Shown here piece by piece: positions 1 through 64,000 of a DNA stretch of 64,000 nt. The notes below the pieces were generated by a model. The model worked only from the letters and a program-made list of their open reading frames with translations. It did no database searches and had not been told where the DNA came from. The position numbers were made by a program, and so were the translations under genes. The DNA comes from Pseudomonadota bacterium (lineage in GTDB: Bacteria > Desulfobacterota > Desulfobacteria > Desulfobacterales > JAHIVH01). The stretch covers positions 479 through 64,478 of the forward strand of contig JAHIVH010000129.1 of assembly GCA_018816735.1 (NCBI GenBank). Reading direction: 5' to 3'. Positions within the stretch are counted from its first letter, which is position 1; every line of letters begins with the position of its first letter.

Positions 1-343
1 CCAGTAATGTGCAAATGGCCTCTTCAACTTCAGGAACCAGGGAATGCTCCACTTTACAGGCCACTTCCTCCATATCCGCACTTTTCATTTTAAGAATGCT
101 TGAGACAAGTACTTCAGCCAGCCGATGACGTCTGATAATTGCTTCTGCAATTTTTTTACCTTCACCGGAAAACATGATCATGTCCACACTTGAAATGATC
201 AGGCTCTTGTTTCTCAGGATATAAAGATCATCCTCAGAGAAATCCACAGCGCATCGCTTTTTAATACCCTCAACGGAAAAATCCTTATATTCACCCGCAA
301 CCCAGATGGCTTCAAGAATCTCCTCCTGTTTCTCGGTTAACAT
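1..343 (-). CDS. DtxR/MntR-family metal-dependent transcriptional repressor, N-terminal 114 codons (gene runs off the window start)
   Basis: Open-ended, so absent from the ORF track. My translation from the ATG at 343 is MLTEKQEEILEAIWVAGEYKDF...KKIAEAIIRRHRLAEVLVSSIL...ACKVEHSLVPEVEEAICTLL. The 'RRHRLAE' helix and 'EH' metal-site context are typical of DtxR. A GGAGG SD lies at ~352-358. It sits directly downstream of feoB. Confidence 0.8.
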   Translation of the reverse strand, partial: MLTEKQEEILEAIWVAGEYKDFSVEGIKKRCAVDFSEDDLYILRNKSLIISSVDMIMFSGEGKKIAEAIIRRHRLAEVLVSSILKMKSADMEEVACKVEHSLVPEVEEAICTLL

Positions 344-406
344 TTTTGCCTCCTCCTGTTTTAACAGTTCCTTATAGGGAATCCAGGTATGCCCAAATCA
401 TCAGTA

Positions 407-2368
407 TCACATAAATGTCACTCCCAAAAACCGGCACGTATAATTTACAAGACTGCCCATCATCACTGCGTAAAACATCACGATGACGATAATTGCCGAT
501 GCTGTTTTTGTCCCCCGTTCCTTGAACAGCACAATGGTCGCATTCATGCATGGGGAAAGAAATGTCATTACGAGAAGGTTTACCACAAGCTGAACGTTAT
601 CATATATGCCATGCAGGTGTTCTATTTCTGTGGCCCCACTTTCCCGCCGTATGATTGTTTTTATGAAAACCTGAACACTCTTTTCAGGAAGGCCCATAAA
701 TCCCTTTATAACGGGTGCCGCAATCCGTTCCAGGGCATCTAATCCACCCATTCTCTCAAAAAGAAACACGGCAAAGGACGCTGCTACAAAAACAGGGACA
801 GCTTCTTTCATGAAAAAATAGGTTTTTAATATGGCGTTTTTTAAGAGGTAAGATGCTTTGGGAATCCGCATCGTGGGAATGACCATCAGAAGGGGAGAAC
901 GCGAGCCAGGAAGAATTTTATTGGCCAGCATGCCCGCAACGACAATTTGTGTGAATATCAGGCCAAATACCGTCAGGGATGCTGAAACAGGCATTTTGCC
1001 CAATATGATAAACATCACAGCAAGAAGTGGGGCACATGGCATGCCCAAAAGCAGAAGAAATGTGGCAATGTTTTTTTCTTTTTTTGTATCAAGCACCCGT
1101 GTAGTCAAAATGGCCATGGTCACGCAAGAGAAACCCATGACAAGGGGAATGACGCCTTTCCCGTTTAAGCCCATTTTCCGAAAGACTTTGTCCAGAAGGA
1201 TGGATAGTCGTGATAAATATCCGGAGTCTTCAAGAGCGCCAAATATCAGATAGAAACAGAAAAGGACCGGGAGCACCAGTCCAAGGGCCAAAAAAACACC
1301 CGTGGGAAGGATGCCAAAGTCCGGGTTGATGATCATGTCCTTTAAAAAATCGCTTGGCAAGGGGGCTATCAGCTTTGTGATAAAAGGAATGAGAAATCCT
1401 TTGAAGAATTTTTCATTGATGATATCGACCAGATAAGTTGCACCAAATGAGCCAATAAACAGGTACATGATTGCCACAACAAACAGGGCTATGGGAATAC
1501 CTGTGACAGGTTTTGAGCACCAGTCTCCCAGTCTGGCCATGAAAGGGCTTTTGGACGGTGTCTCTATGGTCTGTATCTGTTCGGTAAGCTGTTCGGCCTT
1601 TCTGTGGTAAATATTGGTCAAGAGAATGCCTGACGATGTGGTATCTTCTTTTCGGTACTGTTCGGTAATATTTTTTAACCGGCTCAGCATGCCTGCGCCG
1701 TATTTCTCAAGGATGTAACGCTCGATCTCCGTATCACCGGTAAGAAAGAGAATACCTGTGATCCTTGATGAGAGTTCATTATCATTGAGTAACGTATCAA
1801 AATGGTTGAGGCTTTTTTCAATCCATTCCGGGTATTCGATTAATTTTTTGGGTTTCTTTATGTTTGGAATAGCGGTAAGAATTTTTTTTACGCCGATGCT
1901 TTCCCTTAAATTCGTGGGGAAGATATCCACGCCGAATATATCTTTCAGCTTCGCAATCTCAATTTCAATGCCAAGTGACGAGGCTTCGTCAATCATATTG
2001 ATGGCAAAGATCATGGGAATTTCATACTCGGAAAGCTGAATGGCCGTTGTAAGGGATCGCTTGATGGTTTTTGCATCCATCACGAGAATAATCCCTTTCA
2101 CATGGTATCCGGTTGTTCCGGGAATGAGAATATTCCTGGCTGTTTTTTCATCTTCATTGGATGAAAAGATTGAAAAAACACCTGGTGCGTCGATCGCGGA
2201 TAGCTCGGTTCCTTTAATAATGGCGGTGTGAAGGAGGACAGAATTTCCCGGAATCGTTATGTGTTTGCTGTCATTACTTGATATTCTTGAAAAAAGCGTG
2301 GTCTTGCCGACATTCATGTTGCCTGTAATCACGATTGCCGACATGCTTGTTCTGATACGGTCAACCAT
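407..2368 (-). CDS. feoB: Ferrous iron transporter FeoB (N-terminal G-domain plus polytopic permease)
   Basis: 653 aa. G1 motif 'GNMNVGKTTLF' and G3 'DAPG', followed by a long hydrophobic multi-TM C-terminal part. An alternative ATG at 2344 gives the canonical short N-terminus. The ATG at 2368 overlaps the upstream gene's stop by 8 nt. Confidence 0.93.
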   Translation of the reverse strand: MVDRIRTSMSAIVITGNMNVGKTTLFSRISSNDSKHITIPGNSVLLHTAIIKGTELSAIDAPGVFSIFSSNEDEKTARNILIPGTTGYHVKGIILVMDAKTIKRSLTTAIQLSEYEIPMIFAINMIDEASSLGIEIEIAKLKDIFGVDIFPTNLRESIGVKKILTAIPNIKKPKKLIEYPEWIEKSLNHFDTLLNDNELSSRITGILFLTGDTEIERYILEKYGAGMLSRLKNITEQYRKEDTTSSGILLTNIYHRKAEQLTEQIQTIETPSKSPFMARLGDWCSKPVTGIPIALFVVAIMYLFIGSFGATYLVDIINEKFFKGFLIPFITKLIAPLPSDFLKDMIINPDFGILPTGVFLALGLVLPVLFCFYLIFGALEDSGYLSRLSILLDKVFRKMGLNGKGVIPLVMGFSCVTMAILTTRVLDTKKEKNIATFLLLLGMPCAPLLAVMFIILGKMPVSASLTVFGLIFTQIVVAGMLANKILPGSRSPLLMVIPTMRIPKASYLLKNAILKTYFFMKEAVPVFVAASFAVFLFERMGGLDALERIAAPVIKGFMGLPEKSVQVFIKTIIRRESGATEIEHLHGIYDNVQLVVNLLVMTFLSPCMNATIVLFKERGTKTASAIIVIVMFYAVMMGSLVNYTCRFLGVTFM

Positions 2369-3056
2369 GTTGTCTTTCTTCCAAAGGAGCTGAAATTAAT
2401 CTGGAAGCCTTGCGAAGGAAGTGTTGATAGACATGTCTGTCATCTGGTGTCATCTTTTGAGGGTCAAATTCGATTCTATCAATGATAAATCCGTTTTGAG
2501 TGTTTTTGAACCCCTGATTTATTGAGAGTTTTTTAGAGAGTCTTTCAAATTCCGTTGACAGGGGGGCTTTCCCCAGGTCAATGTCAACAATTTTCCATGC
2601 ACTGTTTTGTCTTTCCACTGTAAAAAGTGTTTGAACAGGCGGGAGCGCGGCACCTTGTGTCAAGCTTTCAAGCAGGTTTTCCTTCTTTTCTTTGAAGAGA
2701 ACACTTATCCCTATTCTGTTGCTTTTGAAGAAAGGTATCCAGAAAGCCTCTCTCGCCACCTGTATATGATAGGTGTCATGATCAAGAAGATTGAAATGGG
2801 AAAGCAACGAGAGCTCAAGAAGGAAGGCCGAATCCTCAAAGCTCTGCTCATCAGCGGCATGATTTAATATACTCATGGCGGATAAACATCGGGCCGCATA
2901 AAGATACTCATTTGCCTTGATATTTTTTAAAAACCCGGAAACAAGATCATTTGCCTTATTGTTTTCTCCAAGAAGTGACACAAACATGAGGATGATCACA
3001 AAGCAGATTATAATTGCCGAAAAAAATGTTTTTTTTGCGAATTGTTCTTTTCCCAT
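2361..3056 (-). CDS. Hypothetical protein with a single N-terminal TM anchor, translationally coupled to feoB
   Basis: 231-aa ORF with N-terminal hydrophobic helix 'FFSAIIICFVIILMFVSLL'. No motif I recognise. Its stop overlaps the feoB start. Confidence 0.55.
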   Translation of the reverse strand: MGKEQFAKKTFFSAIIICFVIILMFVSLLGENNKANDLVSGFLKNIKANEYLYAARCLSAMSILNHAADEQSFEDSAFLLELSLLSHFNLLDHDTYHIQVAREAFWIPFFKSNRIGISVLFKEKKENLLESLTQGAALPPVQTLFTVERQNSAWKIVDIDLGKAPLSTEFERLSKKLSINQGFKNTQNGFIIDRIEFDPQKMTPDDRHVYQHFLRKASRLISAPLEERQHG

Positions 3057-3119
3057 ACCGGATTTATTCCTGAAAAAGGCTTTTTTTCTTTTATCACAAG
3101 ACGGTTGGCTATTATGAAA

Positions 3120-5339
3120 TTACCGTTTTGAAATCGTTTTTTGAGCTATCGATTGACTTTTGATCATCGAGATATAATCAACAAGAATATTTTCGGTTTC
3201 ATTCAGTATGGGATCTGTTTCGTCCTTACTCGCATTTGCAGTATCTTCCAGTTTGTCCGGGTTTACATCTTCTTCTTTATCAATATCCTCAGACAGTTCG
3301 GTCAATGGCTCAAGTCCCTTTGCCAACCGTCTTTTGTTTTCTATTCCCATCCGCCATGCTTTTGACTGATCTATCTCTTCTTTTCGAGCTTTTTCATTTA
3401 ATGATACTTTTGCATCGTCCTTTATACCGTTCAAATGGTCTATGCCTGCCATAAGATACAGAAAATCAGGATCTTTTTTAATACGTTCGTTGTGTCCCGT
3501 TAGCAGTTCCTGAATCATGTATGCATTATCCTGATAGGGAAGATAGGGCACCGGGGAAATTCTGTCCCAGGCCAATGCATCCGAATACGAACTTTCACCA
3601 ATTTTTTCCATATCATAAATGGATGGATACGGAATGTCGGGGATCACTCCCTTATGCTGGGTGCTGTTACCTGAAATCCGGTAGAATTTGGCAAGCGTCA
3701 GCTTCAGCTGGCCCTCTTTTAAGGGGCGAAGTGTCTGTACCGTTCCTTTGCCAAAGGTTTGAGACCCAACGATAAGGCCTCGATTGTAATCCTGGATTGC
3801 ACCTGCAAATATTTCAGATGCAGATGCGCTCATACGATCCACAATGACGACCAATGGCCCATCATATTGAATTTCTTCATCCGTATCCCGGTATTCGAGA
3901 ACCTGCCCGCTTGCCTCTCTGACCTGAACAGTGGGCCCTTTTTTAATAAAAAGTCCTGTAAGTTCATTTGCTTCCTGAAGCGCGCCTCCGCCGTTATCTC
4001 GCAGATCAACGATTAATCCGTCTATATGTTCTTCAGAAAACTCCTTTAGAAGCCGTCTGACATCACGCGTGGTACTTTTATAGTCCGGATCCCCATTTTT
4101 GGCTCCTTTAAAATCAATATAGAACGTGGGGATATCCAGAAGGCCAATTTTATAGGGTTTGCCATTGATTTCTTTTTGTACGATTTCCTTCTTGGCAGCC
4201 TGTTCTTCCAGTTTAACCGTATTCCTTGTGATATTGATAAACTTTGTCTGGTGGTCATCTTTTTCATTTTCAGGAATAATTTCAAGGCGAACGACAGTCT
4301 CCTTGGGACCACGAATCAGCTGGACCACTTCATCCAGCCTCCAGCCAACGACATCAACCATTTCACCCTGAATACCCTGTGCAACGCCCACAATACGGTC
4401 ACCCGGTTTCAGAAGTTTGGATTTGTCTGCCGGTCCGGCCGGTACGAGTCTTGAAACCGTGGTATACTCATTTTTGGTCTGAAGAACGGCACCTATGCCC
4501 TCCAGTGACAGACTCATCTGGATATCAAAATCCTCGGAAATGCTCGGTGAAAAATAAAGGGTGTGCGGATCATAGGACTGGTTCAGTACGTTCATGAATA
4601 CGCGAAACACATCTTCACTGTTTGTCTGGGCTATGCGGTTCAGCTGGCTTCTGAACCTTTTGCTTAATATTTCAGGAATCTCTTCCATGGATTTATTCCC
4701 CAGTTTCAGACTTAACACGCTGTTTTTAAGCCGTTTTCGCCAGAGATCTTCCATTTCTTCTTTTTTTCCGATCCATGGCGTGCCTTTTCGGTCTGCTTCA
4801 AGTTCTTCCTGAATCGTAAAATCTATGTCTGAACTGCCGCTTTCAACCTTTTGAATCATGGTGATCAATCGTTCGATGATGCGCTTGTGGTATCTGTTGT
4901 ATATGATAAACGCACCATCGAGATCACCTGTTTTGTAAATATCATCCAGAAAATACCTGTATTTTTCCAATTCTTTAATATCACTGGCATAGAAATAACT
5001 TCGGGTGGAATCGAGTTCTTCCAGATATCTGTCAAACATTTTTGAGGAAAAGGCGTCATTCAGTTCAATCGTCTTGTAATGTTGCTGGTTAAGCTTTTTA
5101 ATGATTTCCTTGCAAACAGCGCCATGATATTTCATGGGCTCAATTTTTTTGTATATCTCATTGAAATCAAGTGGCTGCGATTTCAGAAAGAACTTTTTGC
5201 TTGCTTTGATTTCCTGGCTATCGCCATGATTCCCGAAAAGCGTTGAGGTACCAATAAATGTTAAAATCAGAACGAAAATGGATAAGGTTACGTATTTGTC
5301 CCAAAATTTTTTTGGCATTTTTTTATAAACTCCGAACAT
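3120..5339 (-). CDS. prc: Tail-specific / C-terminal processing protease (S41 family, Prc/Tsp-like)
   Basis: 739 aa with an N-terminal signal/anchor and a PDZ-like 'LEGIGAVL...PAGPADKS..LKPGDRIV'. S41 catalytic region 'DRMSASASEIFAGAIQDYNRGLIVGSQTFGKGTVQ'. Confidence 0.9.
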   Translation of the reverse strand: MFGVYKKMPKKFWDKYVTLSIFVLILTFIGTSTLFGNHGDSQEIKASKKFFLKSQPLDFNEIYKKIEPMKYHGAVCKEIIKKLNQQHYKTIELNDAFSSKMFDRYLEELDSTRSYFYASDIKELEKYRYFLDDIYKTGDLDGAFIIYNRYHKRIIERLITMIQKVESGSSDIDFTIQEELEADRKGTPWIGKKEEMEDLWRKRLKNSVLSLKLGNKSMEEIPEILSKRFRSQLNRIAQTNSEDVFRVFMNVLNQSYDPHTLYFSPSISEDFDIQMSLSLEGIGAVLQTKNEYTTVSRLVPAGPADKSKLLKPGDRIVGVAQGIQGEMVDVVGWRLDEVVQLIRGPKETVVRLEIIPENEKDDHQTKFINITRNTVKLEEQAAKKEIVQKEINGKPYKIGLLDIPTFYIDFKGAKNGDPDYKSTTRDVRRLLKEFSEEHIDGLIVDLRDNGGGALQEANELTGLFIKKGPTVQVREASGQVLEYRDTDEEIQYDGPLVVIVDRMSASASEIFAGAIQDYNRGLIVGSQTFGKGTVQTLRPLKEGQLKLTLAKFYRISGNSTQHKGVIPDIPYPSIYDMEKIGESSYSDALAWDRISPVPYLPYQDNAYMIQELLTGHNERIKKDPDFLYLMAGIDHLNGIKDDAKVSLNEKARKEEIDQSKAWRMGIENKRRLAKGLEPLTELSEDIDKEEDVNPDKLEDTANASKDETDPILNETENILVDYISMIKSQSIAQKTISKR

Positions 5340-5919
5340 TCATATAAAAATCAATCAGGTCCAATTTTGTGTTTTCACACACACACCACCCGTATATATA
5401 ATGATATTATCACTATTTTGCAACAGCACACCTGTTAAAAGACAATTTTCTTTTGAGAAAATCCTGAACAGCGAGGCTTAAAGTGGAAAAAAAGGGAGTG
5501 TTATTATGTATTTGCAATTATGGTTATGCAGTTATTGCCCGTAGTTCTATCTTATCATGAATACTGTTTGTCTTAATGATGGAATATCGCATGGTTAAAC
5601 ACCTCTTGTTTAAAAATATTTGTTTACATCAAATAAAGATTTATATATAGTAAAAAATTCCCTAAATTTTTGCAGTCGTAAGATTTGCGGTAAAAAAGGG
5701 GAAAGTATTGGAGGATAAGCTTTTATATCCCCAAATACTTTATTTATCAAGAACGATTTTAACGTATTTGTAAAAAAAAGGAGTTACTCTCAACCATTTG
5801 ATAATATTTTCTGTCTAAAAGCGTTTATGTTTGGCCATTCTTCTCAAGGAGACATTAAGAATGCTTGAAAGGGTCATGACCGGACAGGATACTTTCGTGG
5901 ACGGAAATTTTGAATTTAA

Positions 5920-9465
<3,546 letters not shown>

Positions 9466-9497
9466 AATGCATCATCAAAATTGATTGATCTTTAAAG

Positions 9498-9533
9498 GGG
9501 CGGTTTCTTTTTTTTGAAATCGCCCTTTTTTTT
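9498..9533 (+). terminator. Rho-independent terminator after PFOR
   Basis: GGGCGGTTTC (9498-9507) pairs with GAAATCGCCC (9516-9525): 10 bp with one G-U and a T8 loop. It is followed by T8 (9526-9533), 33 nt after the stop codon. Confidence 0.8.
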
Positions 9534-9609
9534 ATGTGATGTTTACCGACTTTCTGCCTGGATTCATGGGTAGCAAGGACATTTCATAATCAAATATCCC
9601 TATGCGTAT

Positions 9610-10695
9610 TTACTGATCGATTGTCATGTGACAAACCCCTGTGGGTGTATTCTGTTGATAGGGGAAATACTTTTTCTTAAACCATAGCGCCACATTTACA
9701 AGACCGATGAGAACCGGAACCTCCACAAGCGGTCCGATCACTGCTGCAAATGCCTCCCCTGAATTGATGCCAAATACCGCCACGGCAACCGCAATGGCCA
9801 ATTCGAAATTATTTGAAGCTGCTGTAAAGCTTAACGTTGCGGCCTGCTCGTAGGTTGCCTTTGCCTTGATGGAAAGATAGAACGATAAAAAGAACATGAT
9901 GACGAAATAGATACAAAGCGGTATGGCAATCCTTATCACATCCATGGGAAGCTGTACAATGTACTCCCCTTTAAGAGAGAACATGATAAGGATAGTAAAG
10001 AGAAGTGCGATCAATGTCAAGGGACTGATCCTGGGGATGAATTTGTTCTCATACCAGTCTTTCCCTTTCATTTTAAGGCCGACGTATCGTGTAAGCATTC
10101 CGCCAATAAAGGGGATTCCCAGGTAGATAAATACACTTTCCGCAATCTGACCGATGGATATATCCACAACAATACTTTCAAGGCCGATCATTTTGGGTAT
10201 CAGTGTAATAAAGATATAGGCATAGATGGAAAAGAAAAGAACCTGAAAAATCGAATTAAAGGCCACAAGGCCAGCGCAATATTCGGTATCACCTGATGCA
10301 AGATCGTTCCACACAATGACCATGGCAATGCACCGGGCAAGCCCGATTAATATCAGGCCTACCATATATTCATGATGGCCTGATAGAAAAAGAACCGCCA
10401 GAACAAACATCAGTACCGGGCCGATAATCCAGTTCTGGATCAGAGATAAGGCAAGGATTTTGAAATTTCTGAAGACTTCCCCCAGCTCTTCATATTTAAC
10501 CTTGGCAAGAGGCGGGTACATCATGAGAATAAGGCCAATGGCGATAGGGATGTTGGTCGTCCCGATCTGGAATCGATTGATGATGCCACGAATGTCCGGA
10601 TACAGATAGCCGATTGTGACACCGATGAACATAGCCAGAAAAATCCATAAGGTCAGAAAACGATCGAGAAATGAAAGTCGTTTTGATTGAGGCAT
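9610..10695 (-). CDS. acr3: Arsenite efflux permease, ACR3 family
   Basis: 361 aa and polytopic. The N-terminus '[25 protein letters not shown]' and overall pattern are typical of Acr3/ArsB(ACR3). It is the last gene of the ars operon. Confidence 0.88.
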
Positions 10696-10725
10696 ATGGT
10701 ATTTCCTTTAAAGGTTTAAAACAGG

Positions 10726-11433
10726 TTATAACCGGATAAACGGACGGATGATAAAATAAATTCCCAAAAGAGATATCATCACGCCGGCACACTTCCTGAA
10801 CCAGTTTCCAGCTCCCTGTAATGTAGTGTTCTCGAGAAATTTTTTGACAACAGCTGTTGAACTGCCGGAAATGGCAATGGGCAGACAATGACCCACTGCA
10901 AAAAGAAAAATCATCATGACACCAACAGCGATTTTTTCCTGGACAGTGATAATGGCAAGGATCGGTGCGATAAAGCCAAATGTGCATGAACCGGAAAGAA
11001 TACCATAGGAAAGGCCTAAGATAAATGCCCCCCAAACCCCTTTCAGATTTAACCGGTGCAAAAAATTTCCGGATGTCTGACAGGCGTCAACACCCATCAT
11101 GCCCAACGCCACCCATATCAGTATTGCGCCGACCATTATTTGCCAGTAGTTCCCAATGTCTCCCATCATTCGGCCAAGAAAAGCACAAATAATGCCTACA
11201 AGTGCGATGGTGATAAAAAGGCCGGTTGTGAAAGCGGCAGCATATACGCTTGCCTGTCCGGGTTTTAAAATTTGCTTCTGTCCGCCGACGTATGCGATGA
11301 TCAAGGGGATGGATGCCAGATGGCATGGGCTGAATATAACGCTGATCACACCCCAGAGGAAGCATCCGAGAGCGGCAATGCCTGTGCCACTTGAAATCCA
11401 TTCGTTTATGGTGATAAAAGCTGACTCAAACAT
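10726..11433 (-). CDS. ccdA: CcdA/DsbD-type transmembrane thiol:disulfide electron transporter
   Basis: Polytopic, with the two conserved membrane cysteines in 'FSPCHLASIPLI' and 'SGSCTFGFIAPIL'. I placed the start at the ATG at 11433 (MFESAF...), 7 nt after the upstream stop. The track ORF extends to 11475. Confidence 0.8.
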   Translation of the reverse strand: MFESAFITINEWISSGTGIAALGCFLWGVISVIFSPCHLASIPLIIAYVGGQKQILKPGQASVYAAAFTTGLFITIALVGIICAFLGRMMGDIGNYWQIMVGAILIWVALGMMGVDACQTSGNFLHRLNLKGVWGAFILGLSYGILSGSCTFGFIAPILAIITVQEKIAVGVMMIFLFAVGHCLPIAISGSSTAVVKKFLENTTLQGAGNWFRKCAGVMISLLGIYFIIRPFIRL

Positions 11434-11440
11434 AGTATAT

Positions 11441-11842
11441 TTAGTTTCCCGGATGATCTTCAGGAGCAGGAACACCCAGTTTTTTCAATTGAGCTGTAAT
11501 TTCCGTTTCACTGAAGAATCCTGTATGCCGGAATACTTCCTTGCCATCCTTATCAAAAAATATCTGCGTTGGGATGGCCTGTATGCCAAATCGCGTGGCT
11601 TGTTCCCGATTCTCCCAGACATCGATGAATACAATCGACGCTTTGCCCTGATATACTTTTTCCATTTTTTCCATAATCGGCGCCATCATTTTGCAGGGAA
11701 TGCATTTTTGGGCACCCAGATCGATCATGGTAACCATTCCTTTTTGAGGAAATGAATCGATGGTTTCAGCGGCAGACGTAATTGCAGTCAATGAGAAGAC
11801 AAAAAATATTCCTGTGAATAGCAAGAAAACGGCAGATTTCAT
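11441..11842 (-). CDS. Secreted thioredoxin-fold protein (TlpA/ResA-like), CxxC = 'CIPC'
   Basis: 133 aa with signal peptide 'MKSAVFLLFTGIFFVFSLTAITSAAE' and thioredoxin motif 'GAQKCIPCKMMAP'. Confidence 0.8.
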   Translation of the reverse strand: MKSAVFLLFTGIFFVFSLTAITSAAETIDSFPQKGMVTMIDLGAQKCIPCKMMAPIMEKMEKVYQGKASIVFIDVWENREQATRFGIQAIPTQIFFDKDGKEVFRHTGFFSETEITAQLKKLGVPAPEDHPGN

Positions 11843-11899
11843 GATATATGTCCTGTAGCATGATTAACCAAAGTCATCACACCTGTTTAATGTGGTTTT

Positions 11900-12133
11900 T
11901 TATTTTTCCAGCCAATCTTTAATCTCTTTTTCTTTAGGTACTCTACCTGAGATTTTAACTTCACCGTCAACAACAACCGCAGGTGTGCTGAAAACACCGA
12001 AACCCGCTATCTGCATTAAGTCCGATACTTTTTCAACCGTGGCATCGATCTTGTTTTTTGTGACATAATCTCTTAATAGTTTTTCTGTTTTTTCACATTT
12101 GGCACAACCCGGCCCCAATATTTTAATTTCCAT
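11900..12133 (-). CDS. Small cytoplasmic thioredoxin-fold protein (redox-active disulfide protein 2 type)
   Basis: 'MEIKILGPGCAKCEKTEKL...TPAVVVDGEV'. I set the start at the ATG at 12133 with a GGAGA SD. The track ORF's N-terminal extension would overlap arsC. Confidence 0.8.
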   Translation of the reverse strand: MEIKILGPGCAKCEKTEKLLRDYVTKNKIDATVEKVSDLMQIAGFGVFSTPAVVVDGEVKISGRVPKEKEIKDWLEK

Positions 12134-12161
12134 TATTTTCTCCTTTTTGTTCTCATATTCG

Positions 12162-12608
12162 TTATGCTTCCAATGATCCCGGCATGTTTTCAACAAATGA
12201 GCGAATCTCGTCTCTTATCCGTCTGTAATGGCTCAAAATGACTGATTTGTCCGTTTCTCCTTCCGACAATTTGGGAGGATCGTCAAACCCCCGATGAAGC
12301 CTTTTTGTTCCTCTTGGGAAAAAAGGGCACGTTTCATTTGCGTGACCGCACAATGTCACCACATAATCAAATTGTATTTCTGCCACTTCATCGACACTTT
12401 TTGAGATATTTCCGGAAATATCAATCCCCAGTTCCAAAAGAACGTCTATGGCATTAGGGTCTATGCCTTTTGGGGCAGTTCCGGCTGAAAAGGCGCAAAA
12501 CAGGTCGCCTTTAAGTTTATGGGTCAATGCCTCGGCCATCTGGCTCCTGCAGGAATTGCCTGTGCATAAAAACAGAATATTAAAGTTTTTTTGATGTGTC
12601 ATTATCAT
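12162..12608 (-). CDS. arsC: Arsenate reductase, LMW-PTP / thioredoxin-coupled type
   Basis: 148 aa. P-loop 'LCTGNSCRSQMAEA' (C-X5-R-S), redox cysteine pair in 'TLCGHANETCP', and 'FDDP' Asp. Confidence 0.92.
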   Translation of the reverse strand: MIMTHQKNFNILFLCTGNSCRSQMAEALTHKLKGDLFCAFSAGTAPKGIDPNAIDVLLELGIDISGNISKSVDEVAEIQFDYVVTLCGHANETCPFFPRGTKRLHRGFDDPPKLSEGETDKSVILSHYRRIRDEIRSFVENMPGSLEA

Positions 12609-12645
12609 AATACTTCCTTATTCATTAAGCATTTTCATCTGTGTA

Positions 12646-13701
12646 TCAGATAATCACGTTAAAAATATATCCCACAATCAGGATGCCGCACGTCACAATG
12701 GCAATGAACACAGCGATCAGTCTGGGTTTTAAGACTTTTCTCAAAATAACCATTTCAGGAAGTGATAGCGCGATGACACTCATCATAAATGCCAATACGG
12801 TGCCTAGTGCCGCACCTTTACCGATAAGCGCCTCCACCACGGGAATGATTCCTGCGGCATTTGAATACATGGGAACCCCAATAATTACAGCCAGGGGCAC
12901 AGACCACCAGGCCGATTTCCCCATGATTGACGCCATCAAGTTTTCCGGCACGTATCCGTGAATCACTGCGCCTACGCCTATACCGAGAATGACATATAGC
13001 CAAACCCTTCCGATAATTTCTTTGACAGCGTCCCATCCATAGATAATTCGGTCAGACCAGGAGCGTTTTTCGTCCGGAATGGCATGGGGGCCGGCATGGG
13101 TGTCCATAACCCAGTCTTCAACGCCATTTTCAAGTTTAAGGCGTCCGATGACCCATCCGGCAAGGATGGCAATGGACAAACCCGTGCCCAGGTAAATTGC
13201 TGCGACTTTCCATCCCAGAAGAGCGTATAGAAGTCCCAATGCAATTTCATTGACCATGGGTGCTGCAATCAGGAAAGAAAATGTTACACCCAAAGGAACG
13301 CCTGCCGTGACAAAACCGATGAAAAGAGGTACGGCAGAGCATGAGCAGAACGGTGTGACAATCCCCAATAATGCGGCTAAAACGTTTCCTGCGAATTCGC
13401 TTCTTCCGGAAAGAACCGCACGTGTTTTTTCCGGCGTAAAAAAGCTTCGGATAATTCCCACGCCAAAAACGACCAGGAAAAGCAGCATCATCACTTTGGG
13501 GGTATCATAAAGAAAAAATTCTACCGCTTTTCCCAGATGGGAGTTTTCAGCAACGTTTAAAAGCCTGTAGGTTACCCATGAGGATAATTCCGGGAGCATA
13601 CCATATAAAATCCACCAGACATAGGTAAGCATGGCTCCGGAGATCAGGTAAAAAATAAATTTTTCGTTTTTGATGGTTTTTGTATTCATATAGCTTTTCA
13701 T
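12646..13701 (-). CDS. Predicted permease of the ArsP/DUF318 type (two-repeat membrane protein with a CxC motif)
   Basis: 351 aa and polytopic, with 'IVTPFCSCSAVPLFIGF'. Its position between arsR and arsC fits the organoarsenical permease family. The family assignment is from memory, not a search. Confidence 0.7.
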   Translation of the reverse strand: MKSYMNTKTIKNEKFIFYLISGAMLTYVWWILYGMLPELSSWVTYRLLNVAENSHLGKAVEFFLYDTPKVMMLLFLVVFGVGIIRSFFTPEKTRAVLSGRSEFAGNVLAALLGIVTPFCSCSAVPLFIGFVTAGVPLGVTFSFLIAAPMVNEIALGLLYALLGWKVAAIYLGTGLSIAILAGWVIGRLKLENGVEDWVMDTHAGPHAIPDEKRSWSDRIIYGWDAVKEIIGRVWLYVILGIGVGAVIHGYVPENLMASIMGKSAWWSVPLAVIIGVPMYSNAAGIIPVVEALIGKGAALGTVLAFMMSVIALSLPEMVILRKVLKPRLIAVFIAIVTCGILIVGYIFNVII

Positions 13702-13727
13702 AAATATATTAAAAAGAATTCTGTCAT

Positions 13728-14072
13728 TTACCGACCGCAGATATCCTCGCGGCGGACAGATGGCAGCTTATCGATCATGCCTTTTATTGCAGGATCGTCC
13801 TCAAGCCAGTGTTTCAGGTTACCCAGCAGATTGGCTGCATAGGGGCTGTCTTTCCCGTCTGAAAGATAATAATTGACCCACTTTTCCGTTTTCCGGGAAC
13901 ATACAAGGCCAGCTTCTTCCAGTATTTTTAAATGCTTGGAAACCGTAGGTTGCGCTATTCCTAAAACCTCGCGAAGCTCGCAAACACACATGGTCTTATG
14001 CTGAAGCAATTTAACAATTTTTGTCCTGTTTGGATCTGACAGGGCTTTTATCACTTTGGTGAACGCGTTCAT
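13728..14072 (-). CDS. arsR: ArsR/SmtB-family metalloregulator
   Basis: 'LSDPNRTKIVKLLQHKTMCVCELREVLGIAQPTVSKHLKILEEAGLV' (wHTH with a CVC sensing site). I placed the start at the ATG at 14072 (AGGA SD). The track ORF starts at 14114. Confidence 0.9.
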   Translation of the reverse strand: MNAFTKVIKALSDPNRTKIVKLLQHKTMCVCELREVLGIAQPTVSKHLKILEEAGLVCSRKTEKWVNYYLSDGKDSPYAANLLGNLKHWLEDDPAIKGMIDKLPSVRREDICGR

Positions 14073-14082
14073 TTTTATCCTC

Positions 14083-14102
14083 ATATTACTATGCGGTAAT
14101 AT
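14083..14102. promoter_or_regulatory. Candidate ArsR operator: 7-6-7 perfect inverted repeat ATATTAC-N6-GTAATAT
   Basis: Read directly: atattac (14083-14089), tatgcg, gtaatat (14096-14102). It lies 11 nt upstream of the arsR ATG. The background is AT-rich, so a chance occurrence is possible. Confidence 0.3.
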
Positions 14103-14250
14103 ATACCACCACATCTATTCGTCAAGGATAATATGTTTGATTCTTGGAAAAAAGTTGTTTTCCGGGTGGAAATTCGGCATATTGGTCCTTGAATATAGTT
14201 TATAGGCTTTTAAACGTATTTTTGTAATGATGTGAACAGGATGTTTGAAA

Positions 14251-14652
14251 ATGACCAAAAAGATCATGATTATTGATGATGAACCGGATATCCGGACGTA
14301 TCTGATGGCAATTTTAGAAGACAATGGATTTTCAGTATGCACGGTTTTGGATAATACGGAGGTCAAAAAAGGGGTGCTTTCAGAAAAGCCCGACCTCATT
14401 ATTCTTGATATCATGATGCCCCAGCGGTCCGGCATTTCTATATACAAGGAGCTTCGGACATGCAGTGCCTTAAATGCCATACCTGTGGCATTGATCAGTG
14501 GCATGATGCCGGAAAAGGATTTTATTGAAAAGGAGTTTCCCGCTCTGGTTGATGATAAAAGCGTATCCCCGCCAGACGGGTATATTGAAAAACCGGTCCA
14601 GGTGGAGAAGCTTGTTGCGCTGGTGACACAGCTTGTTGAAGAAAGAGGATAG
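14251..14652 (+). CDS. Stand-alone response-regulator receiver (CheY-like), RR1
   Basis: 'KIMIIDDEPDIR...KPDLIILDIMMPQRSG' with no output domain. ATG at 14251; the track uses the TTG at 14245. Confidence 0.9.
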   Translation: MTKKIMIIDDEPDIRTYLMAILEDNGFSVCTVLDNTEVKKGVLSEKPDLIILDIMMPQRSGISIYKELRTCSALNAIPVALISGMMPEKDFIEKEFPALVDDKSVSPPDGYIEKPVQVEKLVALVTQLVEERG

Positions 14653-14654
14653 TG

Positions 14655-16460
14655 ATGCCTGAAAAAATTAAATTAATGGACTGGATCAGGGAGCATCTGT
14701 TTAATGTGGTGCCCATGTCCATCGCGGTGATCGATAGAGACTTCAACCTTGTATATGCAAACAAGCCTTTTGAGGAGAAGTTTGGAAAGTGGAAAGGGAA
14801 AAAATGTTTTTCTGTTTATAAAAGCAGCACAACCATGTGTTTGAACTGCAAGGGCGCAGAAGCGTTTCAGGACGGAAAACCACGGGTAAACGAGGAGATC
14901 GGTTTTGATAAATCAGGAAAACTCACCAAATATATCAAACATACAATGCCGGTGGTTGATTCAGATGGAAGCATTCCGTTTCTGGTTGAAATGGCCACAG
15001 ATATCACAGAAGCTTCTATCATCAAAAAGGAATATCAACTTCTCTTTGACCAGGTACCCTGCAGTATCCTGGTTATTGACAGGAATTTCAGAATTGTACG
15101 AACCAATAAAAAAATTCGCGAAACATTTGGTGATCTGACAGGAAAGTATTGTTACAGCTCCCTTAAGGGTTTCAACGATAAATGTCTGGAATGCACGGCT
15201 AGAGATACGTTTTCAGACGGTGAAATGCATACCGGGAATCATGTGTGGCGAACAAAAGATGGTGAAGATATTCATTCTCACGTATCAACGGTGCCTCTTT
15301 TCAAGGAAGACGGGACATTTGACATGGTGATGGAAATGGCTGTGGATATTACCCATACACTTGAACTCGAGGATGAATTGAAAATCGCCTATTCTTTCAT
15401 GGAAACCATGATCGCCACGGCTATTGACGGTATCATCGCCATTGACATTGAAGGCGACATTATCATTTTTAACAAGGCTGCGAGAGATATTTTCAATATT
15501 CATGACAAGCGGAAAATGACAAAGATAGAGCTTGAGGTACTTCTTCCCGAAGGATTTATGGCTCAGGTGCTCTTGGGACCGGGACATGTTTATCTTCCTG
15601 AAGCATATGTCAAAACCATAGACGATGATAAAAAGCCGGTTCGGTTGTCAGGAAATAAAATTGAGTTTGGAGACGGAAAGTCCGGTATGGCATTTTCCAT
15701 ACAGGATTTAAGGGAGTTAAAGCGCCTTGAATCGGAAAAGCTCGAAGCCGAACGAATGGCTGCTGTGGGACAGACAGTGGCAGGCCTTGCCCATGGTGTC
15801 AAAAATCTGATAACCGGCCTTGAAGGCGGTATGTATATGATGAATTCCGGAATGAAGAAAGGCGATGTGGATAGAATTCAAAAAGGGCTTGAAATGCTCG
15901 ATAGAAATATCTTAAGGGTGTCGACTTTCGTAAAGGAATTTCTTAATTTTTCCAAAGGCCGTAAAATAAAAGTGGGTGAATGCGAACCTGGAAAAATTGC
16001 AAGAGACGTTGTGGAACTTTATGCCAGCCAGGCAGGAAAATTTTCTGTCGAGCTGATTTGCGAAACAGACGACAATATCATGCCTGCGCTTATGGATGGA
16101 GAAGGCATTCATGAATGTCTGACCAATCTCGTGGGAAACGCCATTGATGCGTGCCGGATGAGCGACAACCAAGGTGGCAATCATGTCTGGGTTAAAACTC
16201 ACGAAAAAGATGATGTGATTGTCTATGAAGTTGTTGACGATGGATGTGGAATGGATTACGAAGTCAAGAAAAAAGTCTTTACCAATTTTTTTACGACAAA
16301 AGGTCTGGGCGGAACTGGCATCGGCCTGTTAACGACCAAGAAAATCGTTCAGGAACATGGCGGGAAAATAGAACTTCAGTCTGAGGAGGGCAAGGGAACC
16401 ACTTTCAGGATTCGCCTGCCGAGAAACCGACTTCCCAAACCTGAATCAATTGATATTTGA
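14655..16460 (+). CDS. Soluble multi-PAS sensor histidine kinase with two C-x10-C-x2-C PAS domains (HK1)
   Basis: No TM segment. 'GKKCFSVYKSSTTMCLNCKG' and 'GKYCYSSLKGFNDKCLECTA'. H-box 'AGLAHGVKNLITGLEGG'. ATPase boxes 'NLVGNAIDA', 'DDGCGM' and 'GGTGIGL'. Confidence 0.9.
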   Translation: MPEKIKLMDWIREHLFNVVPMSIAVIDRDFNLVYANKPFEEKFGKWKGKKCFSVYKSSTTMCLNCKGAEAFQDGKPRVNEEIGFDKSGKLTKYIKHTMPVVDSDGSIPFLVEMATDITEASIIKKEYQLLFDQVPCSILVIDRNFRIVRTNKKIRETFGDLTGKYCYSSLKGFNDKCLECTARDTFSDGEMHTGNHVWRTKDGEDIHSHVSTVPLFKEDGTFDMVMEMAVDITHTLELEDELKIAYSFMETMIATAIDGIIAIDIEGDIIIFNKAARDIFNIHDKRKMTKIELEVLLPEGFMAQVLLGPGHVYLPEAYVKTIDDDKKPVRLSGNKIEFGDGKSGMAFSIQDLRELKRLESEKLEAERMAAVGQTVAGLAHGVKNLITGLEGGMYMMNSGMKKGDVDRIQKGLEMLDRNILRVSTFVKEFLNFSKGRKIKVGECEPGKIARDVVELYASQAGKFSVELICETDDNIMPALMDGEGIHECLTNLVGNAIDACRMSDNQGGNHVWVKTHEKDDVIVYEVVDDGCGMDYEVKKKVFTNFFTTKGLGGTGIGLLTTKKIVQEHGGKIELQSEEGKGTTFRIRLPRNRLPKPESIDI

Positions 16461-16488
16461 CAATATAACTGGTGAAATTACCTTACCA

Positions 16489-18243
16489 ATGAACGGGAAA
16501 AAAAATCTGGTATTATTCCTTGGAGACGGGGTAAATAATCTTCATCTGATTGCAGAGTGTCTGGCAAGAGAGATAAACAGGGAGCCTGTGGAATTTATCA
16601 GTGCATCCATGACGCCACCTCTGATTAATCCGTTAACCGCCAAGGTCATGCAGGCTTCGGGATTTGATATCTCAACGCTTCCTCTGCGTTCACTTCTTGA
16701 TGTGGAACCGTTCATGTTCGATTTGATTATCACCGTTGGAGATTTTGATCAGGATTGCAGACCCACGCTGCCGGGCATGCCGCCTCATTTTCACTGGGAT
16801 GTGCCTGATCCTCCGCCAGGTACAGATGTTGAAGAACTTTTCAGGTCCTTGAGAGAAGCAAAGGACATGATCCTCAATAAACTGGATACCATATTTTCTT
16901 CAGGACTATTGACGGCCCTTTTTGTAACACGACGAAAACTTGAAGTGATTATCGATAACCTCCTGGATGGTGTTATGGCGCATACCACCAATCGACGGAT
17001 TTTCTTTTTCAATAAGGCTGCGGAGAATATTACCGGATACAGACGGGAAGATATTCTGGGGAAAGACTGCCATGATGTTTTTCCTGGCAGGTTTTGCGGT
17101 GGGGATTGCGAATTCTGCGAAAGTGCAGAGAAAAATATGAAAGGTCATGTCATGAAAAAGGAAATCTTTTTCAGACGTCTGGAGGGAGATGAACGTGTTC
17201 TTAAAATGTCCATCATGCCGCTTTCAGATGAAGAGGGAAAGGATATTGGCGCACTTCTTTCATTCAGGGATGATACTGAACTGGATCAACTGAAAAGACG
17301 GCTAAGACATCATCATACGCTTGGAAATCTTGTGGGGAAAGACCCTAAAACACTGGAGCTTTTTGATCAGATCAGAGAAGTGAGCTCGGTAATGGTTCCG
17401 GTTTTGGTTGAAGGGGAGAGTGGCACAGGAAAAGAACTGGTGGCAAATGCCATTCATGATATTGGTCCCAGGACCGGGAAGCCTTTTGTTGCCATCAATT
17501 GCGGCGCATTGCCGGAAGGGATTCTCGAAAGTGAACTTTTTGGCCATGTCAGTGGTGCGTTTACAGGTGCCGTTCAGAACAGGAAAGGCCGATTCGAACT
17601 GGCTGACGGGGGAACGATTTTTCTGGACGAAGTGGGTGAACTGACGTCTGCCATGCAGGTTAAGCTGCTTCGCGTGCTTCAGGAAAAGAGATTTGAAAGG
17701 GTTGGGGGAGAAAAGACCATTCAGGTCGACGTCAGAGTGATTAGCGCTACAAATCAGAATTTAAAAGAGCTGATTGACAAAAAAATGTTCAGACGGGATC
17801 TGTATTACAGACTGTGCGTCATGCCTATTTCTCTTTTGCCTTTAAGGGAAAGACGCCTTGACATACCCACGCTGGTGGAACATTTTCTTGAAGTGATTGC
17901 AAGTGAGGTCAAGCGGTCTGTCCTGGTACCGTCCAATGATGTGATGGATGCATTGTCCCGTTATGACTGGCCGGGAAACGTAAGAGAGCTTCGAAACGCA
18001 ATCGAATACACGTATGTAAAATGCAGAACCGGAAAAATTATCCTGGACCACCTGCCTCCGGAGATTGTGAATTTCAAACAGAAAATAAAAGTTAAACCTG
18101 GCCCCTCTCTCAAGCACAACAAGGAGGAAGTGATCCTTGCGCTGTCACAATCTGAAGGCAACAGAAAAGAAGCTGCCAAAATTCTTGGCATCGGCCGAGC
18201 GACACTTTACCGGTATCTGGATGTTTATGAGCTTAATTCCTGA
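16489..18243 (+). CDS. Sigma-54-dependent transcriptional activator (bEBP): degenerate ArsC/LMW-PTP-like domain, Cys-rich PAS, AAA+, Fis-type HTH; no receiver domain
   Basis: AAA+ 'GESGTGKE', 'GAFTGA', 'ESELFGH', 'WPGNVREL'. C-terminal HTH 'NRKEAAKILGIGRATLYRYL'. PAS 'GKDCHDVFPGRFCGGDCEFCES'. The N-terminal ~130 aa is colinear with the ArsC at 12162-12608. The start is either the ATG at 16489 or the TTG at 16450. Confidence 0.9.
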   Translation: MNGKKNLVLFLGDGVNNLHLIAECLAREINREPVEFISASMTPPLINPLTAKVMQASGFDISTLPLRSLLDVEPFMFDLIITVGDFDQDCRPTLPGMPPHFHWDVPDPPPGTDVEELFRSLREAKDMILNKLDTIFSSGLLTALFVTRRKLEVIIDNLLDGVMAHTTNRRIFFFNKAAENITGYRREDILGKDCHDVFPGRFCGGDCEFCESAEKNMKGHVMKKEIFFRRLEGDERVLKMSIMPLSDEEGKDIGALLSFRDDTELDQLKRRLRHHHTLGNLVGKDPKTLELFDQIREVSSVMVPVLVEGESGTGKELVANAIHDIGPRTGKPFVAINCGALPEGILESELFGHVSGAFTGAVQNRKGRFELADGGTIFLDEVGELTSAMQVKLLRVLQEKRFERVGGEKTIQVDVRVISATNQNLKELIDKKMFRRDLYYRLCVMPISLLPLRERRLDIPTLVEHFLEVIASEVKRSVLVPSNDVMDALSRYDWPGNVRELRNAIEYTYVKCRTGKIILDHLPPEIVNFKQKIKVKPGPSLKHNKEEVILALSQSEGNRKEAAKILGIGRATLYRYLDVYELNS

Positions 18244-18289
18244 ATGGGGATCAAGGGAAGGGCTATGATGTCTACTACAGGGGTTTCCA

Positions 18290-19237
18290 ATGGATAAACC
18301 GCTACCCATTTTATACAGAAACGAATACAATATGGGCTTTATGGGCGTTCAGAGACTCCACCCCTTTGATTCGGAAAAATTTGGTAAAATCAAACGTTAT
18401 CTGATGACCCATGCAGGCCTTGAACCCTCATCTTTTGTTCGACCGGATCAGGCAATCAGTGAAGCGGAACTTCTCATCGTTCATACAAAAGCGTATCTTG
18501 AGTCTTTGAAGAAGTCTTCGACTGTGGCAAGAATTGCAGAGCTGAAACTCCTTGCTTTTTCGCCCAATCTCTTACTCCGGAAATTTTTTCTGGCACCAAT
18601 GAGATATGCAACTTTTGGGACCATTAAGGCTTCCGAGCTTGCGCTTGAAAGAGGTTGGGCCATTAATCTTTCAGGCGGGTATCATCACGCAAAACGCGTT
18701 GATGGGGACGGCTTCTGTTTTTATGCCGACATCCCCCTTGCCATCCGGAAATTGAGAGAGAAGAATAATTCCCTTAAAGCGTTGGTCATAGACCTTGATG
18801 CCCATCAGGGAAACGGTATTGAAGATTATTTTAAGGATGACAAAAATAGTTTTATCATGGATGTGTATAATCGGGAAATCTACCCTGAAGATGAGCCCAT
18901 GAAAGCACATATTGATTTTCATTTTCCGGTTGCCTCAGGCACCGGAGACAACGACTACCTCTCTCTACTTGAAACAAATGTCCCCCATGCCATTCGATCA
19001 TCAGGCCCGGACATCATTTTTTATAATGCAGGCACAGATATTCTTGATGGTGATCCACTGGGAAAGATGAACATTACGGATAACGGCATTGTCAAACGGG
19101 ATGAAATCGTTTTCAAGGCAGCCATGGACGCTAAAATCCCCATCGTCATGGTGTTGTCCGGCGGGTATACCAAACGTTCCGGTTTTGTGATCGGCAGATC
19201 GGTCACGAATCTTTTAAAGACCGTATTGCCGCGATAG
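18290..19237 (+). CDS. Zn-dependent deacetylase/deacylase of the histone deacetylase family, class IV (HDAC11-like)
   Basis: 'WAINLSGGYHHAKRVDGDGFCFYADI', 'VIDLDAHQGNG', 'YNAGTDILDGDPLG', 'VLSGGYTK'. All catalytic and Zn motifs are present. It is colinear end-to-end with my recollection of human HDAC11. Confidence 0.88.
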   Translation: MDKPLPILYRNEYNMGFMGVQRLHPFDSEKFGKIKRYLMTHAGLEPSSFVRPDQAISEAELLIVHTKAYLESLKKSSTVARIAELKLLAFSPNLLLRKFFLAPMRYATFGTIKASELALERGWAINLSGGYHHAKRVDGDGFCFYADIPLAIRKLREKNNSLKALVIDLDAHQGNGIEDYFKDDKNSFIMDVYNREIYPEDEPMKAHIDFHFPVASGTGDNDYLSLLETNVPHAIRSSGPDIIFYNAGTDILDGDPLGKMNITDNGIVKRDEIVFKAAMDAKIPIVMVLSGGYTKRSGFVIGRSVTNLLKTVLPR

Positions 19238-19440
19238 ACAGCACCTTTCTGTTTGTGAAAGAAAAGATTTTTGAGAGCATATTATTTAATATCTATTTTA
19301 TTATTCATTTTTATATTGCATCAATCAAGGATTATTGTCATTTATAAACGATTTGCCCATCATTATCATTTATCCATTTCATTCCTTCGTCTCACATTAA
19401 ATTCCCTTATAAGAATAATAATTAAAACTGTTTCGTGTCC

Positions 19441-19657
19441 CGTGTCTCAAGTTCGTTTCAGGTCACTTCTAAAGACATGCCATAATTAACGCATCTTCTG
19501 ATTAATTCGTAATTTCAGCCAACTATAAAAAGCGATCCATTGATCAGGACGCGGATTCCTCTGAATTATCCTGAGACACGATAAATATTCAACATCATAA
19601 AAATATATAACTAATTGTAATTATTTATATATTTTAATTTAATTTATTAGAGACACG
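19441..19657. repeat. Three copies of (T)GAGACACG in the sigma-54 promoter upstream region: candidate enhancer (UAS) sites
   Basis: cgtgtctca at 19441-19449 (minus orientation), tgagacacg at 19572-19580, and gagacacg at 19650-19657 abutting the -24 element. They are embedded in very AT-rich DNA. Confidence 0.45.
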
Positions 19658-19659
19658 TC

Positions 19660-19675
19660 TGGCACGAAATCTGCT
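19660..19675 (+). promoter_or_regulatory. Sigma-54 (-24/-12) promoter TGGCACgaaatCTGCt
   Basis: TGGCAC-N5-CTGC has the correct GG-N10-GC spacing, 46 nt upstream of the ATG at 19721. A bEBP gene lies 1.4 kb upstream. Confidence 0.6.
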
Positions 19676-19720
19676 CTTAACTCTATCGGCACATCTGAGG
19701 TTCAAAAAAAGGAAAACGCG

Positions 19721-19945
19721 ATGGATGGGAAAACCACAACAGACCTTGCGAACAAACATTTAAAAATGGTGATCGACCTTTGCTACGAGATGCTGGAATT
19801 GGCAGATCATGGTGATAAATTCCGGCTGGATACCGGTTGTGGCGTCGTATATGGGACTTTGCGGGATGTGGCGTATAAGGTGAGAAAACTCGCTGAGAAA
19901 GAACTTGTGCAGCATGGTACGGAAGAGAGTTACCAAGGAGAATAG
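19721..19945 (+). CDS. Small hypothetical protein (74 aa), first ORF behind the sigma-54 promoter
   Basis: ATG preceded by 'AAAGGAAAACGCG'. Helical-looking, non-low-complexity sequence 'LKMVIDLCYEMLELADHGDKFRLDTGCGVVYGTLRDVAYKVRKLAEKEL'. No family recognised. Confidence 0.55.
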   Translation: MDGKTTTDLANKHLKMVIDLCYEMLELADHGDKFRLDTGCGVVYGTLRDVAYKVRKLAEKELVQHGTEESYQGE

Positions 19946-20046
19946 ACAGCGTACATACCTTGAATAAGGTTTATTTTTTAACCATAATTAACCGGAAGAG
20001 GCGGGATGCAAAGGTTTCCTCTTCCTAAAAAAAGGAAAAACTGAAG

Positions 20047-20430
20047 ATGAGCGAAAAGAAAAAAATTTTGGTAGTGGATGATGAAAAAGACGTCCTGACC
20101 TATCTGACCACACTTCTTGAAGACAACGGCTATGAAACTGTTTCTGCCGGAGATGGACTGAAAGGGTTTGATCTTGCCAAGAGCGAAAAACCGGATCTGA
20201 TCACCCTGGATATCACCATGCCGGATCAATCCGGTGTAAGGACATATCGCTATTATAAGGAAGATGAAGAATTAAAAGATATACCTGTCATCATTGTCAC
20301 GGCTATTGGCGATTCCATGAGAAGTTTTTTGAAGAAACTGGCTGGTTTTAAGGAACCGGAAGGATTTATGAACAAACCGATAGATGAAGCCGAACTTTTG
20401 AAAATGGTTTCGGATCTTTTAAATAAATAA
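20047..20430 (+). CDS. Stand-alone response-regulator receiver, RR2
   Basis: 'KILVVDDEKDV...KPDLITLDITMPDQSG...IPVIIVTA', 127 aa, no output domain. Confidence 0.9.
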   Translation: MSEKKKILVVDDEKDVLTYLTTLLEDNGYETVSAGDGLKGFDLAKSEKPDLITLDITMPDQSGVRTYRYYKEDEELKDIPVIIVTAIGDSMRSFLKKLAGFKEPEGFMNKPIDEAELLKMVSDLLNK

Positions 20431-20488
20431 GCCTTTGTTGTCAGAAGAAGATACCCATTCTGTCAATGAGTGATTAAAGGAGAATGAA

Positions 20489-21427
20489 ATGTCTCAATTT
20501 GTGTATGTTGTTGCGTATCTGTCGATCATTGTTTTTTTTGTTGCGGTCGTAAAAAAGATCAAGAATTATCTGGACAAACCCATTCATGTCAGGTGGGAGC
20601 TTTATCCGGTTGCCCATGAGGGCGGTGGGCGAGATCAATATGGTGGAAGCTATCTGGAAGACGTGGGCTGGTGGGGAAAAGAACGGGACGTGTCTATGAT
20701 CGGTGAGTTAAAGGTCATGATTCCCGAAATCCTTTTGCTTAAAGCAGTATGGGAACATAATCGTCCCCTGTGGTATGCGACTTACCCCTTTCATCTTGGA
20801 CTTTATCTGATTGTCGGGTTTATAGGAACCCTTCTGGTTACATCCGTTTCAGGACTGATCGGCCTTGAACATGCGTTTTATATGTTACCTGTGTCTGCGT
20901 TGACCAATTTGCTTGGCCCTGCCGGATTCATTTTATGCATCGCAGGGGCTTTGGGCCTTATTTATAAAAGGATGACCGATCCGGGGTTAAAAAATTATTC
21001 AAGCCCCGGGCATTTCTTCAATCTGATGCTCTTTATTGTGACCATGGGTGTGGCAACACTTACCTGGCTTTTTGTCGATCCTTCATTTCAACTTACCAGA
21101 CAGTTTGTGTCCAATCTGATCAGTTTCAACATAGCGCCGATTGACAGTTCATTGTTTATGGTTCAGGTGATTTTGGGCGTTCTGACCCTGGCATACATTC
21201 CTCTGACGCATATGTCCCATTTTTTTATGAAGTATTTTCTCTATCACGATATCAGGTGGGGTGACGAGCCAAATATCAATACCCCGAAAACCGATGCAAA
21301 GATAGGTATTGTGTTGAATTATCCCGTAAGCTGGTCTGCGTCTCACATTGCAGGACACGGCAAGGAAACCTGGGCTGAAGTCGCCACTTTTAACCCCGCA
21401 GCAGAACCGGAAGAAGGAAAGGAGTAA
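20489..21427 (+). CDS. NarI/DsrM-like integral-membrane cytochrome b (quinol-interacting subunit)
   Basis: 312 aa with multiple TM helices carrying conserved His ('YPFHLGLY', 'IPLTHMSHFFMKYFLYHD'). It is paired 3 nt upstream of an HdrD/DsrK-like gene. Confidence 0.7.
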   Translation: MSQFVYVVAYLSIIVFFVAVVKKIKNYLDKPIHVRWELYPVAHEGGGRDQYGGSYLEDVGWWGKERDVSMIGELKVMIPEILLLKAVWEHNRPLWYATYPFHLGLYLIVGFIGTLLVTSVSGLIGLEHAFYMLPVSALTNLLGPAGFILCIAGALGLIYKRMTDPGLKNYSSPGHFFNLMLFIVTMGVATLTWLFVDPSFQLTRQFVSNLISFNIAPIDSSLFMVQVILGVLTLAYIPLTHMSHFFMKYFLYHDIRWGDEPNINTPKTDAKIGIVLNYPVSWSASHIAGHGKETWAEVATFNPAAEPEEGKE

Positions 21428-21430
21428 AAA

Positions 21431-23026
21431 ATGAGCAATAAAAATGTGAATATCAAAGATATCGGCAAAGATACAAAAAAACTGGCAAGTGTCGCCAATG
21501 AAGATCTAATGCCTCTCCCCGGATGGGATGCAGAAGAAAATGAATGGGCGGAAATTCCTGCAGAGACAAAGGGAAAATATGCCTGTATTCTGGATGATGT
21601 CTGTATACTGCCCATACCCATGCCCAAAACCGTCAAGGAAGAGGAAGCGCTCGTCAACACGTTTATTGATGGCATGAGAAAGCTTTTTACCAAGGAAAAC
21701 AACTGGACATTTCTGGCCATGCTCGATACATCCATGGAACATTGTGCCAAATGCAATACCTGCTCAGAAGCCTGCCATCTCTACGAAGCAACCGGTGGGC
21801 ATGAAATGTACCGTCCGAATTTCCGTTCGGAGATTTTCAGAAGAATATATAAAAAATATGTTAAAAAAGAACCCTTCGCCAAATGGCGAAACGGAGATGT
21901 CGATCTGAACTGGCGTACGATCGCGAGACTTGGAGAGCTGGCCTATCGGTGTAATGTCTGCAGGAGGTGCGCTCAAACTTGCCCGATTGGTGTGGATAAT
22001 GCGCTGATTGCCCGTGAAATCCGAAAGATTTTCAGTCAGGAATTGGGGATTTCGCCCCCTGAACTTCATGAAAAAGGCTCCATGTATCAGCTTAAAACCG
22101 GTTCTTCCACCCAGATGACCAAGCTGGTTGTCAAGGATAACGTGGAATTTATTGATGAGGACTTTTCCGAAGAAACGGGTTTTGAATTCAAAACCCCCTG
22201 GGATGTGGAAGGTGCGGATATTCTTTTGATTCATAATGCCGGTGAGATCATGGCCTGGCCGGAGAATATCGCCGCGTTTTCTATTATTTTTGAGGCCGCC
22301 GGTCTGTCATGGACGCTTTCAAGTGACCTGGCAGCCTATGACAGCATTAACTACGGTGTGTTTTATGACGATGTCCAGTTTGCCAGAACAGCCATTCTTC
22401 AGGCCCAGGCAGCCAAAAAACTCGGTGTGAAAAGAATCGTTCTTGGAGAGTGTGGGCACGCGCATAAAGCATTGACAGTTATTGCAGACAGGGTTCTTCC
22501 TGAACCGTTGAAAGTGCCCAGAGAAAGTTGCTTTCCACTTTTAAGGGATATTGTCATGTCAGGTAAAATCAAGTTCGATCCTGAGCGCAACAATTTTCCG
22601 GTCACCCTTCATGATCCGTGCAATGTGACACGCCTGATGGGAATCATCAAACCGCAGCGTGAAATCATGGCAAAACTCTGTCCCCAATTCCGTGAAATGA
22701 ATCCTCATGGGCCGCATAATTATTGCTGCGGTGGGGGAAGCGGATATGCCATTATGTCCAGAAACAATATTCCGGAATGGCGATATAAAATTACGGGCAG
22801 GAAAAAAATGGAGCAGATCTTTAATGCCTTTTCAGATTGCAGAGGGCCGGAAACAAAAAAATACGTCTGTGCCCCCTGTTCAAATTGCAAAGGGCAGCTG
22901 AGAGATCTTTTTGAAAGGTATGAAATGCTCGAAAAGGAAAATATGACTTACAGCGGGGTTGTCGAACTGATTGTAAATGCAATGGTTGATGTTGAGCCGG
23001 GTTTTATCAAGTGGGGAGAAGAGTAG
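21431..23026 (+). CDS. HdrD/DsrK-like iron-sulfur protein with CCG domains
   Basis: Two ferredoxin motifs 'CAKCNTCSEACHLY' and 'CNVCRRCAQTCPIG'. CCG-domain signatures 'HDPCN' and 'NYCCGGGSG...CAPCSNCKGQL'. Confidence 0.8.
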   Translation: MSNKNVNIKDIGKDTKKLASVANEDLMPLPGWDAEENEWAEIPAETKGKYACILDDVCILPIPMPKTVKEEEALVNTFIDGMRKLFTKENNWTFLAMLDTSMEHCAKCNTCSEACHLYEATGGHEMYRPNFRSEIFRRIYKKYVKKEPFAKWRNGDVDLNWRTIARLGELAYRCNVCRRCAQTCPIGVDNALIAREIRKIFSQELGISPPELHEKGSMYQLKTGSSTQMTKLVVKDNVEFIDEDFSEETGFEFKTPWDVEGADILLIHNAGEIMAWPENIAAFSIIFEAAGLSWTLSSDLAAYDSINYGVFYDDVQFARTAILQAQAAKKLGVKRIVLGECGHAHKALTVIADRVLPEPLKVPRESCFPLLRDIVMSGKIKFDPERNNFPVTLHDPCNVTRLMGIIKPQREIMAKLCPQFREMNPHGPHNYCCGGGSGYAIMSRNNIPEWRYKITGRKKMEQIFNAFSDCRGPETKKYVCAPCSNCKGQLRDLFERYEMLEKENMTYSGVVELIVNAMVDVEPGFIKWGEE

Positions 23027-23167
23027 GCCCCAAAAAGTCAGTCCTCACCTCTTGCTTAAAGGACGAATAAACCTGAAACAGGCGGCCTTTTCGTATGTGT
23101 GGTATCGCTTTGATCAATACCCCTCCCGCATACGCCAAGGCCGCCAAAATAAAAAAGGACTTATAAA

Positions 23168-23695
23168 ATGGCACACGCATCTGAAAAGAAAATTCTGGTT
23201 GTTGATGATGAACCGGATGTCAGGCATTTTCTCGCCGCATGCCTGGAAGACGCAGGGTTCAATGTGGAAACTGCTGTGGATGGTGTTGACGCCCTTGAAA
23301 AGGTTAAAACAAATACACCTGATCTGATAACTCTTGACATGGTCATGCCCAGAAGGTCAGGCATTAATTTCCTGCGAAAATTAAGAAAAGAGAAAAAGGA
23401 ATGGGCCAATATTCCGGTAATTGTCATCACTGCCCATGCCAGAGATGAATTTGGAAGTGAAGACATTCAGGAATTCCAAGCTTTTGCAGCACGTCATCGA
23501 CCACGATGCACGCTTGAAAAACCGATTACCCCATCGAGTCTTGTCAAGGCCATCAGCGAGATTTTAGACGTTGAAACCGATATGCTGGAAAAAAGCCGGA
23601 AAGAGGGAGATGACAATCGTGAAGACCTGATCCGGATGATACAACAGACCGATCCGGAAACATTGAAAAAGATTCAGACGATGTTGAACAAGTAG
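23168..23695 (+). CDS. Response-regulator receiver with a ~50-aa acidic/helical C-terminal tail, RR3
   Basis: 'KILVVDDEPDVR...TPDLITLDMVMPRRSG...IPVIVITA', then 'DVETDMLEKSRKEGDDNREDLIRMIQQTDPETLKKIQTMLNK'. Confidence 0.88.
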   Translation: MAHASEKKILVVDDEPDVRHFLAACLEDAGFNVETAVDGVDALEKVKTNTPDLITLDMVMPRRSGINFLRKLRKEKKEWANIPVIVITAHARDEFGSEDIQEFQAFAARHRPRCTLEKPITPSSLVKAISEILDVETDMLEKSRKEGDDNREDLIRMIQQTDPETLKKIQTMLNK

Positions 23696-23794
23696 GTTTT
23701 ATTCAATTACCCGTAATTGATTCTGACCGTAATTGGGAAACGTGGAGCCTTGTCCTTTGAGGATAAATAGAATGTCAACTGTCAGGTTTTTTCT

Positions 23795-24853
23795 ATGAAT
23801 CAAAATTTTCAAGTCATTTCGTCTTCTCCGGACCAGCTTTATCAGATGATTATTGATCTTCTTCCGTGCTATATTTCCATTCAGAATAATGACCTGGAAA
23901 TTCTCTATACCAATAAATCGTTCTTGAATGATTTTGGTGAGGCCACAGGCCGGAAATGTCATGATGTTCTCAAATGCTCCGCATTTATGTGCGGGGAATG
24001 CCCGGTTAAAAAATCGTTTGAAGACAATGCCATTCATTTTGGCGAGGATTCCGTACTCACAAGAGAGGGGGCACCGATTCAACTTCTGGTATACGCCGTT
24101 CCGATACCTGCCGGAAGGGACCGATCGGTGATAGAGTTTTCCATTGATATTTCAAAAATTAAAAATACCCAGAAAGAACTGGCGCTTCTGGGGCGATCAG
24201 TAGCCCTTATCTCTCATGGCATCAAAAATTTGCTGGAAGGGCTTCATGGCGGGGAGTATGTGGTTGATGAAGGATTAAGAGAGGAAAACTGGCCGCTTGT
24301 TGAAAAAGGGTGGAAAGTCGTAAAAAATAACATCATTGATATTTCAATGATTGCTCAAAATATTCTTTATTCTTCCAAAAAGAAGGCATTGACCATCGAA
24401 AAGGTAAAGCCAGGCGAGATGGTCAAACGCGTTGTCAGCATGCTTAATGAAAAAGCCCTTTCAATGGGCGTTTCTCTGCGAGCCGAGGTCAATCCCTATC
24501 TGCCTGAGGCCAGGCTCGACCAGTTCACCATAAAAAAAATGTTGATTAACCTGATCTCAAATGCACTTGAAGCCTGTGAAAGGGATAGGGAAAAAAACAA
24601 TCATTTTGTGGTGGCAAGGGCACTTGCCTATAACGAGCTTCAGTATAAATTTGAAGTTGAAGACAATGGTATCGGCATGGATGAAGACATGCGAAAAAAA
24701 ATTTTCCAGGAGTTTTTTTCAACCCGGGGGACGAGTGGCACCGGTTTGGGCCTGTCGGTTGTTGAAACCATTGTAAAAGAACACCAGGGCAAGATTGAAG
24801 TTGAATCCGTGCCCGGCCAAAAAAGTCTTTTTCGAATTATTTTTACCTATTAA
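23795..24853 (+). CDS. Soluble PAS histidine kinase with a 4-Cys motif (HK2), paralogous to HK1
   Basis: 'GRKCHDVLKCSAFMCGECPV'. H-box 'ALISHGIKNLLEGLHGG'. 'NLISNALEA', 'DNGIGM' and 'GTGLGL'. No TM segment. Confidence 0.9.
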   Translation: MNQNFQVISSSPDQLYQMIIDLLPCYISIQNNDLEILYTNKSFLNDFGEATGRKCHDVLKCSAFMCGECPVKKSFEDNAIHFGEDSVLTREGAPIQLLVYAVPIPAGRDRSVIEFSIDISKIKNTQKELALLGRSVALISHGIKNLLEGLHGGEYVVDEGLREENWPLVEKGWKVVKNNIIDISMIAQNILYSSKKKALTIEKVKPGEMVKRVVSMLNEKALSMGVSLRAEVNPYLPEARLDQFTIKKMLINLISNALEACERDREKNNHFVVARALAYNELQYKFEVEDNGIGMDEDMRKKIFQEFFSTRGTSGTGLGLSVVETIVKEHQGKIEVESVPGQKSLFRIIFTY

Positions 24854-24868
24854 AGAGGAGGAAGATGC

Positions 24869-25255
24869 ATGGATAGAAAAAAAATCGTTATCATTGATGA
24901 TAATAAGGATTATACATTCACGATGGGTGTATTTCTTGAAAAAAACGGCTTTGAAGTTCACACTGCCAATAATGGTGAAAAAGGCATGGAAATGATCGAA
25001 AAGGAAAAACCGGATCTGGTTCTTCTGGATGTGATGATGGAAACGCTTTTTTCCGGGTTTGAAGTGGGAAGAAAGATTCGTCAGCATCCGGAAATGAAAG
25101 AAATCCCGATTATTGGCATATCCGGCATGCATAATGAAATTAAGGTGAAGTTTGAAAAAGAGACGGACGAAGATTATTTCCAGCCGGATGAATTTTTTGA
25201 AAAACCGGCGGATAAAGATGCTGTTTTAAACAAGATCAATCAGTTGATCGGTTAG
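24869..25255 (+). CDS. Stand-alone response-regulator receiver, RR4
   Basis: 'KIVIIDDNKD...KPDLVLLDVMMETLFSG...IPIIGISG', 128 aa. Confidence 0.88.
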   Translation: MDRKKIVIIDDNKDYTFTMGVFLEKNGFEVHTANNGEKGMEMIEKEKPDLVLLDVMMETLFSGFEVGRKIRQHPEMKEIPIIGISGMHNEIKVKFEKETDEDYFQPDEFFEKPADKDAVLNKINQLIG

Positions 25256-25617
25256 ATAAAATATGATCATCACGGATATACCGTCTTTAAAAAAAAGATG
25301 TGAAATAATTATATCCGTGATATATGTAATGCTAAATTCAGTTTGCTCACCACAGAAGCCTCGGATCTGTTTTCATGGCGAAATACGATACGCTTCCTTC
25401 TTCAGACCGCCATATTTTGAATGCTTTTTGACTTAGGTCAATGTTTTTGACAGACATTTCGGTTATACGTTTGGCATCATATGTTAGCACTTTTGATGGA
25501 TGTTATCGTTAGATGTGTTGGATTCTGAGATAAGGAACAACGATCATTTATAAAAATGGGCAGGTTTTCCAAAAAGCACCTGCTTTTAGGGAATCATGCC
25601 CGAGAGCCGGGCTCAAT

Positions 25618-26994
25618 ATGGGATTCAGATTAAAAGGATTTCCGGGAAAAGGCACATTTAAAAGAGGTGTCCATCCACCGGAACGAAAAAATTTATCACA
25701 AGATATATCCATAGAAGTCATTCCGCCACCTGAGAAACTTCTGATACCCTTGCTTCAGAATATTGGGGAGGCCTGTAAAGCCGTTATCGAACCAAAACAG
25801 GAAGTCGTATTCGGGGAAAAAATAGCAGATGCCGATGGCTTTATCTCTGCCCCTCTTCATGCCCCTCTTTCCGGAAAAATCGCAAAGTTTGCCATGACAA
25901 CGCTTCCCAATGGCAGACATGTGAAAGCCATCCAGATAGATGCCCATAAGGAGCAGGTTTCAGAAGATGCGTTATGGCATGATATGTTTTTCAGAGATTG
26001 GCCCAAAGATGTTTACAGCCTGTTTTCTTCGGAAGAAATTTCAAAAAGAATCAGGAACGCCGGCATTGTAGGCCTTGGTGGCGCTGCATTCCCTACCCAT
26101 GTAAAAATCAAGTATAATCAGAAAAAGTCAATCGATGCGCTGCTCGTAAATGGTTGCGAATGCGAGCCCTATCTGACAACAGATTATCGTGTGATGGTTG
26201 AAGCACCGGAGCCCGTCATTACAGGTGCCCTGTTTGCCGCCATGGCGACGAATGCCGGTCAGATTGTCGTTTGCATTGAAGATAATAAACCGCTTGCCGT
26301 TAAAGCCATTTCAAATGCAGCAAAAGGGACCGGAATAAAGGTGGCTGTGCTTAAAACAAAATACCCGCAAGGCAGTGAACGGCATATGATAAAAGCGGTT
26401 ATGAATCGCGTCATCCCTTTAGGAGGGCTTCCGGGAGATGTGGGCGTAGTCGTCAGCAACGTGGCGACGATTGCTGCGGTTGCCCGGGCGGTGCTTTATG
26501 AAAAACCCCTTACGCACAGGGTCGTGTGCGTGACAGGTGGCGGCATAAAAAGACCGGCCAATCTTCTTGTGCCTCTGGGTATGAGCTACAGGGCACTGAT
26601 CGATTATTGCGGCGGCATGACGGAAAATGCTGCAAGAATTTTGTCAGGTGGTCCCATGATGGGATTTTCGTTTACCGATCTTGATATGCCCGTGACTAAA
26701 GGTACAAGCGGCATCACCGTTTTAACCCATGATGAAATAAAACGGGACAAAGAAACCGCGTGTCTTCGATGTGGCAGATGCGTTGATGTCTGCCCAATGG
26801 CTCTGGTCCCGGCACGGCTCGCCCTTGCCGCCAGAAAAAGAGATGTTGAAATGGCAGAGAAATATAACATCATGGGATGCCTTGAAACCGGATGCTGCGG
26901 ATATGTCTGCCCGGCGAACATTCCGCTCATTCAATTAATTCGTGCAGGAAAAGCCATGGTGATGACAAACCGGAAGCTTCAATCGAAAAATTAA
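25618..26994 (+). CDS. rnfC: Rnf complex subunit C
   Basis: 458 aa with 'GLGGAAFPTHVK', 'SGGPMMG', 4Fe-4S motif 'CLRCGRCVDVCP' and 'CCGYVCPANIP'. Confidence 0.93.
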   Translation: MGFRLKGFPGKGTFKRGVHPPERKNLSQDISIEVIPPPEKLLIPLLQNIGEACKAVIEPKQEVVFGEKIADADGFISAPLHAPLSGKIAKFAMTTLPNGRHVKAIQIDAHKEQVSEDALWHDMFFRDWPKDVYSLFSSEEISKRIRNAGIVGLGGAAFPTHVKIKYNQKKSIDALLVNGCECEPYLTTDYRVMVEAPEPVITGALFAAMATNAGQIVVCIEDNKPLAVKAISNAAKGTGIKVAVLKTKYPQGSERHMIKAVMNRVIPLGGLPGDVGVVVSNVATIAAVARAVLYEKPLTHRVVCVTGGGIKRPANLLVPLGMSYRALIDYCGGMTENAARILSGGPMMGFSFTDLDMPVTKGTSGITVLTHDEIKRDKETACLRCGRCVDVCPMALVPARLALAARKRDVEMAEKYNIMGCLETGCCGYVCPANIPLIQLIRAGKAMVMTNRKLQSKN

Positions 26995-27015
26995 CCAAAA
27001 GACATTGAAATTGTT

Positions 27016-28011
27016 ATGACCGAATCGAGCACAAGGGATATACGCACTGATTCAGAAACGAATATCATTCAGGTAATCAGTGTCGCTTCGTCTCCTCATT
27101 TGAAAAATCTTTCCCTGTCATCCAGAAAAATGATGATCGACGTGATGATTGCCCTTTTACCTGTCATGGGTATGGCCATCTATATGTTTAAATGGCTGGT
27201 GGTGAAGCAATTGATCATTGCTGTCGGGTCAACCCTTTCAGCCGAAGCTGTGTTTACCAAAATGCGAAGGAAATCCTTTTCTCTTCCGGATGGTTCGGCA
27301 GGAGTGACCGGCTTGATTTTAGGCCTTTCCATTCCTGTGATTGCGCCGTGGTATGTGGGGGTTATCGGTTCTGTTGTGGCCATAGGCATCGGTAAAGTTA
27401 TTTTCGGCGGTTTGGGGATGAATATTTTTAATCCTGCAATGGTTGGCCGGGCCTTTGTGATGATTGCATTTACAGGCGTTATGGCTGCAGCAGGATATGA
27501 AAACAAACATATTGCTGTTGATGCCATATCCATGGCCACACCGCTTGATGCGTTCAAGCAGTCCGGTTTTGTTACACCCTTAAGGGATCTTTTTTTCGGG
27601 TTCACAAATGGGTCTCCTGGAGAAATCAGTGCGCTTGCCTGTGTTTCAGGCGGTGTTTATCTGTGTTTGAGGAGAACGGCCGCCTGGGAGATTCCACTTG
27701 GCGTCATTCTTTCAGCGTCTGTGATGGGACTATTCTCTGATATGATTCATCCGGATGTGCCTTTTACTTTCCTTCACCACCTGGCTGGTGGGTCACTTTT
27801 GTTCGGCGCATTTTTCATTGCCACTGATCCGGTGACCAGTCCCATTTCAAAAAAAGGGCGGTTTCTCTTTGGCATGGGAATCGGGTTTATTCTGATGATG
27901 CTGAGGTTTTTCAGCGGTTATCCGGAGGGTGTGATGTTTGCGGTGCTGTTCATGAATGCAGTTACACCACTTATAAACCGATGGACGATACCAAAAACGT
28001 TGGGAACCTGA
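27016..28011 (+). CDS. rnfD: Rnf complex subunit D
   Basis: 331 aa and polytopic. NqrB/RnfD-like, with a flavinylation-type 'SMATPL' motif. Confidence 0.9.
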   Translation: MTESSTRDIRTDSETNIIQVISVASSPHLKNLSLSSRKMMIDVMIALLPVMGMAIYMFKWLVVKQLIIAVGSTLSAEAVFTKMRRKSFSLPDGSAGVTGLILGLSIPVIAPWYVGVIGSVVAIGIGKVIFGGLGMNIFNPAMVGRAFVMIAFTGVMAAAGYENKHIAVDAISMATPLDAFKQSGFVTPLRDLFFGFTNGSPGEISALACVSGGVYLCLRRTAAWEIPLGVILSASVMGLFSDMIHPDVPFTFLHHLAGGSLLFGAFFIATDPVTSPISKKGRFLFGMGIGFILMMLRFFSGYPEGVMFAVLFMNAVTPLINRWTIPKTLGT

Positions 28012-28023
28012 TCCAGGAGGAAC

Positions 28024-28686
28024 ATGGAAATGACAGATCGGCTTAATAAGAATTTTCTGGTTCAGGGATGGCTGGTCATTTTGCTCTGCCTGGTATTTGG
28101 AGGTTCCCTTACAGCTGTTCAGTTAACATTATCTCCTGTGATTGAAGCAAACAAGAAAAATGAAATTCTTCAGATAATTCCGGGTCTGATTTCAGAAGAA
28201 AATTCAACCGCCATAAATAAAGAAGCAACGCTGCCATTTACCGTATCACCGTTTTATGTGAACTCTGAAAAACAGGGCCGACACCTGTCCTATGCTGTAT
28301 TTGAAGCAAAAGATAAGGACGGCAATATTTCGGGTTGGGCTGCAAGAGCATCAGGTCAGGGATATGCCGATAAAATTGAACTGCTTTTAGGATTAAACCC
28401 TGAAGCTGAAAAAATTACAGGCCTGTTCATTCTGGAACAGAAGGAAACACCAGGATTGGGAAATAAAATTTCCGAAATCAAATGGCGGGATCAGTTCAAG
28501 GGCAAAAAAACGGATAAGGCCATTTCTGCCATAAAAGGAAAAGCGGTAAACGCAAATGAAATTGACGCCATTACCGGAGCCACGATTTCATCAAAAAGTG
28601 TATGCCGGATCATCAATCAAATGGTCGGAGACATACGGCCACCTTTGAAAATGAAGCTTGAAGAAAGCGTTCATGAAAAAAAATAA
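28024..28686 (+). CDS. rnfG: Rnf complex subunit G (FMN-binding)
   Basis: N-terminal anchor plus 'IDAITGATISSKSV' (the covalent-FMN S/TGAT motif). Confidence 0.9.
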   Translation: MEMTDRLNKNFLVQGWLVILLCLVFGGSLTAVQLTLSPVIEANKKNEILQIIPGLISEENSTAINKEATLPFTVSPFYVNSEKQGRHLSYAVFEAKDKDGNISGWAARASGQGYADKIELLLGLNPEAEKITGLFILEQKETPGLGNKISEIKWRDQFKGKKTDKAISAIKGKAVNANEIDAITGATISSKSVCRIINQMVGDIRPPLKMKLEESVHEKK

Positions 28687-28730
28687 TGGCTTCATTTAAT
28701 TGGGAGCATTGACAGGGTAAAGGAAAAACA

Positions 28731-29366
28731 ATGACAGCCGAACCCACTGCACCGGAAAGATTCATCAGAGGAATCCTTCCTGAGAATCCGACTTACCGCC
28801 AGCTATTAGGACTTTGCCCGACCCTTGCTGTGACGAATAACATGAAATCCGCACTGACCATGGCCGGAGCAGTCCTGTTTGTTCTGTTCTGCGCCAACGT
28901 GATGGTGAGCCTGATACGCAATCTTCTGAAACCCCATCTGAGAATCGTCGCGTTCACCCTTGTCATTGCAGCCTTTGTCACAATCGTTGACCGGTTGCTT
29001 GCCGCTTATATGTATACCATGAGCAAGAATCTCGGTCCCTACATTCCGTTAATTATCGTAAACTGCATCATTATCGGCCGGTGTGAGATCTGCGCATCAA
29101 AAGAATCGGTTTTAAAGGCAGCATCTGATGCCATCGGCCAATCCATAGGGTTTGGGATTGGACTGTCGAGCATCGCTTTTTTCAGGGAAATTATCGGTAC
29201 AGGTATGGTTTTCGGCACAAGAGTGCTTCCGCAAATATGGCCGGATTGGGTTATCATGATTCTGCCCCCAGGCGCGTTTTTTACATTTGGCCTTCTCCTG
29301 GGAAGTGTGAATTATATGGTCAATCGAAAAAACACATCAATAAAAAACAGGGACAGCATGAAATGA
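28731..29366 (+). CDS. rnfE: Rnf complex subunit E
   Basis: 211 aa with '[17 protein letters not shown]', typical of RnfE/NqrD. Its stop overlaps the rnfA start (ATGA). Confidence 0.9.
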
Positions 29367-30064
29367 CCTATATAACCGATATTTTCCTGATAGCTATCAG
29401 CGCGGCACTTATCAATAATTTTGTGCTCTACTATTTTGTAGGGATATGCCCCTTTATCGGTGTATCGAGAAACGTGGATATCGCATTCGGCATGGGCTTT
29501 GCCGTGACGTTTGTCATGACAATCGCCGGTTCTATCAGCTGGGCGATTACCACGTTGGTTCTGGTACCAGGCGCACCTTTTACCCGATTTATAGCCGGTT
29601 TTTTTCTTGACCCCGGACAGGCCGTTCAGATTGACCTCACCACTTTGAGCTATATTGTCTATATTTTTGCCATCGCTTCTTCCGTGCAATTTGTAGAAAT
29701 GTATATTCGAAAGTTTTTCCCGTCACTCTATAAATCGTTTGGTGTGTTTCTACCGCTCATCACAACAAACTGCGCGATTCTATTTGCCTGCCTGACCATT
29801 ATGAGTCATGTGGCCGGTGTTGAAAATCCGGCAGACGTCTGGGGACTTTCAAAGGCGCTTGCGCTTTCCTTTTTTGGTGGTGTCGGGTTTACGATTGCAA
29901 TCGTCATCATGGCCGGTATCCGGGAAGAGCTTGATTTCTGTGATGTGCCTGAATGTTTACAAGGTGCGGCGATTACGCTTATTGTTGCCGGAATACTTGC
30001 CATGGCGTTCATGGGATTTACCGGTGTTGATTCCGGATTGAGAGTCGCTTTGACAGGAGGGTGA
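29363..30064 (+). CDS. rnfA: Rnf complex subunit A
   Basis: I set the start at the ATG at 29363 ([22 protein letters not shown]...). The track ORF's 42-aa extension overlaps rnfE. '[13 protein letters not shown]' is typical of RnfA/NqrE. Confidence 0.9.
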
Positions 30065-30065
30065 T

Positions 30066-30974
30066 ATGGTGATGGTGACCGTCGGTCTTGCAGCCGGTAC
30101 AATGATTTTAATGGCAGTTTTATTTACTTTTATTCTGGGATGGGCAAACAGGGCATTCCATGTTGAGATTGATCCGCGTATAGGAAAGGTGATTGCCGCA
30201 CTTCCAGGCGTGAACTGCGGTGGCTGTGGTTTTGTCGGGTGCGGTGAATATGCGGAGGCCATTGTGCTCGAAAATACACCGGTGAACAAATGCACGGTGG
30301 GAGGAATGAGCTGTGCACTGGCTCTTGGTGATATTATGGGTGTGCGGGTGGATGTTTCCGTTTCCTTGCGGCCCATTGTGCATTGTGGTGCGAGAACAGT
30401 TGACAGACTTGGCAGAAGTGAATACCGGGGAGAAATGATGTGCCGGACAGCCAATCTGGTTGCAGATGTGCAAGGGTGTACCTATGGATGCCTGGGATTT
30501 GGCGATTGTGAACGTGAATGCGATTATGATGCGATTCATGTGATAGATGGGCTTGCAACGGTTGATTATGGCGCATGTGTCGGATGCGGAGCTTGCGCCA
30601 GAGTCTGCCCCAGAAACATTATCACGATCACGCCTTTCAGGTCGAACCGGATTCTTGCGGTTATCTGCTCCAATCATGATGCGGGAAAAGACGTGACAAA
30701 AGTTTGCAAGGTCGGATGCCTGGGATGCCGGGCGTGTTCAAGAATATCGAATCTGTTTGTTGTTGAAAACAACCTGTCCACCTTGAATTATGCTGAATAC
30801 ACGGAAGATCGCATGACGGAGCTGGTTGCTGCAAGCAAACGTTGCCCCCGTCATCGGCTTCAGTTTGTGGGTGAGGGAACCGGAATCGTTCCTGTGACTA
30901 TGGATGATGACAGACCGGACGTGGTTAGGGCTGATTTCAAATCTACAGTCGATGATACTGAATGGCGGGGGTAG
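30066..30974 (+). CDS. rnfB: Rnf complex subunit B, extended poly-ferredoxin form
   Basis: N-terminal TM helix, 'CGGCGFVGCGEYAEA', then several extra Cys clusters ('CTYGCLGFGDCERECD', 'CVGCGACARVCP', 'CKVGCLGCRACS'). Confidence 0.9.
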   Translation: MVMVTVGLAAGTMILMAVLFTFILGWANRAFHVEIDPRIGKVIAALPGVNCGGCGFVGCGEYAEAIVLENTPVNKCTVGGMSCALALGDIMGVRVDVSVSLRPIVHCGARTVDRLGRSEYRGEMMCRTANLVADVQGCTYGCLGFGDCERECDYDAIHVIDGLATVDYGACVGCGACARVCPRNIITITPFRSNRILAVICSNHDAGKDVTKVCKVGCLGCRACSRISNLFVVENNLSTLNYAEYTEDRMTELVAASKRCPRHRLQFVGEGTGIVPVTMDDDRPDVVRADFKSTVDDTEWRG

Positions 30975-31188
30975 AAGGGATGGTTTTATCGTGATGATTG
31001 TTGCACCAGGGAATCGGTCAAAAATTTTCATCACTCTTTTTTCATAAAAAGTCTGGTAAAAATATAAAGATGCTAAAAAAAATGCAGGCCATGCTGATCT
31101 TTCTTGCACAGATTTTGATTTAGGTATATTTTCCTTAAAAACGCTTGTTATTCAACCCTTAACTTTCTTTAACAAAAGGAAACCGACG

Positions 31189-31419
31189 ATGGAGAAAATC
31201 CAAAAAGAACTGAAGTCTGTCGCCAAAGAGATTGATGCGCTTTCCAAAAAAATTGACAAGATGTTGAAAAATATCGAAATGGAAGGGGAGAAAAAAACAA
31301 AGAAGCCAGCAAAAAAATCTTCAGCGAAAAAACAGAAAGCCAGCACTCCCAAAAAGAAAAAAGCAAGAAAAAAAGATGCAGATGTAGCAGTAGAAGAAAC
31401 CGCTACGCCAACAGAATAG
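31189..31419 (+). CDS. Lysine-rich, histone H1-like small protein (coiled-coil N-terminus, KKxKK tail)
   Basis: 76 aa with 'KKTKKPAKKSSAKKQKASTPKKKKARKK'. AAGGA SD 8 nt upstream, and a strong plus-oriented terminator immediately downstream. The antisense ORF 31152..31460 is F-rich low complexity. Confidence 0.6.
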   Translation: MEKIQKELKSVAKEIDALSKKIDKMLKNIEMEGEKKTKKPAKKSSAKKQKASTPKKKKARKKDADVAVEETATPTE

Positions 31420-31431
31420 TCCCTGTCGATC

Positions 31432-31475
31432 AATTCCCCCATGTCAGTAAGCGTTTTCATGGGGGAATTTTTTTA
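31432..31475 (+). terminator. Rho-independent terminator between convergent genes
   Basis: Perfect 12-bp stem AATTCCCCCATG (31432-31443) / CATGGGGGAATT (31458-31469), followed by a T run. Confidence 0.8.
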
Positions 31476-31476
31476 A

Positions 31477-31749
31477 TTACAATACATCTTTAAGTTTTTT
31501 TCCAGCCCTGAATTTAACCACATTCGCTGCTTTGATTTTGATTTCTTCACCTGTCTGGGGGTTACGGCCTTTTCGCGCTTTGCGGCGGGTTTTAACAAAG
31601 CTTCCAAACCCAACCAAGGTTACCTTGCCATCCTTTTTTTTCAAGGCGCCTTTAACGCCATCCATAAAGGAATCCAGAGCCTTTCCGGCAGCTACCTTGG
31701 ATATACCCGCGTCATTGGCCATTTTTTCAATTAACTCTGCTTTTGTCAT
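31477..31749 (-). CDS. hup: HU-family DNA-binding protein
   Basis: 90 aa with 'MTKAELIEKMA...GFGSF...R.ARKGRNPQTGEEIKI.A...KFRAGK'. Confidence 0.95.
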   Translation of the reverse strand: MTKAELIEKMANDAGISKVAAGKALDSFMDGVKGALKKKDGKVTLVGFGSFVKTRRKARKGRNPQTGEEIKIKAANVVKFRAGKKLKDVL

Positions 31750-32158
31750 AAAATGTTCCTCTCTTGGTTTATGGTTTCAGACAAAAAAAATGAAATGAAA
31801 AGGTGTTAACGGCTTATATGCCATGTGTTTGTCATGATTGCAATAGCAAAATACAGTATCCACGGCTAAATTTTGAATTTTTTTTAAAAATTGTTATATT
31901 CCCCCTGCGGGAATTGGATTTTATTTTAAAAATTCGATTTCCTGTAAAACTGCCATCTACGTTTTGCGAAGAAGATTATTTTGCTGAATTTTGAGAGCGA
32001 TTATGATATCCGGTTATTCAGAACATTATTCTTCAGGCTGATTGCTTCCTGGAATCATCAGTGGAAGCAGGAAAAGAAATTTCTGACCCTTATAACCATC
32101 ACTTAAACAGGATAAATAAAAGTGTTCTTAAGGGTATTCCGTTGAGAGGATCGATAAG

Positions 32159-33415
32159 ATGAAAAAAAGAATTGCAATTATTGGCGGGGGAATTGCCGGG
32201 CTCACGGCCGCTTATCTGCTCGATAAAAAACATGACATCACGCTGTTTGAGAAAGATGACCGGGTTGGCGGCAATGCATATACACACAAAACCTCTACAG
32301 GCGAAACATTTGATATTGCGGTTGGTTCGGTTTTAAATCGTGTGGCAGGGAATTTTTTAAAATTGTGTGATGAACTGGACGTCAAGCTGGTCAGGCAGCC
32401 CAAAGCCAGTTTGATCAGCATCCATGATCTGGAATCAGATGACGGCCTTTATTTGACACCGTTGAGTATCAAAGGGTTGTTTGCACAAAAATTTGCGCTT
32501 TTCAAATATACAAAATCATTTATCAAGACAGCTTATGCCAATTATAAAGCGGTCAGACTTTTGGAGAAGGGGCGGTTGAAAGATCTTACGGTTGAAGACA
32601 TGTTCTCCCTTCTGCCGGAACTGACAAGGTTTGAAAAATTAGCAATGATGGCGCCTTTTTGTTTGCTTTCGTCCATGCAATATAAAGAGGTGAGCAAAGG
32701 GCCTTCTGAATATTTTGCCGGTAAAATGAAGGCCCATGGAAAATTTAATCCTGTGATAACCATGCTCGGGAATTATTTCCCAAAGCATTTCACACAAAGT
32801 TATGTGGATGCACTGATATATGACTGCAGGGAAAAGGTTGTTCTCAATTCAAACATAAAAGCCGTAAAGAGGAATGAAGCGGCGGTTTTTCTGCAAATGA
32901 AGGATGGAAAAGAATATGCTTTTGATAAAGTCGTATTTGCCTGCAACGCAGATCAGGCATTATCCCTGCTTGACAACCCGACGGAAGATGAAAAGAGATT
33001 GTTGGGGGCCTGGATATATAAGGATGTACCTATGGTTGTTCACCGGGATCAATCAAATTCTCCCGGAAGAGAACTTTGCCAGCCATGGACCTTGATTCAA
33101 TCTTCAGATAATGGCGTGCCCCATTTTTCAATTCATTATTGCAGCTGGCTGCTCAGCCCTGCTGCTTTAAGAAAATGTGATTATTTTTCCACACAACATC
33201 CAAGTTTTCCCATCCGGGAAGACTTGATTGATATCAGGAAAATATTTCGGGTGCCCTTTTATGATTTTAAGTCATTTGGAACGATTCAGGATCTTCCTTC
33301 ACTAAATGGAAACATGCATTCATATTACTGCGGCAGTCATTTTGGATATGGTCTCCACGGCGATGCTGTAAACTCAGCCATTGAAGTCGCAAGGCATCTC
33401 GGAATCGATTGGTAA
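32159..33415 (+). CDS. FAD/NAD(P)-binding oxidoreductase (COG2907 / amine-oxidase-like)
   Basis: Rossmann motif 'RIAIIGGGIAGLTAAYLL...ITLFEKDDRVGGNAYTH'. 418 aa. Confidence 0.75.
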   Translation: MKKRIAIIGGGIAGLTAAYLLDKKHDITLFEKDDRVGGNAYTHKTSTGETFDIAVGSVLNRVAGNFLKLCDELDVKLVRQPKASLISIHDLESDDGLYLTPLSIKGLFAQKFALFKYTKSFIKTAYANYKAVRLLEKGRLKDLTVEDMFSLLPELTRFEKLAMMAPFCLLSSMQYKEVSKGPSEYFAGKMKAHGKFNPVITMLGNYFPKHFTQSYVDALIYDCREKVVLNSNIKAVKRNEAAVFLQMKDGKEYAFDKVVFACNADQALSLLDNPTEDEKRLLGAWIYKDVPMVVHRDQSNSPGRELCQPWTLIQSSDNGVPHFSIHYCSWLLSPAALRKCDYFSTQHPSFPIREDLIDIRKIFRVPFYDFKSFGTIQDLPSLNGNMHSYYCGSHFGYGLHGDAVNSAIEVARHLGIDW

Positions 33416-33542
33416 AATCGATGGTTTGTGAAACAAGTTTGGGTTGATTTTAAAATATTTTTCACATATCAATCCAATATCGATTATCAGACAATCACAA
33501 AATGACCATAGATGTTTTTCATACATGCAGGGGAAAAAACAG

Positions 33543-35978
33543 ATGACAAAACTGCCAGCTGAAAATAACCACAGGTCAAAAGTAGTTGAAAAACTCGACA
33601 GAATTTTTGAAAAGACAGGGGGCTGGTCATATGACCACAGATGGGTGATTCTTTTTGTATGTATCATGGTTTTTGGTTTATGCCTTTATCTTGCCAAAGA
33701 TGTGAGATTTGACAATAGTTTTGAAGCCTATTTTGATCGTGATGACCCGGTTTACAAAGGATTTCTTGAATTCAGAGATCACTTTGGTTCTGATGAGATA
33801 GGCTATATCCTTTATGAGGCGCCTGAAAAGAAGTATGGGGTATGGGATCTCGCCGTCATGCGCACCATAGATGAAATTTCAATTAAAATTGAAGAAAATG
33901 CGCCATTTGTCAAGCGGGTTCTTTCACTTTCAAATGCAGAGTTCATAGAGGGACGGGATGGAGAGCTGATTGTTCATGATATACTGAACGATTTTCCGGA
34001 GACTCAGGAAGATATGCTGAAAATCCGTGACAAGGTTCTCGCCAAACCCTTGTATCTGAATGGGCTTGCAGATGCATCCGGCCGATTTGGCGCCATTGTC
34101 GTTGAAATGCACAAATCGAGTATCGATCAGCTTGAGGAAATACAGGTCGATCCTGAAAAGGGTAATGATATTTATAACCTTTATCCGCAAGCCTCGGCAA
34201 TGGCTATAAAGAAGGTTCTCTCCGCATATGAGAATACGGGCATTGTGTTCTACAATACCGGTGATGTTGAACTGAATTCCGAATATAACATTATGGCCAT
34301 GAAAGAGTCTCAACGGCTGGGAATGATCACGTTCATCGTGATCGGTATTTTGCTGGCTTTTTTTTTAAGGAGTTTTTCAGGCATCGTGGGGCCGCTTTCC
34401 GTTGTCGCTCTTTCCATGTTGATTTCAGTCAGTTTTATTGGAATCATGGGTTGGAAATTTGACTTGTTATTTTCAATTTTGCCTACAGTACTTATTGCTG
34501 TGGGTGTTGCGGATTCGGTTCATATTGTCTCTGATTTCAGAACATATTACAAATCCCTGAATGACAGGCGAGGAGCCATTAAACGTACACTTTACCTGAC
34601 CGGACTGCCTTGCCTGTTCACCAGTCTCACAACAGTTGCCGGGTTCGCTTCGATGGCAATTTCCCCGATAAAAATCATCAAGCATTTTGCCATTTACAGT
34701 GCGGTAGGGATTTTCGGCGCATTTGTCCTCTCTGTTACATTTCTTGTCGTTTTCCTTTCATTTGGGAAAAAGAGCATCAACGGAAATTCACCTGAAAAAT
34801 CCCGTAAAAAGGACCTGGGAAATGTTCTTCTCAAAAAGTCACTTCAATATGTGGCACGGTTTGATATCAGGTACAAATGGACGATTATCATTGTTTCATT
34901 GATTGTCGGCATCTTTGCGGCAGGTGGTGTGCTTCAGATTAGAATCGATTCAAATTTTCTTTCGGAATTTTCAGACAAAGTAGATATCAAGAGAGTGACA
35001 AAGAGAGTGGACGAGGTCATGGGGGGAACGATAAGCTACAGCTATGTGTTCAATTCTGAAGCACCCGAAGGTATCATTGAGCCGGAGGTCCTTGCCGAAA
35101 TCAAGGCACTTCAGGACAAGGCCAATGAAATGGATATTGTAATGAAAACATACTCAATTGTTGATTTGCTTCAGGATATCAACAAAACCTTTCATGATGA
35201 AGATCCGGATTATTATGTCCTTCCGGATACCAAAGCGCAAACAGCCCAATATCTGCTTGTCTACGAGATGTCCGGTGGAGAGGAACTTGAAAATTACATT
35301 ACTTCCAGCTATGGCAGTGCCAACCTGGAAATTCGAACGAAACTCGCAAACGCTAGCGAAACGGAAAAATTTGTAGATAGCATGGATCGTTTTCTCCAAT
35401 CCAGAAATTCTGATGCCATAAAACCGATATTAACCGGAATGGGGGCGTTGTGGTATAAATTGATAAAGTATATCGTTCAGAGTCAGATCGCCGGTTTTTT
35501 GATCGCATTTTCCGTAATCGCAGTGATGATGTGCGTTCTTTTCGGGTCGGTCCGTGTGGGATTGCTTTCAATGGTTCCCAATCTGGCTCCCGTGGTCCTG
35601 ACGCTGGGTGTCATGGGATGGGCAGGCGTGCCTCTGGATTATGTCAAATTGATGATCGGATGCATATCCATCGGTATTGCTGTGGATGATACGATCCATC
35701 TTGTCAATCGATATCAACATGAATTCCGTCGGTGCGGCAATTATGAAAAAGCCCTTTTAAACAGCATGAATCACGTGGGCAGAGCGATTTTCATCACATC
35801 TGTTGTGCTGTTTTCCGGATTTCTTGTTTTTCTGAATTCACTGATGGACAGTCTTGCCCAGTTCGGTGTACTGGTTTCGGCAACTATCATTACGGCGTTT
35901 ATGGCGGATTTCTTTTTGATGCCGGCCCTGCTTTTAGCGTTAAAACCATTTGGTCCCGAATTTTCAATAGAAGAGTAG
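33543..35978 (+). CDS. MMPL/RND-superfamily exporter with a sterol-sensing-like domain (paralogue 1)
   Basis: Two 6-TM bundles and two large loops. 'VGVADSVHI' and 'GIAVDDTIHLVNRY' motifs. The start is uncertain: ATG at 33543 (GGGGA SD) or ATG at 33525; the track uses the TTG at 33444. Confidence 0.8.
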   Translation: MTKLPAENNHRSKVVEKLDRIFEKTGGWSYDHRWVILFVCIMVFGLCLYLAKDVRFDNSFEAYFDRDDPVYKGFLEFRDHFGSDEIGYILYEAPEKKYGVWDLAVMRTIDEISIKIEENAPFVKRVLSLSNAEFIEGRDGELIVHDILNDFPETQEDMLKIRDKVLAKPLYLNGLADASGRFGAIVVEMHKSSIDQLEEIQVDPEKGNDIYNLYPQASAMAIKKVLSAYENTGIVFYNTGDVELNSEYNIMAMKESQRLGMITFIVIGILLAFFLRSFSGIVGPLSVVALSMLISVSFIGIMGWKFDLLFSILPTVLIAVGVADSVHIVSDFRTYYKSLNDRRGAIKRTLYLTGLPCLFTSLTTVAGFASMAISPIKIIKHFAIYSAVGIFGAFVLSVTFLVVFLSFGKKSINGNSPEKSRKKDLGNVLLKKSLQYVARFDIRYKWTIIIVSLIVGIFAAGGVLQIRIDSNFLSEFSDKVDIKRVTKRVDEVMGGTISYSYVFNSEAPEGIIEPEVLAEIKALQDKANEMDIVMKTYSIVDLLQDINKTFHDEDPDYYVLPDTKAQTAQYLLVYEMSGGEELENYITSSYGSANLEIRTKLANASETEKFVDSMDRFLQSRNSDAIKPILTGMGALWYKLIKYIVQSQIAGFLIAFSVIAVMMCVLFGSVRVGLLSMVPNLAPVVLTLGVMGWAGVPLDYVKLMIGCISIGIAVDDTIHLVNRYQHEFRRCGNYEKALLNSMNHVGRAIFITSVVLFSGFLVFLNSLMDSLAQFGVLVSATIITAFMADFFLMPALLLALKPFGPEFSIEE

Positions 35979-36320
35979 GCCATATGGAAATGGCAGCAGC
36001 AACACATTTAATCCTTTGAATTGTATGCTTTGAAAATTATTTGCCTTGACAACAACTTATGGTTAACGATAGGTATACATAAAATTTTGACTTCGTTGTG
36101 TTGAATAAGCTCATCGAGAAAATCTAAACGTTTTATCATCCACCTTTTCCCGAAACACTTATAAATCCAACCTTATTCAGCCCGATGATTGCCTTGAAAT
36201 TTGCCATGATTAACAAAAATGAACGTGGTCAGATCATCTTTTGAAGTGTTGTATAAAAATGAAGCGGAACGACCCCAATGATAACACCATATACATTATG
36301 AATATTCAGGAGAAATACAG

Positions 36321-37301
36321 ATGATTCTTAAGATAGAAAGAACTTTTTTTTGGACCATGACGCTTATTTTTATGCTGCTGTCCACAGCCACTTCCGCTTT
36401 GGGGGATACACAAAACCTGCCTGGAAAAGTTGCTGCTGTGAATGATGCGGTTATCTCGGATCAGGATGTTGCACAAAAGATGATTGAAATCAAAAAGCAG
36501 TTTATGCAGCAAGGACGTCCTGCAGATGATCAGATGCTTGCAAGCTTCAAAAACCAGATTATCGATAATCTGATTGAAGAGGAGTTGCTCTTTCAGGAAA
36601 GCCGGAAAAAAGATATTAAAATAGACCAAATGATACTGGATAAATCATTGGCAGATATCCAAAGCAAGTTTGCCAATGAAGAAGAGTTTTTAGATGCCTT
36701 GAAAAATATGGCGCTTACCAAAGCCGATCTTATATCAAAAATTTTGCGGAATCTGTCAACACAAGAGTTGATCGGGTCTCAGATTGAAGACAAAATTAAC
36801 ATTCCTGAAACGGAAAGCCAGGCATTCTACAATGCCCACCCGGAATATTTCAAAACCCCCGAGCAGGTCAAGGCCAGCCATATCCTGATAAAGCTCGAAC
36901 CTGAAGCCGATGAAGCTGCACGATCCGCAGCACTTGTAAAAATAAAGGATATTCAGAAACAGCTTAAAAACGGAGCGACCTTTGCCTCTCTTGCCCAAAA
37001 ATTTTCAGAAGGACCCAGCAACACCAGCGGAGGGGACCTGGGATATTTTGGGAGAGGACAAATGGTCAAACCCTTTGAAGATGCTGTCTTTGCATTGAAA
37101 TCGGGAGAGACGAGCGACATCGTCGAAACGCAGTTCGGGTTGCATTTGATCCAGTTAACAGATAAAAAACCCGAAGGAACGGTTGATTATAAAGAGGCAA
37201 AGGAAAAAATATCCCAGCATTTAAAACAGGAAAGAATGAAACAGGATATCGATACCTATATTCAGGAATTGAAAAAAAATGCAAAGATAGAAAAATTTTA
37301 A
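36321..37301 (+). CDS. Periplasmic parvulin-type peptidyl-prolyl isomerase (SurA/PrsA-like)
   Basis: Signal peptide. Parvulin core 'VKASHILIK...SEGPS...GGDLGYFGRGQMVKPFEDAVFALK.GE...ETQFGLHLI'. Confidence 0.88.
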   Translation: MILKIERTFFWTMTLIFMLLSTATSALGDTQNLPGKVAAVNDAVISDQDVAQKMIEIKKQFMQQGRPADDQMLASFKNQIIDNLIEEELLFQESRKKDIKIDQMILDKSLADIQSKFANEEEFLDALKNMALTKADLISKILRNLSTQELIGSQIEDKINIPETESQAFYNAHPEYFKTPEQVKASHILIKLEPEADEAARSAALVKIKDIQKQLKNGATFASLAQKFSEGPSNTSGGDLGYFGRGQMVKPFEDAVFALKSGETSDIVETQFGLHLIQLTDKKPEGTVDYKEAKEKISQHLKQERMKQDIDTYIQELKKNAKIEKF

Positions 37302-37407
37302 GCCTTTATTCTATGCAAATGATGACTCTCAAGTCACGTGATTTTAATCAGGTGTTATGACGAGAAGATGTAAAATATATAAATAATCAGAATATGGAGA
37401 ACTTCAT

Positions 37408-37608
37408 ATGGCAGATGGTATTGTTAAATGGTTTAGCCAGGAAAAAGGGTATGGATTTATCGAACAACAAAATGGTCCGGATGTATTTGTCCATCATTCG
37501 GGCATCAATGCCTCAGGATTTAAATCCCTGAATGAGGGAGACAGGGTTACATTTGAAATCAACCAGGGTCCAAAAGGGCCAACCGCTGTGAATGTGACCG
37601 TTGTGTAA
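37408..37608 (+). CDS. Cold-shock protein (CspA family)
   Basis: '[15 protein letters not shown]' (RNP1) and 'VFVHHS' (RNP2). 66 aa. Confidence 0.95.
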
Positions 37609-37686
37609 CTGCGTTATCTGCCATTAATTTGGGAGATCCCGGAGGCCTATAAGGTGTGGCCGCATGATGTGAAATTGAGTCCAATA

Positions 37687-39378
37687 TCACATATCTGCGG
37701 CCGTAACCCTTTCCAGTTCATCAATGGTGGTAAGTCCGCGCAGCACTTTTTTTAAACCATCGTACCTGAGGGTTTCAAAACCACTTTGTTTGGCCTTTTT
37801 TTCGATTTCTATGATGGAAACGTTTTTGGCCACCATTGACCGGATTTCTTCCGTCATGATAAAGATTTCATGGATGGCTACCCTGCCTGTATATCCGGTG
37901 TGGTTGCAGTCCAGGCATCCTTTGCCTTTATAGAAGGTGACTTTTTTTTGGCCGTTCCAGATGAAATATCGTTCTATTTCGGAAGGATCCGGTTCATACG
38001 ATTCCTTGCATTTGGGGCATATCTGCCGTACAAGGCGCTGGGCCATTACACCTATTATGGAGGGGGCTACAAGAAAAGGCTCTACCCCGATTTCAACCAG
38101 GCGGGTTACTGCCTGAAGGGAATTGTTGGTGTGCATGGTGGCCAGAACAAGGTGACCGGTCAAGGCAGCCTGGGAGGCTATTTTAGCAGTCTCAAGATCA
38201 CGTATCTCGCCGATCAGTATTACATCAGGGTCCTGCCGGAGAAAAGACCTTAAAATTGATGCAAAGTTGAGTTCAACCCCGGGATTAATCTGTACCTGGT
38301 TTACGCCCGGCAATTTGTATTCCACAGGATCTTCAGCGGTCATGATGTTGACTTCCGGCTCGTTCAAATGCTGTAACACGGAAAAAAGGGTCGTTGTCTT
38401 ACCGGAGCCTGTGGGTCCGGTGACAAAAAATACGCCATTAGGCGTGTCAATGATTTTTTTGAGGATATCGATATTTTTCTGAGAAAGTCCCAGCTGTTCA
38501 ACAGTGGGTATGTGCTGTTTGCCTGCCTGCCCCAGAATACGCAAGACCATTTTTTCGCCATGAATCGTGGGGATGGAAGAAAACCTGAAATCTATCGATC
38601 GATTGGAAAGATCAAGGCTGAATCTGCCGTCCTGAGGCCGTCTTTTTTCCGTAATGTCAAGGCCAGCCATCACTTTCATGCAACTGGCAATGGGTGAAAT
38701 AAGTTCACTGCTCAGTTTGATTCTGTCGTTCAGAACCCCATCCACCCGGAATCGAATTCTGACCAGTTTTTCCTGTGATTCGATATGAATATCACTGGCT
38801 TTCTCCTTGATGCCCAGAAGCATGATTGCCCGGCAGAACTCCACGAGTGCTTTATCGCCGGCCATGGCTTTTAATTCTTCAGGGGTTATTTTGTCCGAAC
38901 CGGCAAAAGCATTCTCCATAATATTGTTCATTAAGCCGGATATAGCTTCCTTTGACTGATACTGGACTTCAATGCTGTCTTCGATTTCTTCCGGAAAGGA
39001 AAAGATCATGCTCACTTTTTTGCCTATGAGACTTTCCGCATCTTTTATCGCGTCCAGGTTCATCGGGTTTGCTGTCGCTATAGTTACGGTTCCCTCGATT
39101 TCATAAAGGGGAATCATTTTATGTTTTTTTGCCAAGTCCTGGGGAAGTTTTTTAATGATGGAGGGTTGGAAAAGTGTTTTTGAGAGTTCCACATAAGAAA
39201 CGCCAATGGAATCGCCCCATAATTTCCCTAAAATATTTTTATCGATACCCCCTTTTTTCTTAAGATGCTTTAAAATTTCATAAGTATCATCACTGTATTC
39301 AATCCTCAATTTTTTCACATCATCTTCGGTAAGTATCTTTTTTAAAACAAGAAAGTTCATGAAATTTTGATTTTTCAT
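37687..39378 (-). CDS. GspE/PilB-family secretion ATPase (T2SS/T4P type), orphan
   Basis: Walker A 'GPTGSGKTTTL', 'ILIGEIRD', His box 'TGHLVLATMHTN', tetracysteine 'CPKC...CLDCNHTGYTGR', and a T2SSE_N-like N-terminus. No other T2SS or pilus genes are adjacent. Confidence 0.9.
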   Translation of the reverse strand: MKNQNFMNFLVLKKILTEDDVKKLRIEYSDDTYEILKHLKKKGGIDKNILGKLWGDSIGVSYVELSKTLFQPSIIKKLPQDLAKKHKMIPLYEIEGTVTIATANPMNLDAIKDAESLIGKKVSMIFSFPEEIEDSIEVQYQSKEAISGLMNNIMENAFAGSDKITPEELKAMAGDKALVEFCRAIMLLGIKEKASDIHIESQEKLVRIRFRVDGVLNDRIKLSSELISPIASCMKVMAGLDITEKRRPQDGRFSLDLSNRSIDFRFSSIPTIHGEKMVLRILGQAGKQHIPTVEQLGLSQKNIDILKKIIDTPNGVFFVTGPTGSGKTTTLFSVLQHLNEPEVNIMTAEDPVEYKLPGVNQVQINPGVELNFASILRSFLRQDPDVILIGEIRDLETAKIASQAALTGHLVLATMHTNNSLQAVTRLVEIGVEPFLVAPSIIGVMAQRLVRQICPKCKESYEPDPSEIERYFIWNGQKKVTFYKGKGCLDCNHTGYTGRVAIHEIFIMTEEIRSMVAKNVSIIEIEKKAKQSGFETLRYDGLKKVLRGLTTIDELERVTAADM

Positions 39379-39530
39379 GATGATTGGTTTCTCCTGTCTG
39401 CGTGTTTTTTTTCAAGAAGTTTTTTGATTTCATCCTGCGAAAGAACACCTTTTGTTTTTATGCGCTTATCTCCTTTTTCATCTTCGACAATCTCCTTAAG
39501 CATTTTTTCAAGGTCATATCGTTCAGTCAT
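39375..39530 (-). CDS. Unlisted 51-aa ORF, translationally coupled on both sides, carrying a FliM-N-terminus-like 'LSQDEIKKLL' motif
   Basis: My translation is MTERYDLEKMLKEIVEDEKGDKRIKTKGVLSQDEIKKLLEKKHADRRNQSS. GAGGA SD 8 nt upstream. Its ATG overlaps the hybrid-kinase stop (ATGACTGA) and its TGA overlaps the ATPase ATG (ATGA). Below the track's size cutoff. Confidence 0.55.
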   Translation of the reverse strand: MTERYDLEKMLKEIVEDEKGDKRIKTKGVLSQDEIKKLLEKKHADRRNQSS

Positions 39531-40866
39531 GGGTATTCCTCTTGTTTTTTTTATATTCGGTCCATGTTTGGTTAATCATTTTTTTAATTTCCTGTGAAGG
39601 CGTGTCCTTTCTGATGTAACCGGATGCACCCAATTCAATGCACCTGGAAACGGTCTCATAATCGGATACCGATGTGAGCATGATGACAAATGCATCGGGA
39701 TCAGTCTCCATGATGTCTTTCAAGACGTCATCGCCCGTTTTCCCCGGCATGTTGATGTCAAGAAAAAGGATGTCCGGTTTTTTTTTACGAAACATATGCA
39801 TAACCTGATTCCCATTTTCCGCCTCGCCCACCACCTGGCCATTCATGGATTCAATGTTCTTTTTCATGAGAACGCGGATATGGCGTTCATCATCAGCCAG
39901 GAGCACTTTCAGCTTCCTTTTTTTCTGGCGTGTATCTTCTTCACTTGAAGCGGGATCCGGTTTAGACTCAGCCTCCGGACATTTTTCATCAGAAACAGGA
40001 TGATATGGCAGGACCAGTGAGAAAAGTGAGCCTTGTCCGGGGCTGCTTTTGACCAGGATATCCCCCTGATGGGCTTCGGCAATTTTTTTGGCAATGGAAA
40101 GACCCAGACCGGTACTTTTTTCCCCGCCCGTTGGTTTGACGCTCAAACGCTGAAATTCGCCAAACAGTTTATCCTGCTCTTCTTCGGGAATGCCTGTACC
40201 CTGGTCTTTTATATGAAAAAAGAGCTTTTCATTTTCTGTTTTTACGCTAATCATGACTGTTGTGTTTTCAGGGGAATACTTGATGGCATTTCCGATCAGA
40301 TTATCAATGACCTGGATTATTTTCTGGGTGTCAAGGCTGACCGGACTGAGTTCTTCTATGGAAAATTCGATCTTTATTTTTTTTTTCCGGGAAACGATAT
40401 GGTAGAGTTTGATCCGCTCTTCAACGAGTTTCCCAAAGGACACCGTCTCCAAAACAAGATCCAGTCGGCCACTTTCAATTGCCGAGACATCCAGGAGGTC
40501 ATTTACCAGATTCAACATATCCTGGCTTGCCTTGTGAATAATTGAAATCAGGCTTTTCTGCTCCTGGGACAGCGGATCGGTTTCTTCATCCAAAAGCATT
40601 TCGCTGAACCCTCTGATGGATACCAGAGGTGTTCTCAGATCATGGGCAGCCATCCCCAGAAAACGGTTTTTCACTTTGTTCAGTTCAAACAGTTTCTTCT
40701 CTGATATGGCGTAATTATCAATTATTTTTTTTAACAGCCTGTTTAAGGTTTCCGTATCATTTTCAAAAGCCCTAAAGTTTACAAGCATAATGATCATCTC
40801 TGATGGCTTGAGTTCATTTTTTAAAAGTTTTTCAAGATGAATATAAAACGCTTGTTTGCTATTCAT
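39523..40866 (-). CDS. Hybrid sensor histidine kinase with a C-terminal receiver domain
   Basis: H-box 'MAAHDLRTPL', 'IGNAIKYS', 'DQGTGIPEE', 'GLGLSIAK'. Receiver 'KVLLADDERHIR...KPDILFLDINMPGKTG'. I placed the start at the ATG at 40866 (MNSKQAF...), overlapping the upstream stop. The track extends to 40941. Confidence 0.88.
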   Translation of the reverse strand: MNSKQAFYIHLEKLLKNELKPSEMIIMLVNFRAFENDTETLNRLLKKIIDNYAISEKKLFELNKVKNRFLGMAAHDLRTPLVSIRGFSEMLLDEETDPLSQEQKSLISIIHKASQDMLNLVNDLLDVSAIESGRLDLVLETVSFGKLVEERIKLYHIVSRKKKIKIEFSIEELSPVSLDTQKIIQVIDNLIGNAIKYSPENTTVMISVKTENEKLFFHIKDQGTGIPEEEQDKLFGEFQRLSVKPTGGEKSTGLGLSIAKKIAEAHQGDILVKSSPGQGSLFSLVLPYHPVSDEKCPEAESKPDPASSEEDTRQKKRKLKVLLADDERHIRVLMKKNIESMNGQVVGEAENGNQVMHMFRKKKPDILFLDINMPGKTGDDVLKDIMETDPDAFVIMLTSVSDYETVSRCIELGASGYIRKDTPSQEIKKMINQTWTEYKKNKRNTHD

Positions 40867-41734
40867 TGCTGCGGAACCTTTCAAGAAGGGGGTTAATATT
40901 TCCCAGTTCACCATAGGGCCTGTCATCCAGTATCCCGTCAATTCCCACTTTTTTGAGCTTCACCAGTTTGTTGAACATAAAAACGATATCCTCCGTGTTA
41001 AAGATGCAGCTTCCATGCTGAGGAGCAATCTTGGTAAACGGAATGGTTGCCATTGTTTCAAGAGCATGAATCAGCGATCTTTCGCAGGGCATCATCATTT
41101 TGTGAAACTTGAGTATTTCCCTGACATGGCAATAGTCTTCATTGAGCGGGCATTTGTCGTAGTTCTCACAGATCCTGCATTCTTTTTTAATTTCAAGGAA
41201 AAGTTGCCACTTGCTTCCATAACTGCCGAAAAGATCGCTTGAGAACATGACTCCGGATTTCGAATCAAAGGTCACAAAACTACCACCCAAATGCGCATAA
41301 GGTGTTGAATAGAAGGCAAGCTTTCTTCCTGATGCAAAGGCAAAGTTGTACCCAAGAGTTTCAACAGACACGATTTTTGAAGACAACGAGTAATGCCTTA
41401 TAAACATGCTATTTTCTTCCTTTGAAATAATTTTTAAATCATCTCTGTCAATGATGTCTTCATAGTTTGAAACGCTGCCACACAAATCAGGGTCGTAATG
41501 CTGATAGATCAAGGCGCAAATTGATTTAGGCGTGATTCCTGTCTGAAGGATTTTCGTCATTACAGTCGGAAAATCCGGACGACTGCCCCCGTCTATCACC
41601 ACAGCCTCTTCACCGTCGATGATCAGGTAGGGGTTGCAGTGGAGGCCCTCTTGCGTGTCATTAAAGCCCACCCAAAAAACGCCATCAGCAATCTCAACGG
41701 CCCTGTCATAGTTTTCTTTGTCTCTGTTAATCAT
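40859..41734 (-). CDS. Metallo-beta-lactamase-fold, flavodiiron/ODP-like di-iron domain protein with a Cys-rich C-terminal part
   Basis: 'GVFWVGFND...CNPYLIIDGEEAVVIDGG', 'STPYAHLGGSFVTFDSKSGVMFSSDLFGS' and 'IAPQHGS' follow the FDP di-iron domain pattern. The first ligand motif is 'QHYDPDL' rather than H-x-E-x-D-H. 'CRICENYDKCPLNEDYCH' follows. Confidence 0.65.
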   Translation of the reverse strand: MINRDKENYDRAVEIADGVFWVGFNDTQEGLHCNPYLIIDGEEAVVIDGGSRPDFPTVMTKILQTGITPKSICALIYQHYDPDLCGSVSNYEDIIDRDDLKIISKEENSMFIRHYSLSSKIVSVETLGYNFAFASGRKLAFYSTPYAHLGGSFVTFDSKSGVMFSSDLFGSYGSKWQLFLEIKKECRICENYDKCPLNEDYCHVREILKFHKMMMPCERSLIHALETMATIPFTKIAPQHGSCIFNTEDIVFMFNKLVKLKKVGIDGILDDRPYGELGNINPLLERFRSNE

Positions 41735-42155
41735 AAAACCCTCATTATTTGAATAGATAGTGTTAATAATACCGAAAAAGGACGACGGTGTTTCTGCCAG
41801 TATTCAGATAGCAGGATCTGCTTCTTGATTTAAACGATTCAGTTCAGATTTGGGATTAACTCAACAACGTATTCGTATTTGGGTGCGCAGATAGTGGTTC
41901 GATCTGTTTTTTTACATGAAAAAATCTGTAAGATTTTTTCATTTTAATTACAAATATTTAATACAAAACCGGTTTAAGATCAATACAAAATTACAAGTGG
42001 GCACGGAAAGATTCGGATGATTAAAAACAGTTGCCAAATGATGACAATATTGAGATAATCCATTCCAATATAAATATCATGTTCGTAATTTCAAATTATG
42101 TTTTTTTAGCGAAACCCCGGAAAGAAAACTTCAAACAACACCAAGAGGTCAAATC

Positions 42156-43829
42156 ATGCAAGAAAAGCTATGGCATCAGCATTACGACTATAATGTCCCA
42201 ACCAGCATGCGTTTTCCACGTATCCCTGCACAAAACCTGCTTCAGTTGGCAGCCAATTTTTATCCTGACAAAGCAGCCATTAATTTTTTCGGCACGGAAA
42301 TGTCTTTCTGGGATCTTAGAAAAAATGCAATCCGCCTGGCAAATGCCTTGGCGTCTTTGGGGATTAAAAAAGGAGACAGGGTGGGCATTCATCTTCCCAA
42401 TTTACCCCAATATCCGGTTATGTATTATGCTGTTTTGCACCTGGGGGCCATTGTCGTTAATTTCAATCCGCTATATACGCCGGATGAACTGAAATCACTC
42501 GTGAAACAAACCGGCTTAAAAGCCGTGCTGACAATGGATGCCTTTATTCCCAATATAAAGGAAGTGACAAAAGCGGTTGACATTCCGATTCTCATTGCAA
42601 CATCTCTATTTGATTATAAGGATGGCATGGATTCGAGCACGTCTGAAAGCCTGAAATTGGAATCCGGATGGCATCATTTCTCGCAGCTCATCGAAAATTG
42701 CACAAACGATGCGCTGCCCAAGGTCGATATCCTTCCTGAAGACCCGGCCATGATTCAGTTTACAGGGGGGACCACAGGCATCCCCAAAGGCGCAACCTTG
42801 ACCCATGGCAATGTTATTGCTGCCGCATTTACCGCAGTCACCTGGGGAGCGCCGACTGCTGACCTTACCCCTAGAGAAAAGCGAAATGTCATGCTGGCCC
42901 TGCCCTTATTTCATGTATACGCAAATATTGTGGGAATGAACTGGGCCATGCTGAACTGTGCTACAATGATACTCGTGCCCCGGTTTGAAATTGACTCCTT
43001 TATGGATTTACTGGCCAATTTTGATTCCATCACCTTTTTTCCTGCGGTTCCCACCATGATCAATGCCATTGTGCACCATAAAAAAGCAAAAGAACTGAAC
43101 CTGGCAAAAAAAATCAACCTTTTAAACAGTGGCGGTGGGCCGATACCTGTGGAGCTCATTGATGAAGTCAAGAATCTGGGCATAACATACAGCGAAGGGT
43201 TCGGCATGAGTGAAACGACGTCTCTTGGCCTTTCAAATCCCAATCTGGGTTTAAAGAAAAATGGCTCAATCGGTATTCCCATTATCGGAATGGACGTTAA
43301 GTTGGTTGACACGGCAACCGGGGAGAAGGAAGTGCCGATTGGTGAACCCGGCGAACTCCTTTTAAAGGGGCCTCTTGTGATGAAGGGATACTGGGAGAAT
43401 CCGGAGAAAACAGCCGAAGAATTGAAAGAAGGATGGCTTTTTTCCGGTGATATCGCGAAAATGGATGAAGATGGATATTTTTATATTGTTGACAGGAAAA
43501 AAGATATGGTTATCGCAGGCGGATACAATATCTACCCCAGGGATATTGACGAGGTTCTCTACCAGCACCCTAAAATTCTGGATGCTGTTTCTGTAGGAAT
43601 CCACGATGCCTACCGGGGGGAAACCATCAAGGCGTATATCGTTTTGAAAAAAGATGAAACTGCCACGGAAAAAGAGATTATTTCCTTCTGCAAGGAAAAG
43701 CTTGCGGCATACAAGGTGCCAAAGCTCGTTGAATTCAGGAATGAACTTCCAAAATCGGCTGTTGGCAAAATTCTGAGAAAAGTACTTCGTGAGGAAGAAG
43801 CGCAAAAAAAACAGAAGGAAAAAAAATAA
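42156..43829 (+). CDS. fadD: Long/medium-chain acyl-CoA synthetase (AMP-forming)
   Basis: 'IQFTGGTTGIPKGATLTH', 'SEGFGMSETT', 'GWLFSGDIA', 'IVDRKKDMVI', 'PKSAVGKILRK'. Confidence 0.9.
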   Translation: MQEKLWHQHYDYNVPTSMRFPRIPAQNLLQLAANFYPDKAAINFFGTEMSFWDLRKNAIRLANALASLGIKKGDRVGIHLPNLPQYPVMYYAVLHLGAIVVNFNPLYTPDELKSLVKQTGLKAVLTMDAFIPNIKEVTKAVDIPILIATSLFDYKDGMDSSTSESLKLESGWHHFSQLIENCTNDALPKVDILPEDPAMIQFTGGTTGIPKGATLTHGNVIAAAFTAVTWGAPTADLTPREKRNVMLALPLFHVYANIVGMNWAMLNCATMILVPRFEIDSFMDLLANFDSITFFPAVPTMINAIVHHKKAKELNLAKKINLLNSGGGPIPVELIDEVKNLGITYSEGFGMSETTSLGLSNPNLGLKKNGSIGIPIIGMDVKLVDTATGEKEVPIGEPGELLLKGPLVMKGYWENPEKTAEELKEGWLFSGDIAKMDEDGYFYIVDRKKDMVIAGGYNIYPRDIDEVLYQHPKILDAVSVGIHDAYRGETIKAYIVLKKDETATEKEIISFCKEKLAAYKVPKLVEFRNELPKSAVGKILRKVLREEEAQKKQKEKK

Positions 43830-43919
43830 AACCACAGAGAGCACAGAAAAAAGAGTCTGACATTTCCATGCTCTGCGTTCTAATTGCCCTTTGGGGTTAG
43901 TAAATGAGATGATCCATCA

Positions 43920-45434
43920 TCAGCCAGATTCATTTTCCAGTGATATTAGATTCCTACCTCCTTCAGGCTCATATGTGACTTTACCCTTTTTCCCAATAGG
44001 ACAATGCGTTTCAAACCGGGATAGCACCTCAGGAGGACCAAACATGAAGGCAAATGCCCGCCTGCCATTTTCAAGACGGCCAGTTACCGTCATGTGATGG
44101 GGCAGACCGGATTTTTCATAAACAATTATATAGGATTCGATTTCAAGAATGCCTTCTGCCTGTTCAATCGGATCAGGAAGCGCTGCTTGTTCTATCTGTT
44201 CCTGAATGGCACTATCATCCCTGTCATGCCAGGGAAAAGCACCTTTTTCCTTGCCGTAAACTCCCACAGACCATTTGGTGTTAAACCACCCAAGGGCTGT
44301 CACCAGAGCCTTTTTCCCCAGCGTCGCTCTTATATAATTGACAACATTTGAAATAGAATGGAGCGAATAATTGTTACCAGGGCCTCCAAAATATGCAAGG
44401 CCGCCTGTCAGTGAGATTTCTCTTTTGTCGTCAATACTCACGCCAAGCGCATTCTTTGCGATTTCCACGGCACATGGAAAACAGTTGTAAAAATCAAAGA
44501 CGTCGATATCATTAATCGACAGACCGGCCTGTTCCAAGGCGAGCTTTCCGGCATTCTCAAGCGCAGGAGAGGTAAATAGTTCTGGCCGTCTGGAGAGGTT
44601 CCAGATATTGTTAAAGGAGGCCCCTCCCATGGGATAGACCCATTTTTCAGAAGGTATTCCCAACTCTTCTGCGAATGCCTCACTGGTCATCAGTACAGCG
44701 GCAGACTGATCCACATTTAAATTGGCGCTCATCCACAAGGTATAGGGGAACCCTACAAACCGGTTGGGAGCAACGGGCTTTGAAATCTCGTCAGCTGTTC
44801 TTTCAGTTCGAAACCAGGCATAAGGATTTCGGGAGGCTACTTTTGACAGCCGGGAACAGATATCACCGATGATTTTTCTATGGGTTTCAATGTCCCGGCC
44901 CGATGCATGCCTTAATGCATTTTCAATATAGGCATAGGCATATGGCGGCGCCATGATATCATAGAAAAATTCATGATCGCTGCCGCCTTCTCTTTCTTCG
45001 CCATCCAGATATTGAGGGGCTTCGTAAGCCGGCCAGTTCAGGGTGATTTCTCCTTTCTGGGCGCGCCTTGCCGCAAAACCGGCTTCTGCCCCTGTAATAA
45101 CCGTTACCCGGCTTTTGCCTGCCGTAATATCGTTCGCTGCCTTGTTGATATATAGCTGCGGGGTGTTTCCGCCTACAGGACTGTAGTATTTGTATTTTGG
45201 AGATATATTCAGGTTTTTTGCGAGTTCCCCGCATACATCCTTATAAGCATGGGAGAATATGTTAACCACACGAATGGTATCTACATGTTCCAGAAGCTTT
45301 TCCATGCCAGAGTCTTTTGCGGCATTTTTCGCCGTGATGGTCATGAGTCCCAACGGGTCGGCAGGAGAGGGCGTATCCTTTGCCTGTGTAAATTGAGAAA
45401 CGCCAACAATAACGGGTGTATGAACGGCAGTCAT
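43920..45434 (-). CDS. Thiolase-superfamily (SCP-x/acetyl-CoA acetyltransferase-like) protein with a ~110-aa C-terminal extension
   Basis: About 504 aa. The general thiolase-like layout and 'GGLAYFGGPGNNYSLHSI' are near the expected C-terminal active-site region. I placed the start at the ATG at 45434 (AAGGAA SD); the track uses the TTG at 45470. Function not secure. Confidence 0.6.
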   Translation of the reverse strand: MTAVHTPVIVGVSQFTQAKDTPSPADPLGLMTITAKNAAKDSGMEKLLEHVDTIRVVNIFSHAYKDVCGELAKNLNISPKYKYYSPVGGNTPQLYINKAANDITAGKSRVTVITGAEAGFAARRAQKGEITLNWPAYEAPQYLDGEEREGGSDHEFFYDIMAPPYAYAYIENALRHASGRDIETHRKIIGDICSRLSKVASRNPYAWFRTERTADEISKPVAPNRFVGFPYTLWMSANLNVDQSAAVLMTSEAFAEELGIPSEKWVYPMGGASFNNIWNLSRRPELFTSPALENAGKLALEQAGLSINDIDVFDFYNCFPCAVEIAKNALGVSIDDKREISLTGGLAYFGGPGNNYSLHSISNVVNYIRATLGKKALVTALGWFNTKWSVGVYGKEKGAFPWHDRDDSAIQEQIEQAALPDPIEQAEGILEIESYIIVYEKSGLPHHMTVTGRLENGRRAFAFMFGPPEVLSRFETHCPIGKKGKVTYEPEGGRNLISLENESG

Positions 45435-45496
45435 GATACAGTTCCTTATATTATCGTAGGGCTCATTCAATCTTGTTTTTAAATGAGCCCTTCCTG

Positions 45497-46660
45497 TTAA
45501 ATCACATAACCTGAAATGATTTCTTTCATGATTTCTGTGGTACCGCCTCCGATGGAGAGAATGCGGTTGTCCCTGTAAAGTCTTTCCACAAGGGTTTCTC
45601 TCATGAAGCCATACCCGCCGAAAATCTGTACTGCATCATAGGTTGCCTTGTCACTGACCTGACAGGCAAAATTTTTGGCCATGGACACTTCTTTCAACTG
45701 GTCGACACCGGCGTTCATTTTTGCGGCAACCCTGTAGGTAAATTCACGGCTGGCTTCCACAAGCGTCGCCATATCAACGAGCTTGTGGCGGGTGACCTGA
45801 AATCCATTCAGGCGTTTTCCGAATACTTCCCTGCTTTTGGCGTATTTGATGGATTCTTCAAGCGCAAGCTGTGCGGTCGTATTGGCCATCACACAAAGCA
45901 TGAGCCGTTCCATCTGAAAATTTTCCATGATGATATAAAACCCTTTGTTCTCCTCGCCAATACGGTTTTCAACAGGCACCCTGCAGTTATCAAAATAGAT
46001 TTCTGCGGTATCGGACGCCCACCAGCCCATTTTTTTCAGTGCTCTGCCCACTTTGTATCCGGGGGTATCCTTTTCAATAACCAGAAAACTGATGCCATGG
46101 GCGCCTTCTCCACCCGTTCTTACAGCACAGGTCAGTTGCTCTGCACGGACACCGGTCGTGATAAATGTTTTACTGCCATTTACAACATAATGATCGCCAT
46201 CCCTTACAGCTGTCGTCTTGAGGTTGGCCACATCCGAACCGCCAGAAGGTTCTGTGATACCAAGAGCAGACATTCTTTTTCCGGCAAGAACGGGTTTGAC
46301 AAATTTTTCATGCTGCGTCGGTGTCCCATGAATGACAATAGGGGGAAGGGCGATACCAAAAGAAGCGATACTTGAAACCAGTCCTGTTGATCCGCATCTC
46401 ACCATTTCTTCATTGAATACAATCGCTGTAAATACATCCCCTCCGGCACCACCCAGATTTTCGGGAATGCCAACACCCAGATATCCGAGATCAGCCATTT
46501 TTTCATAAAGTTTCCGTGGGTATTCACCGGCTTCTTCCCATTCTGTGACATTTGGCGTGATTTCTTTTTTTACAAATTCACGAAGTGCTTTCCTGAAAAG
46601 TTGATGTTCTTTCCCAAAGTATTCCTGGTAAGTATTTGAAGTGCTTGCGCCAACAGTCAT
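45497..46660 (-). CDS. Acyl-CoA dehydrogenase
   Basis: ACAD signatures 'ALGITEPSGGSDVANLKTTA' and 'QIFGGYGFMRETLVERLYRDNRILSIGGGTTEIM'. Confidence 0.92.
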   Translation of the reverse strand: MTVGASTSNTYQEYFGKEHQLFRKALREFVKKEITPNVTEWEEAGEYPRKLYEKMADLGYLGVGIPENLGGAGGDVFTAIVFNEEMVRCGSTGLVSSIASFGIALPPIVIHGTPTQHEKFVKPVLAGKRMSALGITEPSGGSDVANLKTTAVRDGDHYVVNGSKTFITTGVRAEQLTCAVRTGGEGAHGISFLVIEKDTPGYKVGRALKKMGWWASDTAEIYFDNCRVPVENRIGEENKGFYIIMENFQMERLMLCVMANTTAQLALEESIKYAKSREVFGKRLNGFQVTRHKLVDMATLVEASREFTYRVAAKMNAGVDQLKEVSMAKNFACQVSDKATYDAVQIFGGYGFMRETLVERLYRDNRILSIGGGTTEIMKEIISGYVI

Positions 46661-46696
46661 CGTTGTCTCCTTTTGTATAATGGTTTTAAAAAATTT

Positions 46697-47491
46697 TTAG
46701 AACATGCGTTCACCTGGTTGCGGGCCGCCTTCCGGCGGGCCTGCAAAGGCCTGTGCGATCGACATCCATTTTTCAGCGGTTATTCCTTTCGTAATGATGG
46801 CGGTATCTTTTATATGTCGTCTTTTCGTCACTACCAGAGAGAAATCAAGTGCATCCCCTTTTACGCTGTTTGCGGCATCGGAAGGACCCCACTCCCAGAT
46901 GTCTCCTGATGGGCTTGTCAGTTCTACTCTTACAGGGTCCTGAGGGATATCGAGTTTTCTGTTCATGAAGCTCCATCCAAATGTCGTCACACCGATATGG
47001 GCAACGTGTTTCAACCGTTCCGTTCCCGGGCGTTTTATTTTCAGGGCATCCACAATGTCCTGGCCATGGGCCCAGGTTTCCATGATTCTGGCGGTGGCCG
47101 ATGATCTGGCACTCATCGGCGGACCATACCATGGCAATCGGTCTTTGGGATTTTTGAGCCTGAATGCGTCAAGAAGTTTTGATCGTTCATTCCGCCACCA
47201 TGAAAGCAGTTTCGGAACAGGCAATTTGCCTCCAATCGCATTCACCTTTTTAAACACACTGTCCATGTCAGTAATACCTTCGAGCATTTTTGCCATATGA
47301 GCGGCAAAAGCATCCCCATCGGTTGCAGACAATCTTGCTGCTTCGTCATAATAGGCGATATGACTGATTTCATCTTTAATGGTCCAGTCATCCAATGGGG
47401 TGACGATTTGCCACTGATCTTCTCTTAGTTCTGATACAATTGCATCCAGTGAATTGTATTCTGCGTCAAGGTCCTTTAAAATCGATTCCAT
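46697..47491 (-). CDS. DinB-like / maleylpyruvate-isomerase-N-terminal-domain family protein (TIGR03084-like)
   Basis: 'LDAEYNSLDAIVSELREDQWQIVTPLDDWTIKDEISHIAYYDEAA'. The family is recalled from memory. Confidence 0.6.
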   Translation of the reverse strand: MESILKDLDAEYNSLDAIVSELREDQWQIVTPLDDWTIKDEISHIAYYDEAARLSATDGDAFAAHMAKMLEGITDMDSVFKKVNAIGGKLPVPKLLSWWRNERSKLLDAFRLKNPKDRLPWYGPPMSARSSATARIMETWAHGQDIVDALKIKRPGTERLKHVAHIGVTTFGWSFMNRKLDIPQDPVRVELTSPSGDIWEWGPSDAANSVKGDALDFSLVVTKRRHIKDTAIITKGITAEKWMSIAQAFAGPPEGGPQPGERMF

Positions 47492-47552
47492 GAAATATGC
47501 CTCCGTTTGTTTTGATGAATGATTAGATATTTTTGTATCAGGTCTTTAACGT

Positions 47553-48221
47553 TCAGTTTGGTTTGCTCTTTTCATTGGAAATCAGGCTGGATACGCCACC
47601 AATTGTAAAAGCCACCGCGCTGTCTGCAATGTCCATGAGATTACAGGATGAATCGTCCCAGATCATGTAATGACAGGCAATCTGAGCATAAATTCCCACA
47701 ATACTGACAGCCATAATTTCTGCTGAACGATCTGACTCGTATTTAAAGCCGATATTGTCACTGAGTTTCAAAAGGGCGTTTTTGATATCCAGGGCCATTT
47801 TCATAAATAGTTTTTTTCGCTGATCTTCAACCTCTTCCCCTTGTCCCACGGCCTCGCGGAACAGAATAATCGCTTTTTCCGGATGTTTCAGACAGAAGTC
47901 TCTGAAAAAGGAAAGCCCTGCGTTTTTTAATCCGTCCATGGAGTGATCTGCCGCACCGAATGCATCACCTATCATTTTTCTGAATTCATAACCGCTTTTC
48001 CGCATGGCCGTGAGAAGCAGATCTTCCTTGTTCCTGAAGTACGAATAGACCGTAGCGGCTGATACTTCCGAAAGATCACCGATCTGTTCCATGCTGGTCT
48101 GATGATATCCTTTTTCCGCAAACAGTTTTTCTGCGGCATTTAAAATGCTTTGATAGCGATATTCCTTATCCCGCTGTCGCCTTAAAGCACTTCTCGATGG
48201 TTTGATAATGGGTTCTTTCAT
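47553..48221 (-). CDS. TetR-family transcriptional regulator
   Basis: HTH 'ILNAAEKLFAEKGYHQTSMEQIGDLSEVSAATVYSYFRNKEDLL'. I placed the start at the ATG at 48221 to avoid overlapping the upstream ACAD. Confidence 0.9.
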   Translation of the reverse strand: MKEPIIKPSRSALRRQRDKEYRYQSILNAAEKLFAEKGYHQTSMEQIGDLSEVSAATVYSYFRNKEDLLLTAMRKSGYEFRKMIGDAFGAADHSMDGLKNAGLSFFRDFCLKHPEKAIILFREAVGQGEEVEDQRKKLFMKMALDIKNALLKLSDNIGFKYESDRSAEIMAVSIVGIYAQIACHYMIWDDSSCNLMDIADSAVAFTIGGVSSLISNEKSKPN

Positions 48222-48237
48222 CGTGATGTATCCTGTT

Positions 48238-49389
48238 TTACAGCCCTTCCAGTTTTGCGATAATATCGCACATGACTTCACTCGCCCCCCCGCCGATCGA
48301 GATCAGCCTGGAATCCCTGTACGCTCTTGAAATATGCATTTCGTTCATAAACCCCATGCCACCATGCATCTGAAGACAACCATCGGCTACTTTATTCATG
48401 AGGTCTCCTGCAATCAGTTTCCCCATGGAAATTTCCCTGGACGCATCCTGACCGGCCATTTTCAGTCTCACCACATGATAGGTCAGTTGCTTCAGACATT
48501 CGATTTCCGTCACCCATTTTGCGATTCTGTGTCGGAGAACCTGTTTTTTAATGAGGGGTTTTCCAAATACGATTCTTCCCTTTAAATAGTCTACGGTTTC
48601 ATCGATCATATTTTTTGTGGCCACATAGGCCATTGGCATGCAGGAAAAACGCTCATGTTGAAACTGCATCATTTGATGAATGAACCCTTCGTTCTCCACA
48701 CCAATCAGGTTTTCTGCAGGGATTTTCATGTTGTCAAAATAAAGTTCGGCCGTATCACTGCTGCGCATGCCCAGTTTGTCCAGTTTTCTGCTTACCTGGA
48801 ATCCCGGAAGATTGGTGGGAACGACAAAAAGACTAAAGGAGTGGTAGCCTGGTGCGTCGCTGGTTCTTGCAAGAAGCGTTAAAAAGTCAGCCTGGGTGCC
48901 ATTGGTGATATAGGTTTTTGACCCGTTTAAAACATAGTGATCCCCTTCTTTTTTCGCTGTTGTTTTGAGGGCAGCCACATCTGACCCGGCATCCGGTTCG
49001 GTTACGGCGATCGCAGCCACCATGTCCCCCTTTATTGCCGCTGTCAGGTATTTTTCTTTTAAGTATTCGCTGCCGAATTCATCAATGGCAGGTGTGGCCA
49101 TATTGGTCTGAACGGCAATGGCCATGGGGATACCGCCGCACCTGATATGGGCAATCTCTTCCAGGAAAACCGTTTCATACCAGTAGTCCAGTCCTTCACC
49201 ACCATACTTTGAGTCATACCGGATCCCTAAAAAACCCAGGTCGCCCATTTTTTTGAACAGGTCATGGAGTGGGGCCACTCCTTTTTCCTCCCATTCATCA
49301 ATATGAGGATTGATCTCGCGGTTTACGAAATCCCGGACTGCTTTCCGGACCAGCTCATGATCTTTTGTAAAATACATCTCGCTACCCAT
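48238..49389 (-). CDS. Acyl-CoA dehydrogenase (AtuD/LiuA-position)
   Basis: 'AIAVTEPDAGSDVAALKTTA' and 'QMHGGMGFMNEMHISRAYRDSRLISIGGGASEVM'. Confidence 0.92.
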   Translation of the reverse strand: MGSEMYFTKDHELVRKAVRDFVNREINPHIDEWEEKGVAPLHDLFKKMGDLGFLGIRYDSKYGGEGLDYWYETVFLEEIAHIRCGGIPMAIAVQTNMATPAIDEFGSEYLKEKYLTAAIKGDMVAAIAVTEPDAGSDVAALKTTAKKEGDHYVLNGSKTYITNGTQADFLTLLARTSDAPGYHSFSLFVVPTNLPGFQVSRKLDKLGMRSSDTAELYFDNMKIPAENLIGVENEGFIHQMMQFQHERFSCMPMAYVATKNMIDETVDYLKGRIVFGKPLIKKQVLRHRIAKWVTEIECLKQLTYHVVRLKMAGQDASREISMGKLIAGDLMNKVADGCLQMHGGMGFMNEMHISRAYRDSRLISIGGGASEVMCDIIAKLEGL

Positions 49390-49421
49390 AATGACCTCCT
49401 TAAAATGAGTTATTTAAACCT

Positions 49422-51194
49422 TTATAATGATGTTAATATGGATTCCGGCATATCTATCACCTTTGCCCGTAAATATTCGCCTAATGTTTTGGCCTGGGGA
49501 TCACTTCTCATCGATGCGGCTGCCCCTTCACCCAGAACGCCTTTGATGTAAAAATTCAGTGCATTGAGATTGGGCAGTTCATGTCTTTCCATCTTGTACT
49601 CTTTCATGTCGGGAAGTAGTCTCTTCAATTGGTCGATGGTGAGAAATTCTTTCAGGAATGAATAGCCTTGGGATGTTTTTGACCATACTCCCAGATTGGC
49701 GTTTCCCCCTTTGTCTCCTGAACGTGTGGCAAAAGCACGCCCTAACGGTGCTGATATCATTTGGCCTTTGGGCATAGGCGAACATGGAATTTCGTTGACA
49801 GACGGTTTTGGATAATCCGGAATGGGGAGAACAGCATTAACGAGATGTTCAGCGCCTCCAACCATTACTCTCTGGCATATATGTTTTGAAGACACCAAAG
49901 CCGGCCAATGCTGAATGGCCGGCATTCCGTTTGTAGGCGGGCTTGTCAGCGTAAAACCGGGGATATTGGCCAGGGCAAGTTCCACAATTTTCGATGAAAA
50001 CAGCTTGCCTGCTTTTTTCTGGTCCGGGTCCATGACGGTTATTCGCAGATATGAATAGGCATCTTCATTGGTTTCCGGATTGTCTTTTCCCGAGCGGGTC
50101 AATTGAATATCGATCGCGGAAAAGGCATTTCTGCCACCAAGTGTTTCAAGGAATGTGTCTTCCACGATTTTTGCCTTTTTCCCGATATCAAGGCCTGTTA
50201 ATACCACGGTCATGGAATTTCTGTACCCATAGAGATTATTGATGCAGACTTTTGTATGATCGGTGGGCGGTTCGCCCCTGACATTTTCTACCTTTACCCG
50301 GTCTTCACCATCCGCCTTCAGCGTGATGGTGTCAAATCTTGCGATGACATCGGGCGTGAGATAGGCAGGATCACGAATTTCATAAAGAAGTTGGGCTGTA
50401 ACCGTACCCACGGATACCAGGCCGCCGGTATTTTTGTGTTTGGTAATGACAAATGACCCATCCGCATGCATTTCAGCAACAGGAAAGCCCACGTTGTGGA
50501 ATGATGGTACTTCTTCCAGAAATGAATAATTGCCGCCGGTGGCCTGGGCACCGCATTCAATGATATGGCCTGCTACATAGGCTCCTGCAAGTCTGTCCCA
50601 GTCATTTTGTTTCCAGTTGAATTTCCAGGCGCAAGGCCCGGATACAAGCGCTGCATCGGCAATCCTGCCTCCAACGACGATATCTGCGCCAGCTTCCAGC
50701 GCTTTTGAGATTCCCCATCCGCCCAGATAGGCATTTGCCGTAATCGGAACCGCATTCGCCTCTTTGAGGCTTTTTCCTTTATCCAGGTGGGTGAAGGGTT
50801 CACCGTCTTCCTGAAGTTCATTGATCCTTCCCATCAGATCATCACCTTCGATACAGGCAATAGAAGGCGAAAGTCCCAGTTCCTTAGCCATTTTTTCAAG
50901 TGTAGCCGCAAGCCCTTTGGGATTTAATCCGCCCGCATTGGCAATGATTTTTATTTTTTTGTCGAGGCACTCTCCCATGACCTGTTCCATCTGTTTTAAA
51001 AAAGTGGCAGCATATCCTTTCTGCGGATCCTGCAATTTTGTCCTGAAAAGAATGGCCATGGTCAGTTCGGCCAGATAATCGCCGGTCAATACATCGATAT
51101 GCCCCCCTTGAACCATCTCCCTTGCGGCAGTGATTCTGTCTCCAAAAAATCCGCTGCAGTTGGCAATAACGAGTTTTTCTTTGATGTTGCTCAT
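49422..51194 (-). CDS. AtuA-like protein (DUF1446 family, acyclic terpene utilisation)
   Basis: 'KLVIANCSGFFGDRITAAREMVQGGHIDVLTGDYLAELTMAIL'. About 590 aa, the same length class as Pseudomonas AtuA. I placed the start at the ATG at 51194 (GAAGGAAG SD). Confidence 0.75.
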   Translation of the reverse strand: MSNIKEKLVIANCSGFFGDRITAAREMVQGGHIDVLTGDYLAELTMAILFRTKLQDPQKGYAATFLKQMEQVMGECLDKKIKIIANAGGLNPKGLAATLEKMAKELGLSPSIACIEGDDLMGRINELQEDGEPFTHLDKGKSLKEANAVPITANAYLGGWGISKALEAGADIVVGGRIADAALVSGPCAWKFNWKQNDWDRLAGAYVAGHIIECGAQATGGNYSFLEEVPSFHNVGFPVAEMHADGSFVITKHKNTGGLVSVGTVTAQLLYEIRDPAYLTPDVIARFDTITLKADGEDRVKVENVRGEPPTDHTKVCINNLYGYRNSMTVVLTGLDIGKKAKIVEDTFLETLGGRNAFSAIDIQLTRSGKDNPETNEDAYSYLRITVMDPDQKKAGKLFSSKIVELALANIPGFTLTSPPTNGMPAIQHWPALVSSKHICQRVMVGGAEHLVNAVLPIPDYPKPSVNEIPCSPMPKGQMISAPLGRAFATRSGDKGGNANLGVWSKTSQGYSFLKEFLTIDQLKRLLPDMKEYKMERHELPNLNALNFYIKGVLGEGAAASMRSDPQAKTLGEYLRAKVIDMPESILTSL

Positions 51195-51195
51195 A

Positions 51196-51714
51196 TTATT
51201 CTTCCTTCTCAATGTCTACAAGTATATCGCCAGGGGCGACCTTATCTCCTTCTTTTGCATTCACTTTTGTAACGGTGCCGCCAAATGGTGCAGTCAGTGT
51301 TGTTTCCATTTTCATGGCAGACAATACAACAAGCTTCTGGCCTTTTTCTATCCGGTCACCCCTATTGACCAGAACGGAGATGACAATAGCAGGCATGGGT
51401 GGTGTCACCACATCAGGGATGTTGGCTCCCGATCTTTTCTTGTTTTTCGCGAAACGGTGACTGTCATCGTCTTCGATATAGTAAGGCATTCCGTTTATCA
51501 CGATAATCTTTTTTCCATTGTCATCAGCCACATAGACGTTAATGCCTTTTCTGCCATTTCCATCATCCAGGTCCATGTGAATATGATGGTCTGAAATACG
51601 GGTAACCATTGCCTGAATATCCTTCTCTTCCATTGTCAGAGTAAGCGTATTTCCCTCAGTAATGGCAGCAAGGATTTTTTTTGTTTCATCGTTTTGTTTG
51701 AGATTGTATTCCAT
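51196..51714 (-). CDS. Biotin carboxyl carrier protein (separate polypeptide with an N-terminal BT-like extension)
   Basis: Biotinylation motif 'VVLSAMKMETTLTAP'. I placed the start at the ATG at 51714 (GGAGA SD). Confidence 0.88.
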   Translation of the reverse strand: MEYNLKQNDETKKILAAITEGNTLTLTMEEKDIQAMVTRISDHHIHMDLDDGNGRKGINVYVADDNGKKIIVINGMPYYIEDDDSHRFAKNKKRSGANIPDVVTPPMPAIVISVLVNRGDRIEKGQKLVVLSAMKMETTLTAPFGGTVTKVNAKEGDKVAPGDILVDIEKEE

Positions 51715-51752
51715 ATATTTCTCCGTGTTGTCGTCGGGCAAAGGAATTGTTC

Positions 51753-53240
51753 CTATGGCCGGTAAAAGCCTATGGTTTCCCATGGGGTCGGGAAATCGCT
51801 GTTTTTCACTGACTGTGGATTCTGCGTGACCGTTTTTGACAGTTCATCTGCAATAAAGGCGATGTAAGCAAGGGCAGTATCCTTCTTGTCGGGCTTCCAT
51901 GCCGGGAAATGGGTGTCTATAAAGTCTGTTGTGGTGTCTCCCTTTTTAAATGCATCTGAATTCATGATATCGATCAAAAAAGGGATGGGGGTTTTAATTC
52001 CAAGAATGACATAATCTTTGAGCGCCTGAATCATTCGCTGGATAGCCAGTTCCCTGTTCTCCGCGTGGACAACGAGTTTTGAAAGGATCGGATCGTATTC
52101 AACAGGCACCGTATATCCCGAATAGATACCGCAGTCATTTCTTATTCCGGGGCCTTTGGGTTCCTTCATGAAAAGAATTTTTCCCGGTGACGGGAAAAAG
52201 GCGTTTTCCGGGTCTTCTCCGTAAATTCTGCACTCAATGGCATGGCCTTTGGCTGAAATGTCTTTCTGGGAAAGTGTGAGTTTCTCTCCGGCAGCGATCC
52301 TGATCTGATGTTTTACAAGGTCTATTCCTGTAATCATCTCTGTTACCGGATGCTCTACCTGAAGTCTGGTGTTCACTTCAAGAAAGTAGAACTGGTTGTT
52401 CATATCGAGGAGAAATTCAACCGTACCGGCATTGACGTATCCCGCGGCCTTTGCAGCAGAAACAGCGGCCTTCCCCATTGCTTGCCTTAATTCATCTGAC
52501 AGGGCAGAAGACGGCGATTCTTCTATGATTTTCTGATACCGCCTCTGGATGGAGCATTCTCTTTCAAGAAGGTGAATCACATGGCCATGGGTGTCTGCAA
52601 GAATCTGAATTTCAACGTGGCGGGGTTTTAATAGATACTTTTCAAGATAAATTGACCCGTTCCCAAAGGCCTGACTGGCTTCTCTTTCGGCTGCTTCACA
52701 GGCATCTTTCATGTCCGTTTCTTTGAATACGATTCTCATTCCCTTGCCACCACCTCCAGCGGCTGCCTTGATGAGAACGGGATATCCAAGCTCTTCGGCT
52801 TTTTTCATTAAAGAGGAGATATCTGTTTCCGGTTCACTCATGCCGGGTGTGACCGGGACATTACTTTTGATCATGATCTGTCTTGCGATGGTTTTGTCTC
52901 CCAGGTTTTTGATGACATGGGCCGGCGGACCGATAAATACAATTTTTTTCTTTTCACACAGTGCCGCAAAATCGGCATTCTCCGAAAGAAAACCATAACC
53001 CGGGTGAATGGCCTCAGCACCGGTTTCCTTGGCAGCCTTGATGATGGCAGCCATATTCAGGTAGCTTTCCTTTGGGGCTGATTTCCCGATATAAACCGAC
53101 TGGTCTGAAAAAAGTCTGTGGGCGGCGTTGATGTCTGCATCTGAATGAACAGAAACCGTTGAAATGTCCATTTCACGCAACGTTTTCATGATACGTAAGG
53201 CGATTTCACCACGATTTGCGACTAATATTTTTTTAAACAT
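51753..53240 (-). CDS. Biotin carboxylase (ATP-grasp) subunit of an acyl-CoA carboxylase
   Basis: 'KILVANRGEIALRI', 'GYPVLIKAAAGGGGKGMRIV', 'EVNTRLQVEHPVTE'. Confidence 0.93.
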   Translation of the reverse strand: MFKKILVANRGEIALRIMKTLREMDISTVSVHSDADINAAHRLFSDQSVYIGKSAPKESYLNMAAIIKAAKETGAEAIHPGYGFLSENADFAALCEKKKIVFIGPPAHVIKNLGDKTIARQIMIKSNVPVTPGMSEPETDISSLMKKAEELGYPVLIKAAAGGGGKGMRIVFKETDMKDACEAAEREASQAFGNGSIYLEKYLLKPRHVEIQILADTHGHVIHLLERECSIQRRYQKIIEESPSSALSDELRQAMGKAAVSAAKAAGYVNAGTVEFLLDMNNQFYFLEVNTRLQVEHPVTEMITGIDLVKHQIRIAAGEKLTLSQKDISAKGHAIECRIYGEDPENAFFPSPGKILFMKEPKGPGIRNDCGIYSGYTVPVEYDPILSKLVVHAENRELAIQRMIQALKDYVILGIKTPIPFLIDIMNSDAFKKGDTTTDFIDTHFPAWKPDKKDTALAYIAFIADELSKTVTQNPQSVKNSDFPTPWETIGFYRP

Positions 53241-53271
53241 GATGCCCGAATTCCTGTCCATGGGTTTGATT

Positions 53272-54888
53272 TTACATTCTGAATATACCGTGACCGTATA
53301 TATCGTCCCGGATGGGTGCGTTTAAGGAGGCAGAAATACTCATCCCCAGAATATCTCTGGTTCTTGCCGGATCGATGATGCCGTCATCCCACATTCGGGC
53401 TGTGCTATAGTAGGCATTTCCTTCCTTTTCCGCAGCATTGATGATCGGTTGTTTCAAAAAGTTTACTTCTTCTGCTGTCAGATCCGGTTTGCCCAGTCTC
53501 GTATTCTGATCGTTGGTGATTTTAACAAGCACATCTGCTGCCTGAGGACCGCCCATGACGCCTATTTTGGAATTGGGCCACATCCATAAAAAGCGGGGGG
53601 AATAGGCCCTGCCGCACATGGCGTAATTGCCTGCACCAAACGACGCACCCACAAGCACCGTAAATTTGGGGACAGATGCAGTGGAAACAGCGTTGACCAT
53701 TTTATGTCCGTTCTTGGTGATGCCTCCCTGTTCATAGGCTTTGCCGATAATGAATCCGTTTATGTTCTGCAGGAATACCAGTGGTATTTCCTTCTTGTCG
53801 CACAACTGAATGAACTGGGTGGCTTTTAATGCGCTTTCGGAAAAGAGAATGCCGTTGTTGGCGAGAATGCCCACCGGATATCCGTGAATATGCGCATAGC
53901 CGCAGACCAGTGTCGATCCGTAATGCTCCTTGAATTCGAGAAATCGGCTTCCGTCTACGATTCTCGCGATAACTTCCCTGCAATCATATGGTACGGCAAG
54001 ATCGCGGCTGACAATTCCATAAATCTCCTTGGGATCATAAAGGGGAGGTTCCGGCTGGATCCTGTTCAGTTTTGTTTTCTCTTTGGCAGGCAGGTTTCGG
54101 ACGATATTTCTTATTATCCGGATGGCATCTTCGTCATCTTCCGCAATATAATCGGAGACGCCGGATTCGTAACAGTGAACCTGTGCACCGCCAAGCTCGT
54201 CAGCCGTGACTTCTTCACCGGTGGCTGCTCTCACCAGAGGCGGCCCGCCCAGAAAAATCGCCCCATGACCTTTTACATGCACAATTTCATCACACATGGC
54301 AACCCCGTAAGCACCTCCCGCCGTACATAACCCCATAACCGCCGCAATCTGGGGAATACCCATTTTGGATTTCATGGCCTGGTTGTAGAAGAGCCTGCCG
54401 CCCCCATCCAGATCCGGGAAGATTTCAGACTGAAGTGGCAGATAAGCGCCTGCTGAATCGATCAAACTGATATTAGGCAACCGGTTTTCCATGCAGATGG
54501 TCTGACAGCGTAACCCTTTTTTGACACTGATCGGATAACCGGCACCGCCCTTTATCGTGGCATCGTTGATAGAGACAAAAACCTCTCTCCCTTCCACAAT
54601 ACCGATACCTGCGATCAGGCCAGCTTTATGCACTTTGCCGTCATACAGGTCCTTGCCGACAAGTGCGCCAATTTCCAGAAAAGGCGTGTTTTTATCTAGC
54701 AGGAGGTCCAGTTTTCTTTTGGCAGGGATTTTACCCGATTCTTTCAGCCGGTTTCTGGCTTTTTCAGACCGGTCTTCCATGGCTTTTTTAAGCTCCTTTT
54801 CCAGGTCCTGGAGAAGGGTAGTCATAGCTTCTTTGTTTTTAGCGTATTCTTCTGAATTGATATCGACTCGGCTTTCAATAATATCCAT
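53272..54888 (-). CDS. Acyl-CoA carboxylase carboxyltransferase (beta) subunit, MCC/GCC (LiuB/AtuC) type
   Basis: 538 aa with a two-domain CT layout. 'IDSAGAYLPLQ', 'MGLCTAGGAYGVAMCDE' and 'VLVGASFGAGNYAMCGRAY'. Confidence 0.9.
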   Translation of the reverse strand: MDIIESRVDINSEEYAKNKEAMTTLLQDLEKELKKAMEDRSEKARNRLKESGKIPAKRKLDLLLDKNTPFLEIGALVGKDLYDGKVHKAGLIAGIGIVEGREVFVSINDATIKGGAGYPISVKKGLRCQTICMENRLPNISLIDSAGAYLPLQSEIFPDLDGGGRLFYNQAMKSKMGIPQIAAVMGLCTAGGAYGVAMCDEIVHVKGHGAIFLGGPPLVRAATGEEVTADELGGAQVHCYESGVSDYIAEDDEDAIRIIRNIVRNLPAKEKTKLNRIQPEPPLYDPKEIYGIVSRDLAVPYDCREVIARIVDGSRFLEFKEHYGSTLVCGYAHIHGYPVGILANNGILFSESALKATQFIQLCDKKEIPLVFLQNINGFIIGKAYEQGGITKNGHKMVNAVSTASVPKFTVLVGASFGAGNYAMCGRAYSPRFLWMWPNSKIGVMGGPQAADVLVKITNDQNTRLGKPDLTAEEVNFLKQPIINAAEKEGNAYYSTARMWDDGIIDPARTRDILGMSISASLNAPIRDDIYGHGIFRM

Positions 54889-55547
54889 GATTCGGTAACC
54901 TCTGCTAACAGGAAAAATGGGTTAATATCGATGGAACTTTTTCATTTCTAAATAATATTTATAATAAATACAAATATTTAAAATATTGAAATGTTATATG
55001 AATATCATTTAATTGCTAAATCGGATTCAACTAAATGTCAAGCTATTATTTTTTTCAGTTTGTAAAAATAGATAAATGTAATATTTTTAATTATTTATTA
55101 TGTATAAATCGACATAAAGTATTATCGAATTTATATATATTTAAACATATATTGTGAGTATTATATTCACTTTATCGTTGCATATAGGCCCATCCGGCAG
55201 TCTGATATCCCGGGTAGGGATTCGAAAGAAAAACCCTATCCGCTTGTCACAAAGGATTATTGGGGATTCCATGTCGGCTGTGATTTGATCGTTAAGATGA
55301 ATACGTAAAAAGTTTACAGACTTGAATCAACAAATGGTAATTTTGTGAATTACATCTACATTTTTGTGGATGGTCATACAAAATGAAAAGTTAACAGTTG
55401 ACATCTTTACTATTCAGTTGTATTAAACCAGTACTTACCATTGATATAGTAACTTCAAACGTATATTTTCGTCGACCACGAAAAATTCACTGCAGTTGCG
55501 TCATAAACTCATTTCTATCCGGGAAGCTTCCCTAAAGGAGACACGTT

Positions 55548-57893
55548 ATGATACATATTGCGAATTTCGCATTCAAACACTGGAAATGGATCGTCGGCAT
55601 AAGTACGGTATTGTCCCTGATAAGCCTTTATTTTATTCTTCAGATCAGGGTAGACAATTCCATCGAAACCCTATCCATAGACAATGACCCTAAACTAGTT
55701 CTCCTTCGGCAGGCGGAAAAAACCTTCGGCGGCAACGAGTTTGTGGTCATTTCGTTCAAGGGTCACGATATTTTTTCAACACGGGTTCTTTCCATGATCG
55801 AAGCCATTACCACGGATATTGAAAAAATAGAAAATGTGGAATCGGTTTTGAGTCTTACCAATGCGGATATTGCGAAAGATGATGATGAAGGATTTGGGAC
55901 GAGAGCGCTCATCCCGAAAAACGATCGGATCGAACAATACACGGACACCCTCAAGCAAGAAGTCGTCTCAAACCGGATGTACGAAAAACTGCTCTATTCG
56001 ACGGACGGAAACGCCACGTCCATCATCGCGTGGATCGTCCCTTTGGGAAATGATGACGCTGCGCGTTGGCGTGTGGTGAACGCGATTAAGGATGTGTTAA
56101 GTGCGCATAAGGATGGCCGGCAATTTTTTTTGTTCGGTTTTCCGATCACTTCTGAAATTCTATACAGAATTACGATACAGGATCAGCTCGTCATACCGGT
56201 TATTCTCTCCTTACTAATAGGATGTCTCCTGTTCTGGATTTTTCGGGACGTTCGGTTGGTTATTCTTCCTTTCATTGTTCTTGGCATGACCGCGTTATGG
56301 GTGATGGGACTTTTTACCATGGAAGGAAACACCCTGGATGTGGTGACGTTTATAATCCCCAGTGTGCTGATGATCGTATGTTTATGTGATGCCGTCCATA
56401 TTATATCGGAATATAGAGAAACAACCTCGCAGGATGGTGATCGTGTGGAGGTTCTGAAAACCATTATCTCGCGTATCGGAACCCCCATCATGCTGACGAG
56501 TCTGACAACGGCTATCGGTTTTTTTTCCCTGGCTACAAGCAACATTAGAAGCATTCGGAATTTTGGTATATATACAGGGCTGGGGGTAATTTTTGCTTTT
56601 GGTGTGTCTGTAGCCCTGCTGCCGCTGGTCATGGCCGTGTTGCCATTAAAAAAAAATAGGCAGGAAAAAGATGATCGGACCCTGGCGGCCTTTGAAACGT
56701 TCCTTACGCGTCTGGCCGGATGGTTACTTAACCACAAAGTGAGTGTTATGGCATTGGCGCTCGTCGTCATCTCGGTTTGCCTGACCGGTGCGTTGAAACT
56801 TGAGCCCAATATGATCATCTTGGGTATGTTGAAAAAAAACGTGGCAAAGGAAGTTACCGAAGCCCAGCAATTTGTTGATGCGGAAATGGCCGGATCGGCT
56901 GAATTCGATGTCATGTTTAAAAGTGATCGGTCCGGTGCCATGCTCACGCCTGATAACCTGGAAATGATCGCTCGAATTCAGCGCCGCGTTTCAGAAATGT
57001 TCGGCATGCGTAAAAGTTTGTCGATAAACGATTATCTGAAAGAAATGAATCAAGTGCTTAACAACAATGATCCAACGTTTTATCGTATCCCCGATACCCA
57101 GGAGGAAATTGATGATTTAATGGAAATCTATTCCCTGGATGGCAAAGATGACGATTTGGAAGAGGTGGTCAGTTATGATCATGATGTGGCAAGACTCAGA
57201 TTGTTTACATATACTGCGCCGGATTCAAAGACAACACGACAGTGGATTAATCAGGCTGAAACCATTTTGCAGGAGGAATCAAGAGGGACGGATGTGTCCG
57301 TGGAAATCACCAGCCGGCCGATTGTTTGGGTGGATATGGTTGAGTCCCTGATTACGGAGATGATGAAAACATTCTCCCTGGCATTCCTCCTCATATTCTG
57401 TTTGATGTTCCTCCTTTTTCGTTCGTGGAAACTTGGGGTGATCAGTGCGATTGTGAATGTCATCCCCATCACTGTGACGTTCGGATGCATGGGTTGGTTT
57501 CACATTACCTTGAATATGGCCACTGCCGCGATGCCCAGCATCGCCATCGGCATTGCCGTGGATGATACCATTCACTTTATCTGGCGGTTTGAAAAGGAAT
57601 TCCGCCGTCACCGGACGTATCATGACGCTCTTATCCATACCCTGAAAACCGTCGGAAAACCGATTGTAATTACCTCGATACTCATTTGTACCGGGTTTGC
57701 CGTGATGTTTTTTTCCAGGTTGACCATTCTCACTGAGTTCGGCCTGTTGCTGTCCTTGACGGTTGCCGCAGCGCTTGTCGCGGATTTGTTTGTCGCACCG
57801 GTATTGATATTGATTTTCAGGCCTTTCAAATTGCAAGCCGAAGAGATGGTCGATGGCCTGGCAATGCCGGAGAAAGGCATGCTGGCGGACTGA
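55548..57893 (+). CDS. MMPL/RND-superfamily exporter (paralogue 2), visibly GC-richer than its surroundings
   Basis: 781 aa. 'LCDAVHIISEY' and 'GIAVDDTIHFIWRFEKEFRR' parallel 33543..35978. AAGGAGA SD. Confidence 0.85.
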   Translation: MIHIANFAFKHWKWIVGISTVLSLISLYFILQIRVDNSIETLSIDNDPKLVLLRQAEKTFGGNEFVVISFKGHDIFSTRVLSMIEAITTDIEKIENVESVLSLTNADIAKDDDEGFGTRALIPKNDRIEQYTDTLKQEVVSNRMYEKLLYSTDGNATSIIAWIVPLGNDDAARWRVVNAIKDVLSAHKDGRQFFLFGFPITSEILYRITIQDQLVIPVILSLLIGCLLFWIFRDVRLVILPFIVLGMTALWVMGLFTMEGNTLDVVTFIIPSVLMIVCLCDAVHIISEYRETTSQDGDRVEVLKTIISRIGTPIMLTSLTTAIGFFSLATSNIRSIRNFGIYTGLGVIFAFGVSVALLPLVMAVLPLKKNRQEKDDRTLAAFETFLTRLAGWLLNHKVSVMALALVVISVCLTGALKLEPNMIILGMLKKNVAKEVTEAQQFVDAEMAGSAEFDVMFKSDRSGAMLTPDNLEMIARIQRRVSEMFGMRKSLSINDYLKEMNQVLNNNDPTFYRIPDTQEEIDDLMEIYSLDGKDDDLEEVVSYDHDVARLRLFTYTAPDSKTTRQWINQAETILQEESRGTDVSVEITSRPIVWVDMVESLITEMMKTFSLAFLLIFCLMFLLFRSWKLGVISAIVNVIPITVTFGCMGWFHITLNMATAAMPSIAIGIAVDDTIHFIWRFEKEFRRHRTYHDALIHTLKTVGKPIVITSILICTGFAVMFFSRLTILTEFGLLLSLTVAAALVADLFVAPVLILIFRPFKLQAEEMVDGLAMPEKGMLAD

Positions 57894-57987
57894 GTTAACC
57901 CCAGATTGGGAAGGGAAGGGTTTGCCAAATGGGGTCGCCCTTTAATGGGCGACCCCATTACTTGCAACGACTTTTTGTGTTAATTTT

Positions 57988-58887
57988 TTATTTTGACAAT
58001 ATTTCTTTTATTCCGAAACTTAAACTGTCTGTAACTGTATAAAGGATTCCCATTAAAGCTTTATCATACTTCTCTACATTAAACGGGCCTTTTTTGCCGT
58101 CTGTTACTTCGTCAGCAGTTATAAGTTCAGTTTTCATTTTAACAAGAGGCTCATTCTGAGTCAAAAAATCGTATCTCATTTTTTTGTTGCCTTTAAAACC
58201 TACTTCCTGTGGCTTTATTTCCGCACTCATAATAACATCAAATTGTTTAAGAATCGGTTTGAAATTTTTATCTTTGTCCACTTTAAACTTAACCTGAACA
58301 ACAGCTTCAGCACCGACGCTGTGTGTTATCTCACAGATATTGATAAGAAGTTTAATCATCTTCAAAGGATTTGACGGAAAAATACCAAGGTTCGATGCAG
58401 AAACAGACTGTGTTTTTTCTACAACGGTTGGCTTATAGAGCCCAGCAGATGCGCCTCTGCCCTCTTTTTCTTCTTCTAAATTAAAATTTGCATATTTTTC
58501 GTTTGCCAGAAGATCTTCTCTTGAAACCACTTCGATTCCATTTTTTTCAAATGCTTCCTTTACAGCCTGATAAACAAGATTAGATGTATCCGTATAGAAG
58601 TCCTTGCCTAAGTTTAAAGTATTTGTATTTGTTGTTATTCTGCCGGTATATCTTTGACTGTTGGCGCTGCTAGTAACTTCTTTGGAGGTAACATACTCGC
58701 CATAACATTCCATAATTACGAGTTTTTTAATACCAAGTTTTTTAAGCTTTTTAAGATTGAGATCAAGTGTTTTTTTTGTAAACTTCTTTAGGTCGCTTGC
58801 ATCTTCCTGCTTAAAGACATAAGCCCCAGCAAAAGTTGATGATACTGAAAAAGCAAAAACAAAAAGAATAACCAACAGTTTTTTCAT
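57988..58887 (-). CDS. Secreted hypothetical protein (AT-rich orphan)
   Basis: 299 aa. Signal peptide 'MKKLLVILFVFAFSVSSTFAGA', GGAGGG SD, K/N/T-rich. No motif recognised. Confidence 0.6.
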   Translation of the reverse strand: MKKLLVILFVFAFSVSSTFAGAYVFKQEDASDLKKFTKKTLDLNLKKLKKLGIKKLVIMECYGEYVTSKEVTSSANSQRYTGRITTNTNTLNLGKDFYTDTSNLVYQAVKEAFEKNGIEVVSREDLLANEKYANFNLEEEKEGRGASAGLYKPTVVEKTQSVSASNLGIFPSNPLKMIKLLINICEITHSVGAEAVVQVKFKVDKDKNFKPILKQFDVIMSAEIKPQEVGFKGNKKMRYDFLTQNEPLVKMKTELITADEVTDGKKGPFNVEKYDKALMGILYTVTDSLSFGIKEILSK

Positions 58888-59291
58888 TTTTTCCCTCCTG
58901 AATTGAATTTAAAAGAATTTGGATTATTTAAAATAAGTTTATATTCAATTTTAACAAGTATATCAATACATTTTTTCTTAAAAAAATAATCGCAACGCCT
59001 AAAGAATTAAAGAATAAAAGGGGAGAATTAATAGGGACATCTTCTTCATTATCAAACGATATAGAAAGTATTTTGGGACTGATAAAAAATGGCTTTTTAT
59101 CGATTCAGACTGAAAATCAGTTAAAAGTTGACTGTAAAAGTAAAAAGCCTCACCCTGTATTCCTGAATGAAGCTGTCTACGTTAGGGTGACTTGGCTGAA
59201 GCAATTTTTCAGATTTGGATAGTAGTATATTCAACCTCTTGAAAAAACAGTTGATCTGAAAGCAAATATCGGATACACTTCAAAATCTCTT

Positions 59292-59306
59292 GGGCAGGTT
59301 TTCTGC
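59292..59306 (+). promoter_or_regulatory. Possible sigma-54 promoter GGGCAGgttttCTGC upstream of the chemoreceptor gene
   Basis: GG-N10-GC spacing is correct, and GGCA/TGC cores are present. It lies ~155 nt upstream of the ATG at 59462. It deviates from TGGCAC at two positions. Confidence 0.3.
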
Positions 59307-59461
59307 GTGCCCGATTCACCTTGAGTTTCACGAAATAAGTAAAATAAGTAGCGGGGCAGAATTCGCTAAACTGTCTCAATTATGAAAACCACCGTGAACA
59401 CAGGATAGCATCAATTGGTCTGAAGAGACGTCGGTGTTTATCCGGAGGAATCAAATTGCTT

Positions 59462-61759
59462 ATGAAAAAATCGAATGGCCTTTCATCACCCGGCGTATCC
59501 TGCCAGAATTTAAAAACCATGAATGCATTTTCCGGATATCCGGGTATACTGGCTTTACTCCTATTGCTTTTGATTGCAGAAACAAGGATCGTTTTTGCCG
59601 CACAACCCGTATTTGTTGATGCCCATCTGAAGCAAATCACCATTGGACAAAATATTGAGTACTTCGAGGACCGGCAAGGCGATATGCAAATAGAAGATAT
59701 TGCCGGAAAAGAGCTAGACTGGCAGGAAAATGACAAAGTGTCTCTGGCTTTTGGTTTCACAAAATCTGTCTATTGGTTCCGGTTTACAATCAAGTTCGAT
59801 GACGGACTCAATGAAAAAATATTTATGGAGCTTGACTATCCGCTTCTGGATGATGTCACGCTGTTTACCCTGCAGTCTTCCGGTGAATATGACATTATTA
59901 AAACCGGAGATCATATGCCATTTGATGCCAGGGAGGTGGCTCACCGGTATTTCGTCTTTCCCCTTACCCCAAACAAAGGAGAAACGACTTATTATATGAG
60001 GGTCCAGACCCAGAGCAGTCTCCATTTCAAGGCAGTTTTGTGGTCACAGGCCGAGTTCGTTAAGCAGATCAACAGCACTTTTCCGGTATTATGGGTATTT
60101 TACGGGATTATGATCGCCATGGCCACTTACAATCTGCTGATCTTTTTTTCTTTAAGAGATATCGGGTTTATAGCTCTGGTATCTTTCATTATCCTGATCA
60201 GTCTCGTCCAGTTGGCGTTAAACGGGTTTGCCTTTCAATACCTCTGGCCCAACTCAGTATGGTGGGCCAATATCTGCGTGCCGATATTGCTCTGCCTATC
60301 CATGATCGCGGGATTTTTTTCTGTCCGGTTGCTTTTTACAGTCTGGTTGGGCGAAAATCCCCGTGTCAGGATGATGACCTATATCTCAGTGGTTCCCCTG
60401 TCCCTTTGTGCGCTGTTTACATTTATAGGACCGTATTCCATCAGCATGAAGATGACCATTTATTTTGCCATTCTGACCATTGTTATCATGATCATCATGA
60501 TGGTCATGGCATTCAGGTTTGGTGAACGTCAGGCGACACGACTGGCATGGCGGGCTTCTCTGGGAACGTTTAGCGCCATTTTAGGTGGCGGCGCTTATGC
60601 GCTTATGGCTTTGGGGGTTCTGCCCGTCAATTTCTTCTCTACATATGGGTTTCAGATTGGCAATGTGCTCATGGTCTTTTTCCTGTCCTTTGCCTTTGCC
60701 GACCGGTTTTCCCTGATGAAGGATGCCATGGACACAGGGACCCATATTTATGAAATGCTTAAAGGTTTTACGTCGTCGCATCAAAAAGATGAAGCAGCTC
60801 GCGATCTTTCATCAGCCAGCCAGCTTGATGAACTTGATAAGGACTTTACCCGGTTTCTTGACCAGTTCAGAGAAACATTGAAGGATGTAACGGAGAAAAC
60901 GGATATTATAGACAACTCATCTCACCAGTTAACCGAACTCTCCGTGAAGATGACAAGCGGTATCGAATCCATAGGAGAGAAATCACAAGGCGTGACCACC
61001 GTAGCCTTGAGCATGGATGAAACCATGCAGCGTATCGTGGGTACCATGGCGCAAACGATTAATCACACCGACCATGTATCTGAGGCGACTAAAAATATGA
61101 CCAGCGCGATCACACAAATTGTTAAAAATGCCAACAGCGCAAATGAAATTACAAAAAAGGCTGTGGAACAGGTCGGTGCTGCCAGTGCAAAAATTGAGGA
61201 GTTGGGACAATCTGCTCAGGAGATCACCAAGGTTACCAAAATGATTACGGAAATTTCTTCCCAGACCAATCTTTTGGCGCTGAATGCCACCATTGAAGCG
61301 GCAAGAGCAGGCGAGTCCGGAAAAGGGTTTGCCGTTGTCGCAAATGAGATCAAGGAACTGGCCAGGCAAACAGCACAAGCCACCGAACAGATCAAGGTGC
61401 AGATCGAGGCAAATAACCAGACCACTTCTGATGCAATAGATGAAATTGTAAGGATATCAGAGATCATCAACAACGTGAACCATATCGTTACCATGATCGC
61501 CGAGGAAGTTGAAAAGCAATCTCAAACGACTCAGAATATTACTGAAAATATCATTCAGGTTGCCGGTGGCATTTCGTCGGCCAATGATGATGTGGGCCAG
61601 GGCTCACAACTGGCAGGCCGGATTTCAAAAGATATTTCAGCGGTCCATCAATCTGTGGGAGAAATGACAGATATCAGCAGTTCGGTAGTTCAAAGCGCTG
61701 AATCCCTGGCAAAGCTGTCCAATCATTTGAAACAGATGGTCAGCCAGTTCCGGATTTAG
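59462..61759 (+). CDS. Methyl-accepting chemotaxis protein with a 7TMR-DISM (DISMED2 plus 7TM) input module
   Basis: Periplasmic 'SVYWFRFTI...LDDVTLF...GDHMPF..R' DISMED2-like region, then ~7 TM helices. MCP hairpin '[38 protein letters not shown]'. Start alternatives are 59456 (TTG), 59462 and 59519. Confidence 0.85.
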
Positions 61760-61801
61760 GGGCCTTCGAAAACGCCACTCATCTGAAAACGGTATTTCGC
61801 A

Positions 61802-62263
61802 CTACTTTTCGCCCGGTATGCCGGCATCCGGCGCGATCACCTGACCCTTTTTGCTTTTGCGGATAATGTCCGTGACCATCTGCTGGGCTTCGTCCCCGGT
61901 CAGCGTGTCTTTGTAACCCGGCATGGCCAATCCGAAGAACTTTCCCTTCAGGATGACCGCCACCATCTTGTCGTCCCGAGTGCCGCGCTGCCATTTTGGA
62001 TCAGTGAAGTCCTGGCCGCGAAGCTTCTTGCCCGCCACGCTAATAGCTGAGCCGTCCGGCCCGTGGCAACTGACACAGTTCTGCTGATAGAACCCCTTTA
62101 GGTCTTTTTTTACAGGTTCATGGGCTGAGGCAGGTGCAATGCAAACAGCAAGCACCAGTGCAAATATCAGTGTGACGCGCTTTGCCTGCTTGTGTGTGCC
62201 GGGGCATTCAATATTCGTATTTTCAGGTTGCTTCCTGTGGTGTCGATTGATCGGTCGTTTCAT
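61802..62263 (-). CDS. Monoheme class-I c-type cytochrome, secreted
   Basis: Single 'CVSCHG' site, distal 'LAMPGY' Met, and a signal anchor 'VTLIFALVLAVCIAPASA'. The gene is markedly GC-rich relative to its flanks. Confidence 0.8.
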   Translation of the reverse strand: MKRPINRHHRKQPENTNIECPGTHKQAKRVTLIFALVLAVCIAPASAHEPVKKDLKGFYQQNCVSCHGPDGSAISVAGKKLRGQDFTDPKWQRGTRDDKMVAVILKGKFFGLAMPGYKDTLTGDEAQQMVTDIIRKSKKGQVIAPDAGIPGEK

Positions 62264-62501
62264 TTTTCTACCCTCCTTGATAAACTACAGATGCAATATC
62301 ATCATGACACTCCTGCACAATGCATAAAATTTTTCCAGTTAAAATGCAACCCGATAATTTCTCTTGACATGCGATCAAGAGTGAATTATGAAAATGGCTA
62401 TTGATTTAATCAATTTTATAAATTGATTAAAATAAACCGGTTTATTTTCAACCTGGCAGACCCAATACACCCAACGATCCCAAAGAACCCGAGGAGATGA
62501 C

Positions 62502-64000
62502 ATGAATAATGAAATAAAGAGATTCGCTGGTTGCGATCTTGGAAAGGCTTCTGCGTCATTCGTCATTCTTGGTATTGATGAGCGCGGGAATTCCACTGTG
62601 GAAAGCACGGACTATGAAATTCACGAGGGAAAACCCTTTGACGTATTTTTTAACTGGTATAAAAGAAAAAGAGTATGGGAGTGCCAAGGGCTTGGCGCAA
62701 CAGGGGTTTATGTGGAAGATTTCATATCTCCGGCTCTTGTCTTCCCAGGCGAAGGATGCCAGGAAGCTGTTTTGGAAAATGATTCGTCTTTCCCTGAAAC
62801 ATTGAATTTGATCAATATTGGTGCTTGCGGATATAGCGCGTTAACCAGAGAACCTGTAAAACAGACGCCAAATGTTTCATCAGATGCCACAAAGCATTCT
62901 TTCAACAAGAAATTCCAGACCTGGTTTGTTGAAAATGAGAAGTGTTCATCTGGCACAGGAGAAAATGTTCAGAAAATTGCCGGGCGTTTTGGAATAGGAA
63001 TTGACGAAGCAGATACCCTGGCAATGCAGGCCTATAATCAAATTCCCATTACGGCCAGGTGCTCGGTATTTGCCAAAAGTGAAATGACACACTACGCAAA
63101 TCAGGGGAAAGACAAGCGGGAACTTTTTGCCGGCTATTTCAATTCTCTGGCCAGAAATTCTTCGGGCCTGCTCAAATTGAATCGCGTGAAAGGCCCGGTT
63201 TATCTTATAGGTGGGTGTGCCCGCATATGCTCATTTGTAAACGCTCTTGAAGAACAGCTTGAAGAAAAAATAATCATTCCGGAGAATTTTCTTGGTTTTG
63301 AAGCCCTGGGTGCCGCACTGCTTGCCAGCCAGGACAAAAGCGGCGCTGCCAAAAGTGTATTGCCCGAAAACCCGTCGGAACTCGTAAAAAAACATCAGGC
63401 AAAATTCACTGCACTGAAACCGGCTTACCAATGGCGTGATAATGTTGCCATTCTTGACGCGCCCTCTGTGCGTCACAATTGGGAAAAGGTTCCAACCATA
63501 CTGGGTCTTGATCTGGGATCAACAGGAGCCAAGGCTGTATTGACAGATATAAACACAAAAGCGGCTGTTTTTGATGTCTATGATACGACGCGAGGTAATC
63601 CTGTCGATGCGGCCCGGCGTTTGGTGGACGCCATCCTCAGGAAAGGGAATCCTGATATTCGCGCGATTGGTGTTACAGGGTCCGGTCGTGAAGCTGTTGG
63701 CATATTGTTACGTGCCGTCTTTCCTGATGCGTGCGATCGTATGATCATTTTAAATGAGATTGTCGCACATGCCACTTCCGCAATGCATCTGGACAGTGAC
63801 AAGGGAGATGACCTGACGGTTATCGAAATCGGAGGGCAGGATGCCAAATATATCCGGTTAAGTGGCGGTCGTATTGTTGAAAGTGATATGAACAAGGCCT
63901 GCAGCGCGGGTACAGGTTCTTTTTTGGCAGAGCAGGCAGCCTGTTATGATATTCTGGATATGGATGAATTTATAGGCATGGCATCTGCTGCGGACTCTCC
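62502..64000 (+). CDS. Double BadF/BadG/BcrA/BcrD (HgdC-like) ATPase, 2-hydroxyacyl-CoA-dehydratase-activase-related; 5' part, continues past the window end
   Basis: Open-ended, so absent from the track. ATG at 62502 after a GAGGAG SD. I read 499 codons without a stop. The second module has 'LGLDLGSTGAKAVL', 'IEIGGQDAKYI' and 'ACSAGTGSFLAEQA'. The first module has 'GCDLGKASASF', 'CSSGTGENVQKIA' and 'ARCSVFAKSEMTHYANQG'. Confidence 0.8.
   Translation, partial: MNNEIKRFAGCDLGKASASFVILGIDERGNSTVESTDYEIHEGKPFDVFFNWYKRKRVWECQGLGATGVYVEDFISPALVFPGEGCQEAVLENDSSFPETLNLINIGACGYSALTREPVKQTPNVSSDATKHSFNKKFQTWFVENEKCSSGTGENVQKIAGRFGIGIDEADTLAMQAYNQIPITARCSVFAKSEMTHYANQGKDKRELFAGYFNSLARNSSGLLKLNRVKGPVYLIGGCARICSFVNALEEQLEEKIIIPENFLGFEALGAALLASQDKSGAAKSVLPENPSELVKKHQAKFTALKPAYQWRDNVAILDAPSVRHNWEKVPTILGLDLGSTGAKAVLTDINTKAAVFDVYDTTRGNPVDAARRLVDAILRKGNPDIRAIGVTGSGREAVGILLRAVFPDACDRMIILNEIVAHATSAMHLDSDKGDDLTVIEIGGQDAKYIRLSGGRIVESDMNKACSAGTGSFLAEQAACYDILDMDEFIGMASAADS

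Follow-up and report, generated by a model that had tools for sequence, protein, structure and literature searches.

Conservation of the island

What is the function of an 11-kb island in which two soluble histidine kinases, four receivers and a sigma-54 activator surround a NarI-like/CCG membrane pair directly upstream of rnfCDGEAB? We analysed it within a 64-kb stretch of DNA (the window), to which all positions refer; all genes given with coordinates lie on the + strand. Gene content and order are backed by Pfam searches and by the public gene calls of the source contig, and on this basis the first-pass annotation was correct in its placement of the sigma-54 promoter and of each of the twelve genes. 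Comparison with related loci (80 for the gene searches; counts over 22 Desulfobacterales-like loci, or 18 for some features, and over 9 Acidobacteriota loci) recovered the core of the island in more than 20 independent genomes. Spread over two phyla, the orthologous gene set takes at least four gene orders, and its promoter and enhancer boxes are conserved. The island is thereby confirmed as a genuine evolutionarily conserved gene cluster, with a probable redox-sensing activator of the iron-sulfur type, two kinases and four receivers around dsrM2K2, and the proposal of a single functional unit made up of the signalling genes together with the cytochrome b/CCG pair is borne out by synteny in relatives.

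What Desulfobacterales-like genomes share as a conserved unit is (RR1)-HK1-bEBP and, behind a sigma-54 promoter with GTCTCA boxes, orf74-RR2-dsrM2-dsrK2-RR3; HK2-RR4 comes next in some genomes only. Both arms are thus syntenic, with or without HK2-RR4, but the 11-kb block as a whole, including the HDAC-like gene and rnf, is not; adjacency to the Rnf genes and the presence of the deacetylase gene are local accidents. The deacetylase gene (18290-19237; PF00850, 189.6 bits) has no tblastn match in any of the 80 related loci and is therefore a window-specific passenger outside the conserved unit. Its slot is occupied by tmcC, tmcB-like and tmcA-like genes in L003, L004 and one further unnumbered locus. 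The bEBP is present in 12 of the 22 Desulfobacterales-like loci; of 18 such loci, orf74 was found in 14 and a receiver gene 5' of M2 in 12. Rearranged versions of the set have the regulators downstream (L007, L012, L019) or divergent (L086), and the set also occurs in the Acidobacterial locus L079. In Desulfovibrionaceae and Zixibacteria-like loci, dsrM2K2 is accompanied by Rrf2-type regulators in place of the signalling set, which is therefore lineage-specific and not intrinsic to DsrM2K2.

DsrM2K2, a paralog of DsrMK

DsrMK is the menaquinol:DsrC-trisulfide (thiol/disulfide) oxidoreductase module of the complex that finishes sulfite reduction. The NarI-like/CCG pair of the island is dsrM2K2, a second copy (paralog) of DsrMK, comprising the NarI/HdrE-like membrane subunit DsrM2 (20489-21427; PF02665, 27.9 bits) and the HdrD/DsrK-like CCG iron-sulfur subunit DsrK2 (21431-23026; Fer4_8 and CCG). 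The pair is thus neither an orphan nor undescribed: the paralog is already named in the literature (Hausmann 2018; Pereira 2011, as cited by Hausmann). DsrK2 proteins share 63-88% identity across Desulfobacterales, Desulfovibrionaceae, Acidobacteriota and other phyla. On the DsrK model K2 scores are 315 (the window DsrK2) and 326, at a cut-off of 400, while the canonical DsrK, DsrM and DsrJ co-resident with K2 in L080 score 740, 475 and 152, all above their cut-offs. DsrM2 has no match to the canonical DsrM model; it contains 5-6 hydrophobic segments and six near-invariant histidines (67 sequences). The DsrK2 alignment shows no variation at the cysteines of the two ferredoxin motifs or of the CCG site, and a strongly conserved N-terminal extension of about 70 residues lies outside the DsrK model.

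In Acidobacteriota, dsrM2K2 is located between aprBA-qmoAB and dsrAB, beside canonical dsrMKJ, which agrees with dsrM2K2 as given by Hausmann et al. and with the DsrMK-only clade described by Neukirchen et al. This embedding in an apr-qmo-dsr cluster points to sulfur respiration.

The activator and its presumed promoter

The bEBP (16450-18243; public gene call starting at 16489) consists of PAS, Sigma54_activat (234 bits) and HTH_8 domains according to Pfam; as annotated earlier, it has no REC domain. PAS activators of this receiver-less kind are frequent among sulfate reducers and make up 15 of the 37 EBPs of D. vulgaris (PMC4641369). The AAA+ domain retains GAFTGA, and orthologs in 13 loci are 57-72% identical. 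Its PAS domain carries the motif C207-x-D209-x6-C216-x3-C220-x2-C223 (17068..17118), which is kept in 13 of 14 orthologs. The spacing of C207/D209/C216/C220 is identical to that of C52/D-E54/C61/C65 in OrpR of Desulfovibrio vulgaris, residues experimentally shown to bind a redox-sensing [4Fe-4S] cluster (PMC8359166). Judging from this motif, the bEBP, too, most likely binds a redox-sensitive [4Fe-4S] cluster in its PAS domain.

The sigma-54 promoter TGGCACGAAATCTGCT (19660..19675), a GG-N10-GC match, lies 45 nt before orf74. Twelve other loci, L079 among them, have a sigma-54 element ahead of the orf74 ortholog, at a distance of 26-62 nt. Upstream of it, the distal enhancer box CGTGTCTCA (19441..19449), preceded by a CGTGTC half-site, and the proximal box TGAGACACG (19572..19580), some 100 nt ahead of the -24 element, form a 9-nt perfect inverted repeat; a third box GAGACACG (19650..19657) abuts the promoter. 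Three of the four box copies in the whole window are located in the intergenic region upstream of orf74, where 0.49 would be expected. Equivalent boxes occur at about -145 and -280 in L002, L003, L005, L006, L016, L020 and L086, and over the 330 bp upstream of orf74 in 16 loci, GTCTC/GAGAC was observed 64 times (5.9 expected). Loci with the boxes keep the HTH recognition region GRATLYRY of the bEBP, whereas L079, which is without boxes, has an altered one. Adjacency and the conserved boxes suggest that the bEBP acts on the orf74 promoter.

Kinases, receivers and orf74

HK1 (14652-16460) has three PAS domains and HATPase_c according to Pfam. Two of the PAS domains contain C-x10-C-x2-C (C52/C63/C66 and C167/C178/C181), a motif that differs from that of OrpR and could bind zinc; these motifs and the H-box His381 (AGLAHGVKN) are kept in 7 orthologs. 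HK2 (23795-24853) has a single Cys-rich PAS domain (Pfam), whose C55, C61, C66 and C69 are conserved in orthologs together with the H-box His141. It follows RR3 in L003, L004 and the same unnumbered locus, and is present in L022 and L079. No hydrophobic segment at the membrane threshold was detected in HK1, HK2, the bEBP or the four receivers, consistent with the annotation of both kinases as lacking a membrane segment. The OrpR-type Fe-S motif of the bEBP and the Cys-rich PAS domains of both kinases point to redox input, as the first-pass annotation had supposed, as the most likely signal.

The receivers were likewise recognized as devoid of an output domain: RR1 (14251-14652; PF00072, 67 bits), RR2 (20047-20430; 76.7 bits) and RR4 (24869-25255; 69 bits) are REC only, and RR3 (23168-23695; 88 bits) adds a conserved C-terminal tail of about 45 residues. 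The DD / D / T-or-S / K phospho-acceptor residues, as read from the sequences, are intact in all four. All are closest to the receiver family of the tmc-adjacent DVU0259 (NCBIfam), with DVU0259_DivK scores of 90.7 bits for RR1 (below the cut-off of 160), 114 for RR2 and 70.8 for RR4. RR1 adjoins the HK1 ortholog in L002, L003, L004, L007, L012, L019, L086 and the unnumbered locus. That four receivers and two kinases exceed the needs of a simple OrpR-type switch counts against the reading proposed below. Receiver/kinase clusters beside Hmc/Tmc-type complexes are already on record, as hmc-rrf1/rrf2 and as the tmc region of D. vulgaris and D. multivorans, in which tmc/hmc cluster among receivers and kinases (PMC5109826).

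The small protein gene orf74 (19721-19945) has no Pfam or NCBIfam match; its 85 homologs are without exception annotated as hypothetical, and none has a Pfam domain. The family shares 17 invariant residues, and the AF2 model (pLDDT 88.3) predicts a small helical hairpin of two helices. The gene is found at loci that have the sigma-54/bEBP arrangement or just its promoter, whereas the Rrf2-type dsrM2K2 loci all lack it. Since orf74 thus tracks this arrangement and not dsrM2K2, it is a candidate for a small feedback partner of the activator, which we consider its most likely role.

Proposed role of the island

We propose, at a probability of roughly 0.6, that the island is a redox-gated sigma-54-dependent expression unit for DsrM2K2, similar to the hmcEF-rrf1 and tmc signalling clusters. 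The upstream operon RR1-HK1-bEBP would provide the regulators, and the bEBP, as a one-component OrpR-like activator, would bind the GTCTCA/TGAGAC boxes near -100 and -230 to fire the promoter at 19660, which would drive orf74-RR2-dsrM2-dsrK2-RR3 and probably continue into HK2-RR4. DsrM2 would draw electrons from the quinol pool, and DsrK2 would pass them via two [4Fe-4S] clusters to the CCG site, reducing a cytoplasmic disulfide or trisulfide, for which DsrC is the obvious candidate. HK1 and HK2 may sense a related cue by their Cys-rich PAS domains and, in presumptive pairings, phosphorylate the receivers, none of which has an output domain. The receivers could then work through protein contact with the bEBP (possibly with its degenerate ArsC-like domain), the kinases or DsrK2, a role with parallels in Rrf1, encoded after hmcEF, and in the DVU0259-type receivers next to tmc.

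Alternatively, RR2 and RR3 could be phosphorylation-dependent subunits or allosteric effectors of DsrM2K2 and not regulators of transcription, so that the kinases would control electron flow at the post-translational level, leaving only the expression level to the bEBP. The conserved K2 extension is consistent with this, as is a receiver gene directly 3' of K2, seen in 16 of 18 Desulfobacterales-like loci and also in 4 of 9 loci from Acidobacteriota, the latter with no bEBP nearby and with receivers of the same DVU0259-like group. However, gut Desulfovibrio, Zixibacteria-like and many Acidobacteriota loci contain dsrM2K2 without any receiver gene, which indicates that the complex works without one, and Rrf1, the only tested precedent, affects hmc expression. 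We regard direct gating as rather unlikely.

Relation to rnf

Could the island also tune rnfCDGEAB (25618-30974; Pfam)? The first-pass annotation had envisaged a branched phosphorelay that reads the quinol/thiol-disulfide state and tunes several energy-conservation operons, including rnf. This fits the lack of an obvious output for the many receivers and the two kinases, and the strand shared with an rnf operon directly downstream; rnfC follows the module in L008 and in L004 too, and in L004 it begins 24 nt past RR4, so co-transcription with rnf is possible in at least one genome. However, these are the only 2 of 22 Desulfobacterales-like loci with rnfC within 10 kb, and unrelated genes follow the module in L082, L083, L086 and the unnumbered locus. 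GTCTCA boxes are missing from the 362-nt leader of rnfC, and its sole TGGCA-type match, with 12-nt in place of 10-nt spacing, is not a correctly spaced sigma-54 promoter. Furthermore, a long hairpin just after the RR4 stop codon (25269..25321; 12-nt perfect arms; -21.5 kcal/mol, z -4.3), which none of 200 shuffles matched in folding, is likely to mark a transcript boundary before rnf. Rnf tuning is therefore without sequence support here. A phosphorelay also requires a His-phosphotransfer step, but there is no Hpt or Spo0B-like protein and no conserved histidine in the orf74 helices. Such a circuit seems quite improbable, and redox-gated expression of DsrM2K2 remains our preferred reading.

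The ArsC-like domain and other features

The N-terminal domain of the bEBP (16495..16923) is ArsC/LMW-phosphatase-like: hhalign pairs it with the window's own ArsC at 98.9% probability (E 1.7e-17), and PF01451 is matched by 7 of 10 orthologs. We found no published description of a degenerate domain of this kind at the N-terminus of such an activator. Together with the PAS cysteines, it could detect As(III)/As(V) or compounds that react with thiols in an arsenic, metalloid or thiol-stress system, in which DsrM2K2 would re-reduce a thioredoxin- or ArsC-type disulfide with quinol electrons. A divergent arsR/ArsP_1/LMWPc cluster lies upstream of the island, and genes for ArsR and a PF03773 permease neighbour the module in four different arrangements, those of the window, L082, L003 and the unnumbered locus. 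The L079 ortholog retains a full C-x5-R loop (CTGNGGRS) and the C-x6-C pair, and the three or four clustered cysteines could bind As(III). However, the catalytic loop is lost in the window (GDGVNNLH), the catalytic Cys and Arg are gone in all Desulfobacterales orthologs, and the L086 protein lacks the domain. The exact match of the PAS motif to the OrpR Fe-S ligands, the apr-qmo-dsr setting in Acidobacteriota and the lack of ars genes near most related loci also make arsenic sensing very doubtful.

A chance juxtaposition of unrelated two-component genes with a redox gene pair is scarcely credible, numerous as kinase, receiver and EBP genes are in sulfate reducers (PMC4641369; PMC4046663), because it is contradicted by the recurrence of the same set, in different orders and with its promoter and boxes, across two phyla.

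The gap between dsrK2 and RR3 contains a GC-rich hairpin (23081..23145; -32.1 kcal/mol, z -3.3), and the corresponding gap of L001, L007, L014, L082 and L083 also holds a strong but non-homologous hairpin.

Identity of the membrane pair

The island (14251-25255, forward strand) lies on a 206.8-kb MAG contig labelled “Proteobacteria bacterium”, and among 80 genomes the closest relative of its DsrK2 belongs to an uncultured Desulfocicer (88% identity). The gene list of the first-pass annotation was reproduced exactly by ORF listing and Pfam scans, and the public gene calls agree with it. On the forward strand, genes for a receiver (RR1), a kinase (HK1), a receiver-less sigma-54 activator (bEBP) and a PF00850 deacetylase are followed by a gap of 484 nt and then by orf74, RR2, the NarI-like M2 (20489-21427), the Fer4 and CCG protein K2 (21431-23026), RR3, HK2 and RR4. 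The island is flanked by a divergent arsR/ArsP_1/LMWPc cluster on one side and by rnfCDGEAB (25618-30974) on the other.

M2 and K2 share the architecture of DsrMK(JOP) and of its paralog dsrM2K2: first a NarI/HdrE-like membrane subunit, then an HdrD-like subunit that carries one CCG site and two clusters of the ferredoxin type. K2 matches PF13183 and PF02754 and contains two CxxCxxCxxxC ferredoxin motifs and the Cys set of a CCG domain, as expected for an HdrD/CCG iron-sulfur protein. Every Cys of the two motifs and of the CCG site is invariant among 19 sequences (C105, C108, C111, C115, C174, C177, C180, C184, C397, C432, C433, C483 and C486). M2 scores 27.9 bits against PF02665 (cut-off 22.9) and has 5-6 hydrophobic segments; a dihaem cytochrome b of the NarI/HdrE type is defined by at least five membrane helices and four His haem ligands within the membrane, and of the six near-invariant His of M2 (33, 43, 102, 244, 253 and 286) only H102 lies clearly inside a predicted helix. 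Conservation also marks DsrM2 residues 31-62 and about 100 (20489-20790), with a near-invariant loop between hydrophobic segments 1 and 2 (P31, H33, R35, W36, E37, Y39, P40, H43, E44, G52, G53, E57, W61 and W62), as well as an N-terminal extension of DsrK2 beyond the DsrK model (residues 1-70; 21431-21640).

The best NCBIfam model for K2 is DsrK, but the score of 315 bits is below the whole-protein equivalog cut-off of 400 bits (NF045796), so K2 is not a canonical DsrK; TmcB and HmcF score 192 each. Canonical DsrM is defined by the cytob_DsrM equivalog (NF038037, cut-off 300), and M2 has no NCBIfam match at E ≤ 0.01. Nor is this a DsrMKJOP complex, because dsrJ, dsrO and dsrP were not found after K2, where RR3, HK2 and RR4 lie instead. 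In contrast to the canonical complex, K2 is also unusually conserved. Identity to its homologs is 70-89% for the best 120 of 4,716 database matches, and 63-88% over 80 genomes of Desulfobacterales, Desulfovibrionaceae, Acidobacteriota, Zixibacteria, Sumerlaeota, Planctomycetales and Gemmatimonadota; across phyla, M2 is far less conserved than K2 (about 40%). PDB sequence searches gave only a weak match of K2 to a mycobacterial iron-sulfur reductase, and none for M2, and thus yielded no structure of a DsrK relative.

Novelty of the membrane module is unsupported: the pair matches the dsrM2K2 paralog already named by Hausmann et al. 2018. This paralog is recognised as two adjoining M and K genes, orthologous to the additional pair that lies upstream of dsrAB in dsr-carrying genomes which also encode canonical dsrMK. 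K2 and M2 are 63-64% and 40-41% identical, respectively, to such pairs in three Acidobacteriota loci (L072, L077 and L080), which are located between aprBA-qmoAB and dsrAB. A sirohaem gene and dsrAB lie on the side of the pair facing away from aprBA-qmoAB, and a second, canonical pair with dsrJ is found further downstream. In L080 this second pair passes the DsrK, DsrM and DsrJ cut-offs (740, 475 and 152), whereas the first pair fails: its K2 reaches 325.7 bits on the DsrK model versus 739.8 for the co-resident canonical DsrK, and its M2 has no NCBIfam match at E ≤ 1e-10 versus 474.6 for the canonical DsrM. K2 is only about 28% identical to a co-resident canonical DsrK. Both the name and the placement upstream of dsrAB were drawn by Hausmann et al. 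2018, where dsrM2K2 is credited to Pereira 2011, and the pair fits the DsrMK-only clade of Deltaproteobacteria additionally holding DsrMKJOP (Neukirchen et al. 2023). The sub-cut-off scores of K2, the placement in Acidobacteriota and the invariant Cys together identify the pair as the known dsrM2K2 paralog and not as a new module.

The Acidobacteriota loci have a peculiarity of their own. In L080 (580-7674 and 9066-11605; also in L072 and L077) dsrM2K2 is divergent beside aprBA-qmoAB, no qmoC-like gene was seen adjoining qmoB in L080, and aprA is separated from qmoA by a CxxCxxCC-domain gene. DsrM2K2 could serve there as the membrane partner of QmoAB.

Promoter and activator

The gap upstream of orf74 contains the element TGGCACGAAATCTGCT (19660-19675), which differs by one mismatch from the sigma-54 consensus TGGCAC-N5-TTGC, has GG and GC 10 nt apart and is oriented towards orf74. 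In 12 other loci, among them L086 and the Acidobacterial L079, the orf74 orthologs likewise have a GG-N10-GC element, 26-62 nt before the gene. Of the four GAGACACG copies in the window, three fall in the 484-nt gap (0.49 expected), and two of these form a perfect 9-nt inverted repeat, CGTGTCTCA/TGAGACACG, 122 nt apart. In the typical layout of the GTCTCA/TGAGAC boxes in related loci, a tandem CGTGTCTC(A) lies near -280 and an inverted GAGACACG near -145. Over 16 loci, the 330 nt before orf74 contain 64 copies of the pentamer GTCTC/GAGAC, versus 5.9 expected from the remainder of the same loci. The HTH segment GNRKEAAK-LG-GRATLYRY of the bEBP is kept where boxes occur and is different in L079, which has no boxes. 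Simple scans for sigma-70 promoters and terminators performed no better than shuffled controls. An extra tGTCTCa box lies between the sigma-54 promoter and the orf74 start in L002, L003, L004, L005, L016, L082, L083 and L086; the window has no such leader box, and a third box abuts the -24 element instead.

The activator itself combines a sigma-54 interaction AAA+ domain (PF00158, 234 bits), in which GESGTGKE and the diagnostic GAFTGA can be read, with a C-terminal HTH (PF02954). Receiver-less PAS activators are ordinary in sulfate reducers; in D. vulgaris, 15 of 37 EBPs have no receiver, and six of those 15 contain PAS domains (PMC4641369). The closest counterpart is OrpR (DVU2106) of D. vulgaris Hildenborough, likewise a receiver-less PAS-AAA+-HTH activator encoded beside its target promoter. 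The PAS domain of the bEBP carries C207-x-D209-x6-C216-x3-C220-x2-C223, kept in 13 of 14 orthologs, and its C207, D209, C216 and C220 follow the OrpR-type pattern C-x-(D/E)-x6-C-x3-C with a spacing identical to that of C52, D/E54, C61 and C65, the [4Fe-4S] ligands of OrpR. Redox control by OrpR depends on these Cys, and its redox-sensitive cluster was demonstrated by UV-visible and EPR spectroscopy (PMC8359166). If the bEBP behaves like OrpR, it would be active at low potential, and oxidation would inactivate it. The two proteins differ in that OrpR binds GGGCGYRTTTTGCGCCC and controls the orp operons, whereas the bEBP is associated with GTCTCA boxes and a presumed respiratory target, and has a fourth Cys, an extra N-terminal ArsC-like domain and a co-encoded kinase and receiver.

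This extra domain comprises about 140 residues ahead of the PAS domain. In the window protein it has no Pfam match, and a homolog search with the N-terminal 168 residues returned a single, uninformative match; its homology was derived from orthologs in the fetched related loci. An ortholog profile aligns to the window ArsC with 98.9% probability, PF01451 matches the domain in seven of ten orthologs, and the window ArsC retrieves the bEBP N-termini directly by tblastn. The domain is thus homologous over about 130 residues to thioredoxin-coupled ArsC and LMW protein-tyrosine phosphatases, but in the window protein substitutions have removed the P-loop Cys and Arg, and also the first Cys of a C82/C89-type pair. 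The catalytic C-x5-R(S/T) loop is absent from the window bEBP, which reads GDGVNNLH at this position, and the catalytic Cys and Arg are lost in the Desulfobacterales orthologs; the loop is intact only in L079, whose ortholog keeps CTGNGGRS and the C-x6-C pair, and in L086 the domain is wholly absent. Because ArsC homology is combined with the loss of catalytic residues, we regard the domain as a putative pseudo-ArsC, a pseudo-enzyme acting as sensory input or docking domain, and catalysis by it as very unlikely.

Kinases, receivers and orf74

None of the kinases, receivers or the activator contains a hydrophobic segment above threshold. Both kinases have a HATPase_c domain (91 and 77 bits) and, in the DHp helix, a conserved H-box with the phospho-accepting His, AHGVKN in HK1 and SHGIKN in HK2; the Pfam match to HisKA is only weak (E 0.013). 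A conserved C-x10/11-C-x2-C motif is present in PAS domains 1 and 2 of HK1 and in the PAS domain of HK2. In all four receivers (PF00072, 67-88 bits) the acidic pocket, phospho-Asp, T/S and K can be read. Their top NCBIfam match is DVU0259_DivK (NF045717), with 90.7 (RR1), 114.2 (RR2), 88.1 (RR3) and 70.8 bits (RR4), none of which reaches the cut-off of 160 bits; the same family is the best match, also below cut-off, for the Acidobacterial receivers after K2. This family is named after the D. vulgaris receiver gene DVU0259, which lies beside the tmc operon.

The signalling genes had been read as a branched phosphorelay. Such a multistep relay needs an Hpt or Spo0B-like His-phosphotransfer protein or domain, and no Hpt match was found by Pfam in any island protein, which leaves the relay unsupported. 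The small orf74 product was considered as an Hpt or DHp-like candidate and dropped because its helices have no conserved His. Its family consists of 85 small “hypothetical” proteins, none with a Pfam domain, with 17 invariant residues concentrated at the helix-turn-helix tip. The predicted model is a confident antiparallel helical hairpin (pLDDT 88), with which a fold search returned only generic helical hairpins (E > 0.1). Orf74 occurs in loci of the sigma-54/bEBP type (or with the promoter alone) and never in Rrf2-type dsrM2K2 loci, a distribution that suggests a partner of the activator, such as a feedback inhibitor or co-factor, and not a subunit of the complex.

Conservation of the signalling set

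We surveyed synteny by tblastn of the island proteins against 80 related loci, together with five further contigs looked up by protein. Two of the related loci, L013 and L014, come from Desulfobacula MAGs. Among 18 Desulfobacterales-like loci with enough sequence, a receiver gene directly follows K2 in 16, orf74 lies upstream in 14 and a receiver gene precedes M2 in 12; a bEBP ortholog within 8 kb and a kinase of the HK1/HK2 type are present in 12 and 10 of 22, respectively. The RR1-HK1-bEBP trio is upstream of the pair in L002, L003, L004, L006, L082 and L083, downstream in L007, L012 and L019, and divergent in L086. HK2-RR4 follows RR3 in L003, L004 and one further contig outside this set, and kinases related to HK2 are found in L022 and in L079, where the order is bEBP-orf74-CCG-RR-HK-RR-M-K. 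Together with the Cys motifs, this synteny bears out the proposal that a conserved signalling unit, redox-related in character, surrounds the membrane module.

Synteny of the whole block was confirmed for the regulators, orf74, the receivers and M-K, but not for the deacetylase or for the adjacency to rnf, neither of which belongs to the signalling set. The deacetylase was rejected as a circuit member, having no counterpart in any of the 80 related loci; in L003, L004 and the further contig its place is taken by tmcC, a gene resembling tmcB/hmcF and one for a tmcA-like cytochrome. The proposed tuning of Rnf likewise lost its footing: rnfC lies within 10 kb in only two of 22 Desulfobacterales-like loci, and no GTCTCA box was found in the rnfC leader. 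The present evidence says nothing on Rnf regulation. As a candidate sigma-54 promoter upstream of rnfC, a TGGCAT...GC match was discarded for its wrong spacing.

Other lineages surround the pair differently. The 43 Desulfovibrionaceae-type loci carry it without receivers (a receiver in 1 of 41), often preceded by a small cytochrome c gene, hmcE, hmcF (both above NCBIfam cut-offs) and two Rrf2-family genes, and followed by genes reading as a [NiFe] hydrogenase with cytochrome b, while Zixibacteria-like loci have the order Rrf2-M-K. In view of these differences the signalling set appears, from gene order, to be a lineage-specific yet robust regulatory solution for dsrM2K2.

Some loci deserve separate mention. 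On the 2.7-Mb contig of L083, transposase-like genes (2754-3703 and 13384-15837) stand on both sides of HK1-bEBP-orf-RR2-M-K-RR3, which hints that this unit can move as a block. In gut Desulfovibrio (L050, 3498-15623; similarly L045, L054 and L062), the small cytochrome c gene, hmcE, hmcF, two Rrf2-family genes and dsrM2K2 are followed by genes reading as a Tat-exported [NiFe] hydrogenase small subunit, large subunit and cytochrome b, an order that suggests an H2-quinone-DsrM2K2 route. In the Zixibacteria-like L071 (4774-11602), a sigma-54 activator distinct from the bEBP comes after Rrf2-M-K, ahead of a row of ten small to medium genes.

Comparison with known systems and implications

Besides OrpR for the activator, the closest precedents are the hmc operon and the tmc/hmc regions. 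In hmcABCDEF-rrf1-rrf2 of D. vulgaris, genes for a cytochrome b (hmcE) and a CCG protein (hmcF) are followed by those for the receiver Rrf1 and for Rrf2, both of which affect hmc expression, and in gut Desulfovibrio dsrM2K2 lies directly after hmcE, hmcF and two Rrf2-family genes. Hmc differs from the island in its periplasmic multihaem cytochrome subunits and in the absence of a bEBP, orf74 and kinases; nor is it known to be sigma-54 dependent. In the tmc/hmc regions of D. vulgaris (tmc with DVU0258-DVU0262) and Desulfococcus multivorans, a Tmc-type complex of cytochrome b and CCG protein has several receiver and kinase genes around it (PMC5109826). All four island receivers are nearest to the DVU0259 family, and a tmcCBA-like set sits inside the same cluster in L003, L004 and one further contig. 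The island differs in that its receivers remain below the DVU0259 cut-off, its target is dsrM2K2 instead of tmc, and its activator type and promoter are defined.

Compared with dsrM2K2 as described, the pair has a sigma-54 promoter and flanking receivers, for which we found no description. What appears to be new is the tie of dsrM2K2 to a defined sigma-54 promoter, enhancer boxes and an OrpR-type/pseudo-ArsC activator, the orf74 family, and the near-universal receiver gene after dsrK2 in Desulfobacterales; no description of these three features was found in the literature searched, and searches on DVU0259 and on “DsrK-like” terms gave nothing relevant. DsrM2K2 is widespread in sulfate and sulfite reducers and among the most conserved proteins of these gene neighbourhoods. 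A conserved, dedicated sigma-54 circuit with a putative OrpR-type redox sensor offers an experimental handle (a promoter, boxes and a deletable activator), by which the question of dsrM2K2 function becomes testable. The circuit predicts that dsrM2K2 serves as an alternative to DsrMKJOP whose expression is conditional and gated by redox. OrpR is joined by a second candidate among Fe-S PAS activators, and the cluster further contributes a putative pseudo-ArsC input domain, which is new, and the small orf74 protein family.

Could the receivers, phosphorylated by the Fe-S/Cys-PAS kinases, dock on the pseudo-ArsC domain of the activator or on DsrK2, and thereby exert an unrecognised control of a respiratory module? 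We consider this improbable, but if true, one redox signal would govern transcription as well as activity of a quinol:DsrC-type reductase, and the long-unexplained dsrM2K2 would gain a conditional role, for example as a DsrJOP-independent route only at very low redox potential.

Hairpins and flanking genes

The dsrK2-RR3 gap contains a GC-rich hairpin (23081-23145; -32 kcal/mol, z -3.3) without a U-tract. Unrelated strong hairpins occupy this gap in L001, L007, L014, L082 and L083, the gaps of other loci being too short, and the hairpin may set the complex-to-receiver ratio. The inverted repeat GGAAGAGG...CCTCTTCC in the orf74-RR2 gap (19994-20028) folds no better than shuffled sequence (z -0.4) and is probably not significant. 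Just 3' of the RR4 stop codon and 300 nt before rnfC, two perfect 12-nt arms, ATCACGGATATA/TATATCCGTGAT, separated by 29 nt, make up an inverted repeat (25269-25321) with a predicted hairpin of -21.5 kcal/mol (z -4.3). Strong as an RNA fold, this repeat may just as well be a palindrome bound by a protein that controls rnf.

On the other flank, an ArsR-family regulator and a PF03773 (ArsP_1) permease adjoin the signalling/dsrM2K2 module in four arrangements: in the window (12162-14114, reverse strand), in L082 (240-4112), in L003 (14164-15324) and on one further contig outside the L set. The orientation is divergent upstream in two loci and same-strand downstream in the other two, and in the window and L082 the pair comes with a small Thioredoxin_3 gene. 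Because the window and L003 proteins are only about 27-31% identical, these ars neighbours are not simply inherited synteny.

Follow-up and report, generated by a model that had tools for sequence, protein, structure and literature searches.

We analyzed a 64,000-nucleotide stretch of DNA from a sulfate-reducer-like Pseudomonadota bacterium (the window), in which two histidine kinases, HK1 and HK2, and a sigma-54 activator, bEBP, are encoded together with redox machinery in one cassette that is conserved among Desulfobacterales. HK1 and bEBP are followed by a candidate sigma-54 promoter, a 74-aa ORF, a receiver (REC) gene, a DsrMK-like complex, another REC gene, HK2 and a further REC gene:

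14245-14652, + strand: stand-alone receiver (REC) protein, encoded immediately before HK1
14652-16460, + strand: HK1, 602 aa, soluble histidine kinase composed of PAS1 (Cys triad), PAS2 (Cys triad), PAS3 (no Cys), DHp (AHGVKN) and HATPase_c
16450-18243, + strand: bEBP, 597 aa, with a degenerate ArsC/LMWPc-like N-terminal domain, PAS (4 Cys), sigma-54 AAA+, AAA_lid and HTH_8
19441-19674, + strand: candidate regulatory region with CGTGTCTCA (19441), TGAGACACG (19572) and AGAGACACG (19649)
19660-19674, + strand: candidate sigma-54-type promoter TGGCACGAAATCTGC, 61 nt before the 74-aa ORF
19721-19945, + strand: 74-aa ORF, the first gene past the promoter, conserved in loci L001 and L083
20047-20430, + strand: stand-alone REC protein, conserved in L001 and L083
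20489-21427, + strand: DsrM/NarI-like membrane cytochrome b subunit (Nitrate_red_gam match)
21431-23026, + strand: DsrK/HdrD-like Fe-S and CCG-domain subunit (Fer4_8 and CCG matches)
23168-23695, + strand: C-terminally extended REC protein, encoded immediately before HK2 and conserved in both L082 and L083
23795-24853, + strand: HK2, 352 aa, minimal soluble kinase composed of PAS (Cys triad), DHp (SHGIKN) and HATPase_c
24869-25255, + strand: stand-alone REC protein, directly downstream of HK2, conserved in L081-L085

The bEBP protein matched the Pfam families PAS_9/PAS_4, Sigma54_activat, AAA_lid_14 and HTH_8, and its AAA+ domain contained GAFTGA; no Response_reg match, and hence no receiver domain, was found in it. 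The neighbors of the bEBP gene in the window are HK1, an HDAC-family gene and the DsrMK-like cassette. The DsrK/HdrD-like subunit scored 315 bits against the NCBIfam DsrK model, under the 400-bit cut-off, and the 74-aa ORF had no family match. A protein identical to HK2 was also noted (P0163).

According to the original prediction, the PAS domains of the three regulators carry clustered cysteines at the same position. A regular expression for this arrangement, G[KR]xC-x(4-14)-CxxC, had exactly four matches in a six-frame translation of the whole window, all of them in these PAS domains and in register when aligned:

14796-14849, + strand: match in HK1 PAS1, GKKCFSVYKSSTTMCLNC
14805-14849, + strand: HK1 PAS1 triad C52-x10-C63-x2-C66
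15141-15194, + strand: match in HK1 PAS2, GKYCYSSLKGFNDKCLEC
15150-15194, + strand: HK1 PAS2 triad C167-x10-C178-x2-C181, with His193 at the start of G-beta and Glu228 on I-beta
17059-17118, + strand: match in bEBP, GKDCHDVFPGRFCGGDCEFC
17068-17118, + strand: bEBP PAS motif C207-H-D209-x6-C216-x3-C220-x2-C223, which is the triad and acidic residue of OrpR plus a fourth Cys
23948-24001, + strand: match in HK2 PAS, GRKCHDVLKCSAFMCGEC
23957-24001, + strand: HK2 PAS motif C55-x5-C61-x4-C66-x2-C69, with the triad C55/C66/C69 and with His81 and Glu114 present

The range originally given for HK1, 14805-14849, runs exactly from the codon of C52 to that of C66. Three spacings were thus represented, C-x10-CxxC, C-x8-C-x3-C-x2-C and C-x5-C-x4-C-x2-C. 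A local HMM scan identified five PAS domains in the window, and the only one lacking the triad was HK1 PAS3. A check against Pfam, which had been proposed with the prediction, placed all four motifs within PAS_4/PAS_9 matches; scores exceeded the gathering thresholds of both families, except that HK2 passed PAS_4 only (28.0 vs 23.1 bits for PAS_4, 26.2 vs 27 for PAS_9). An AlphaFold2 (AF2) model of HK1 PAS2 had PAS topology and a pLDDT of 95.6, and Foldseek matched it to many PAS structures with a probability of 1.00. As had been noted, a CxxCH heme-attachment motif is absent from all four domains, no CxxC being followed by His (CLNCK, CLECT, CEFCE and CGECP). The Gly-(Lys/Arg)-x that was proposed as a part of the motif proved to be a generic PAS feature: this Gly was present in 92% of PAS domains that lack the triad, which leaves the cysteines as the only distinctive part. 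In HK1, bEBP and HK2, the mean Kyte-Doolittle hydropathy over 19 residues nowhere exceeded the customary rule-of-thumb cut-off of 1.6 (the highest value of HK1, within PAS3, was exactly 1.6), and their description as soluble is therefore reasonable.

The cysteines were unchanged in the orthologous loci L001, L002, L003 and L083; orthologues that retain them share 50-72% identity with the proteins of the window. HK1 orthologues were present in L001 and L083, with the PAS1 triad kept in L001 as NRKCYSVYKNRNSLCLDC and the PAS2 triad kept in L001 and L003, and the HK2 orthologue of L083 reads GKLCHIAYKNSSKKCANC...H. These data support the view that the cysteine cluster is not noise but a functional site within the PAS core that has been conserved, for which a metal, an Fe-S cluster or a redox-active thiol is a sensible class of explanation. 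The fourth Cys of bEBP is conserved within its own clade, but that of HK2 (C61) is not conserved among homologues.

We further examined the distribution of the kinase-type variant. A family search yielded 1280 representatives at E < 1e-30, and the triad was present in 120 of the best 150 proteins; in homologues of HK2 (47-61% identity) C-x10-C-x2-C was kept in 114 of 120 sequences and the G-beta His in 114 of 115. Co-conserved with the triad was a Glu on I-beta (89% of 240 triad domains, with Gly at that position in triad-less PAS domains), and in most cases G-beta began with a His (56% of the 240 at +12 past the last Cys); the residue at +2 after the first Cys was variable. HK1 PAS1 has the Glu (Glu113), and Arg78 is at the position that is usually His. 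The variant is abundant and often occurs in tandem arrays, and its members are annotated only as "PAS domain-containing protein". The few named homologues came from Desulfobacterales, Desulfococcaceae, Thermodesulfovibrionales, Ca. Magnetomorum and a Promethearchaeota archaeon. These are anaerobic lineages. In the part of the literature that was covered, the C-x10-C-x2-C variant is not described, and searches for a PAS family with this motif, with Zn or with Fe-S led only to OrpR and NreB.

A different pattern was seen among the bEBPs. Three-Cys proteins of the OrpR pattern had the I-beta Glu in six of six cases and a fourth Cys in none of six, whereas all five members of the clade of the window's bEBP possessed the fourth Cys and had Leu or Ile on I-beta (Leu in bEBP itself). 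A ligand swap would be expected to leave such a reciprocal occurrence, although the contrast may reflect a single evolutionary event. It holds solely for the bEBPs: as a rule for kinase-type domains, compensation of a missing Glu by an extra Cys was rejected, because an extra Cys was present in only 4 of 26 Glu-less domains. A Cys on A-beta (in "VPC") was also considered as a fourth ligand and rejected, as it occurred in 26% of triad domains and is replaced by Val in the HK2 orthologue of L083.

All three regulators are also co-located in another Desulfobacterales genome, which backs the suggestion that they respond to a common signal. The region upstream of the 74-aa ORF, to which the motifs CGTGTCTC/GAGACACG belong, has counterparts in L001 and L083 with the motifs equally spaced. 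The sigma-54-type promoter was also found in L083, at -60, and a clean GG-N10-GC was absent from L001. Across the window the sigma-54 consensus was not enriched (60 matches vs 61 expected), so we rely only on the site that is positionally conserved in L083. In this locus the REC-HK2-REC unit lies downstream of the DsrMK-like genes, and arsR-arsP instead of rnf come next; on this ground we rejected HK2 as a dedicated regulator of the rnf operon that adjoins it in the window.

Experiments on a related protein bear on the cofactor. OrpR (DVU2106) of Desulfovibrio vulgaris Hildenborough is a PAS-AAA+-HTH sigma-54 activator with a redox-sensitive Fe-S PAS domain, in which a [4Fe-4S]2+ cluster converts to [3Fe-4S]1+; the cluster requires C52, C61 and C65, and a conserved D/E54 is located nearby (PMC8359166). 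We consider the chances about even that the triad PAS is likewise an Fe-S redox sensor with the cluster in the PAS pocket. Each of the four domains would then use the canonical cofactor pocket of PAS domains for a Cys-ligated metallocofactor, most likely an iron-sulfur cluster that is sensitive to redox state or O2, and in the AF2 model of HK1 PAS2 the triad, Glu and His are predicted to surround this pocket. One ligand would be the first Cys, located where helix E-alpha begins and where LOV domains have their photoactive Cys, and the two Cys of the loop leading into helix F-alpha would provide two more; as the fourth, kinase-type domains might use the I-beta Glu, the G-beta His or both, and the bEBP clade its fourth Cys. 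Oxidation or loss of the cluster would change the PAS conformation. Since bEBP has no receiver domain, such a change may gate its AAA+ module directly, presumably at the promoter at 19660, ahead of the small ORF, REC, the DsrMK-like complex, REC, HK2 and REC. In HK1 and HK2, the state of the cluster would determine how the kinases autophosphorylate and pass phosphate on to the stand-alone REC proteins.

Cys3-His and Cys4 are also classic ligand sets for Zn, and it is conceivable, if rather unlikely, that the domains hold Zn(II) through the triad and a His, a Glu or one more Cys, either as a structural staple between E-alpha and F-alpha or as a zinc-thiolate redox switch of the type known from RsrA and Hsp33, in which oxidation releases Zn (and would here reshape the PAS domain). 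Such a site would agree with the near-invariant Cys3His set of the HK2 family, with the Cys4 set of the bEBP clade and with the single CxxC knuckle that the AF2 model places at a helix start; the high confidence of AF2 on a ligand-free loop is also common with structural Zn sites, and PAS domains can bind Zn, as in WalK, albeit via His/Asp/Glu ligands. However, the sole biochemically studied domain with this Cys pattern, that of OrpR, has Fe-S and not Zn. In addition, HK1 PAS1 lacks the His, the anaerobic lineages of the named relatives fit an O2-labile cofactor, and, apart from Cys, the residue best co-conserved with the triad is a Glu buried far inside the pocket, which in our judgment would not be typical of a Cys-rich Zn site with a structural role.

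Alternatively, the domains might bind no metal. Redox-active disulfides likewise have a CxxC where a helix starts, and the modeled CxxC immediately before F-alpha is thioredoxin-like in this respect; CxxC, with or without the first Cys, might act as a thiol-disulfide switch that senses thiol redox state or polysulfide/persulfide, and the state sensed could be linked to the neighboring DsrK-like disulfide reductase, a CCG protein of the DsrK/HdrD type, which reduce disulfides or trisulfides. We regard this as improbable: invariant Cys number three, not two, and with a buried Glu and His they make up a typical ligand set, burial in the PAS pocket would hinder access by protein disulfides, and the OrpR precedent is again Fe-S. 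A b-type heme with axial ligation by Cys (and His) appears the most far-fetched of these explanations. In 58% of triad domains, HK2 (CGECPV) among them, Pro comes directly after the last Cys and could form a heme-regulatory Cys-Pro motif, His or Tyr comes directly after the first Cys, and heme PAS domains such as DosP are among the nearest solved folds. But Cys-Pro is missing from HK1 PAS1, HK1 PAS2 and bEBP, heme would not need three invariant Cys, and the F-alpha histidine of the FixL/DosP type was not found in the alignment.

If an Fe-S cluster is bound, the implications extend beyond this locus. It is possible, although we put it forward only tentatively, that the kinase-type domain (C-x10-C-x2-C with the pocket Glu and usually His) represents a very large unrecognised family of metallo-PAS sensors, probably Fe-S, in bacteria and in archaea including Asgard, often repeated in tandem, with three to five copies or more in one protein; that the three sensors form a fixed Desulfobacterales cassette tuning a DsrMK-like quinol:disulfide oxidoreductase to redox state; and that the I-beta Glu, rather than the D/E54 proposed for OrpR, is the fourth ligand and can be exchanged for a fourth Cys. 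In the bEBP clade, where a fourth Cys has taken the place of the Glu, nature provides a test case for ligand assignment, including that of the fourth ligand of OrpR, and the comparison highlights specific residues, namely the triad and, on I-beta and G-beta, the Glu and the His. Through the conserved cassette, redox sensing is also tied to a membrane complex of the DsrMK-like kind, the regulation of which is, to our knowledge, poorly understood. In a broad survey of PAS domains, NreB was the only Fe-S PAS listed, with nine domains having its motif (PMC10468136). OrpR is a second one, and with Fe-S in the triad domains what is now a curiosity would become a class of at least hundreds of sequence clusters.

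The original prediction named NreB as the analog. The NreB PAS domain binds [4Fe-4S] in Staphylococcus carnosus and [2Fe-2S] in Bacillus licheniformis (PDB 9WEX), with the ligand order CxxC-x11-C(-xxC) at positions 63, 66 and 78 (PMC13478379). Like the domains of HK1 and HK2, it is a cytoplasmic PAS of a soluble histidine kinase; its cluster is held by three or four Cys between B-beta and G-beta, and coordination by three Cys and a non-Cys fourth ligand is documented. However, its order is the reverse of the C-x10-CxxC of the window. Although 9WEX matched the triad profiles (E = 3.2e-3 and 1.3e-3), it was only the 34th and 42nd row of the two tables of matches, under LOV, NifL, DosP and KCNH PAS domains, and it was not among the 50 PDB matches listed by Foldseek; these comparisons indicate no specific sequence kinship. 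NreB is also a Firmicute protein whose kinase core is HisKA_3 and whose partner, NreC, is of the NarL type, whereas HK1 and HK2 had no HisKA_3 match and have a DHp of the AHG(V/I)KN type and stand-alone REC partners without HTH.

The flavin-binding LOV domains are among the closest solved folds (TM about 0.8). The first triad Cys aligns with the photoactive E-alpha Cys of GRNCRFLQG, and the I-beta Glu aligns two residues before the flavin-contacting Gln, and hence on the same face of the strand. However, sequence identity is 15-25%, and triad PAS domains lack the flavin-binding Arg, Gln and Asn and have two more invariant Cys.

Resemblance to OrpR was closer. Like OrpR, bEBP has the PAS-AAA+(sigma-54)-HTH architecture without a receiver domain and C-x-[DE]-x6-C-x3-C at the same place in PAS, and both come from deltaproteobacterial anaerobes, with a redox-related regulon. 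A search with the bEBP PAS domain gave just 7 fragmentary matches and no route to OrpR, and orthologues were found via genome loci and synteny. Two bEBPs, in L007 and L010, carry the OrpR pattern, and both adjoin Nitro_FeMo-Co and MinD/ParA-Fer4 genes. As the orp operons reportedly contain genes of these types, we take the two proteins to be OrpR orthologues; numbering of the L010 protein from an internal Met (MAKLNID..., a putative start picked by hand) would match the published C52/D54/C61/C65. Both were 38% identical to bEBP over PAS-AAA+-HTH, with PAS identity of only 28-30%, and the three Cys columns were invariant in a joint alignment of the OrpR orthologues, bEBP and the three kinase PAS domains. 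The kinase domains differ from OrpR in spacing (x10/x2 instead of C-x8-C-x3-C), so that their ligand equivalence would depend on an alignment with indels, and also in having a conserved His and in driving histidine kinases rather than AAA+ modules. The window's bEBP differs in its fourth Cys, in lacking the I-beta Glu and in an additional ArsC-like N-terminal domain, which is missing from its L083 orthologue; it adjoins the DsrMK-like cassette and not orp operons, and is thus a paralogue of OrpR, not an orthologue. Judged by these alignments, OrpR, and not NreB, is the closest studied relative of the triad PAS domains.

Across the six reading frames of the 64 kb window, a regular expression for the motif matched at exactly four sites, the same four that the original prediction had described as clustered cysteines in PAS domains of three regulators; this observation is confirmed. 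The regulators are:

14652-16460, + strand: HK1, 602 aa, with three PAS domains, DHp with an AHGVKN H-box, and HATPase_c
16450-18243, + strand: bEBP, a sigma-54 enhancer-binding protein, 597 aa, with an N-terminal domain, one PAS, AAA+ with GAFTGA, lid and HTH_8
23795-24853, + strand: HK2, 352 aa, with one PAS, DHp with SHGIKN, and HATPase_c

A receiver domain was absent from the bEBP domain set. A local HMM scan detected five PAS domains in the window, of which only HK1 PAS3 lacked the triad; the other four aligned in register, and three Cys columns were invariant among them. The descriptions of the motifs as distinct from heme-c sites and of the regulators as soluble were also borne out: none of the four motifs is CxxCH, and no 19-residue stretch in the three proteins exceeded the transmembrane threshold (mean hydropathy 1.6), the HK1 peak, within PAS3, being just at 1.6. 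The N-terminal domain of bEBP (residues 14-141, window 16489-16872) was homologous to the neighboring ArsC/LMWPc arsenate reductase (12162-12608; 27% identity, E = 6e-11) and had no CX5R catalytic cysteines (LFLGDGVNNL vs LFLCTGNSCRS in the reductase). This domain was missing altogether from the bEBP orthologue (443 aa) of L083, a Desulfobacterales MAG locus. P0163, a protein on the NCBI record, was 100% identical to HK2.

A profile of the four window PAS domains, searched against 1.84 billion representative proteins, gave 1280 matches at E < 1e-30. Among the 150 best-matching proteins, all three Cys residues were present in 247 of 719 PAS domains; a triad domain occurred at least once in 120 of these proteins, and often in tandem arrays of three to five. 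The few named members, labeled only 'PAS domain-containing protein', belonged to Ca. Magnetomorum, Desulfobacterales, Desulfococcaceae, Thermodesulfovibrionales and one Promethearchaeota (Asgard) archaeon. Giant multi-PAS homologues (P0008, 1709 aa; P0011; P0015; and P0014 from Promethearchaeota, the one named Asgard archaeal example) contained near-identical triad repeats with the consensus GEKCYRVYEGxxKxCxGCP, numbering three to five or more. Compared with triad-less PAS domains of the same proteins, triad domains showed co-conservation of Tyr, His or Phe following the first Cys, Pro following the last one (58%), His at +12 (56%) and Glu on the last-but-one strand (89%), a position occupied by Gly in triad-less domains. 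The G-(K/R)-x prefix was generic PAS sequence; thus, of the recurring G-(K/R)-x-Cys motif proposed originally, the Cys triad is special but the prefix is not.

An AlphaFold2 model of HK1 PAS2, built from a 51-sequence alignment, had classic PAS topology (pLDDT 95.6). Helix E-alpha begins with the first Cys, the following loop holds the second, the third directly precedes helix F-alpha, the conserved His begins G-beta, and the conserved Glu is in the middle of I-beta. In the profile alignment to LOV domains, the first Cys corresponded to the photoactive Cys of GRNCRFLQG, and the Glu was located two residues before the flavin-contacting Gln, so that both face the same side of the strand; the triad site therefore occupies the canonical PAS cofactor pocket. 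The nearest solved structures among the matches listed were generic PAS domains (DosP, NifL and LOV, ≤25% identity), and none of these matches appears to represent the triad subfamily.

The cysteines were also conserved in orthologues, the point on which the original prediction could have failed. A genome-collection scan with bEBP identified syntenic loci L001-L003 in Desulfobacteraceae/Desulfobacula-type MAGs (66-72% identity), in which all four bEBP cysteines were kept, as were both HK1 triads wherever HK1 occurred. Among HK2 homologues (47-61% identity), C-x10-C-x2-C was present in 114 of 120, and His was exactly 12 residues past the last Cys in 114 of 115; Cys61, an extra Cys of HK2, was not conserved in the 120 homologues. 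Conservation of the triad therefore indicates a functional site. The closest HK2 homologues, P0164 and P0165 (60-61% identity), kept four Cys at shifted positions. Their variant motif, KC[FH]xxxRCSCFxxxxCPVEK…C, has the CxxC without its first Cys, other Cys being at +6, +8 and after the His; ligand positions seem to drift while the number of Cys stays.

The cassette with the three regulators was kept in L083 (GCA_018648885.1), in the order HK1, bEBP, an additional DsrMK-like pair accompanied by cytochrome c3, a 73-aa ORF, REC (a stand-alone receiver protein), DsrM-like, DsrK-like, REC, HK2 and REC. The window has the same order, but an HDAC-family gene is inserted after bEBP. Additional features are:

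18290-19237, + strand: HDAC-family gene (Hist_deacetyl, E = 1e-55), between bEBP and the cassette
19721-19945, + strand: conserved 74-aa ORF (…VIDLCYEMLELADHGDKFRLDTGCGVVYGTLRDVAYKVRKLAEKEL…), first gene after a sigma-54-like promoter
11375-11389, - strand: the window's sole perfect TGGCAC-N5-TTGC sigma-54 consensus, in the thioredoxin-like/DsbD_TM/ACR3 part of the ars cluster
L083 3215-5530: second DsrMK-like pair and cytochrome c3 gene (Cytochrom_CIII), between bEBP and the small ORF, absent from the window

The HDAC-family gene looks like a local insertion, since it is absent at that position in L001 and L083. The window DsrK-like protein scored 315 bits against NCBIfam DsrK, under the 400-bit cut-off. 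An association of HK2 with rnf was rejected: rnfCDGEAB comes next in the window but does not follow the HK2 unit in L083, and HK2 therefore belongs with the DsrMK-like unit. The 74-aa ORF, which matched no Pfam or NCBIfam family, was kept in L001 and L083 and has two conserved Cys. A sigma-54-type promoter, TGGCACGAAATCTGC, was found 61 nt upstream of this ORF, with its L083 counterpart, TGGCATAAATAATGC, at -60, and the elements CGTGTCTCA and TGAGACACG were correspondingly spaced in the window, L001 and L083. No clean sigma-54 promoter match was found in L001, and the consensus was not enriched across the whole window. These elements support, but do not prove, that bEBP drives the small-ORF operon. 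The perfect consensus site falls just inside the DsbD_TM ORF as listed, at its 5' end; the real start of this ORF may lie downstream of the listed one. In the window, arsR-arsP lies upstream of the regulators on the opposite strand (9610-14114, -), with ArsC, thioredoxin-like, DsbD_TM and ACR3 genes; in L083 it is downstream on the same strand (11839-13398).

The most likely reading, in which we place about as much trust as doubt, is an Fe-S cluster in the PAS pocket, like that of OrpR, which would report redox potential or O2. It would gate the AAA+ domain of bEBP directly and, in HK1 and HK2, set kinase activity towards the four stand-alone REC proteins, and the three regulators would jointly tune the DsrMK-like redox complex. 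The same conserved residues might instead form a Cys3His or Cys4 zinc site, structural or acting as a zinc-thiolate switch, which we consider unlikely. A metal-free disulfide switch at the CxxC is improbable, and heme ligated by Cys via the Cys-Pro dipeptide highly so.

The original prediction had pointed to NreB, an Fe-S PAS kinase, as an analogue, but OrpR fits the window regulators better. NreB ligands are arranged as CxxC-x11-C (Cys63, Cys66 and Cys78 of the crystal structure 9WEX from B. licheniformis; PMC13478379), whereas the window kinases have C-x10-C-x2-C; the match of the triad profile to 9WEX (E = 1.3e-3) did not surpass those to LOV or heme PAS domains, and the HisKA_3 core of NreB is absent from HK1 and HK2. 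OrpR of Desulfovibrio vulgaris is a PAS-AAA+-HTH activator whose PAS cluster converts from [4Fe-4S]2+ to [3Fe-4S]1+ on mild oxidation; cluster binding depends on C52, C61 and C65, near which lies a conserved D/E54 (PMC8359166). The bEBP motif, C-H-D-x6-C-x3-C-x2-C, is the published OrpR pattern plus one further Cys.

The pattern C-x-[DE]-x6-C-x3-C was present in six further bEBPs from the genome scan (L004-L007, L010 and L015). Read from an internal Met (MAKLNID..., a start chosen by hand in place of the listed one), the L010 protein has C52, D54, C61 and C65, as published for OrpR. The L007 and L010 bEBP genes adjoin Nitro_FeMo-Co and MinD/ParA-ferredoxin genes, the kinds of products that orp operons reportedly encode (Fievet et al. 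2011). The OrpR paper gives these operons by name only, as orp3-orp4-orp5 and orp7-orp8-orp9 (PMC8359166). Because of the L010 numbering and the orp-type neighbors, both were treated as OrpR orthologues; the neighbors of the window bEBP differ, so it is an OrpR paralogue. In a joint alignment, the three Cys columns were invariant across OrpR orthologues, window bEBP and the three kinase PAS domains, with small indels bridging the x8/x3 and x10/x2 spacings. The I-beta Glu was present in all six three-Cys OrpR-pattern bEBPs, none of which had the fourth Cys, whereas all five members of the window bEBP clade had the fourth Cys and Leu/Ile at the Glu position. This contrast is consistent with Glu and the fourth Cys substituting for each other as fourth ligand, and it may have arisen in a single evolutionary event; the kinase-type triad family does not follow this rule.

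A 2023 PAS census listed only NreB under Fe-S and did not mention OrpR (PMC10468136), and targeted literature searches, incomplete in coverage, returned nothing on such a family beyond OrpR and NreB. Within that coverage, we found no description of the kinase-type C-x10-C-x2-C/His/Glu PAS, an abundant variant, and the bEBP PAS, with its fourth Cys, is a new member of the OrpR kind.

Follow-up and report, generated by a model that had tools for sequence, protein, structure and literature searches.

The locus raises two questions: what a sigma-54 activator may gain from a domain that resembles the arsenate reductase ArsC but has lost its catalytic residues, and whether the ars operon encoded beside it belongs to the same circuit. 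The window, meaning the whole 64-kb stretch of DNA that was analysed, contains at 16489-18243 (+) an open reading frame for a sigma-54 activator (bEBP) of 584 aa, in which a dead ArsC-like domain is followed by a Cys-rich PAS domain, an AAA+ domain and an HTH domain. Classes of sigma-54 activators are told apart by the sensory domain (receiver, GAF, PAS, V4R, CARF), and our literature search found no description of an LMW-PTP/ArsC-type domain as the input of a bEBP. With moderate confidence, we propose an OrpR-type activator that responds to redox state, in which an additional ArsC-derived N-terminal domain would act as a gating or scaffold module, and that the ars operon takes no part in the system.

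Architecture of the activator and its ArsC-like domain

The ATG at 16489 sits within a longer, TTG-initiated open reading frame that starts at 16450. A public collection contains an identical protein of 584 aa. Pfam analysis assigned, on the forward strand, a PAS domain (PAS_9/PAS_4; 16936-17283, aa 150-265), a sigma-54 interaction AAA+ domain (Sigma54_activat PF00158, E 7e-70; 17329-17829, aa 281-447), an AAA_lid_14 and a Fis-type HTH_8 DNA-binding domain (18121-18213, aa 545-575). The motifs GESGTGKE, GAFTGA and FLDEV were all found in the translation of the AAA+ domain, which thus has Walker A/B and GAFTGA. No Response_reg match was obtained in the activator, which sets it apart from NtrC-type response regulators and bears out the preliminary description, in which a receiver domain had been reported as missing. 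The open reading frame and the peptide strings quoted in that description were likewise all recovered, in the activator and in the genuine ArsC encoded by the ars operon of the window (12162-12608, -).

The N-terminal domain (16489-16902, +; aa 1-138) was assigned as an ArsC/LMW-PTP-fold pseudo-enzyme by BLASTP, phmmer, profile searches and AlphaFold2/Foldseek. BLASTP aligned residues 1-144 with the ArsC of the window over 133 residues (27% identity, E 3e-11), in agreement with the earlier alignment by eye of the first ~130 aa. Searches of the PDB with phmmer retrieved the LMW phosphatase/ArsC2 structure 8p5n (E 2.8e-8) and Bacillus subtilis ArsC 1jl3 (E 2e-5), and a profile of 42 orthologous N-domains retrieved ArsC 2ipa/1jl3 (E 1e-15). 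Pfam returned no family for residues 1-144, even at E<=10, and a precomputed PF01451 match exists for only one orthologue (P0097). The AlphaFold2 model (pLDDT 88.9) shows the four-stranded parallel alpha/beta arrangement with the beta1-alpha1 phosphate-loop site of the LMW-PTP/ArsC fold. The top 22 Foldseek matches of the model were all ArsC structures (target-normalised TM 0.73-0.82; for the best of them 0.75-0.82, with E about 1e-8), so the structural check proposed for this region pointed to no unrelated fold. These results confirmed that residues 1-140 are homologous to thioredoxin-coupled ArsC/LMW-PTP proteins, far beyond chance.

Compared with thioredoxin-coupled ArsC (Staphylococcus aureus pI258, B. 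subtilis; PF01451/TIGR02691), the N-domain has the same fold (TM about 0.8), detectable sequence homology, the equivalent of Cys89, the HW motif and the general-acid Asp. Unlike these enzymes, it lacks Cys10, Arg16 and Cys82, is not detected by Pfam and is fused to a transcription activator; we take it to descend from a thioredoxin-coupled arsenate reductase. The N-domain by itself gave no match in a word-indexed homologue search, whereas the full-length query gave at least 119 orthologous clusters. The residue counts that follow refer to 118 orthologues of the clade in which the catalytic residues are lost (dead clade). In the window protein, G12, L18 and G84 occupy the positions of Cys10, Arg16 and Cys82, respectively. 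Across the orthologues, the Cys10 position is G, S or A and the Arg16 position L, V or F, with no Cys or Arg in any of them, so that a C-X5-R-(S/T) loop occurs in 0/118. Cys82 is replaced or deleted in all 118, with G84 invariant, and C90, the equivalent of Cys89 and the only member of the redox pair left, is retained in 106/118. The general-acid Asp (D107) persists in 99/118; the preliminary description had mentioned neither this residue nor C90. Lacking a nucleophile at the Cys10 position as well as Arg16 and Cys82, the domain cannot perform arsenate reduction or phosphate-ester hydrolysis, which supports the claim of a kept fold with lost catalysis. Mean pairwise identity within the clade was 55% for the N-domain, 63% for the PAS domain and 64% for the HTH; every untruncated orthologue has a full-length N-domain, and the domain was shown to be under purifying selection despite its lost chemistry.

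A sister family with an intact domain and the probable role of the PAS domain

Homologue searches also revealed sister proteins in which an intact, Pfam-detectable LMWPc domain is followed by the same PAS-AAA+-HTH arrangement. These intact-type proteins form at least 120 clusters at 90% identity in several phyla; CX5R plus Cys82 and Cys89 are all present in 81/123 of the sequences, which are flagged with PF01451 and derive from metagenome-assembled genomes of Thermodesulfobacteriota, Planctomycetota, Verrucomicrobiota, Lentisphaerae, Poribacteria and Bacillota. In a neighbour-joining tree (without support values) the dead clade was monophyletic, with its branch arising among the intact-type sequences. 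Both clades (intact examples are P0147, P0354, P0274 and P0385) share the four-domain architecture, the PAS Cys motif, the linker helix and the motifs C-R/P-x2-LPG-x-P...W-x3-DP and LF-x-G-x-L-x-AL, as well as TGTCTCA repeats, a sigma-54 promoter and a downstream gene for a small single-Cys protein. The window protein has all the features by which we define this LMWPc-PAS-sigma54 activator family and is a catalytically degenerate member of it. The dead clade was thus shown to have arisen within a larger group of ArsC-PAS-AAA+ activators with the full Cys10/Arg16/Cys82/Cys89 set. The statement that no characterised bEBP has this input held, in that no paper was found, while the architecture itself proved far from unique, since it is shared by the intact sister clusters. 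Hundreds of proteins begin with an LMW-PTP/ArsC-type input; they occur in Desulfobacterota, Planctomycetota, Verrucomicrobiota, Lentisphaerae and Poribacteria.

The intact clade differs from that of the window in its surroundings. It lacks the upstream pair of a histidine kinase and a receiver (HK1-RR1, see below) and the DsrMK-like module, and its operons contain oxygen-defence and thioredoxin/DsbD genes. In 6/10 intact-clade loci the activator gene is followed by the small-protein gene and then by genes for oxygen defence (rubrerythrin, desulfoferrodoxin, rubredoxin, Ni-SOD, cytochrome bd, ferritin, thioredoxin-like proteins and DsbD); in the other four no such operon was seen beside the activator. 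The large multi-phylum family probably consists of redox or oxygen-stress regulators. To our knowledge, many anaerobes have no characterised OxyR or PerR circuit, and a literature search on sigma-54 control of rubrerythrin likewise turned up no account of such an architecture. Since its intact members precede genes for rubrerythrin, superoxide reductase, rubredoxin, cytochrome bd and thioredoxin/DsbD, the family is a strong candidate for a missing regulator of oxygen or oxidative stress in anaerobes. A comparable system is found in Myxococcus xanthus, where the bEBP PexR senses H2O2 through a metal-binding (Zn/Fe) GAF domain and targets ahpC and katB (PMC12754779). In PexR, too, an N-terminal sensor keeps the bEBP autoinhibited, and the protein acts on oxidative-stress genes through sigma-54 promoters and dyad repeats, but the sensor is a GAF domain instead of an ArsC-like plus a PAS domain, and the targets and the phylum are others.

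The closest precedent for the rest of the protein is a sigma-54 activator of Desulfovibrio vulgaris Hildenborough, OrpR (DVU2106), whose PAS domain senses redox state with a [4Fe-4S] cluster. Its motif C52/D-E54/C61/C65 binds a redox-sensitive [4Fe-4S] cluster that gates sigma-54 activation, and the protein binds the palindrome GGGCGYRTTTTGCGCCC and controls the cell-division-related orp operons (PMC8359166). The PAS domain of the window protein carries C194-x-D196-x6-C203-x3-C207-x2-C210 (nt 17068-17118), a putative [4Fe-4S] site that conforms to the OrpR-type motif C-x-(D/E)-x6-C-x3-C with the same 0/+2/+9/+13 spacing. The four cysteines are invariant in 118/118 orthologues and the position of D196 is D or E in 116/118, which supports the earlier suggestion of the four-Cys PAS domain as the likely input. 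Both activators have the PAS-AAA+-HTH order, with three PAS cysteines and an acidic residue identically spaced; both come from anaerobic Desulfobacterota, and each is encoded beside its sigma-54 target. The PAS homology was judged by how the motif is spaced and how the domains are ordered. OrpR lacks an ArsC-like N-terminal domain, whereas the window activator has an extra 140 aa, a fourth invariant PAS cysteine, TGAGACA-type repeats and a DsrMK-like/small-protein target. The N-terminal PAS, GGGCGYRTTTTGCGCCC site and orp targets by which an OrpR orthologue would be recognised were not found. As OrpR is the characterised [4Fe-4S] relative of the PAS-AAA+-HTH core, the main sensor is probably the PAS domain rather than the pseudo-enzyme domain.

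We propose that the PAS domain would serve as an iron-sulfur sensor, the AAA+ domain as the motor and the HTH as the DNA contact, and that the trigger may be a change of state of a [4Fe-4S] cluster on C194/C203/C207/C210 with the cellular redox potential or oxygen. Thiol-chemistry sensing would be gone from the dead ArsC domain. In what is the weakest step of the proposal, this domain would act as a non-catalytic gating or scaffold module, its long C-terminal helix running into the PAS domain. One could argue instead that the N-domain is an evolutionary relic, with a role limited to folding or solubility, and that the PAS domain does all the sensing. All chemistry has been lost from the N-domain, activators such as OrpR function without one (PMC8359166), and 453-aa PAS-AAA+ activators devoid of it adjoin several of the orthologous loci. 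A relic is nevertheless very improbable: the full-length domain persists in the untruncated orthologues at an identity that comes near the values for PAS and HTH, and the LPG-x-P motif and the LF-x-G-x-L-x-AL helix common to the intact clade have been retained.

The predicted target operon and the neighbouring ars genes

A sigma-54 -24/-12 promoter, TGGCACGAAATCTGC, was located at 19660-19674 (+), 47 nt before a small gene, and is conserved across loci. A GG-N10-GC element occupies the corresponding position in 13 orthologous loci, and also in two further dead-clade loci (L027, L028) and three intact-clade loci (L021, L023, L026). Three repeats, which can be written as (T/A)GAGACACG, lie upstream of it: CGTGTCTCA at 19441-19449 (-), the reverse complement of TGAGACACG; TGAGACACG itself at 19572-19580 (+), about 85 bp before the promoter; and AGAGACACG at 19649-19658 (+), which abuts it. 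The first two are candidate activator-binding sites. Only two TGAGACAC octamers occur in the 64 kb, both within the intergenic region before the small gene. Across 14 loci, GAGACA was 17-fold enriched upstream of the small gene, and TGAGACA/TGTCTCA repeats, which were found in both clades, reached 6.4 per kb upstream versus 0.36 per kb elsewhere. The protein thus combines a C-terminal HTH with a nearby -24/-12 promoter and upstream repeats, its predicted sites, and the position and conservation of TGGCACGAAATCTGC among TGAGACA repeats agree with the promoter at 19660 having been singled out as the likely target. The activator would bind the repeats at 19441-19658, oligomerise and remodel the sigma-54 polymerase at 19660. 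The sole perfect TGGCAC-N5-TTGC of the window (11375-11389, -) falls within the coding region for CcdA, away from any TGAGACA repeat, and was taken as a chance occurrence. A generic scan for sigma-70 promoters and terminators between 14000 and 25500 gave results not clearly above shuffled expectation.

The first gene of the target operon (19721-19945, +) codes for a small protein of 74 aa with an invariant Cys40 (GCGVV), homologous to the product of the small gene downstream of the intact-clade activators. It belongs to no Pfam or NCBIfam family, and its profile found no match in PDB or Pfam; a single-sequence model gave a helical hairpin only (pLDDT 80). It is followed by genes for RR2, a DivK-like stand-alone receiver (20047-20430, +); a DsrM-like (NarI-type) membrane cytochrome b (Nitrate_red_gam; 20489-21427, +), conserved in 15/16 loci; a DsrK-like iron-sulfur/CCG protein (Fer4_8, CCG; 21431-23026, +); and RR3, a receiver with a C-terminal extension (23168-23695, +). 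The DsrK-like protein is a DsrK paralogue that scored 315 bits against NCBIfam DsrK, below the cut-off of 400. The cluster ends with HK2, a Cys-rich PAS histidine kinase (23795-24853, +). In one dead-clade member an Hmc-like operon takes the place of the DsrMK-like genes. Comparison of the loci showed the conserved dead-clade target to be a predicted sigma-54 promoter with TGAGACA repeats that would drive the genes for the small protein, for two receivers and for a DsrMK-like iron-sulfur module linked to menaquinone. A binding motif, a promoter and partner proteins of the activator are now predicted.

The preliminary description had also placed the activator next to an ars operon. In the window this operon (ArsR, ArsP permease, ArsC, thioredoxin-like proteins, CcdA and ACR3) does lie divergently upstream, and a comparable ArsR-ArsM-ArsP-Trx-DsbD set is found upstream of the activator in L027. 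Together with the retention of an oxyanion-binding enzyme fold in the Foldseek comparison, this could suggest that the dead ArsC domain senses arsenate, arsenite, phosphate or sulfate and ties the activator to the ars genes. However, ars genes flank the activator at only these two of about 20 orthologous loci, neither a sigma-54 element nor TGAGACA repeats were found in the ars-RR1 intergenic region, and the conserved target is the small-protein/DsrMK-like operon. Moreover, the domain has lost the Arg16 and the CX5R loop by which an oxyanion is held, and in 84/118 orthologues D or E lies inside the former anion-binding loop, which makes the earlier idea of oxyanion sensing by the N-domain unlikely in itself. 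We consider an oxyanion sensor coupled to the ars operon highly improbable. The adjacency is real but appears to be mostly a coincidence; the functional link was rejected and the ars operon placed outside the system.

The upstream kinase and the remaining cysteine

Upstream of the activator lie genes for RR1, a stand-alone DivK-like receiver (14245-14652, +) that starts the RR1-HK1-bEBP unit and precedes HK1 in orthologous loci too, and for HK1, a histidine kinase with three Cys-motif PAS domains (14652-16460, +; Pfam/NCBIfam). The conserved dead-clade neighbourhood consists of RR1-HK1-bEBP plus small protein-RR2-DsrM'-DsrK'-RR3. HK1, which retains its H-box and GHKL domain, is encoded directly upstream of the activator in 17/20 informative dead-clade loci versus 0/10 intact-clade loci, and the three genes are contiguous even where cluster order is permuted (L012, L014, L017, L018). 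The arrangement recalls NifL-NifA, in which a PAS histidine-kinase-like protein is encoded just upstream of a receiver-less, redox-responsive bEBP, presumably in co-transcription; NifA, however, has a GAF domain, and NifL phosphorylates no receiver, whereas HK1 is preceded by a stand-alone one.

This arrangement, with an activator devoid of a receiver of its own, suggests that the dead ArsC domain could be a docking surface for HK1, as NifA is for NifL, or for phosphorylated RR1, which would switch the AAA+ domain, a kinase input having replaced thiol chemistry. The DivK-like DVU0259 family is the nearest one for each of the receivers RR1, RR2 and RR3, and a simple model in which RR1 is a detached NtrC receiver found no support because RR1 is DivK-like rather than NtrC-like. 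The N-domain was ruled out as a phospho-acceptor because it has no invariant Asp among the 118 orthologues. The RR1-HK1 pair stands apart from the activator in L006, no HK1 is encoded nearby in L002 and L016, and RR2, RR3 and HK2 could be the real partners of HK1. We consider kinase or receiver docking as the switch possible but rather unlikely. In the favoured reading, that of an OrpR-type activator gated by its N-domain, this domain may still be a contact point for HK1, RR1 or the small Cys protein. With a conserved sensor without chemistry, a recruited kinase pair and an output re-targeted to a DsrMK-like membrane redox module, the window protein represents a natural experiment, and a clean case for the reuse of pseudo-enzyme domains in signalling.

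A further proposal covers both clades: the ArsC-derived domain and the ~70-aa single-Cys hairpin protein would form a thiol-disulfide partner switch. An intact Cys10-Cys82-Cys89 cascade would sense peroxide or thiol oxidation and be reset through Cys89; in the window, C90 would pair with the Cys of the small protein, and the induced DsrMK-like complex would reduce the disulfide with menaquinol electrons. If so, transcription would follow the quinone pool's redox state; such a signalling logic would be new, and so would a role of a DsrMK-type module outside sulfur metabolism. We give this general scheme little credence, and regard as similarly improbable its narrower form, a relay in which a reversible mixed disulfide between C90 and the small-protein Cys controls the activator. 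C90 is not invariant, intact-clade operons lack a DsrK-like gene, and the small protein could be merely the first structural gene of the regulon. In ArsC, Cys89 is the residue attacked by thioredoxin, and DsrK-type CCG proteins are disulfide reductases (Hdr/Dsr enzymes), which speaks for the relay, as do the solved Trx-ArsC complexes (2ipa), the survival of C90 amid lost catalytic residues and the presence in both clades of a small protein with an invariant Cys beside the activator. The two cysteines also covary, if in one informative case: the small-protein Cys is present in 15/15 dead-clade pairs with C90, and Ser occupies its position in L028, whose activator is the single one lacking C90 with a known partner.

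An ArsC-like domain without catalytic residues

The activator gene (16489-18243, +) codes for a 584-aa protein; an alternative in-frame TTG start at 16450 is possible, and the ATG is the start in orthologues and in an identical database protein. Pfam analysis identified a PAS domain (aa 150-265), a Sigma54_activat domain (aa 281-447, E 7e-70) and, C-terminal to it, AAA_lid_14 and HTH_8. No receiver domain was detected by Pfam, as the preliminary description had claimed. The AAA+ domain contains GAFTGA and is predicted to be active, and the protein qualifies as a genuine bEBP. Relaxing the Pfam threshold to E<=10 still gave no match for residues 1-144. The alignment by eye of this region with ArsC proved to be real: the ArsC encoded in the window (12162-12608, -) is 27% identical over 133 residues (BLASTP, E 3e-11); phmmer searches of PDB sequences gave the LMW-phosphatase-family ArsC2 8p5n (E 2.8e-8) and also matched the B. 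subtilis and S. aureus pI258 arsenate reductases; and ArsC matches improved to E 1e-15 with a profile built from 42 orthologous N-domains. The fold search proposed for the N-terminus agreed, ArsC structures being the top Foldseek matches (target-normalised TM 0.75-0.82) of an AlphaFold2 model with pLDDT 88.9.

The loss of catalysis claimed for this domain extends to the whole clade (hereafter the dead clade): across 118 orthologues, Cys10 (ArsC catalytic numbering) is replaced by G/S/A and Arg16 by L/V/F, and Cys82 is substituted or deleted, with G84 invariant. The Cys89 equivalent (C90) is kept in 106/118 and the general-acid Asp in 99/118. The activator is homologous to ArsC/LMW-PTP but lacks the catalytic features that define that family. 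The N-domain is not in decay: mean pairwise identity within the dead clade is 55% for it, versus 63% for PAS, 64% for HTH and 79% for AAA+. Sequence and comparison show a dead but constrained ArsC fold.

The four PAS cysteines pointed out earlier (C194, C203, C207, and C210) are invariant in 118/118 orthologues, and D/E196 is present in 116/118. The offsets of the motif (0/+2/+9/+13) are those of C52, D/E54, C61, and C65 of OrpR (DVU2106), a PAS-AAA+-HTH sigma-54 activator of Desulfovibrio vulgaris in which this motif binds a redox-sensitive [4Fe-4S] cluster and gates sigma-54 activation (PMC8359166), and motif spacing and domain order mark the PAS Cys motif as OrpR-like. The window protein resembles OrpR in its sensor and output domains but is no orthologue of it, since it carries one more domain and differs in UAS and targets.

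A multi-phylum family with intact relatives

Database searches yielded at least 119 orthologous 90%-identity clusters, 58-77% identical over the full length and, where the organism was named, from Desulfobacterales or Thermodesulfobacteriota MAGs. Nineteen loci lie in species-representative genomes, including Desulfosudis oleivorans, Desulfocicer, Desulfobacterium, and Desulfosalsimonadaceae, and some of them in MAGs labelled Myxococcota. In an exhaustive profile search, N-domain matches graded continuously into ordinary ArsC proteins, and sister activators of equal length and architecture with an intact N-domain were also revealed (the intact clade; for example P0147, CTGNSARS ... TLCAHAAENCR ... 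DP). A search seeded with three intact sisters added at least 120 clusters, every one of them carrying the Pfam PF01451 flag; where a source was named, it was a MAG of Thermodesulfobacteriota, Planctomycetota, Verrucomicrobiota, Lentisphaerae, Poribacteria, or Bacillota. The ArsC-PAS-AAA+-HTH architecture is therefore not rare. CX5R, Cys82, and Cys89 occur together in 81/123 intact-type sequences, and Asp105 in 112/123. In a neighbour-joining tree without support values, rooted with adjacent PAS-AAA+ activators lacking the ArsC domain, the dead clade formed a single monophyletic group nested among intact-type sequences, and a few further degenerations of independent origin were seen. The window protein represents a degenerate form derived from this architecture. 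As remarked earlier for ArsC-type inputs to characterised bEBPs, no published account of an LMW-PTP/ArsC-type bEBP input domain, or of the activator's regulon, was found in the literature searched.

Six of ten intact-clade loci (L021, L023, L024 in part, L026, L029, and L030) have, downstream of the activator, first a gene for a small 66-81-aa protein and next to it a set of oxygen-defence genes: rubrerythrin, desulfoferrodoxin, rubredoxin, Ni-SOD, cytochrome bd, ferritin, Fpg, thioredoxin-like proteins, and DsbD. The small proteins encoded there are homologues of the 74-aa protein of the window (19721-19945, +); the small-protein motif is LA-x-EG...D-x-x-C-x-V-x-YG-x-x-RD-x-AYK-x-R, with nine invariant columns, the Cys among them. 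Since intact-clade upstream regions also contain sigma-54-type promoters and TGTCTCA repeats, DNA motif, promoter type and first target gene are family-wide. In its ancestral form the regulon resembles a defence against oxygen or oxidative stress. This unstudied multi-phylum family, with its predicted oxygen-defence regulon and co-inherited small Cys protein, is the most interesting part of the analysis.

Genetic neighbourhood and predicted target promoter

RR1 and HK1 (14245-14652 and 14652-16460, both +) lie directly upstream of the activator in 17/20 informative loci, and HK1 occupies that place in 0/10 intact-clade loci. A second conserved unit comprises the small 70-80-aa protein, RR2 (20047-20430), a NarI/DsrM-like cytochrome b (20489-21427), a DsrK-like CCG iron-sulfur protein (21431-23026), RR3 (23168-23695) and often HK2 (23795-24853), all on the + strand in the window. 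From the small protein to RR3 it is held in 15/16 loci; one divergent member sits before an Hmc-like operon instead. With 315 bits against NCBIfam DsrK, the DsrK-like protein falls short of the cut-off of 400 and is therefore a paralogue.

A predicted sigma-54 -24/-12 element, TGGCACGAAATCTGC (19660-19674), is located 47 nt before the small gene, and 13 other loci have a GG-N10-GC element in the corresponding position. Within 450 bp upstream of the small gene (14 loci), the GAGACA/TGTCTC hexamer occurs 6.4 times per kb, versus 0.36 per kb elsewhere in the same sequences. The TGAGACAC octamers at 19442-19449 and 19572-19579 are the only two in the 64-kb window, and a third repeat, GAGACACG, abuts the promoter at 19660. 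These patterns show a conserved putative sigma-54 promoter with family-specific repeats before a conserved operon. Within the multi-phylum family, the window protein is a pseudo-enzyme branch with a DsrMK-like module as its predicted new target.

The proposed link to arsenic did not hold up: of the orthologous loci, just the window and L027 have ars-type genes beside the activator, and in L027 a similar ArsR-ArsM-ArsP-Trx-DsbD set stands at the same place. The window operon (9610-14114, -), complete and divergent from RR1, encodes ArsR (13728-14114), an ArsP_1 permease (12646-13701), the thioredoxin-type ArsC (128 bits, under the TIGR02691 cut-off of 174), two thioredoxin-like proteins (11900-12196 and 11441-11842), a CcdA/DsbD-like protein (10726-11475), and ACR3 (9610-10695), all on the - strand. 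The ars-RR1 intergenic region contains no TGAGACA-type repeats, and the ars connection is not the interesting part of the activator. The sole perfect TGGCAC-N5-TTGC in the 64 kb (11375-11389, -; about 0.1 expected by chance) lies within the CcdA-like coding sequence, with no TGAGACA repeats nearby.

Several other features of these loci were observed. The position of the ars operon is filled in several orthologous loci by a second, ~453-aa PAS-AAA+ activator without ArsC-like domain, divergent upstream of RR1-HK1 (L001 5204-6526, L002 3268-4593, L004 1793-3097, and L009 298-1305, all -). An extra DsrK-like paralogue, ~28-30% identical to that of the window, lies between activator and small gene in L001 (12569-13753) and L002 (8440-9672), both +. 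A histone-deacetylase-family gene (18290-19237, +; Hist_deacetyl, E 1e-55) separates the activator from the predicted target promoter in the window and is absent at the equivalent position in all other loci examined. Energy-metabolism and redox genes abound around the cluster (25618-30974 and 5926-9465, both +), which has a pyruvate:ferredoxin oxidoreductase gene on one side and a complete Rnf operon (RnfC, D, G, E, A, B) on the other. The PAS cysteines of HK1 (C-x10-C-x2-C and C-x11-C-x2-C) and HK2 (C-H-D-x3-C-x5-C-x2-C) suggest that the circuit contains additional metal or Fe-S sensors.

Proposed mechanism and inputs to the N-domain

The activator would bind the TGAGACA repeats, a PAS [4Fe-4S] cluster would sense redox potential or oxygen, and the genes for the small protein and the DsrMK-like signalling/redox module would be transcriptionally activated. 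LMW-PTP/ArsC enzymes have a low-pKa P-loop cysteine and a thioredoxin-resettable disulfide cascade. By analogy, the ArsC domain of the intact relatives is plausibly a second sensor, of thiol or peroxide. Such chemistry is impossible in the dead clade, and the most economical role for the retained N-domain is that of a non-catalytic gate or scaffold. Both clades share the C-terminal helix, the linker LF-x-G-x-L-x-AL...R and the loop LPG-x-P...W-x3-DP.

The N-domain may take input from HK1/RR1, a pair recruited at the point where N-domain chemistry was lost. Simple phosphotransfer models are not supported, given that RR1 resembles DivK and not NtrC and that no Asp of the N-domain is invariant across 118 orthologues. 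Alternatively, the input could come from the small protein, an option favoured by one observation: the small-protein Cys is present in 15/15 dead-clade pairs with C90, and Ser takes its place in L028, which encodes the only activator without C90 whose partner is known. L028 is the single informative case for this covariation.

The metagenomic locus L028 holds two family members (4402-6288 and 10001-11806). One, with a Pfam-detectable LMWPc domain in which the nucleophilic Cys is Ser and the Arg is retained, adjoins hemerythrin, NifS/NifU, and two receivers. The second, the C90-less dead-clade member, precedes the Cys-less small protein and an HmcABCDEF-like operon.

Follow-up and report, generated by a model that had tools for sequence, protein, structure and literature searches.

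Described Systems Related to the Locus

Oxygen-binding di-iron proteins (ODPs) are O2/Fe sensors that have been recruited into varied signalling pathways, according to two papers that deal with those of Treponema denticola and Thermotoga maritima (6qnm/6r9n, 6qrq/6qwo; PMC7319448, PMC7666581), and their linkage with diverse signal-transduction genes has already been described (PMC7319448, summarising Muok 2019). The product of the first gene of the locus analysed here (gene 1) has in common with these ODPs the Pfam family, the fold and the H-x-D-x-D...H...D...H pattern; both the solved ODPs and gene 1 are stand-alone, devoid of flavodoxin and genetically coupled to a sensor-less transducer. 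However, gene 1 is only ~22% identical to the solved ODPs, a Cys4 insert and two more invariant Cys are found in gene 1 alone, and the partner, which is an MCP for the solved ODPs, is here a histidine kinase (a PP2C phosphatase in most relatives) with a dedicated N-terminal module.

A second related system is the docking of CheY~P on the N-terminal peptide of FliM (FliM_N, 'LSQxEIDALL'; 4iga, 1f4v), whose 'EIDALL' motif is the documented docking site (PMC9126983). Both FliM and this locus combine a CheY-like receiver with a short helical S-Q-[DE]-[DE]-I-x-x-L-L peptide; however, in FliM the motif lies at the N-terminus of a C-ring protein, whereas here it belongs to the C-terminal half of an independent 51-aa protein, with Lys/Arg in the place of the Asp of 'EIDAL', and the target is the flagellar switch in the former case and, as predicted, a PilB-like ATPase in the latter. 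In the archaeal CheY-CheF-archaellum system (PMC9126983), a dedicated adaptor relays the action of CheY~P to a type IV filament-type machine, as in the cassette proposed here, and the motor ATPase ArlI/FlaI belongs to the same superfamily as the window ATPase. Nevertheless, CheF, a large dimer built from PH-like domains, contacts CheY close to the site of phosphorylation and is unrelated to the 51-aa peptide, and the archaellum genes are clustered, whereas no machine genes lie near the window ATPase.

Receiver proteins that bind and regulate PilB are also known (PMC11973254; 10.1101/2021.06.11.447907). In Xanthomonas EmvR (PMC11973254), in the PATAN-REC proteins PixG/PixE of Synechocystis (10.1101/2021.06.11.447907) and in PilG/PilH of Pil-Chp (PMC11656802), kinase-controlled receivers of the single-domain or CheY-like type regulate the type IV pilus extension ATPase post-translationally, as is proposed here; unlike the window cassette, they act on canonical PilB, share no overlapping operon with it and have no conserved micro-protein, while the window ATPase represents a separate clade dedicated to its receiver. 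Lastly, TfpB of Acinetobacter baylyi (PMC11656802), a second PilB-like ATPase of a lineage separate from PilB, works with the pilus machine and shows that a second extension ATPase can be encoded away from the pilus genes; it has no dedicated receiver or peptide partners. The window ATPase is not itself a TfpB, since its score with the TfpB equivalog model is 451.6 and the cut-off is 850.

The first-pass annotation of this DNA had presented a gas- or redox-sensing two-component module dedicated to a stand-alone secretion ATPase as not known to be described. This has to be narrowed, in that ODP-signalling links and PilB-binding receivers are known; no description of the receiver-peptide-ATPase trio, or of its ATPase clade, was found in the searchable literature.

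Organization and Conservation of the Locus

The features of the locus are listed below, with coordinates referring to the window, i.e., the whole stretch of 64,000 nucleotides that was analysed.

41735..42155, minus strand: presumed promoter region of the operon, intergenic (421-nt gap to a divergent acyl-CoA synthetase gene)
40859..41734, minus strand: gene 1, ODP-family protein, predicted sensor, 291 aa, Cys-rich subfamily (Pfam, PDB profile, AF2/Foldseek)
41129..41179, minus strand: Cys insert C186-x2-C189-x5-C195-x6-C202 of gene 1, candidate extra metal/redox site
39523..40866, minus strand: gene 2, soluble hybrid histidine kinase, 447 aa, with N-terminal coupling module, HisKA, HATPase_c and receiver (Pfam)
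40696..40866, minus strand: N-terminal ~55-aa helical 'ODP-coupling' module of the kinase (custom HMM)
39571..39906, minus strand: CheY-like receiver domain, fused to the kinase (PDB profile matches)
39375..39530, minus strand: gene 3, conserved 51-aa micro-protein, proposed adaptor (homologues and synteny)
39414..39446, minus strand: 'VLSQDEIKKLL' segment resembling the CheY~P-docking peptide at the FliM N-terminus (profile against PDB)
37687..39378, minus strand: gene 4, PilB/GspE-like hexameric-motor ATPase of a distinct clade, 563 aa, without platform genes (Pfam, NCBIfam, PDB)

The four minus-strand genes (37687-41734) are all present in the ORF read-out at the coordinates first assigned to them and overlap, in transcription order, by 8, 8 and 4 nt; the junctions, read directly, are ATGAATAG (ODP/kinase), ATGACTGA (kinase/peptide) and ATGA (peptide/ATPase). 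The same order, with the same kind of overlaps, was found in 13 other ODP-containing loci of Desulfobacterota, Nitrospirota and Gemmatimonadota, and the closest relative (L123), whose ODP is 74% identical, has identical 8-nt and 4-nt overlaps; the recurrence of this arrangement is therefore far beyond chance. All four ORFs are real, conserved genes, and the tightly coupled operon of the first-pass annotation, which a lack of conservation elsewhere would have undermined, is borne out. Its further suggestion, that the overlaps imply stoichiometric co-expression, goes too far, since overlapping stop/start codons indicate translational coupling and not necessarily stoichiometry.

The number of functional parts is five rather than four: although four genes do exist here, kinase (~290 aa) and receiver (~128 aa) have adjoining genes of their own in 12/14 ODP-type loci, the fusion being confined to the window and L123 (465 aa in the latter). 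Receiver, peptide and ATPase are contiguous and in that order in all the 20 loci of the ATPase clade, usually with overlapping stop/start codons, and in 0 of 31 loci of other ATPases, while the inputs to this trio vary, being either ODP and kinase or a PAS kinase (also cytoplasmic), and the genes flanking the cassette are heterogeneous. The conserved core is thus made up of receiver, peptide and ATPase, ODP and kinase being one of at least two interchangeable inputs.

The ODP-Like Protein and the Kinase

Gene 1 matches the Pfam family PF19583 (ODP) with an E value of 2.3e-50 (171.6 bits, cut-off 27.2), and a profile search with it retrieved the solved ODPs 6qrq (E 9e-27) and 6qnm. Its AF2 model (pLDDT 84.4, pTM 0.88) has ODP structures (6qrq, 6qwo, 6r9n) as the top PDB matches in Foldseek, and H79, D81, D83, H148, D167 and H240 are invariant in 21 homologues. 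Profile and predicted fold place gene 1 clearly within the ODP family, with a di-iron domain retaining all the conserved metal-site residues. The motifs TPYAH, FSSDLFGS, APQHG and HYDPDL and the Cys cluster noticed at first sight can all be read in the translation, and no flavodoxin/FMN domain is present, as had been stated; HYDPDL, on the contrary, is not an altered ligand motif, since both solved ODPs have HQDPDV at the aligned position and the difference is only from the flavodiiron enzymes. The four Cys of the insert, together with C33 and C85, are invariant in the 21 homologues; the solved ODPs lack the insert, their aligned region being shorter and devoid of Cys. On this alignment the Cys cluster is a mark of the ODP subfamily to which gene 1 belongs, and it might form an extra metal or redox site.

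The kinase, in agreement with its designation as a hybrid one, contains by Pfam HisKA (residues 66-133), HATPase_c (179-288) and Response_reg (321-432) domains, with no recognised sensor domain, and is soluble. Its N-terminal segment has no Pfam match. An HMM was built on this segment of 12 ODP-linked kinases and searched against 985 ORFs: at E<0.01 it recovered 65 of them, each located directly downstream of an ODP gene in a different locus and comprising mostly PP2C phosphatases, along with kinases and a GGDEF protein, while the best ORF not adjoining an ODP reached an E value of 1.4. The module is therefore specific to whichever output protein follows the ODP subfamily of gene 1, and the occurrence of the same N-terminal module whatever the output domain is the signature of a sensor-transducer pair.

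It might be argued that gene 1 encodes an enzyme, e.g., an O2/NO-scavenging di-iron oxidoreductase or a metallo-hydrolase co-transcribed for protection, rather than the sensor of the kinase. The metallo-beta-lactamase fold and a weak similarity to flavorubredoxin NO reductases would agree with this, and the Cys4 site might admit electrons in the manner of a rubredoxin. This explanation is nonetheless highly improbable: the flavodoxin/FMN domain is missing, the NCBIfam flavorubredoxin (NO-reductase) models give 31 and 28 bits, far under their cut-offs of 711 and 635, the closest structures are sensor ODPs, and the protein downstream always bears the same module. In the light of these data and of the ODP literature, gene 1 is best read as a sensor, as the first-pass annotation had supposed.

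The Receiver and the 51-aa Peptide

The best PDB matches of the receiver are CheY proteins (6er7, 2e-21; T. maritima CheY 1tmy/4iga_A, 5e-18). Orthologous receivers (47-59% identity) lie directly ahead of the peptide gene in 14/14 loci tested and share the invariant motifs DDE.H.R, D[IV]NMP, MLTSV[SA]D and GA..[YF][IL].KDTP; conservation extends to the phospho-acceptor, Thr, aromatic switch and Lys positions and to the alpha4-beta5-alpha5 segment.

None of the Pfam, NCBIfam and PADLOC families matched the 51-aa peptide. A search of 1.84 billion representatives retrieved nine homologues, all of them stand-alone proteins of 47-56 aa, and no fusions, and the gene is located directly upstream of the ATPase gene in 20/20 clade loci versus 0/31 other PilB/GspE-like ATPase loci. 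Homologues and synteny together argue that the ORF is a real, co-inherited gene, as had been annotated. The alignment of 21 members discloses an N-terminal MxE[KR]YDLxxMLKEIxEDE, a variable linker, [LV]SQ[DE][DE]I[KR]K[ML]L and a basic tail, Q32 and I35 being invariant. When the profile of these 21 peptides was searched against 177,635 PDB sequences, the top match was 4iga_B, i.e., the N-terminal 20-mer of T. maritima FliM in its crystal complex with CheY ('klSQdDIkklL' versus 'VLSQEEINQLI'), so that the same entry supplies a match to both peptide and receiver. The C-terminal LSQDEIKKLL thus resembles the CheY~P-docking peptide of FliM, although the match is short and, with an E value of 0.067, marginal alone. 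The likeness to FliM_N had been proposed before this unbiased search placed the FliM peptide on top. The concatenation of receiver and peptide, modelled with AF2 without an alignment, gave a pLDDT of 47.9.

A different role for the 51-aa protein, that of an inhibitor, chaperone or assembly factor specific for the ATPase, with the receiver acting on the ATPase directly as EmvR does on PilB, is quite unlikely. Such direct binding is documented (PMC11973254; 10.1101/2021.06.11.447907), the tightest overlap is the one between the peptide and ATPase genes, and the marginal FliM_N similarity leaves room for it; the strict gene order in 20/20 loci, the conserved alpha4-beta5-alpha5 segment and the fact that the top match is precisely a CheY-bound peptide all speak against it.

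The ATPase and the Proposed Mechanism

Gene 4 has a Pfam T2SSE domain (E 7.6e-129) together with an N1E/'MshEN' domain (residues 59-142), and its Walker A (GPTGSGKTT), Walker B (DPDVILIGEIRD), His box and CPKC...CLDC Zn motif can all be read. Its best PDB relatives, over nearly the full length, are PilF and PilB, then GspE. Nevertheless, the NCBIfam scores for GspE (561.9, cut-off 630.25) and PilB (554.9, cut-off 675.65) are both under the curated equivalog cut-offs, and the protein forms a clade of its own among the PilB/GspE-like ATPases compared, with an N-terminal hallmark (W[GA][DE]S) in 18/18 clade members from the fetched loci versus 0/31 others and with the c-di-GMP MshEN motif in 0/120 clade members. 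The ATPase is thus catalytically intact by its motifs and part of a distinct PilB/GspE-like clade.

The first-pass annotation had pictured a complete secretion/pilus ATPase with no machine genes around it, and this holds for the window as well as for 19 related loci: the ORFs scanned in the 64-kb window (Pfam, ORF map) include no GspF/PilC, pilin or secretin gene, the surroundings of all 20 clade loci from three phyla are free of platform, pilin and secretin genes, and no PilC/GspF or PilM/GspL platform was found in the 64 kb of the window or within +-8-10 kb around the related loci. In many genomes the pilus genes are scattered. It would then be conceivable that the ATPase is an ordinary PilB/GspE, as its full architecture, intact motifs and closest relatives would have it, with its partners elsewhere and with receiver and peptide as minor accessory regulators; this is unlikely in view of the sub-cut-off scores, the separate clade, the loss of the c-di-GMP motif, the fact that platform genes never adjoin it and the presence of the same receiver and peptide always ahead of it.

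The consistent absence of machine genes across phyla, the divergence of the N-terminal region from the c-di-GMP-binding pattern and the heterogeneous flanking genes might also suggest that the ATPase powers no filament or secretion machine and that the trio works by itself in signalling or remodelling, e.g., as a hexameric ATPase that is gated by phosphorylation and has another substrate, or as a nucleotide-dependent switch. To our knowledge, no platform-independent role has been established for this ATPase family. Moreover, the Zn-binding tetracysteine is kept, as is N1E, which in PilB/GspE contacts the PilM/GspL-type platform (PMC11656802), and auxiliary motors encoded away from their own machines are known (PMC11656802); this possibility appears doubtful.

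The interpretation we favour, with a probability of about 0.55, is that of a phosphorelay cassette operating in the cytoplasm, with a dedicated PilB-like motor ATPase as its output. The signal would flow from ODP to kinase, receiver~P, peptide and ATPase: the ODP would inform the kinase of O2, Fe(II) or a related redox signal through direct contact with the N-terminal module; the kinase would phosphorylate the receiver, a pairing for which their fusion argues; receiver~P would dock on the C-terminal 'LSQDEIKKLL' of the peptide as CheY~P does on the FliM N-terminus; the conserved N-terminal helix of the peptide (YDLxxMLKEIxEDE) would bind the ATPase, perhaps at its degenerate N-terminal region, and the activity or the recruitment of the ATPase would thereby follow the signal. 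The ATPase would most likely be a signal-gated auxiliary extension motor for a machine encoded elsewhere, whose nature (a type IV filament or a T2SS-like machine) is a conjecture. If so, these anaerobes could change piliation, adhesion or aggregation on a change in oxygen or redox state.

Upstream Region and Gene Starts

Promoter-like matches in the intergenic region 41735..42155 are no more numerous than in shuffled controls, and no Rfam family match was found there; one sigma-70-like match (10/12) is located on the minus strand at 42094-42067. The 447 aa of the kinase are counted from the ATG at 40866 chosen by the first-pass annotation, while the mechanical ORF reaches a TTG at 40941. A purine-rich Shine-Dalgarno-like stretch precedes each of the four starts, being AAGAGGAA ahead of the peptide gene and CAGGAGAA ahead of the ATPase gene.

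Organization of the cassette

Four overlapping ORFs on the minus strand of the window, which the first-pass annotation had read as one operon, were confirmed and are organized as follows:

40859-41734, minus strand: protein resembling oxygen-binding di-iron proteins (ODPs), 291 aa
39523-40866, minus strand: hybrid kinase (kinase fused to a receiver), 447 aa counted from ATG
39375-39530, minus strand: peptide, 51 aa
37687-39378, minus strand: ATPase, 563 aa

The junctions, ATGAATAG, ATGACTGA and ATGA, correspond to overlaps of 8, 8 and 4 nt, as read from the sequence, and a purine-rich, Shine-Dalgarno-like stretch lies 5' of every start codon. The cassette is bordered upstream by a 421-nt gap followed by a divergent acyl-CoA synthetase gene, and downstream by a convergent cold-shock-like gene. 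The latter, a 66-aa CspA-like ORF (37408-37608, plus strand), faces the ATPase gene at its 3' end across only 78 nt, and no clear terminator was recognized in this gap. Promoter and terminator scans around the cassette did not rise above shuffled controls, and Rfam returned no riboswitch or leader RNA upstream of it. A possible role as an anti-phage defence system was discarded on the basis of PADLOC, which gave no relevant match.

Conservation of the cassette in other genomes

The comparison with other genomes revealed that the gene neighbourhood is conserved: the ODP, the kinase, the receiver, an ORF of about 50 aa and the ATPase occur together in 14 loci, that is, the window and the related loci L001, L002, L004, L043, L064, L066, L068, L070, L076, L080, L082 (Gemmatimonadota), L123 and L007. 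In L007 the order is permuted (receiver, peptide, ATPase, ODP, kinase). Six more loci, disclosed by the search for ATPase homologues, contain the receiver, the peptide and the ATPase without the ODP; in four of these six, a soluble PAS+HATPase_c kinase adjoins the trio, and in one a HAMP kinase and a response regulator are located near it. Among the carriers of the trio are L083, with a genome of 5.18 Mb, and Desulfobotulus mexicanus, a cultivable species that has the PAS-kinase version. In all 20 loci an orthologous receiver is located directly 5' of the peptide gene, the end of which meets or overlaps the ATPase start; the identity to the receiver domain of the window, measured in 14 loci, ranges from 47 to 59%. 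None of the 31 other PilB/GspE-like ATPases of the fetched loci is accompanied by such a peptide. The conserved core of the cassette is represented by the receiver, the peptide and the ATPase.

The ODP subfamily and its putative coupling module

The product of the first gene matches the ODP family in Pfam (PF19583) with 171.6 bits (cut-off 27.2) over profile positions 1-194 of 194, and is a stand-alone protein with a metallo-beta-lactamase-type fold and no further Pfam domain. A profile of 21 homologues matches the solved ODPs of T. maritima (6qrq, E 9e-27) and T. denticola (6qnm, E 2e-20), which rank well before the flavodiiron enzymes. The AF2 model of the protein (pLDDT 84.4, pTM 0.88) has 6qrq, 6qwo and 6r9n as best PDB matches in Foldseek (E about 5e-15). 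The protein is an ODP.

The motif HYDPDL, originally described as an altered ligand motif, turned out to be the family motif of ODPs, since the metal-site residues H79, D81, D83, H148, D167 and H240, invariant in the 21 homologues, align with HQDPD, LHS, SGD and PQHG of 6qrq and 6qnm; only the motif of flavodiiron enzymes, H-x-E-x-D-H, is different. The alternative that the protein is a flavodiiron/flavorubredoxin NO or O2 reductase was rejected on the basis of this motif, of a score of 31.3 against NCBIfam NF003954 (cut-off 711) and of the lack of a flavodoxin domain; the latter had been claimed in the first-pass annotation, and the Pfam scan indeed found none. The subfamily possesses invariant cysteines (C33, C85 and the insert C186-x2-C189-x5-C195-x6-C202), none of which is found in the solved ODPs. 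These cysteines can reasonably be regarded as a putative second metal or redox site.

The scan for ODP relatives, performed with one genome per species, gave 289 of them, and 80 loci were kept. The gene directly 3' of the ODP encodes a SpoIIE/PP2C phosphatase of about 330 aa in at least 44 loci, a HisKA kinase of about 290 aa in 13 and, rarely, a GGDEF or PilZ protein. The phosphatase, the commonest partner of the Cys-rich ODP subfamily (L009, with the partner gene at 8849-9847, L018, L035, L073, L077 and at least 39 others), shares with the kinases an N-terminal module of about 55 aa, which suggests that an ODP-controlled partner-switching pathway exists in many Desulfobacterota.

This module corresponds to no Pfam family. 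An HMM restricted to the roughly 55 residues N-terminal to the DHp domain in the kinases linked to ODPs matched 65 of 985 ORFs with E<0.01, each directly after an ODP gene and each in a different locus; the best score for an ORF not adjacent to an ODP was E 1.4. The module is common to otherwise unrelated output proteins that follow the ODP, and no better candidate emerged for the site at which the ODP docks; it argues strongly for the ODP being a sensor that works by protein contact. The first-pass annotation had proposed the ODP-like protein as a sensor candidate, and this restriction of the module to ODP-adjacent ORFs speaks in its favour; moreover, ODPs in general have been reported as O2/Fe sensors (PMC7319448, PMC7666581), in agreement with this reading.

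In two loci, ODP and kinase are paired without the ATPase trio (L049:8851-9720 and L055:8789-9667), and the ODP-kinase input is therefore a mobile two-gene module, also used with other outputs. In L055, a 186-aa ORF comes after the kinase, and its N-terminus reads like a receiver domain.

The kinase and the CheY-like receiver

The second gene product contains HisKA (71.5 bits), HATPase_c (95 bits) and Response_reg (91.9 bits) domains in Pfam, all above their thresholds, and an H-box reading AAHDLRTP; judging from these domains, it is a hybrid histidine kinase of the HisKA type. In 12 of the 14 ODP-type loci, kinase and receiver are encoded by separate genes; the only fusions are those of the window and of L123, its closest relative, which has identical gene overlaps. 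The fusion supports the pairing of this kinase with this receiver. CheY proteins are the best PDB matches of the receiver, and one of them is the CheY chain of 4iga. Among 15 orthologues, the phosphorylation-switch residues (phospho-acceptor Asp, Thr, aromatic residue and Lys; DD, D(INMP), T(MLTS), Y/F and K) are invariant, and the alpha4-beta5-alpha5 segment is conserved.

Two loci harbor a second single-domain receiver after the ATPase (L082:11234-11629 and L043:11967-12344). The one of L082 is 50% identical to the receiver domain of the window, and a MASE1-CHASE protein and a PAS hybrid kinase are encoded after the one of L043. This doubling recalls the antagonistic pairs of receivers known from pilus chemosensory systems.

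The 51-aa micro-protein

Neither Pfam nor NCBIfam nor PADLOC has a family that matches the peptide, and a word-indexed protein search retrieved only the peptide itself. An exhaustive phmmer search yielded nine homologues, all of them small and stand-alone, and no fusion, so that no "Rosetta stone" links the peptide to the receiver or to the ATPase. The alignment of 21 members disclosed two conserved segments predicted as helices, MxE[KR]YDLxxMLKEIxEDE and [LV]SQ[DE][DE]I[KR]K[ML]L, which are separated by a variable charged linker; a basic tail follows the second one.

Before the peptide profile was run against the PDB, we had taken the second segment to resemble the N-terminal CheY~P-binding motif of FliM. 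When the profile was compared, without bias, with 177,635 PDB sequences, the top match, short and marginal (E 0.067), was 4iga_B, i.e., the 20-residue N-terminal peptide of FliM crystallised with T. maritima CheY. The FliM_N helix "EIDALL" is the documented docking site of CheY~P (PMC9126983), and the Asp of the FliM EIDAL is replaced by Lys/Arg in the peptide. The docking of the receiver on this FliM_N-like motif is thus a well-motivated hypothesis, drawn from sequence comparison. A single-sequence AF2 prediction of receiver and peptide concatenated was uninformative (pLDDT 47.9).

In L120, one of the related loci, the peptide gene (7854-8004) is split by a frameshift, one part reading MFEKYDLAKMLIDVQQDE... 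and the other, in an overlapping frame, ...KVSQDDIKKILLEKKKK; either the assembly contains an error here or the copy is decaying.

The ATPase and its clade

The ATPase belongs to the T2SSE superfamily (PF00437, E 7.6e-129 in Pfam). It has an N1E domain and a T2SSE core, Walker A/B motifs, Asp and His boxes and a tetracysteine Zn site can be read in its translation, and it should be active. Its best solved relatives are PilF, PilB and then GspE; it stays below the equivalog cut-offs for PilB (TIGR02538, 554.9 vs 675.65), GspE (TIGR02533, 561.9 vs 630.25) and TfpB. In a distance tree, the ATPase of the window groups with 18 other cassette ATPases in a single clade, separate from the 31 others; the N-terminal hallmark of this clade is LGKLWGDSIGxSYVDL. 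Generic PilB/GspE genes (34-50% identity) were all that a metagenome scan with the ATPase retrieved, and they were used as outgroup only.

Control by c-di-GMP through an MshEN domain, as in MshE, PilB2 and M. xanthus PilB, was also considered. The Pfam "MshEN" match spans only residues 59-142 and is read as the general N1E part, and the tandem 24-residue motif RLGxx[LVI][LVI]xxG[LVIF][LVI]xxxxLxxxLxxQ, searched for at the N-terminus, is found in none of 120 clade ATPases, even with a relaxed pattern; this mode of control was rejected on the latter ground.

The first-pass annotation had pointed out that no GspF/PilC, pilin or secretin gene is nearby. This holds for the ORFs scanned in the 64-kb window, and the same genes were found in none of the related loci within 8-10 kb on either side.

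A proposed relay from sensor to motor

The established parts of the cassette, with their order, conservation and family assignments, can be arranged into a relay. The ODP would sense O2, Fe(II) or the redox state and touch the N-terminal module of the kinase, which in turn would phosphorylate the CheY-like receiver; the phosphorylated receiver might bind the C-terminal motif of the peptide, whose N-terminal helix would bind the ATPase, and the activity or the recruitment of the latter would switch in consequence. As a conjecture, the ATPase could be an auxiliary signal-gated motor whose machine, of the type IV filament or T2SS-like kind, has its genes elsewhere. In support of this, the platform-facing N1E domain has been kept, receivers that control PilB are on record (PMC11973254; 10.1101/2021.06.11.447907), and so is TfpB, a second extension ATPase (PMC11656802).

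In its broadest form, to which we assign a probability of little more than one in three, the trio might represent a previously unrecognised, widespread two-component output branch of anaerobic Desulfobacterota, Nitrospirota and Gemmatimonadota, in which a free protein of about 50 aa would have captured a FliM/CheZ-style CheY~P docking helix and would switch a dedicated PilB-like motor. This branch would be fed by plug-in cytoplasmic O2/redox sensors (the Cys-rich ODP through the module of about 55 aa, or a PAS kinase), and the motor would gate a type IV filament machine in trans or, alternatively, need no classical platform. The archaeal logic of CheY, CheF and the archaellum would then have its bacterial counterpart in the trio.

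Relatives are known for every element, namely ODP sensors, the docking of CheY on FliM_N, the regulation of PilB by receivers and, in archaea, the adaptor logic of CheY and CheF. In the PilB-cofactor review and in targeted literature searches of incomplete coverage, no description was found of the receiver-micro-protein-ATPase trio, the dedicated ATPase clade, the ODP-coupling N-terminal module or the Cys-rich ODP subfamily.

The on-off switching of type IV pilus and T2SS motors is under active study, and the cofactors known for these motors comprise c-di-GMP, PilZ/FimX and a small number of receiver proteins. The cassette would add to them a hard-wired relay, running from sensor to kinase, CheY-like receiver, micro-protein and motor, with an ATPase clade of its own, and it offers a concrete, testable function for a conserved 50-residue protein of a kind usually left unannotated. 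It would also widen the range of partners of ODP sensors, from chemoreceptors alone to kinases and PP2C phosphatases as well, and the short N-terminal module, an apparent ODP docking site, may be usable for predicting ODP partners genome-wide. A pilus or secretion motor gated by oxygen, iron or redox state could explain the rapid aggregation or attachment of strict anaerobes at oxic interfaces.

Genes surrounding the cassette

The genes flanking the cassette are heterogeneous among the related loci. In two Smithella loci (L070:1052-3352 and L076:2213-4513, both on the minus strand), a 766-aa GAF-MshEN-T2SSE ATPase, another secretion-type ATPase with a fused sensor domain, adjoins glyQS about 5 kb upstream of the cassette, with no adjacent platform genes. 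In one Desulfobacteraceae locus (L068:210-3401), an MCP and a CheW-receiver fusion are located directly upstream of the ODP cassette, hinting at a cross-talk with a chemosensory pathway.

Besides the cassette, the window encodes FeoB, PFOR, Rnf, DsrMK-like proteins, Atu/Liu-type enzymes, MMPL transporters and signalling proteins. A PAS kinase and PAS sigma-54 activator pair (14652-18243, plus strand) and a 7TMR-DISM methyl-accepting chemotaxis protein (59456-61759, plus strand) are, by their position, unrelated to the cassette. Two MMPL/sterol-sensing-domain RND-like transporters are encoded on the plus strand (33444-35978 and 55548-57893), and a flavin amine-oxidase-like gene (32159-33415) adjoins one of them.
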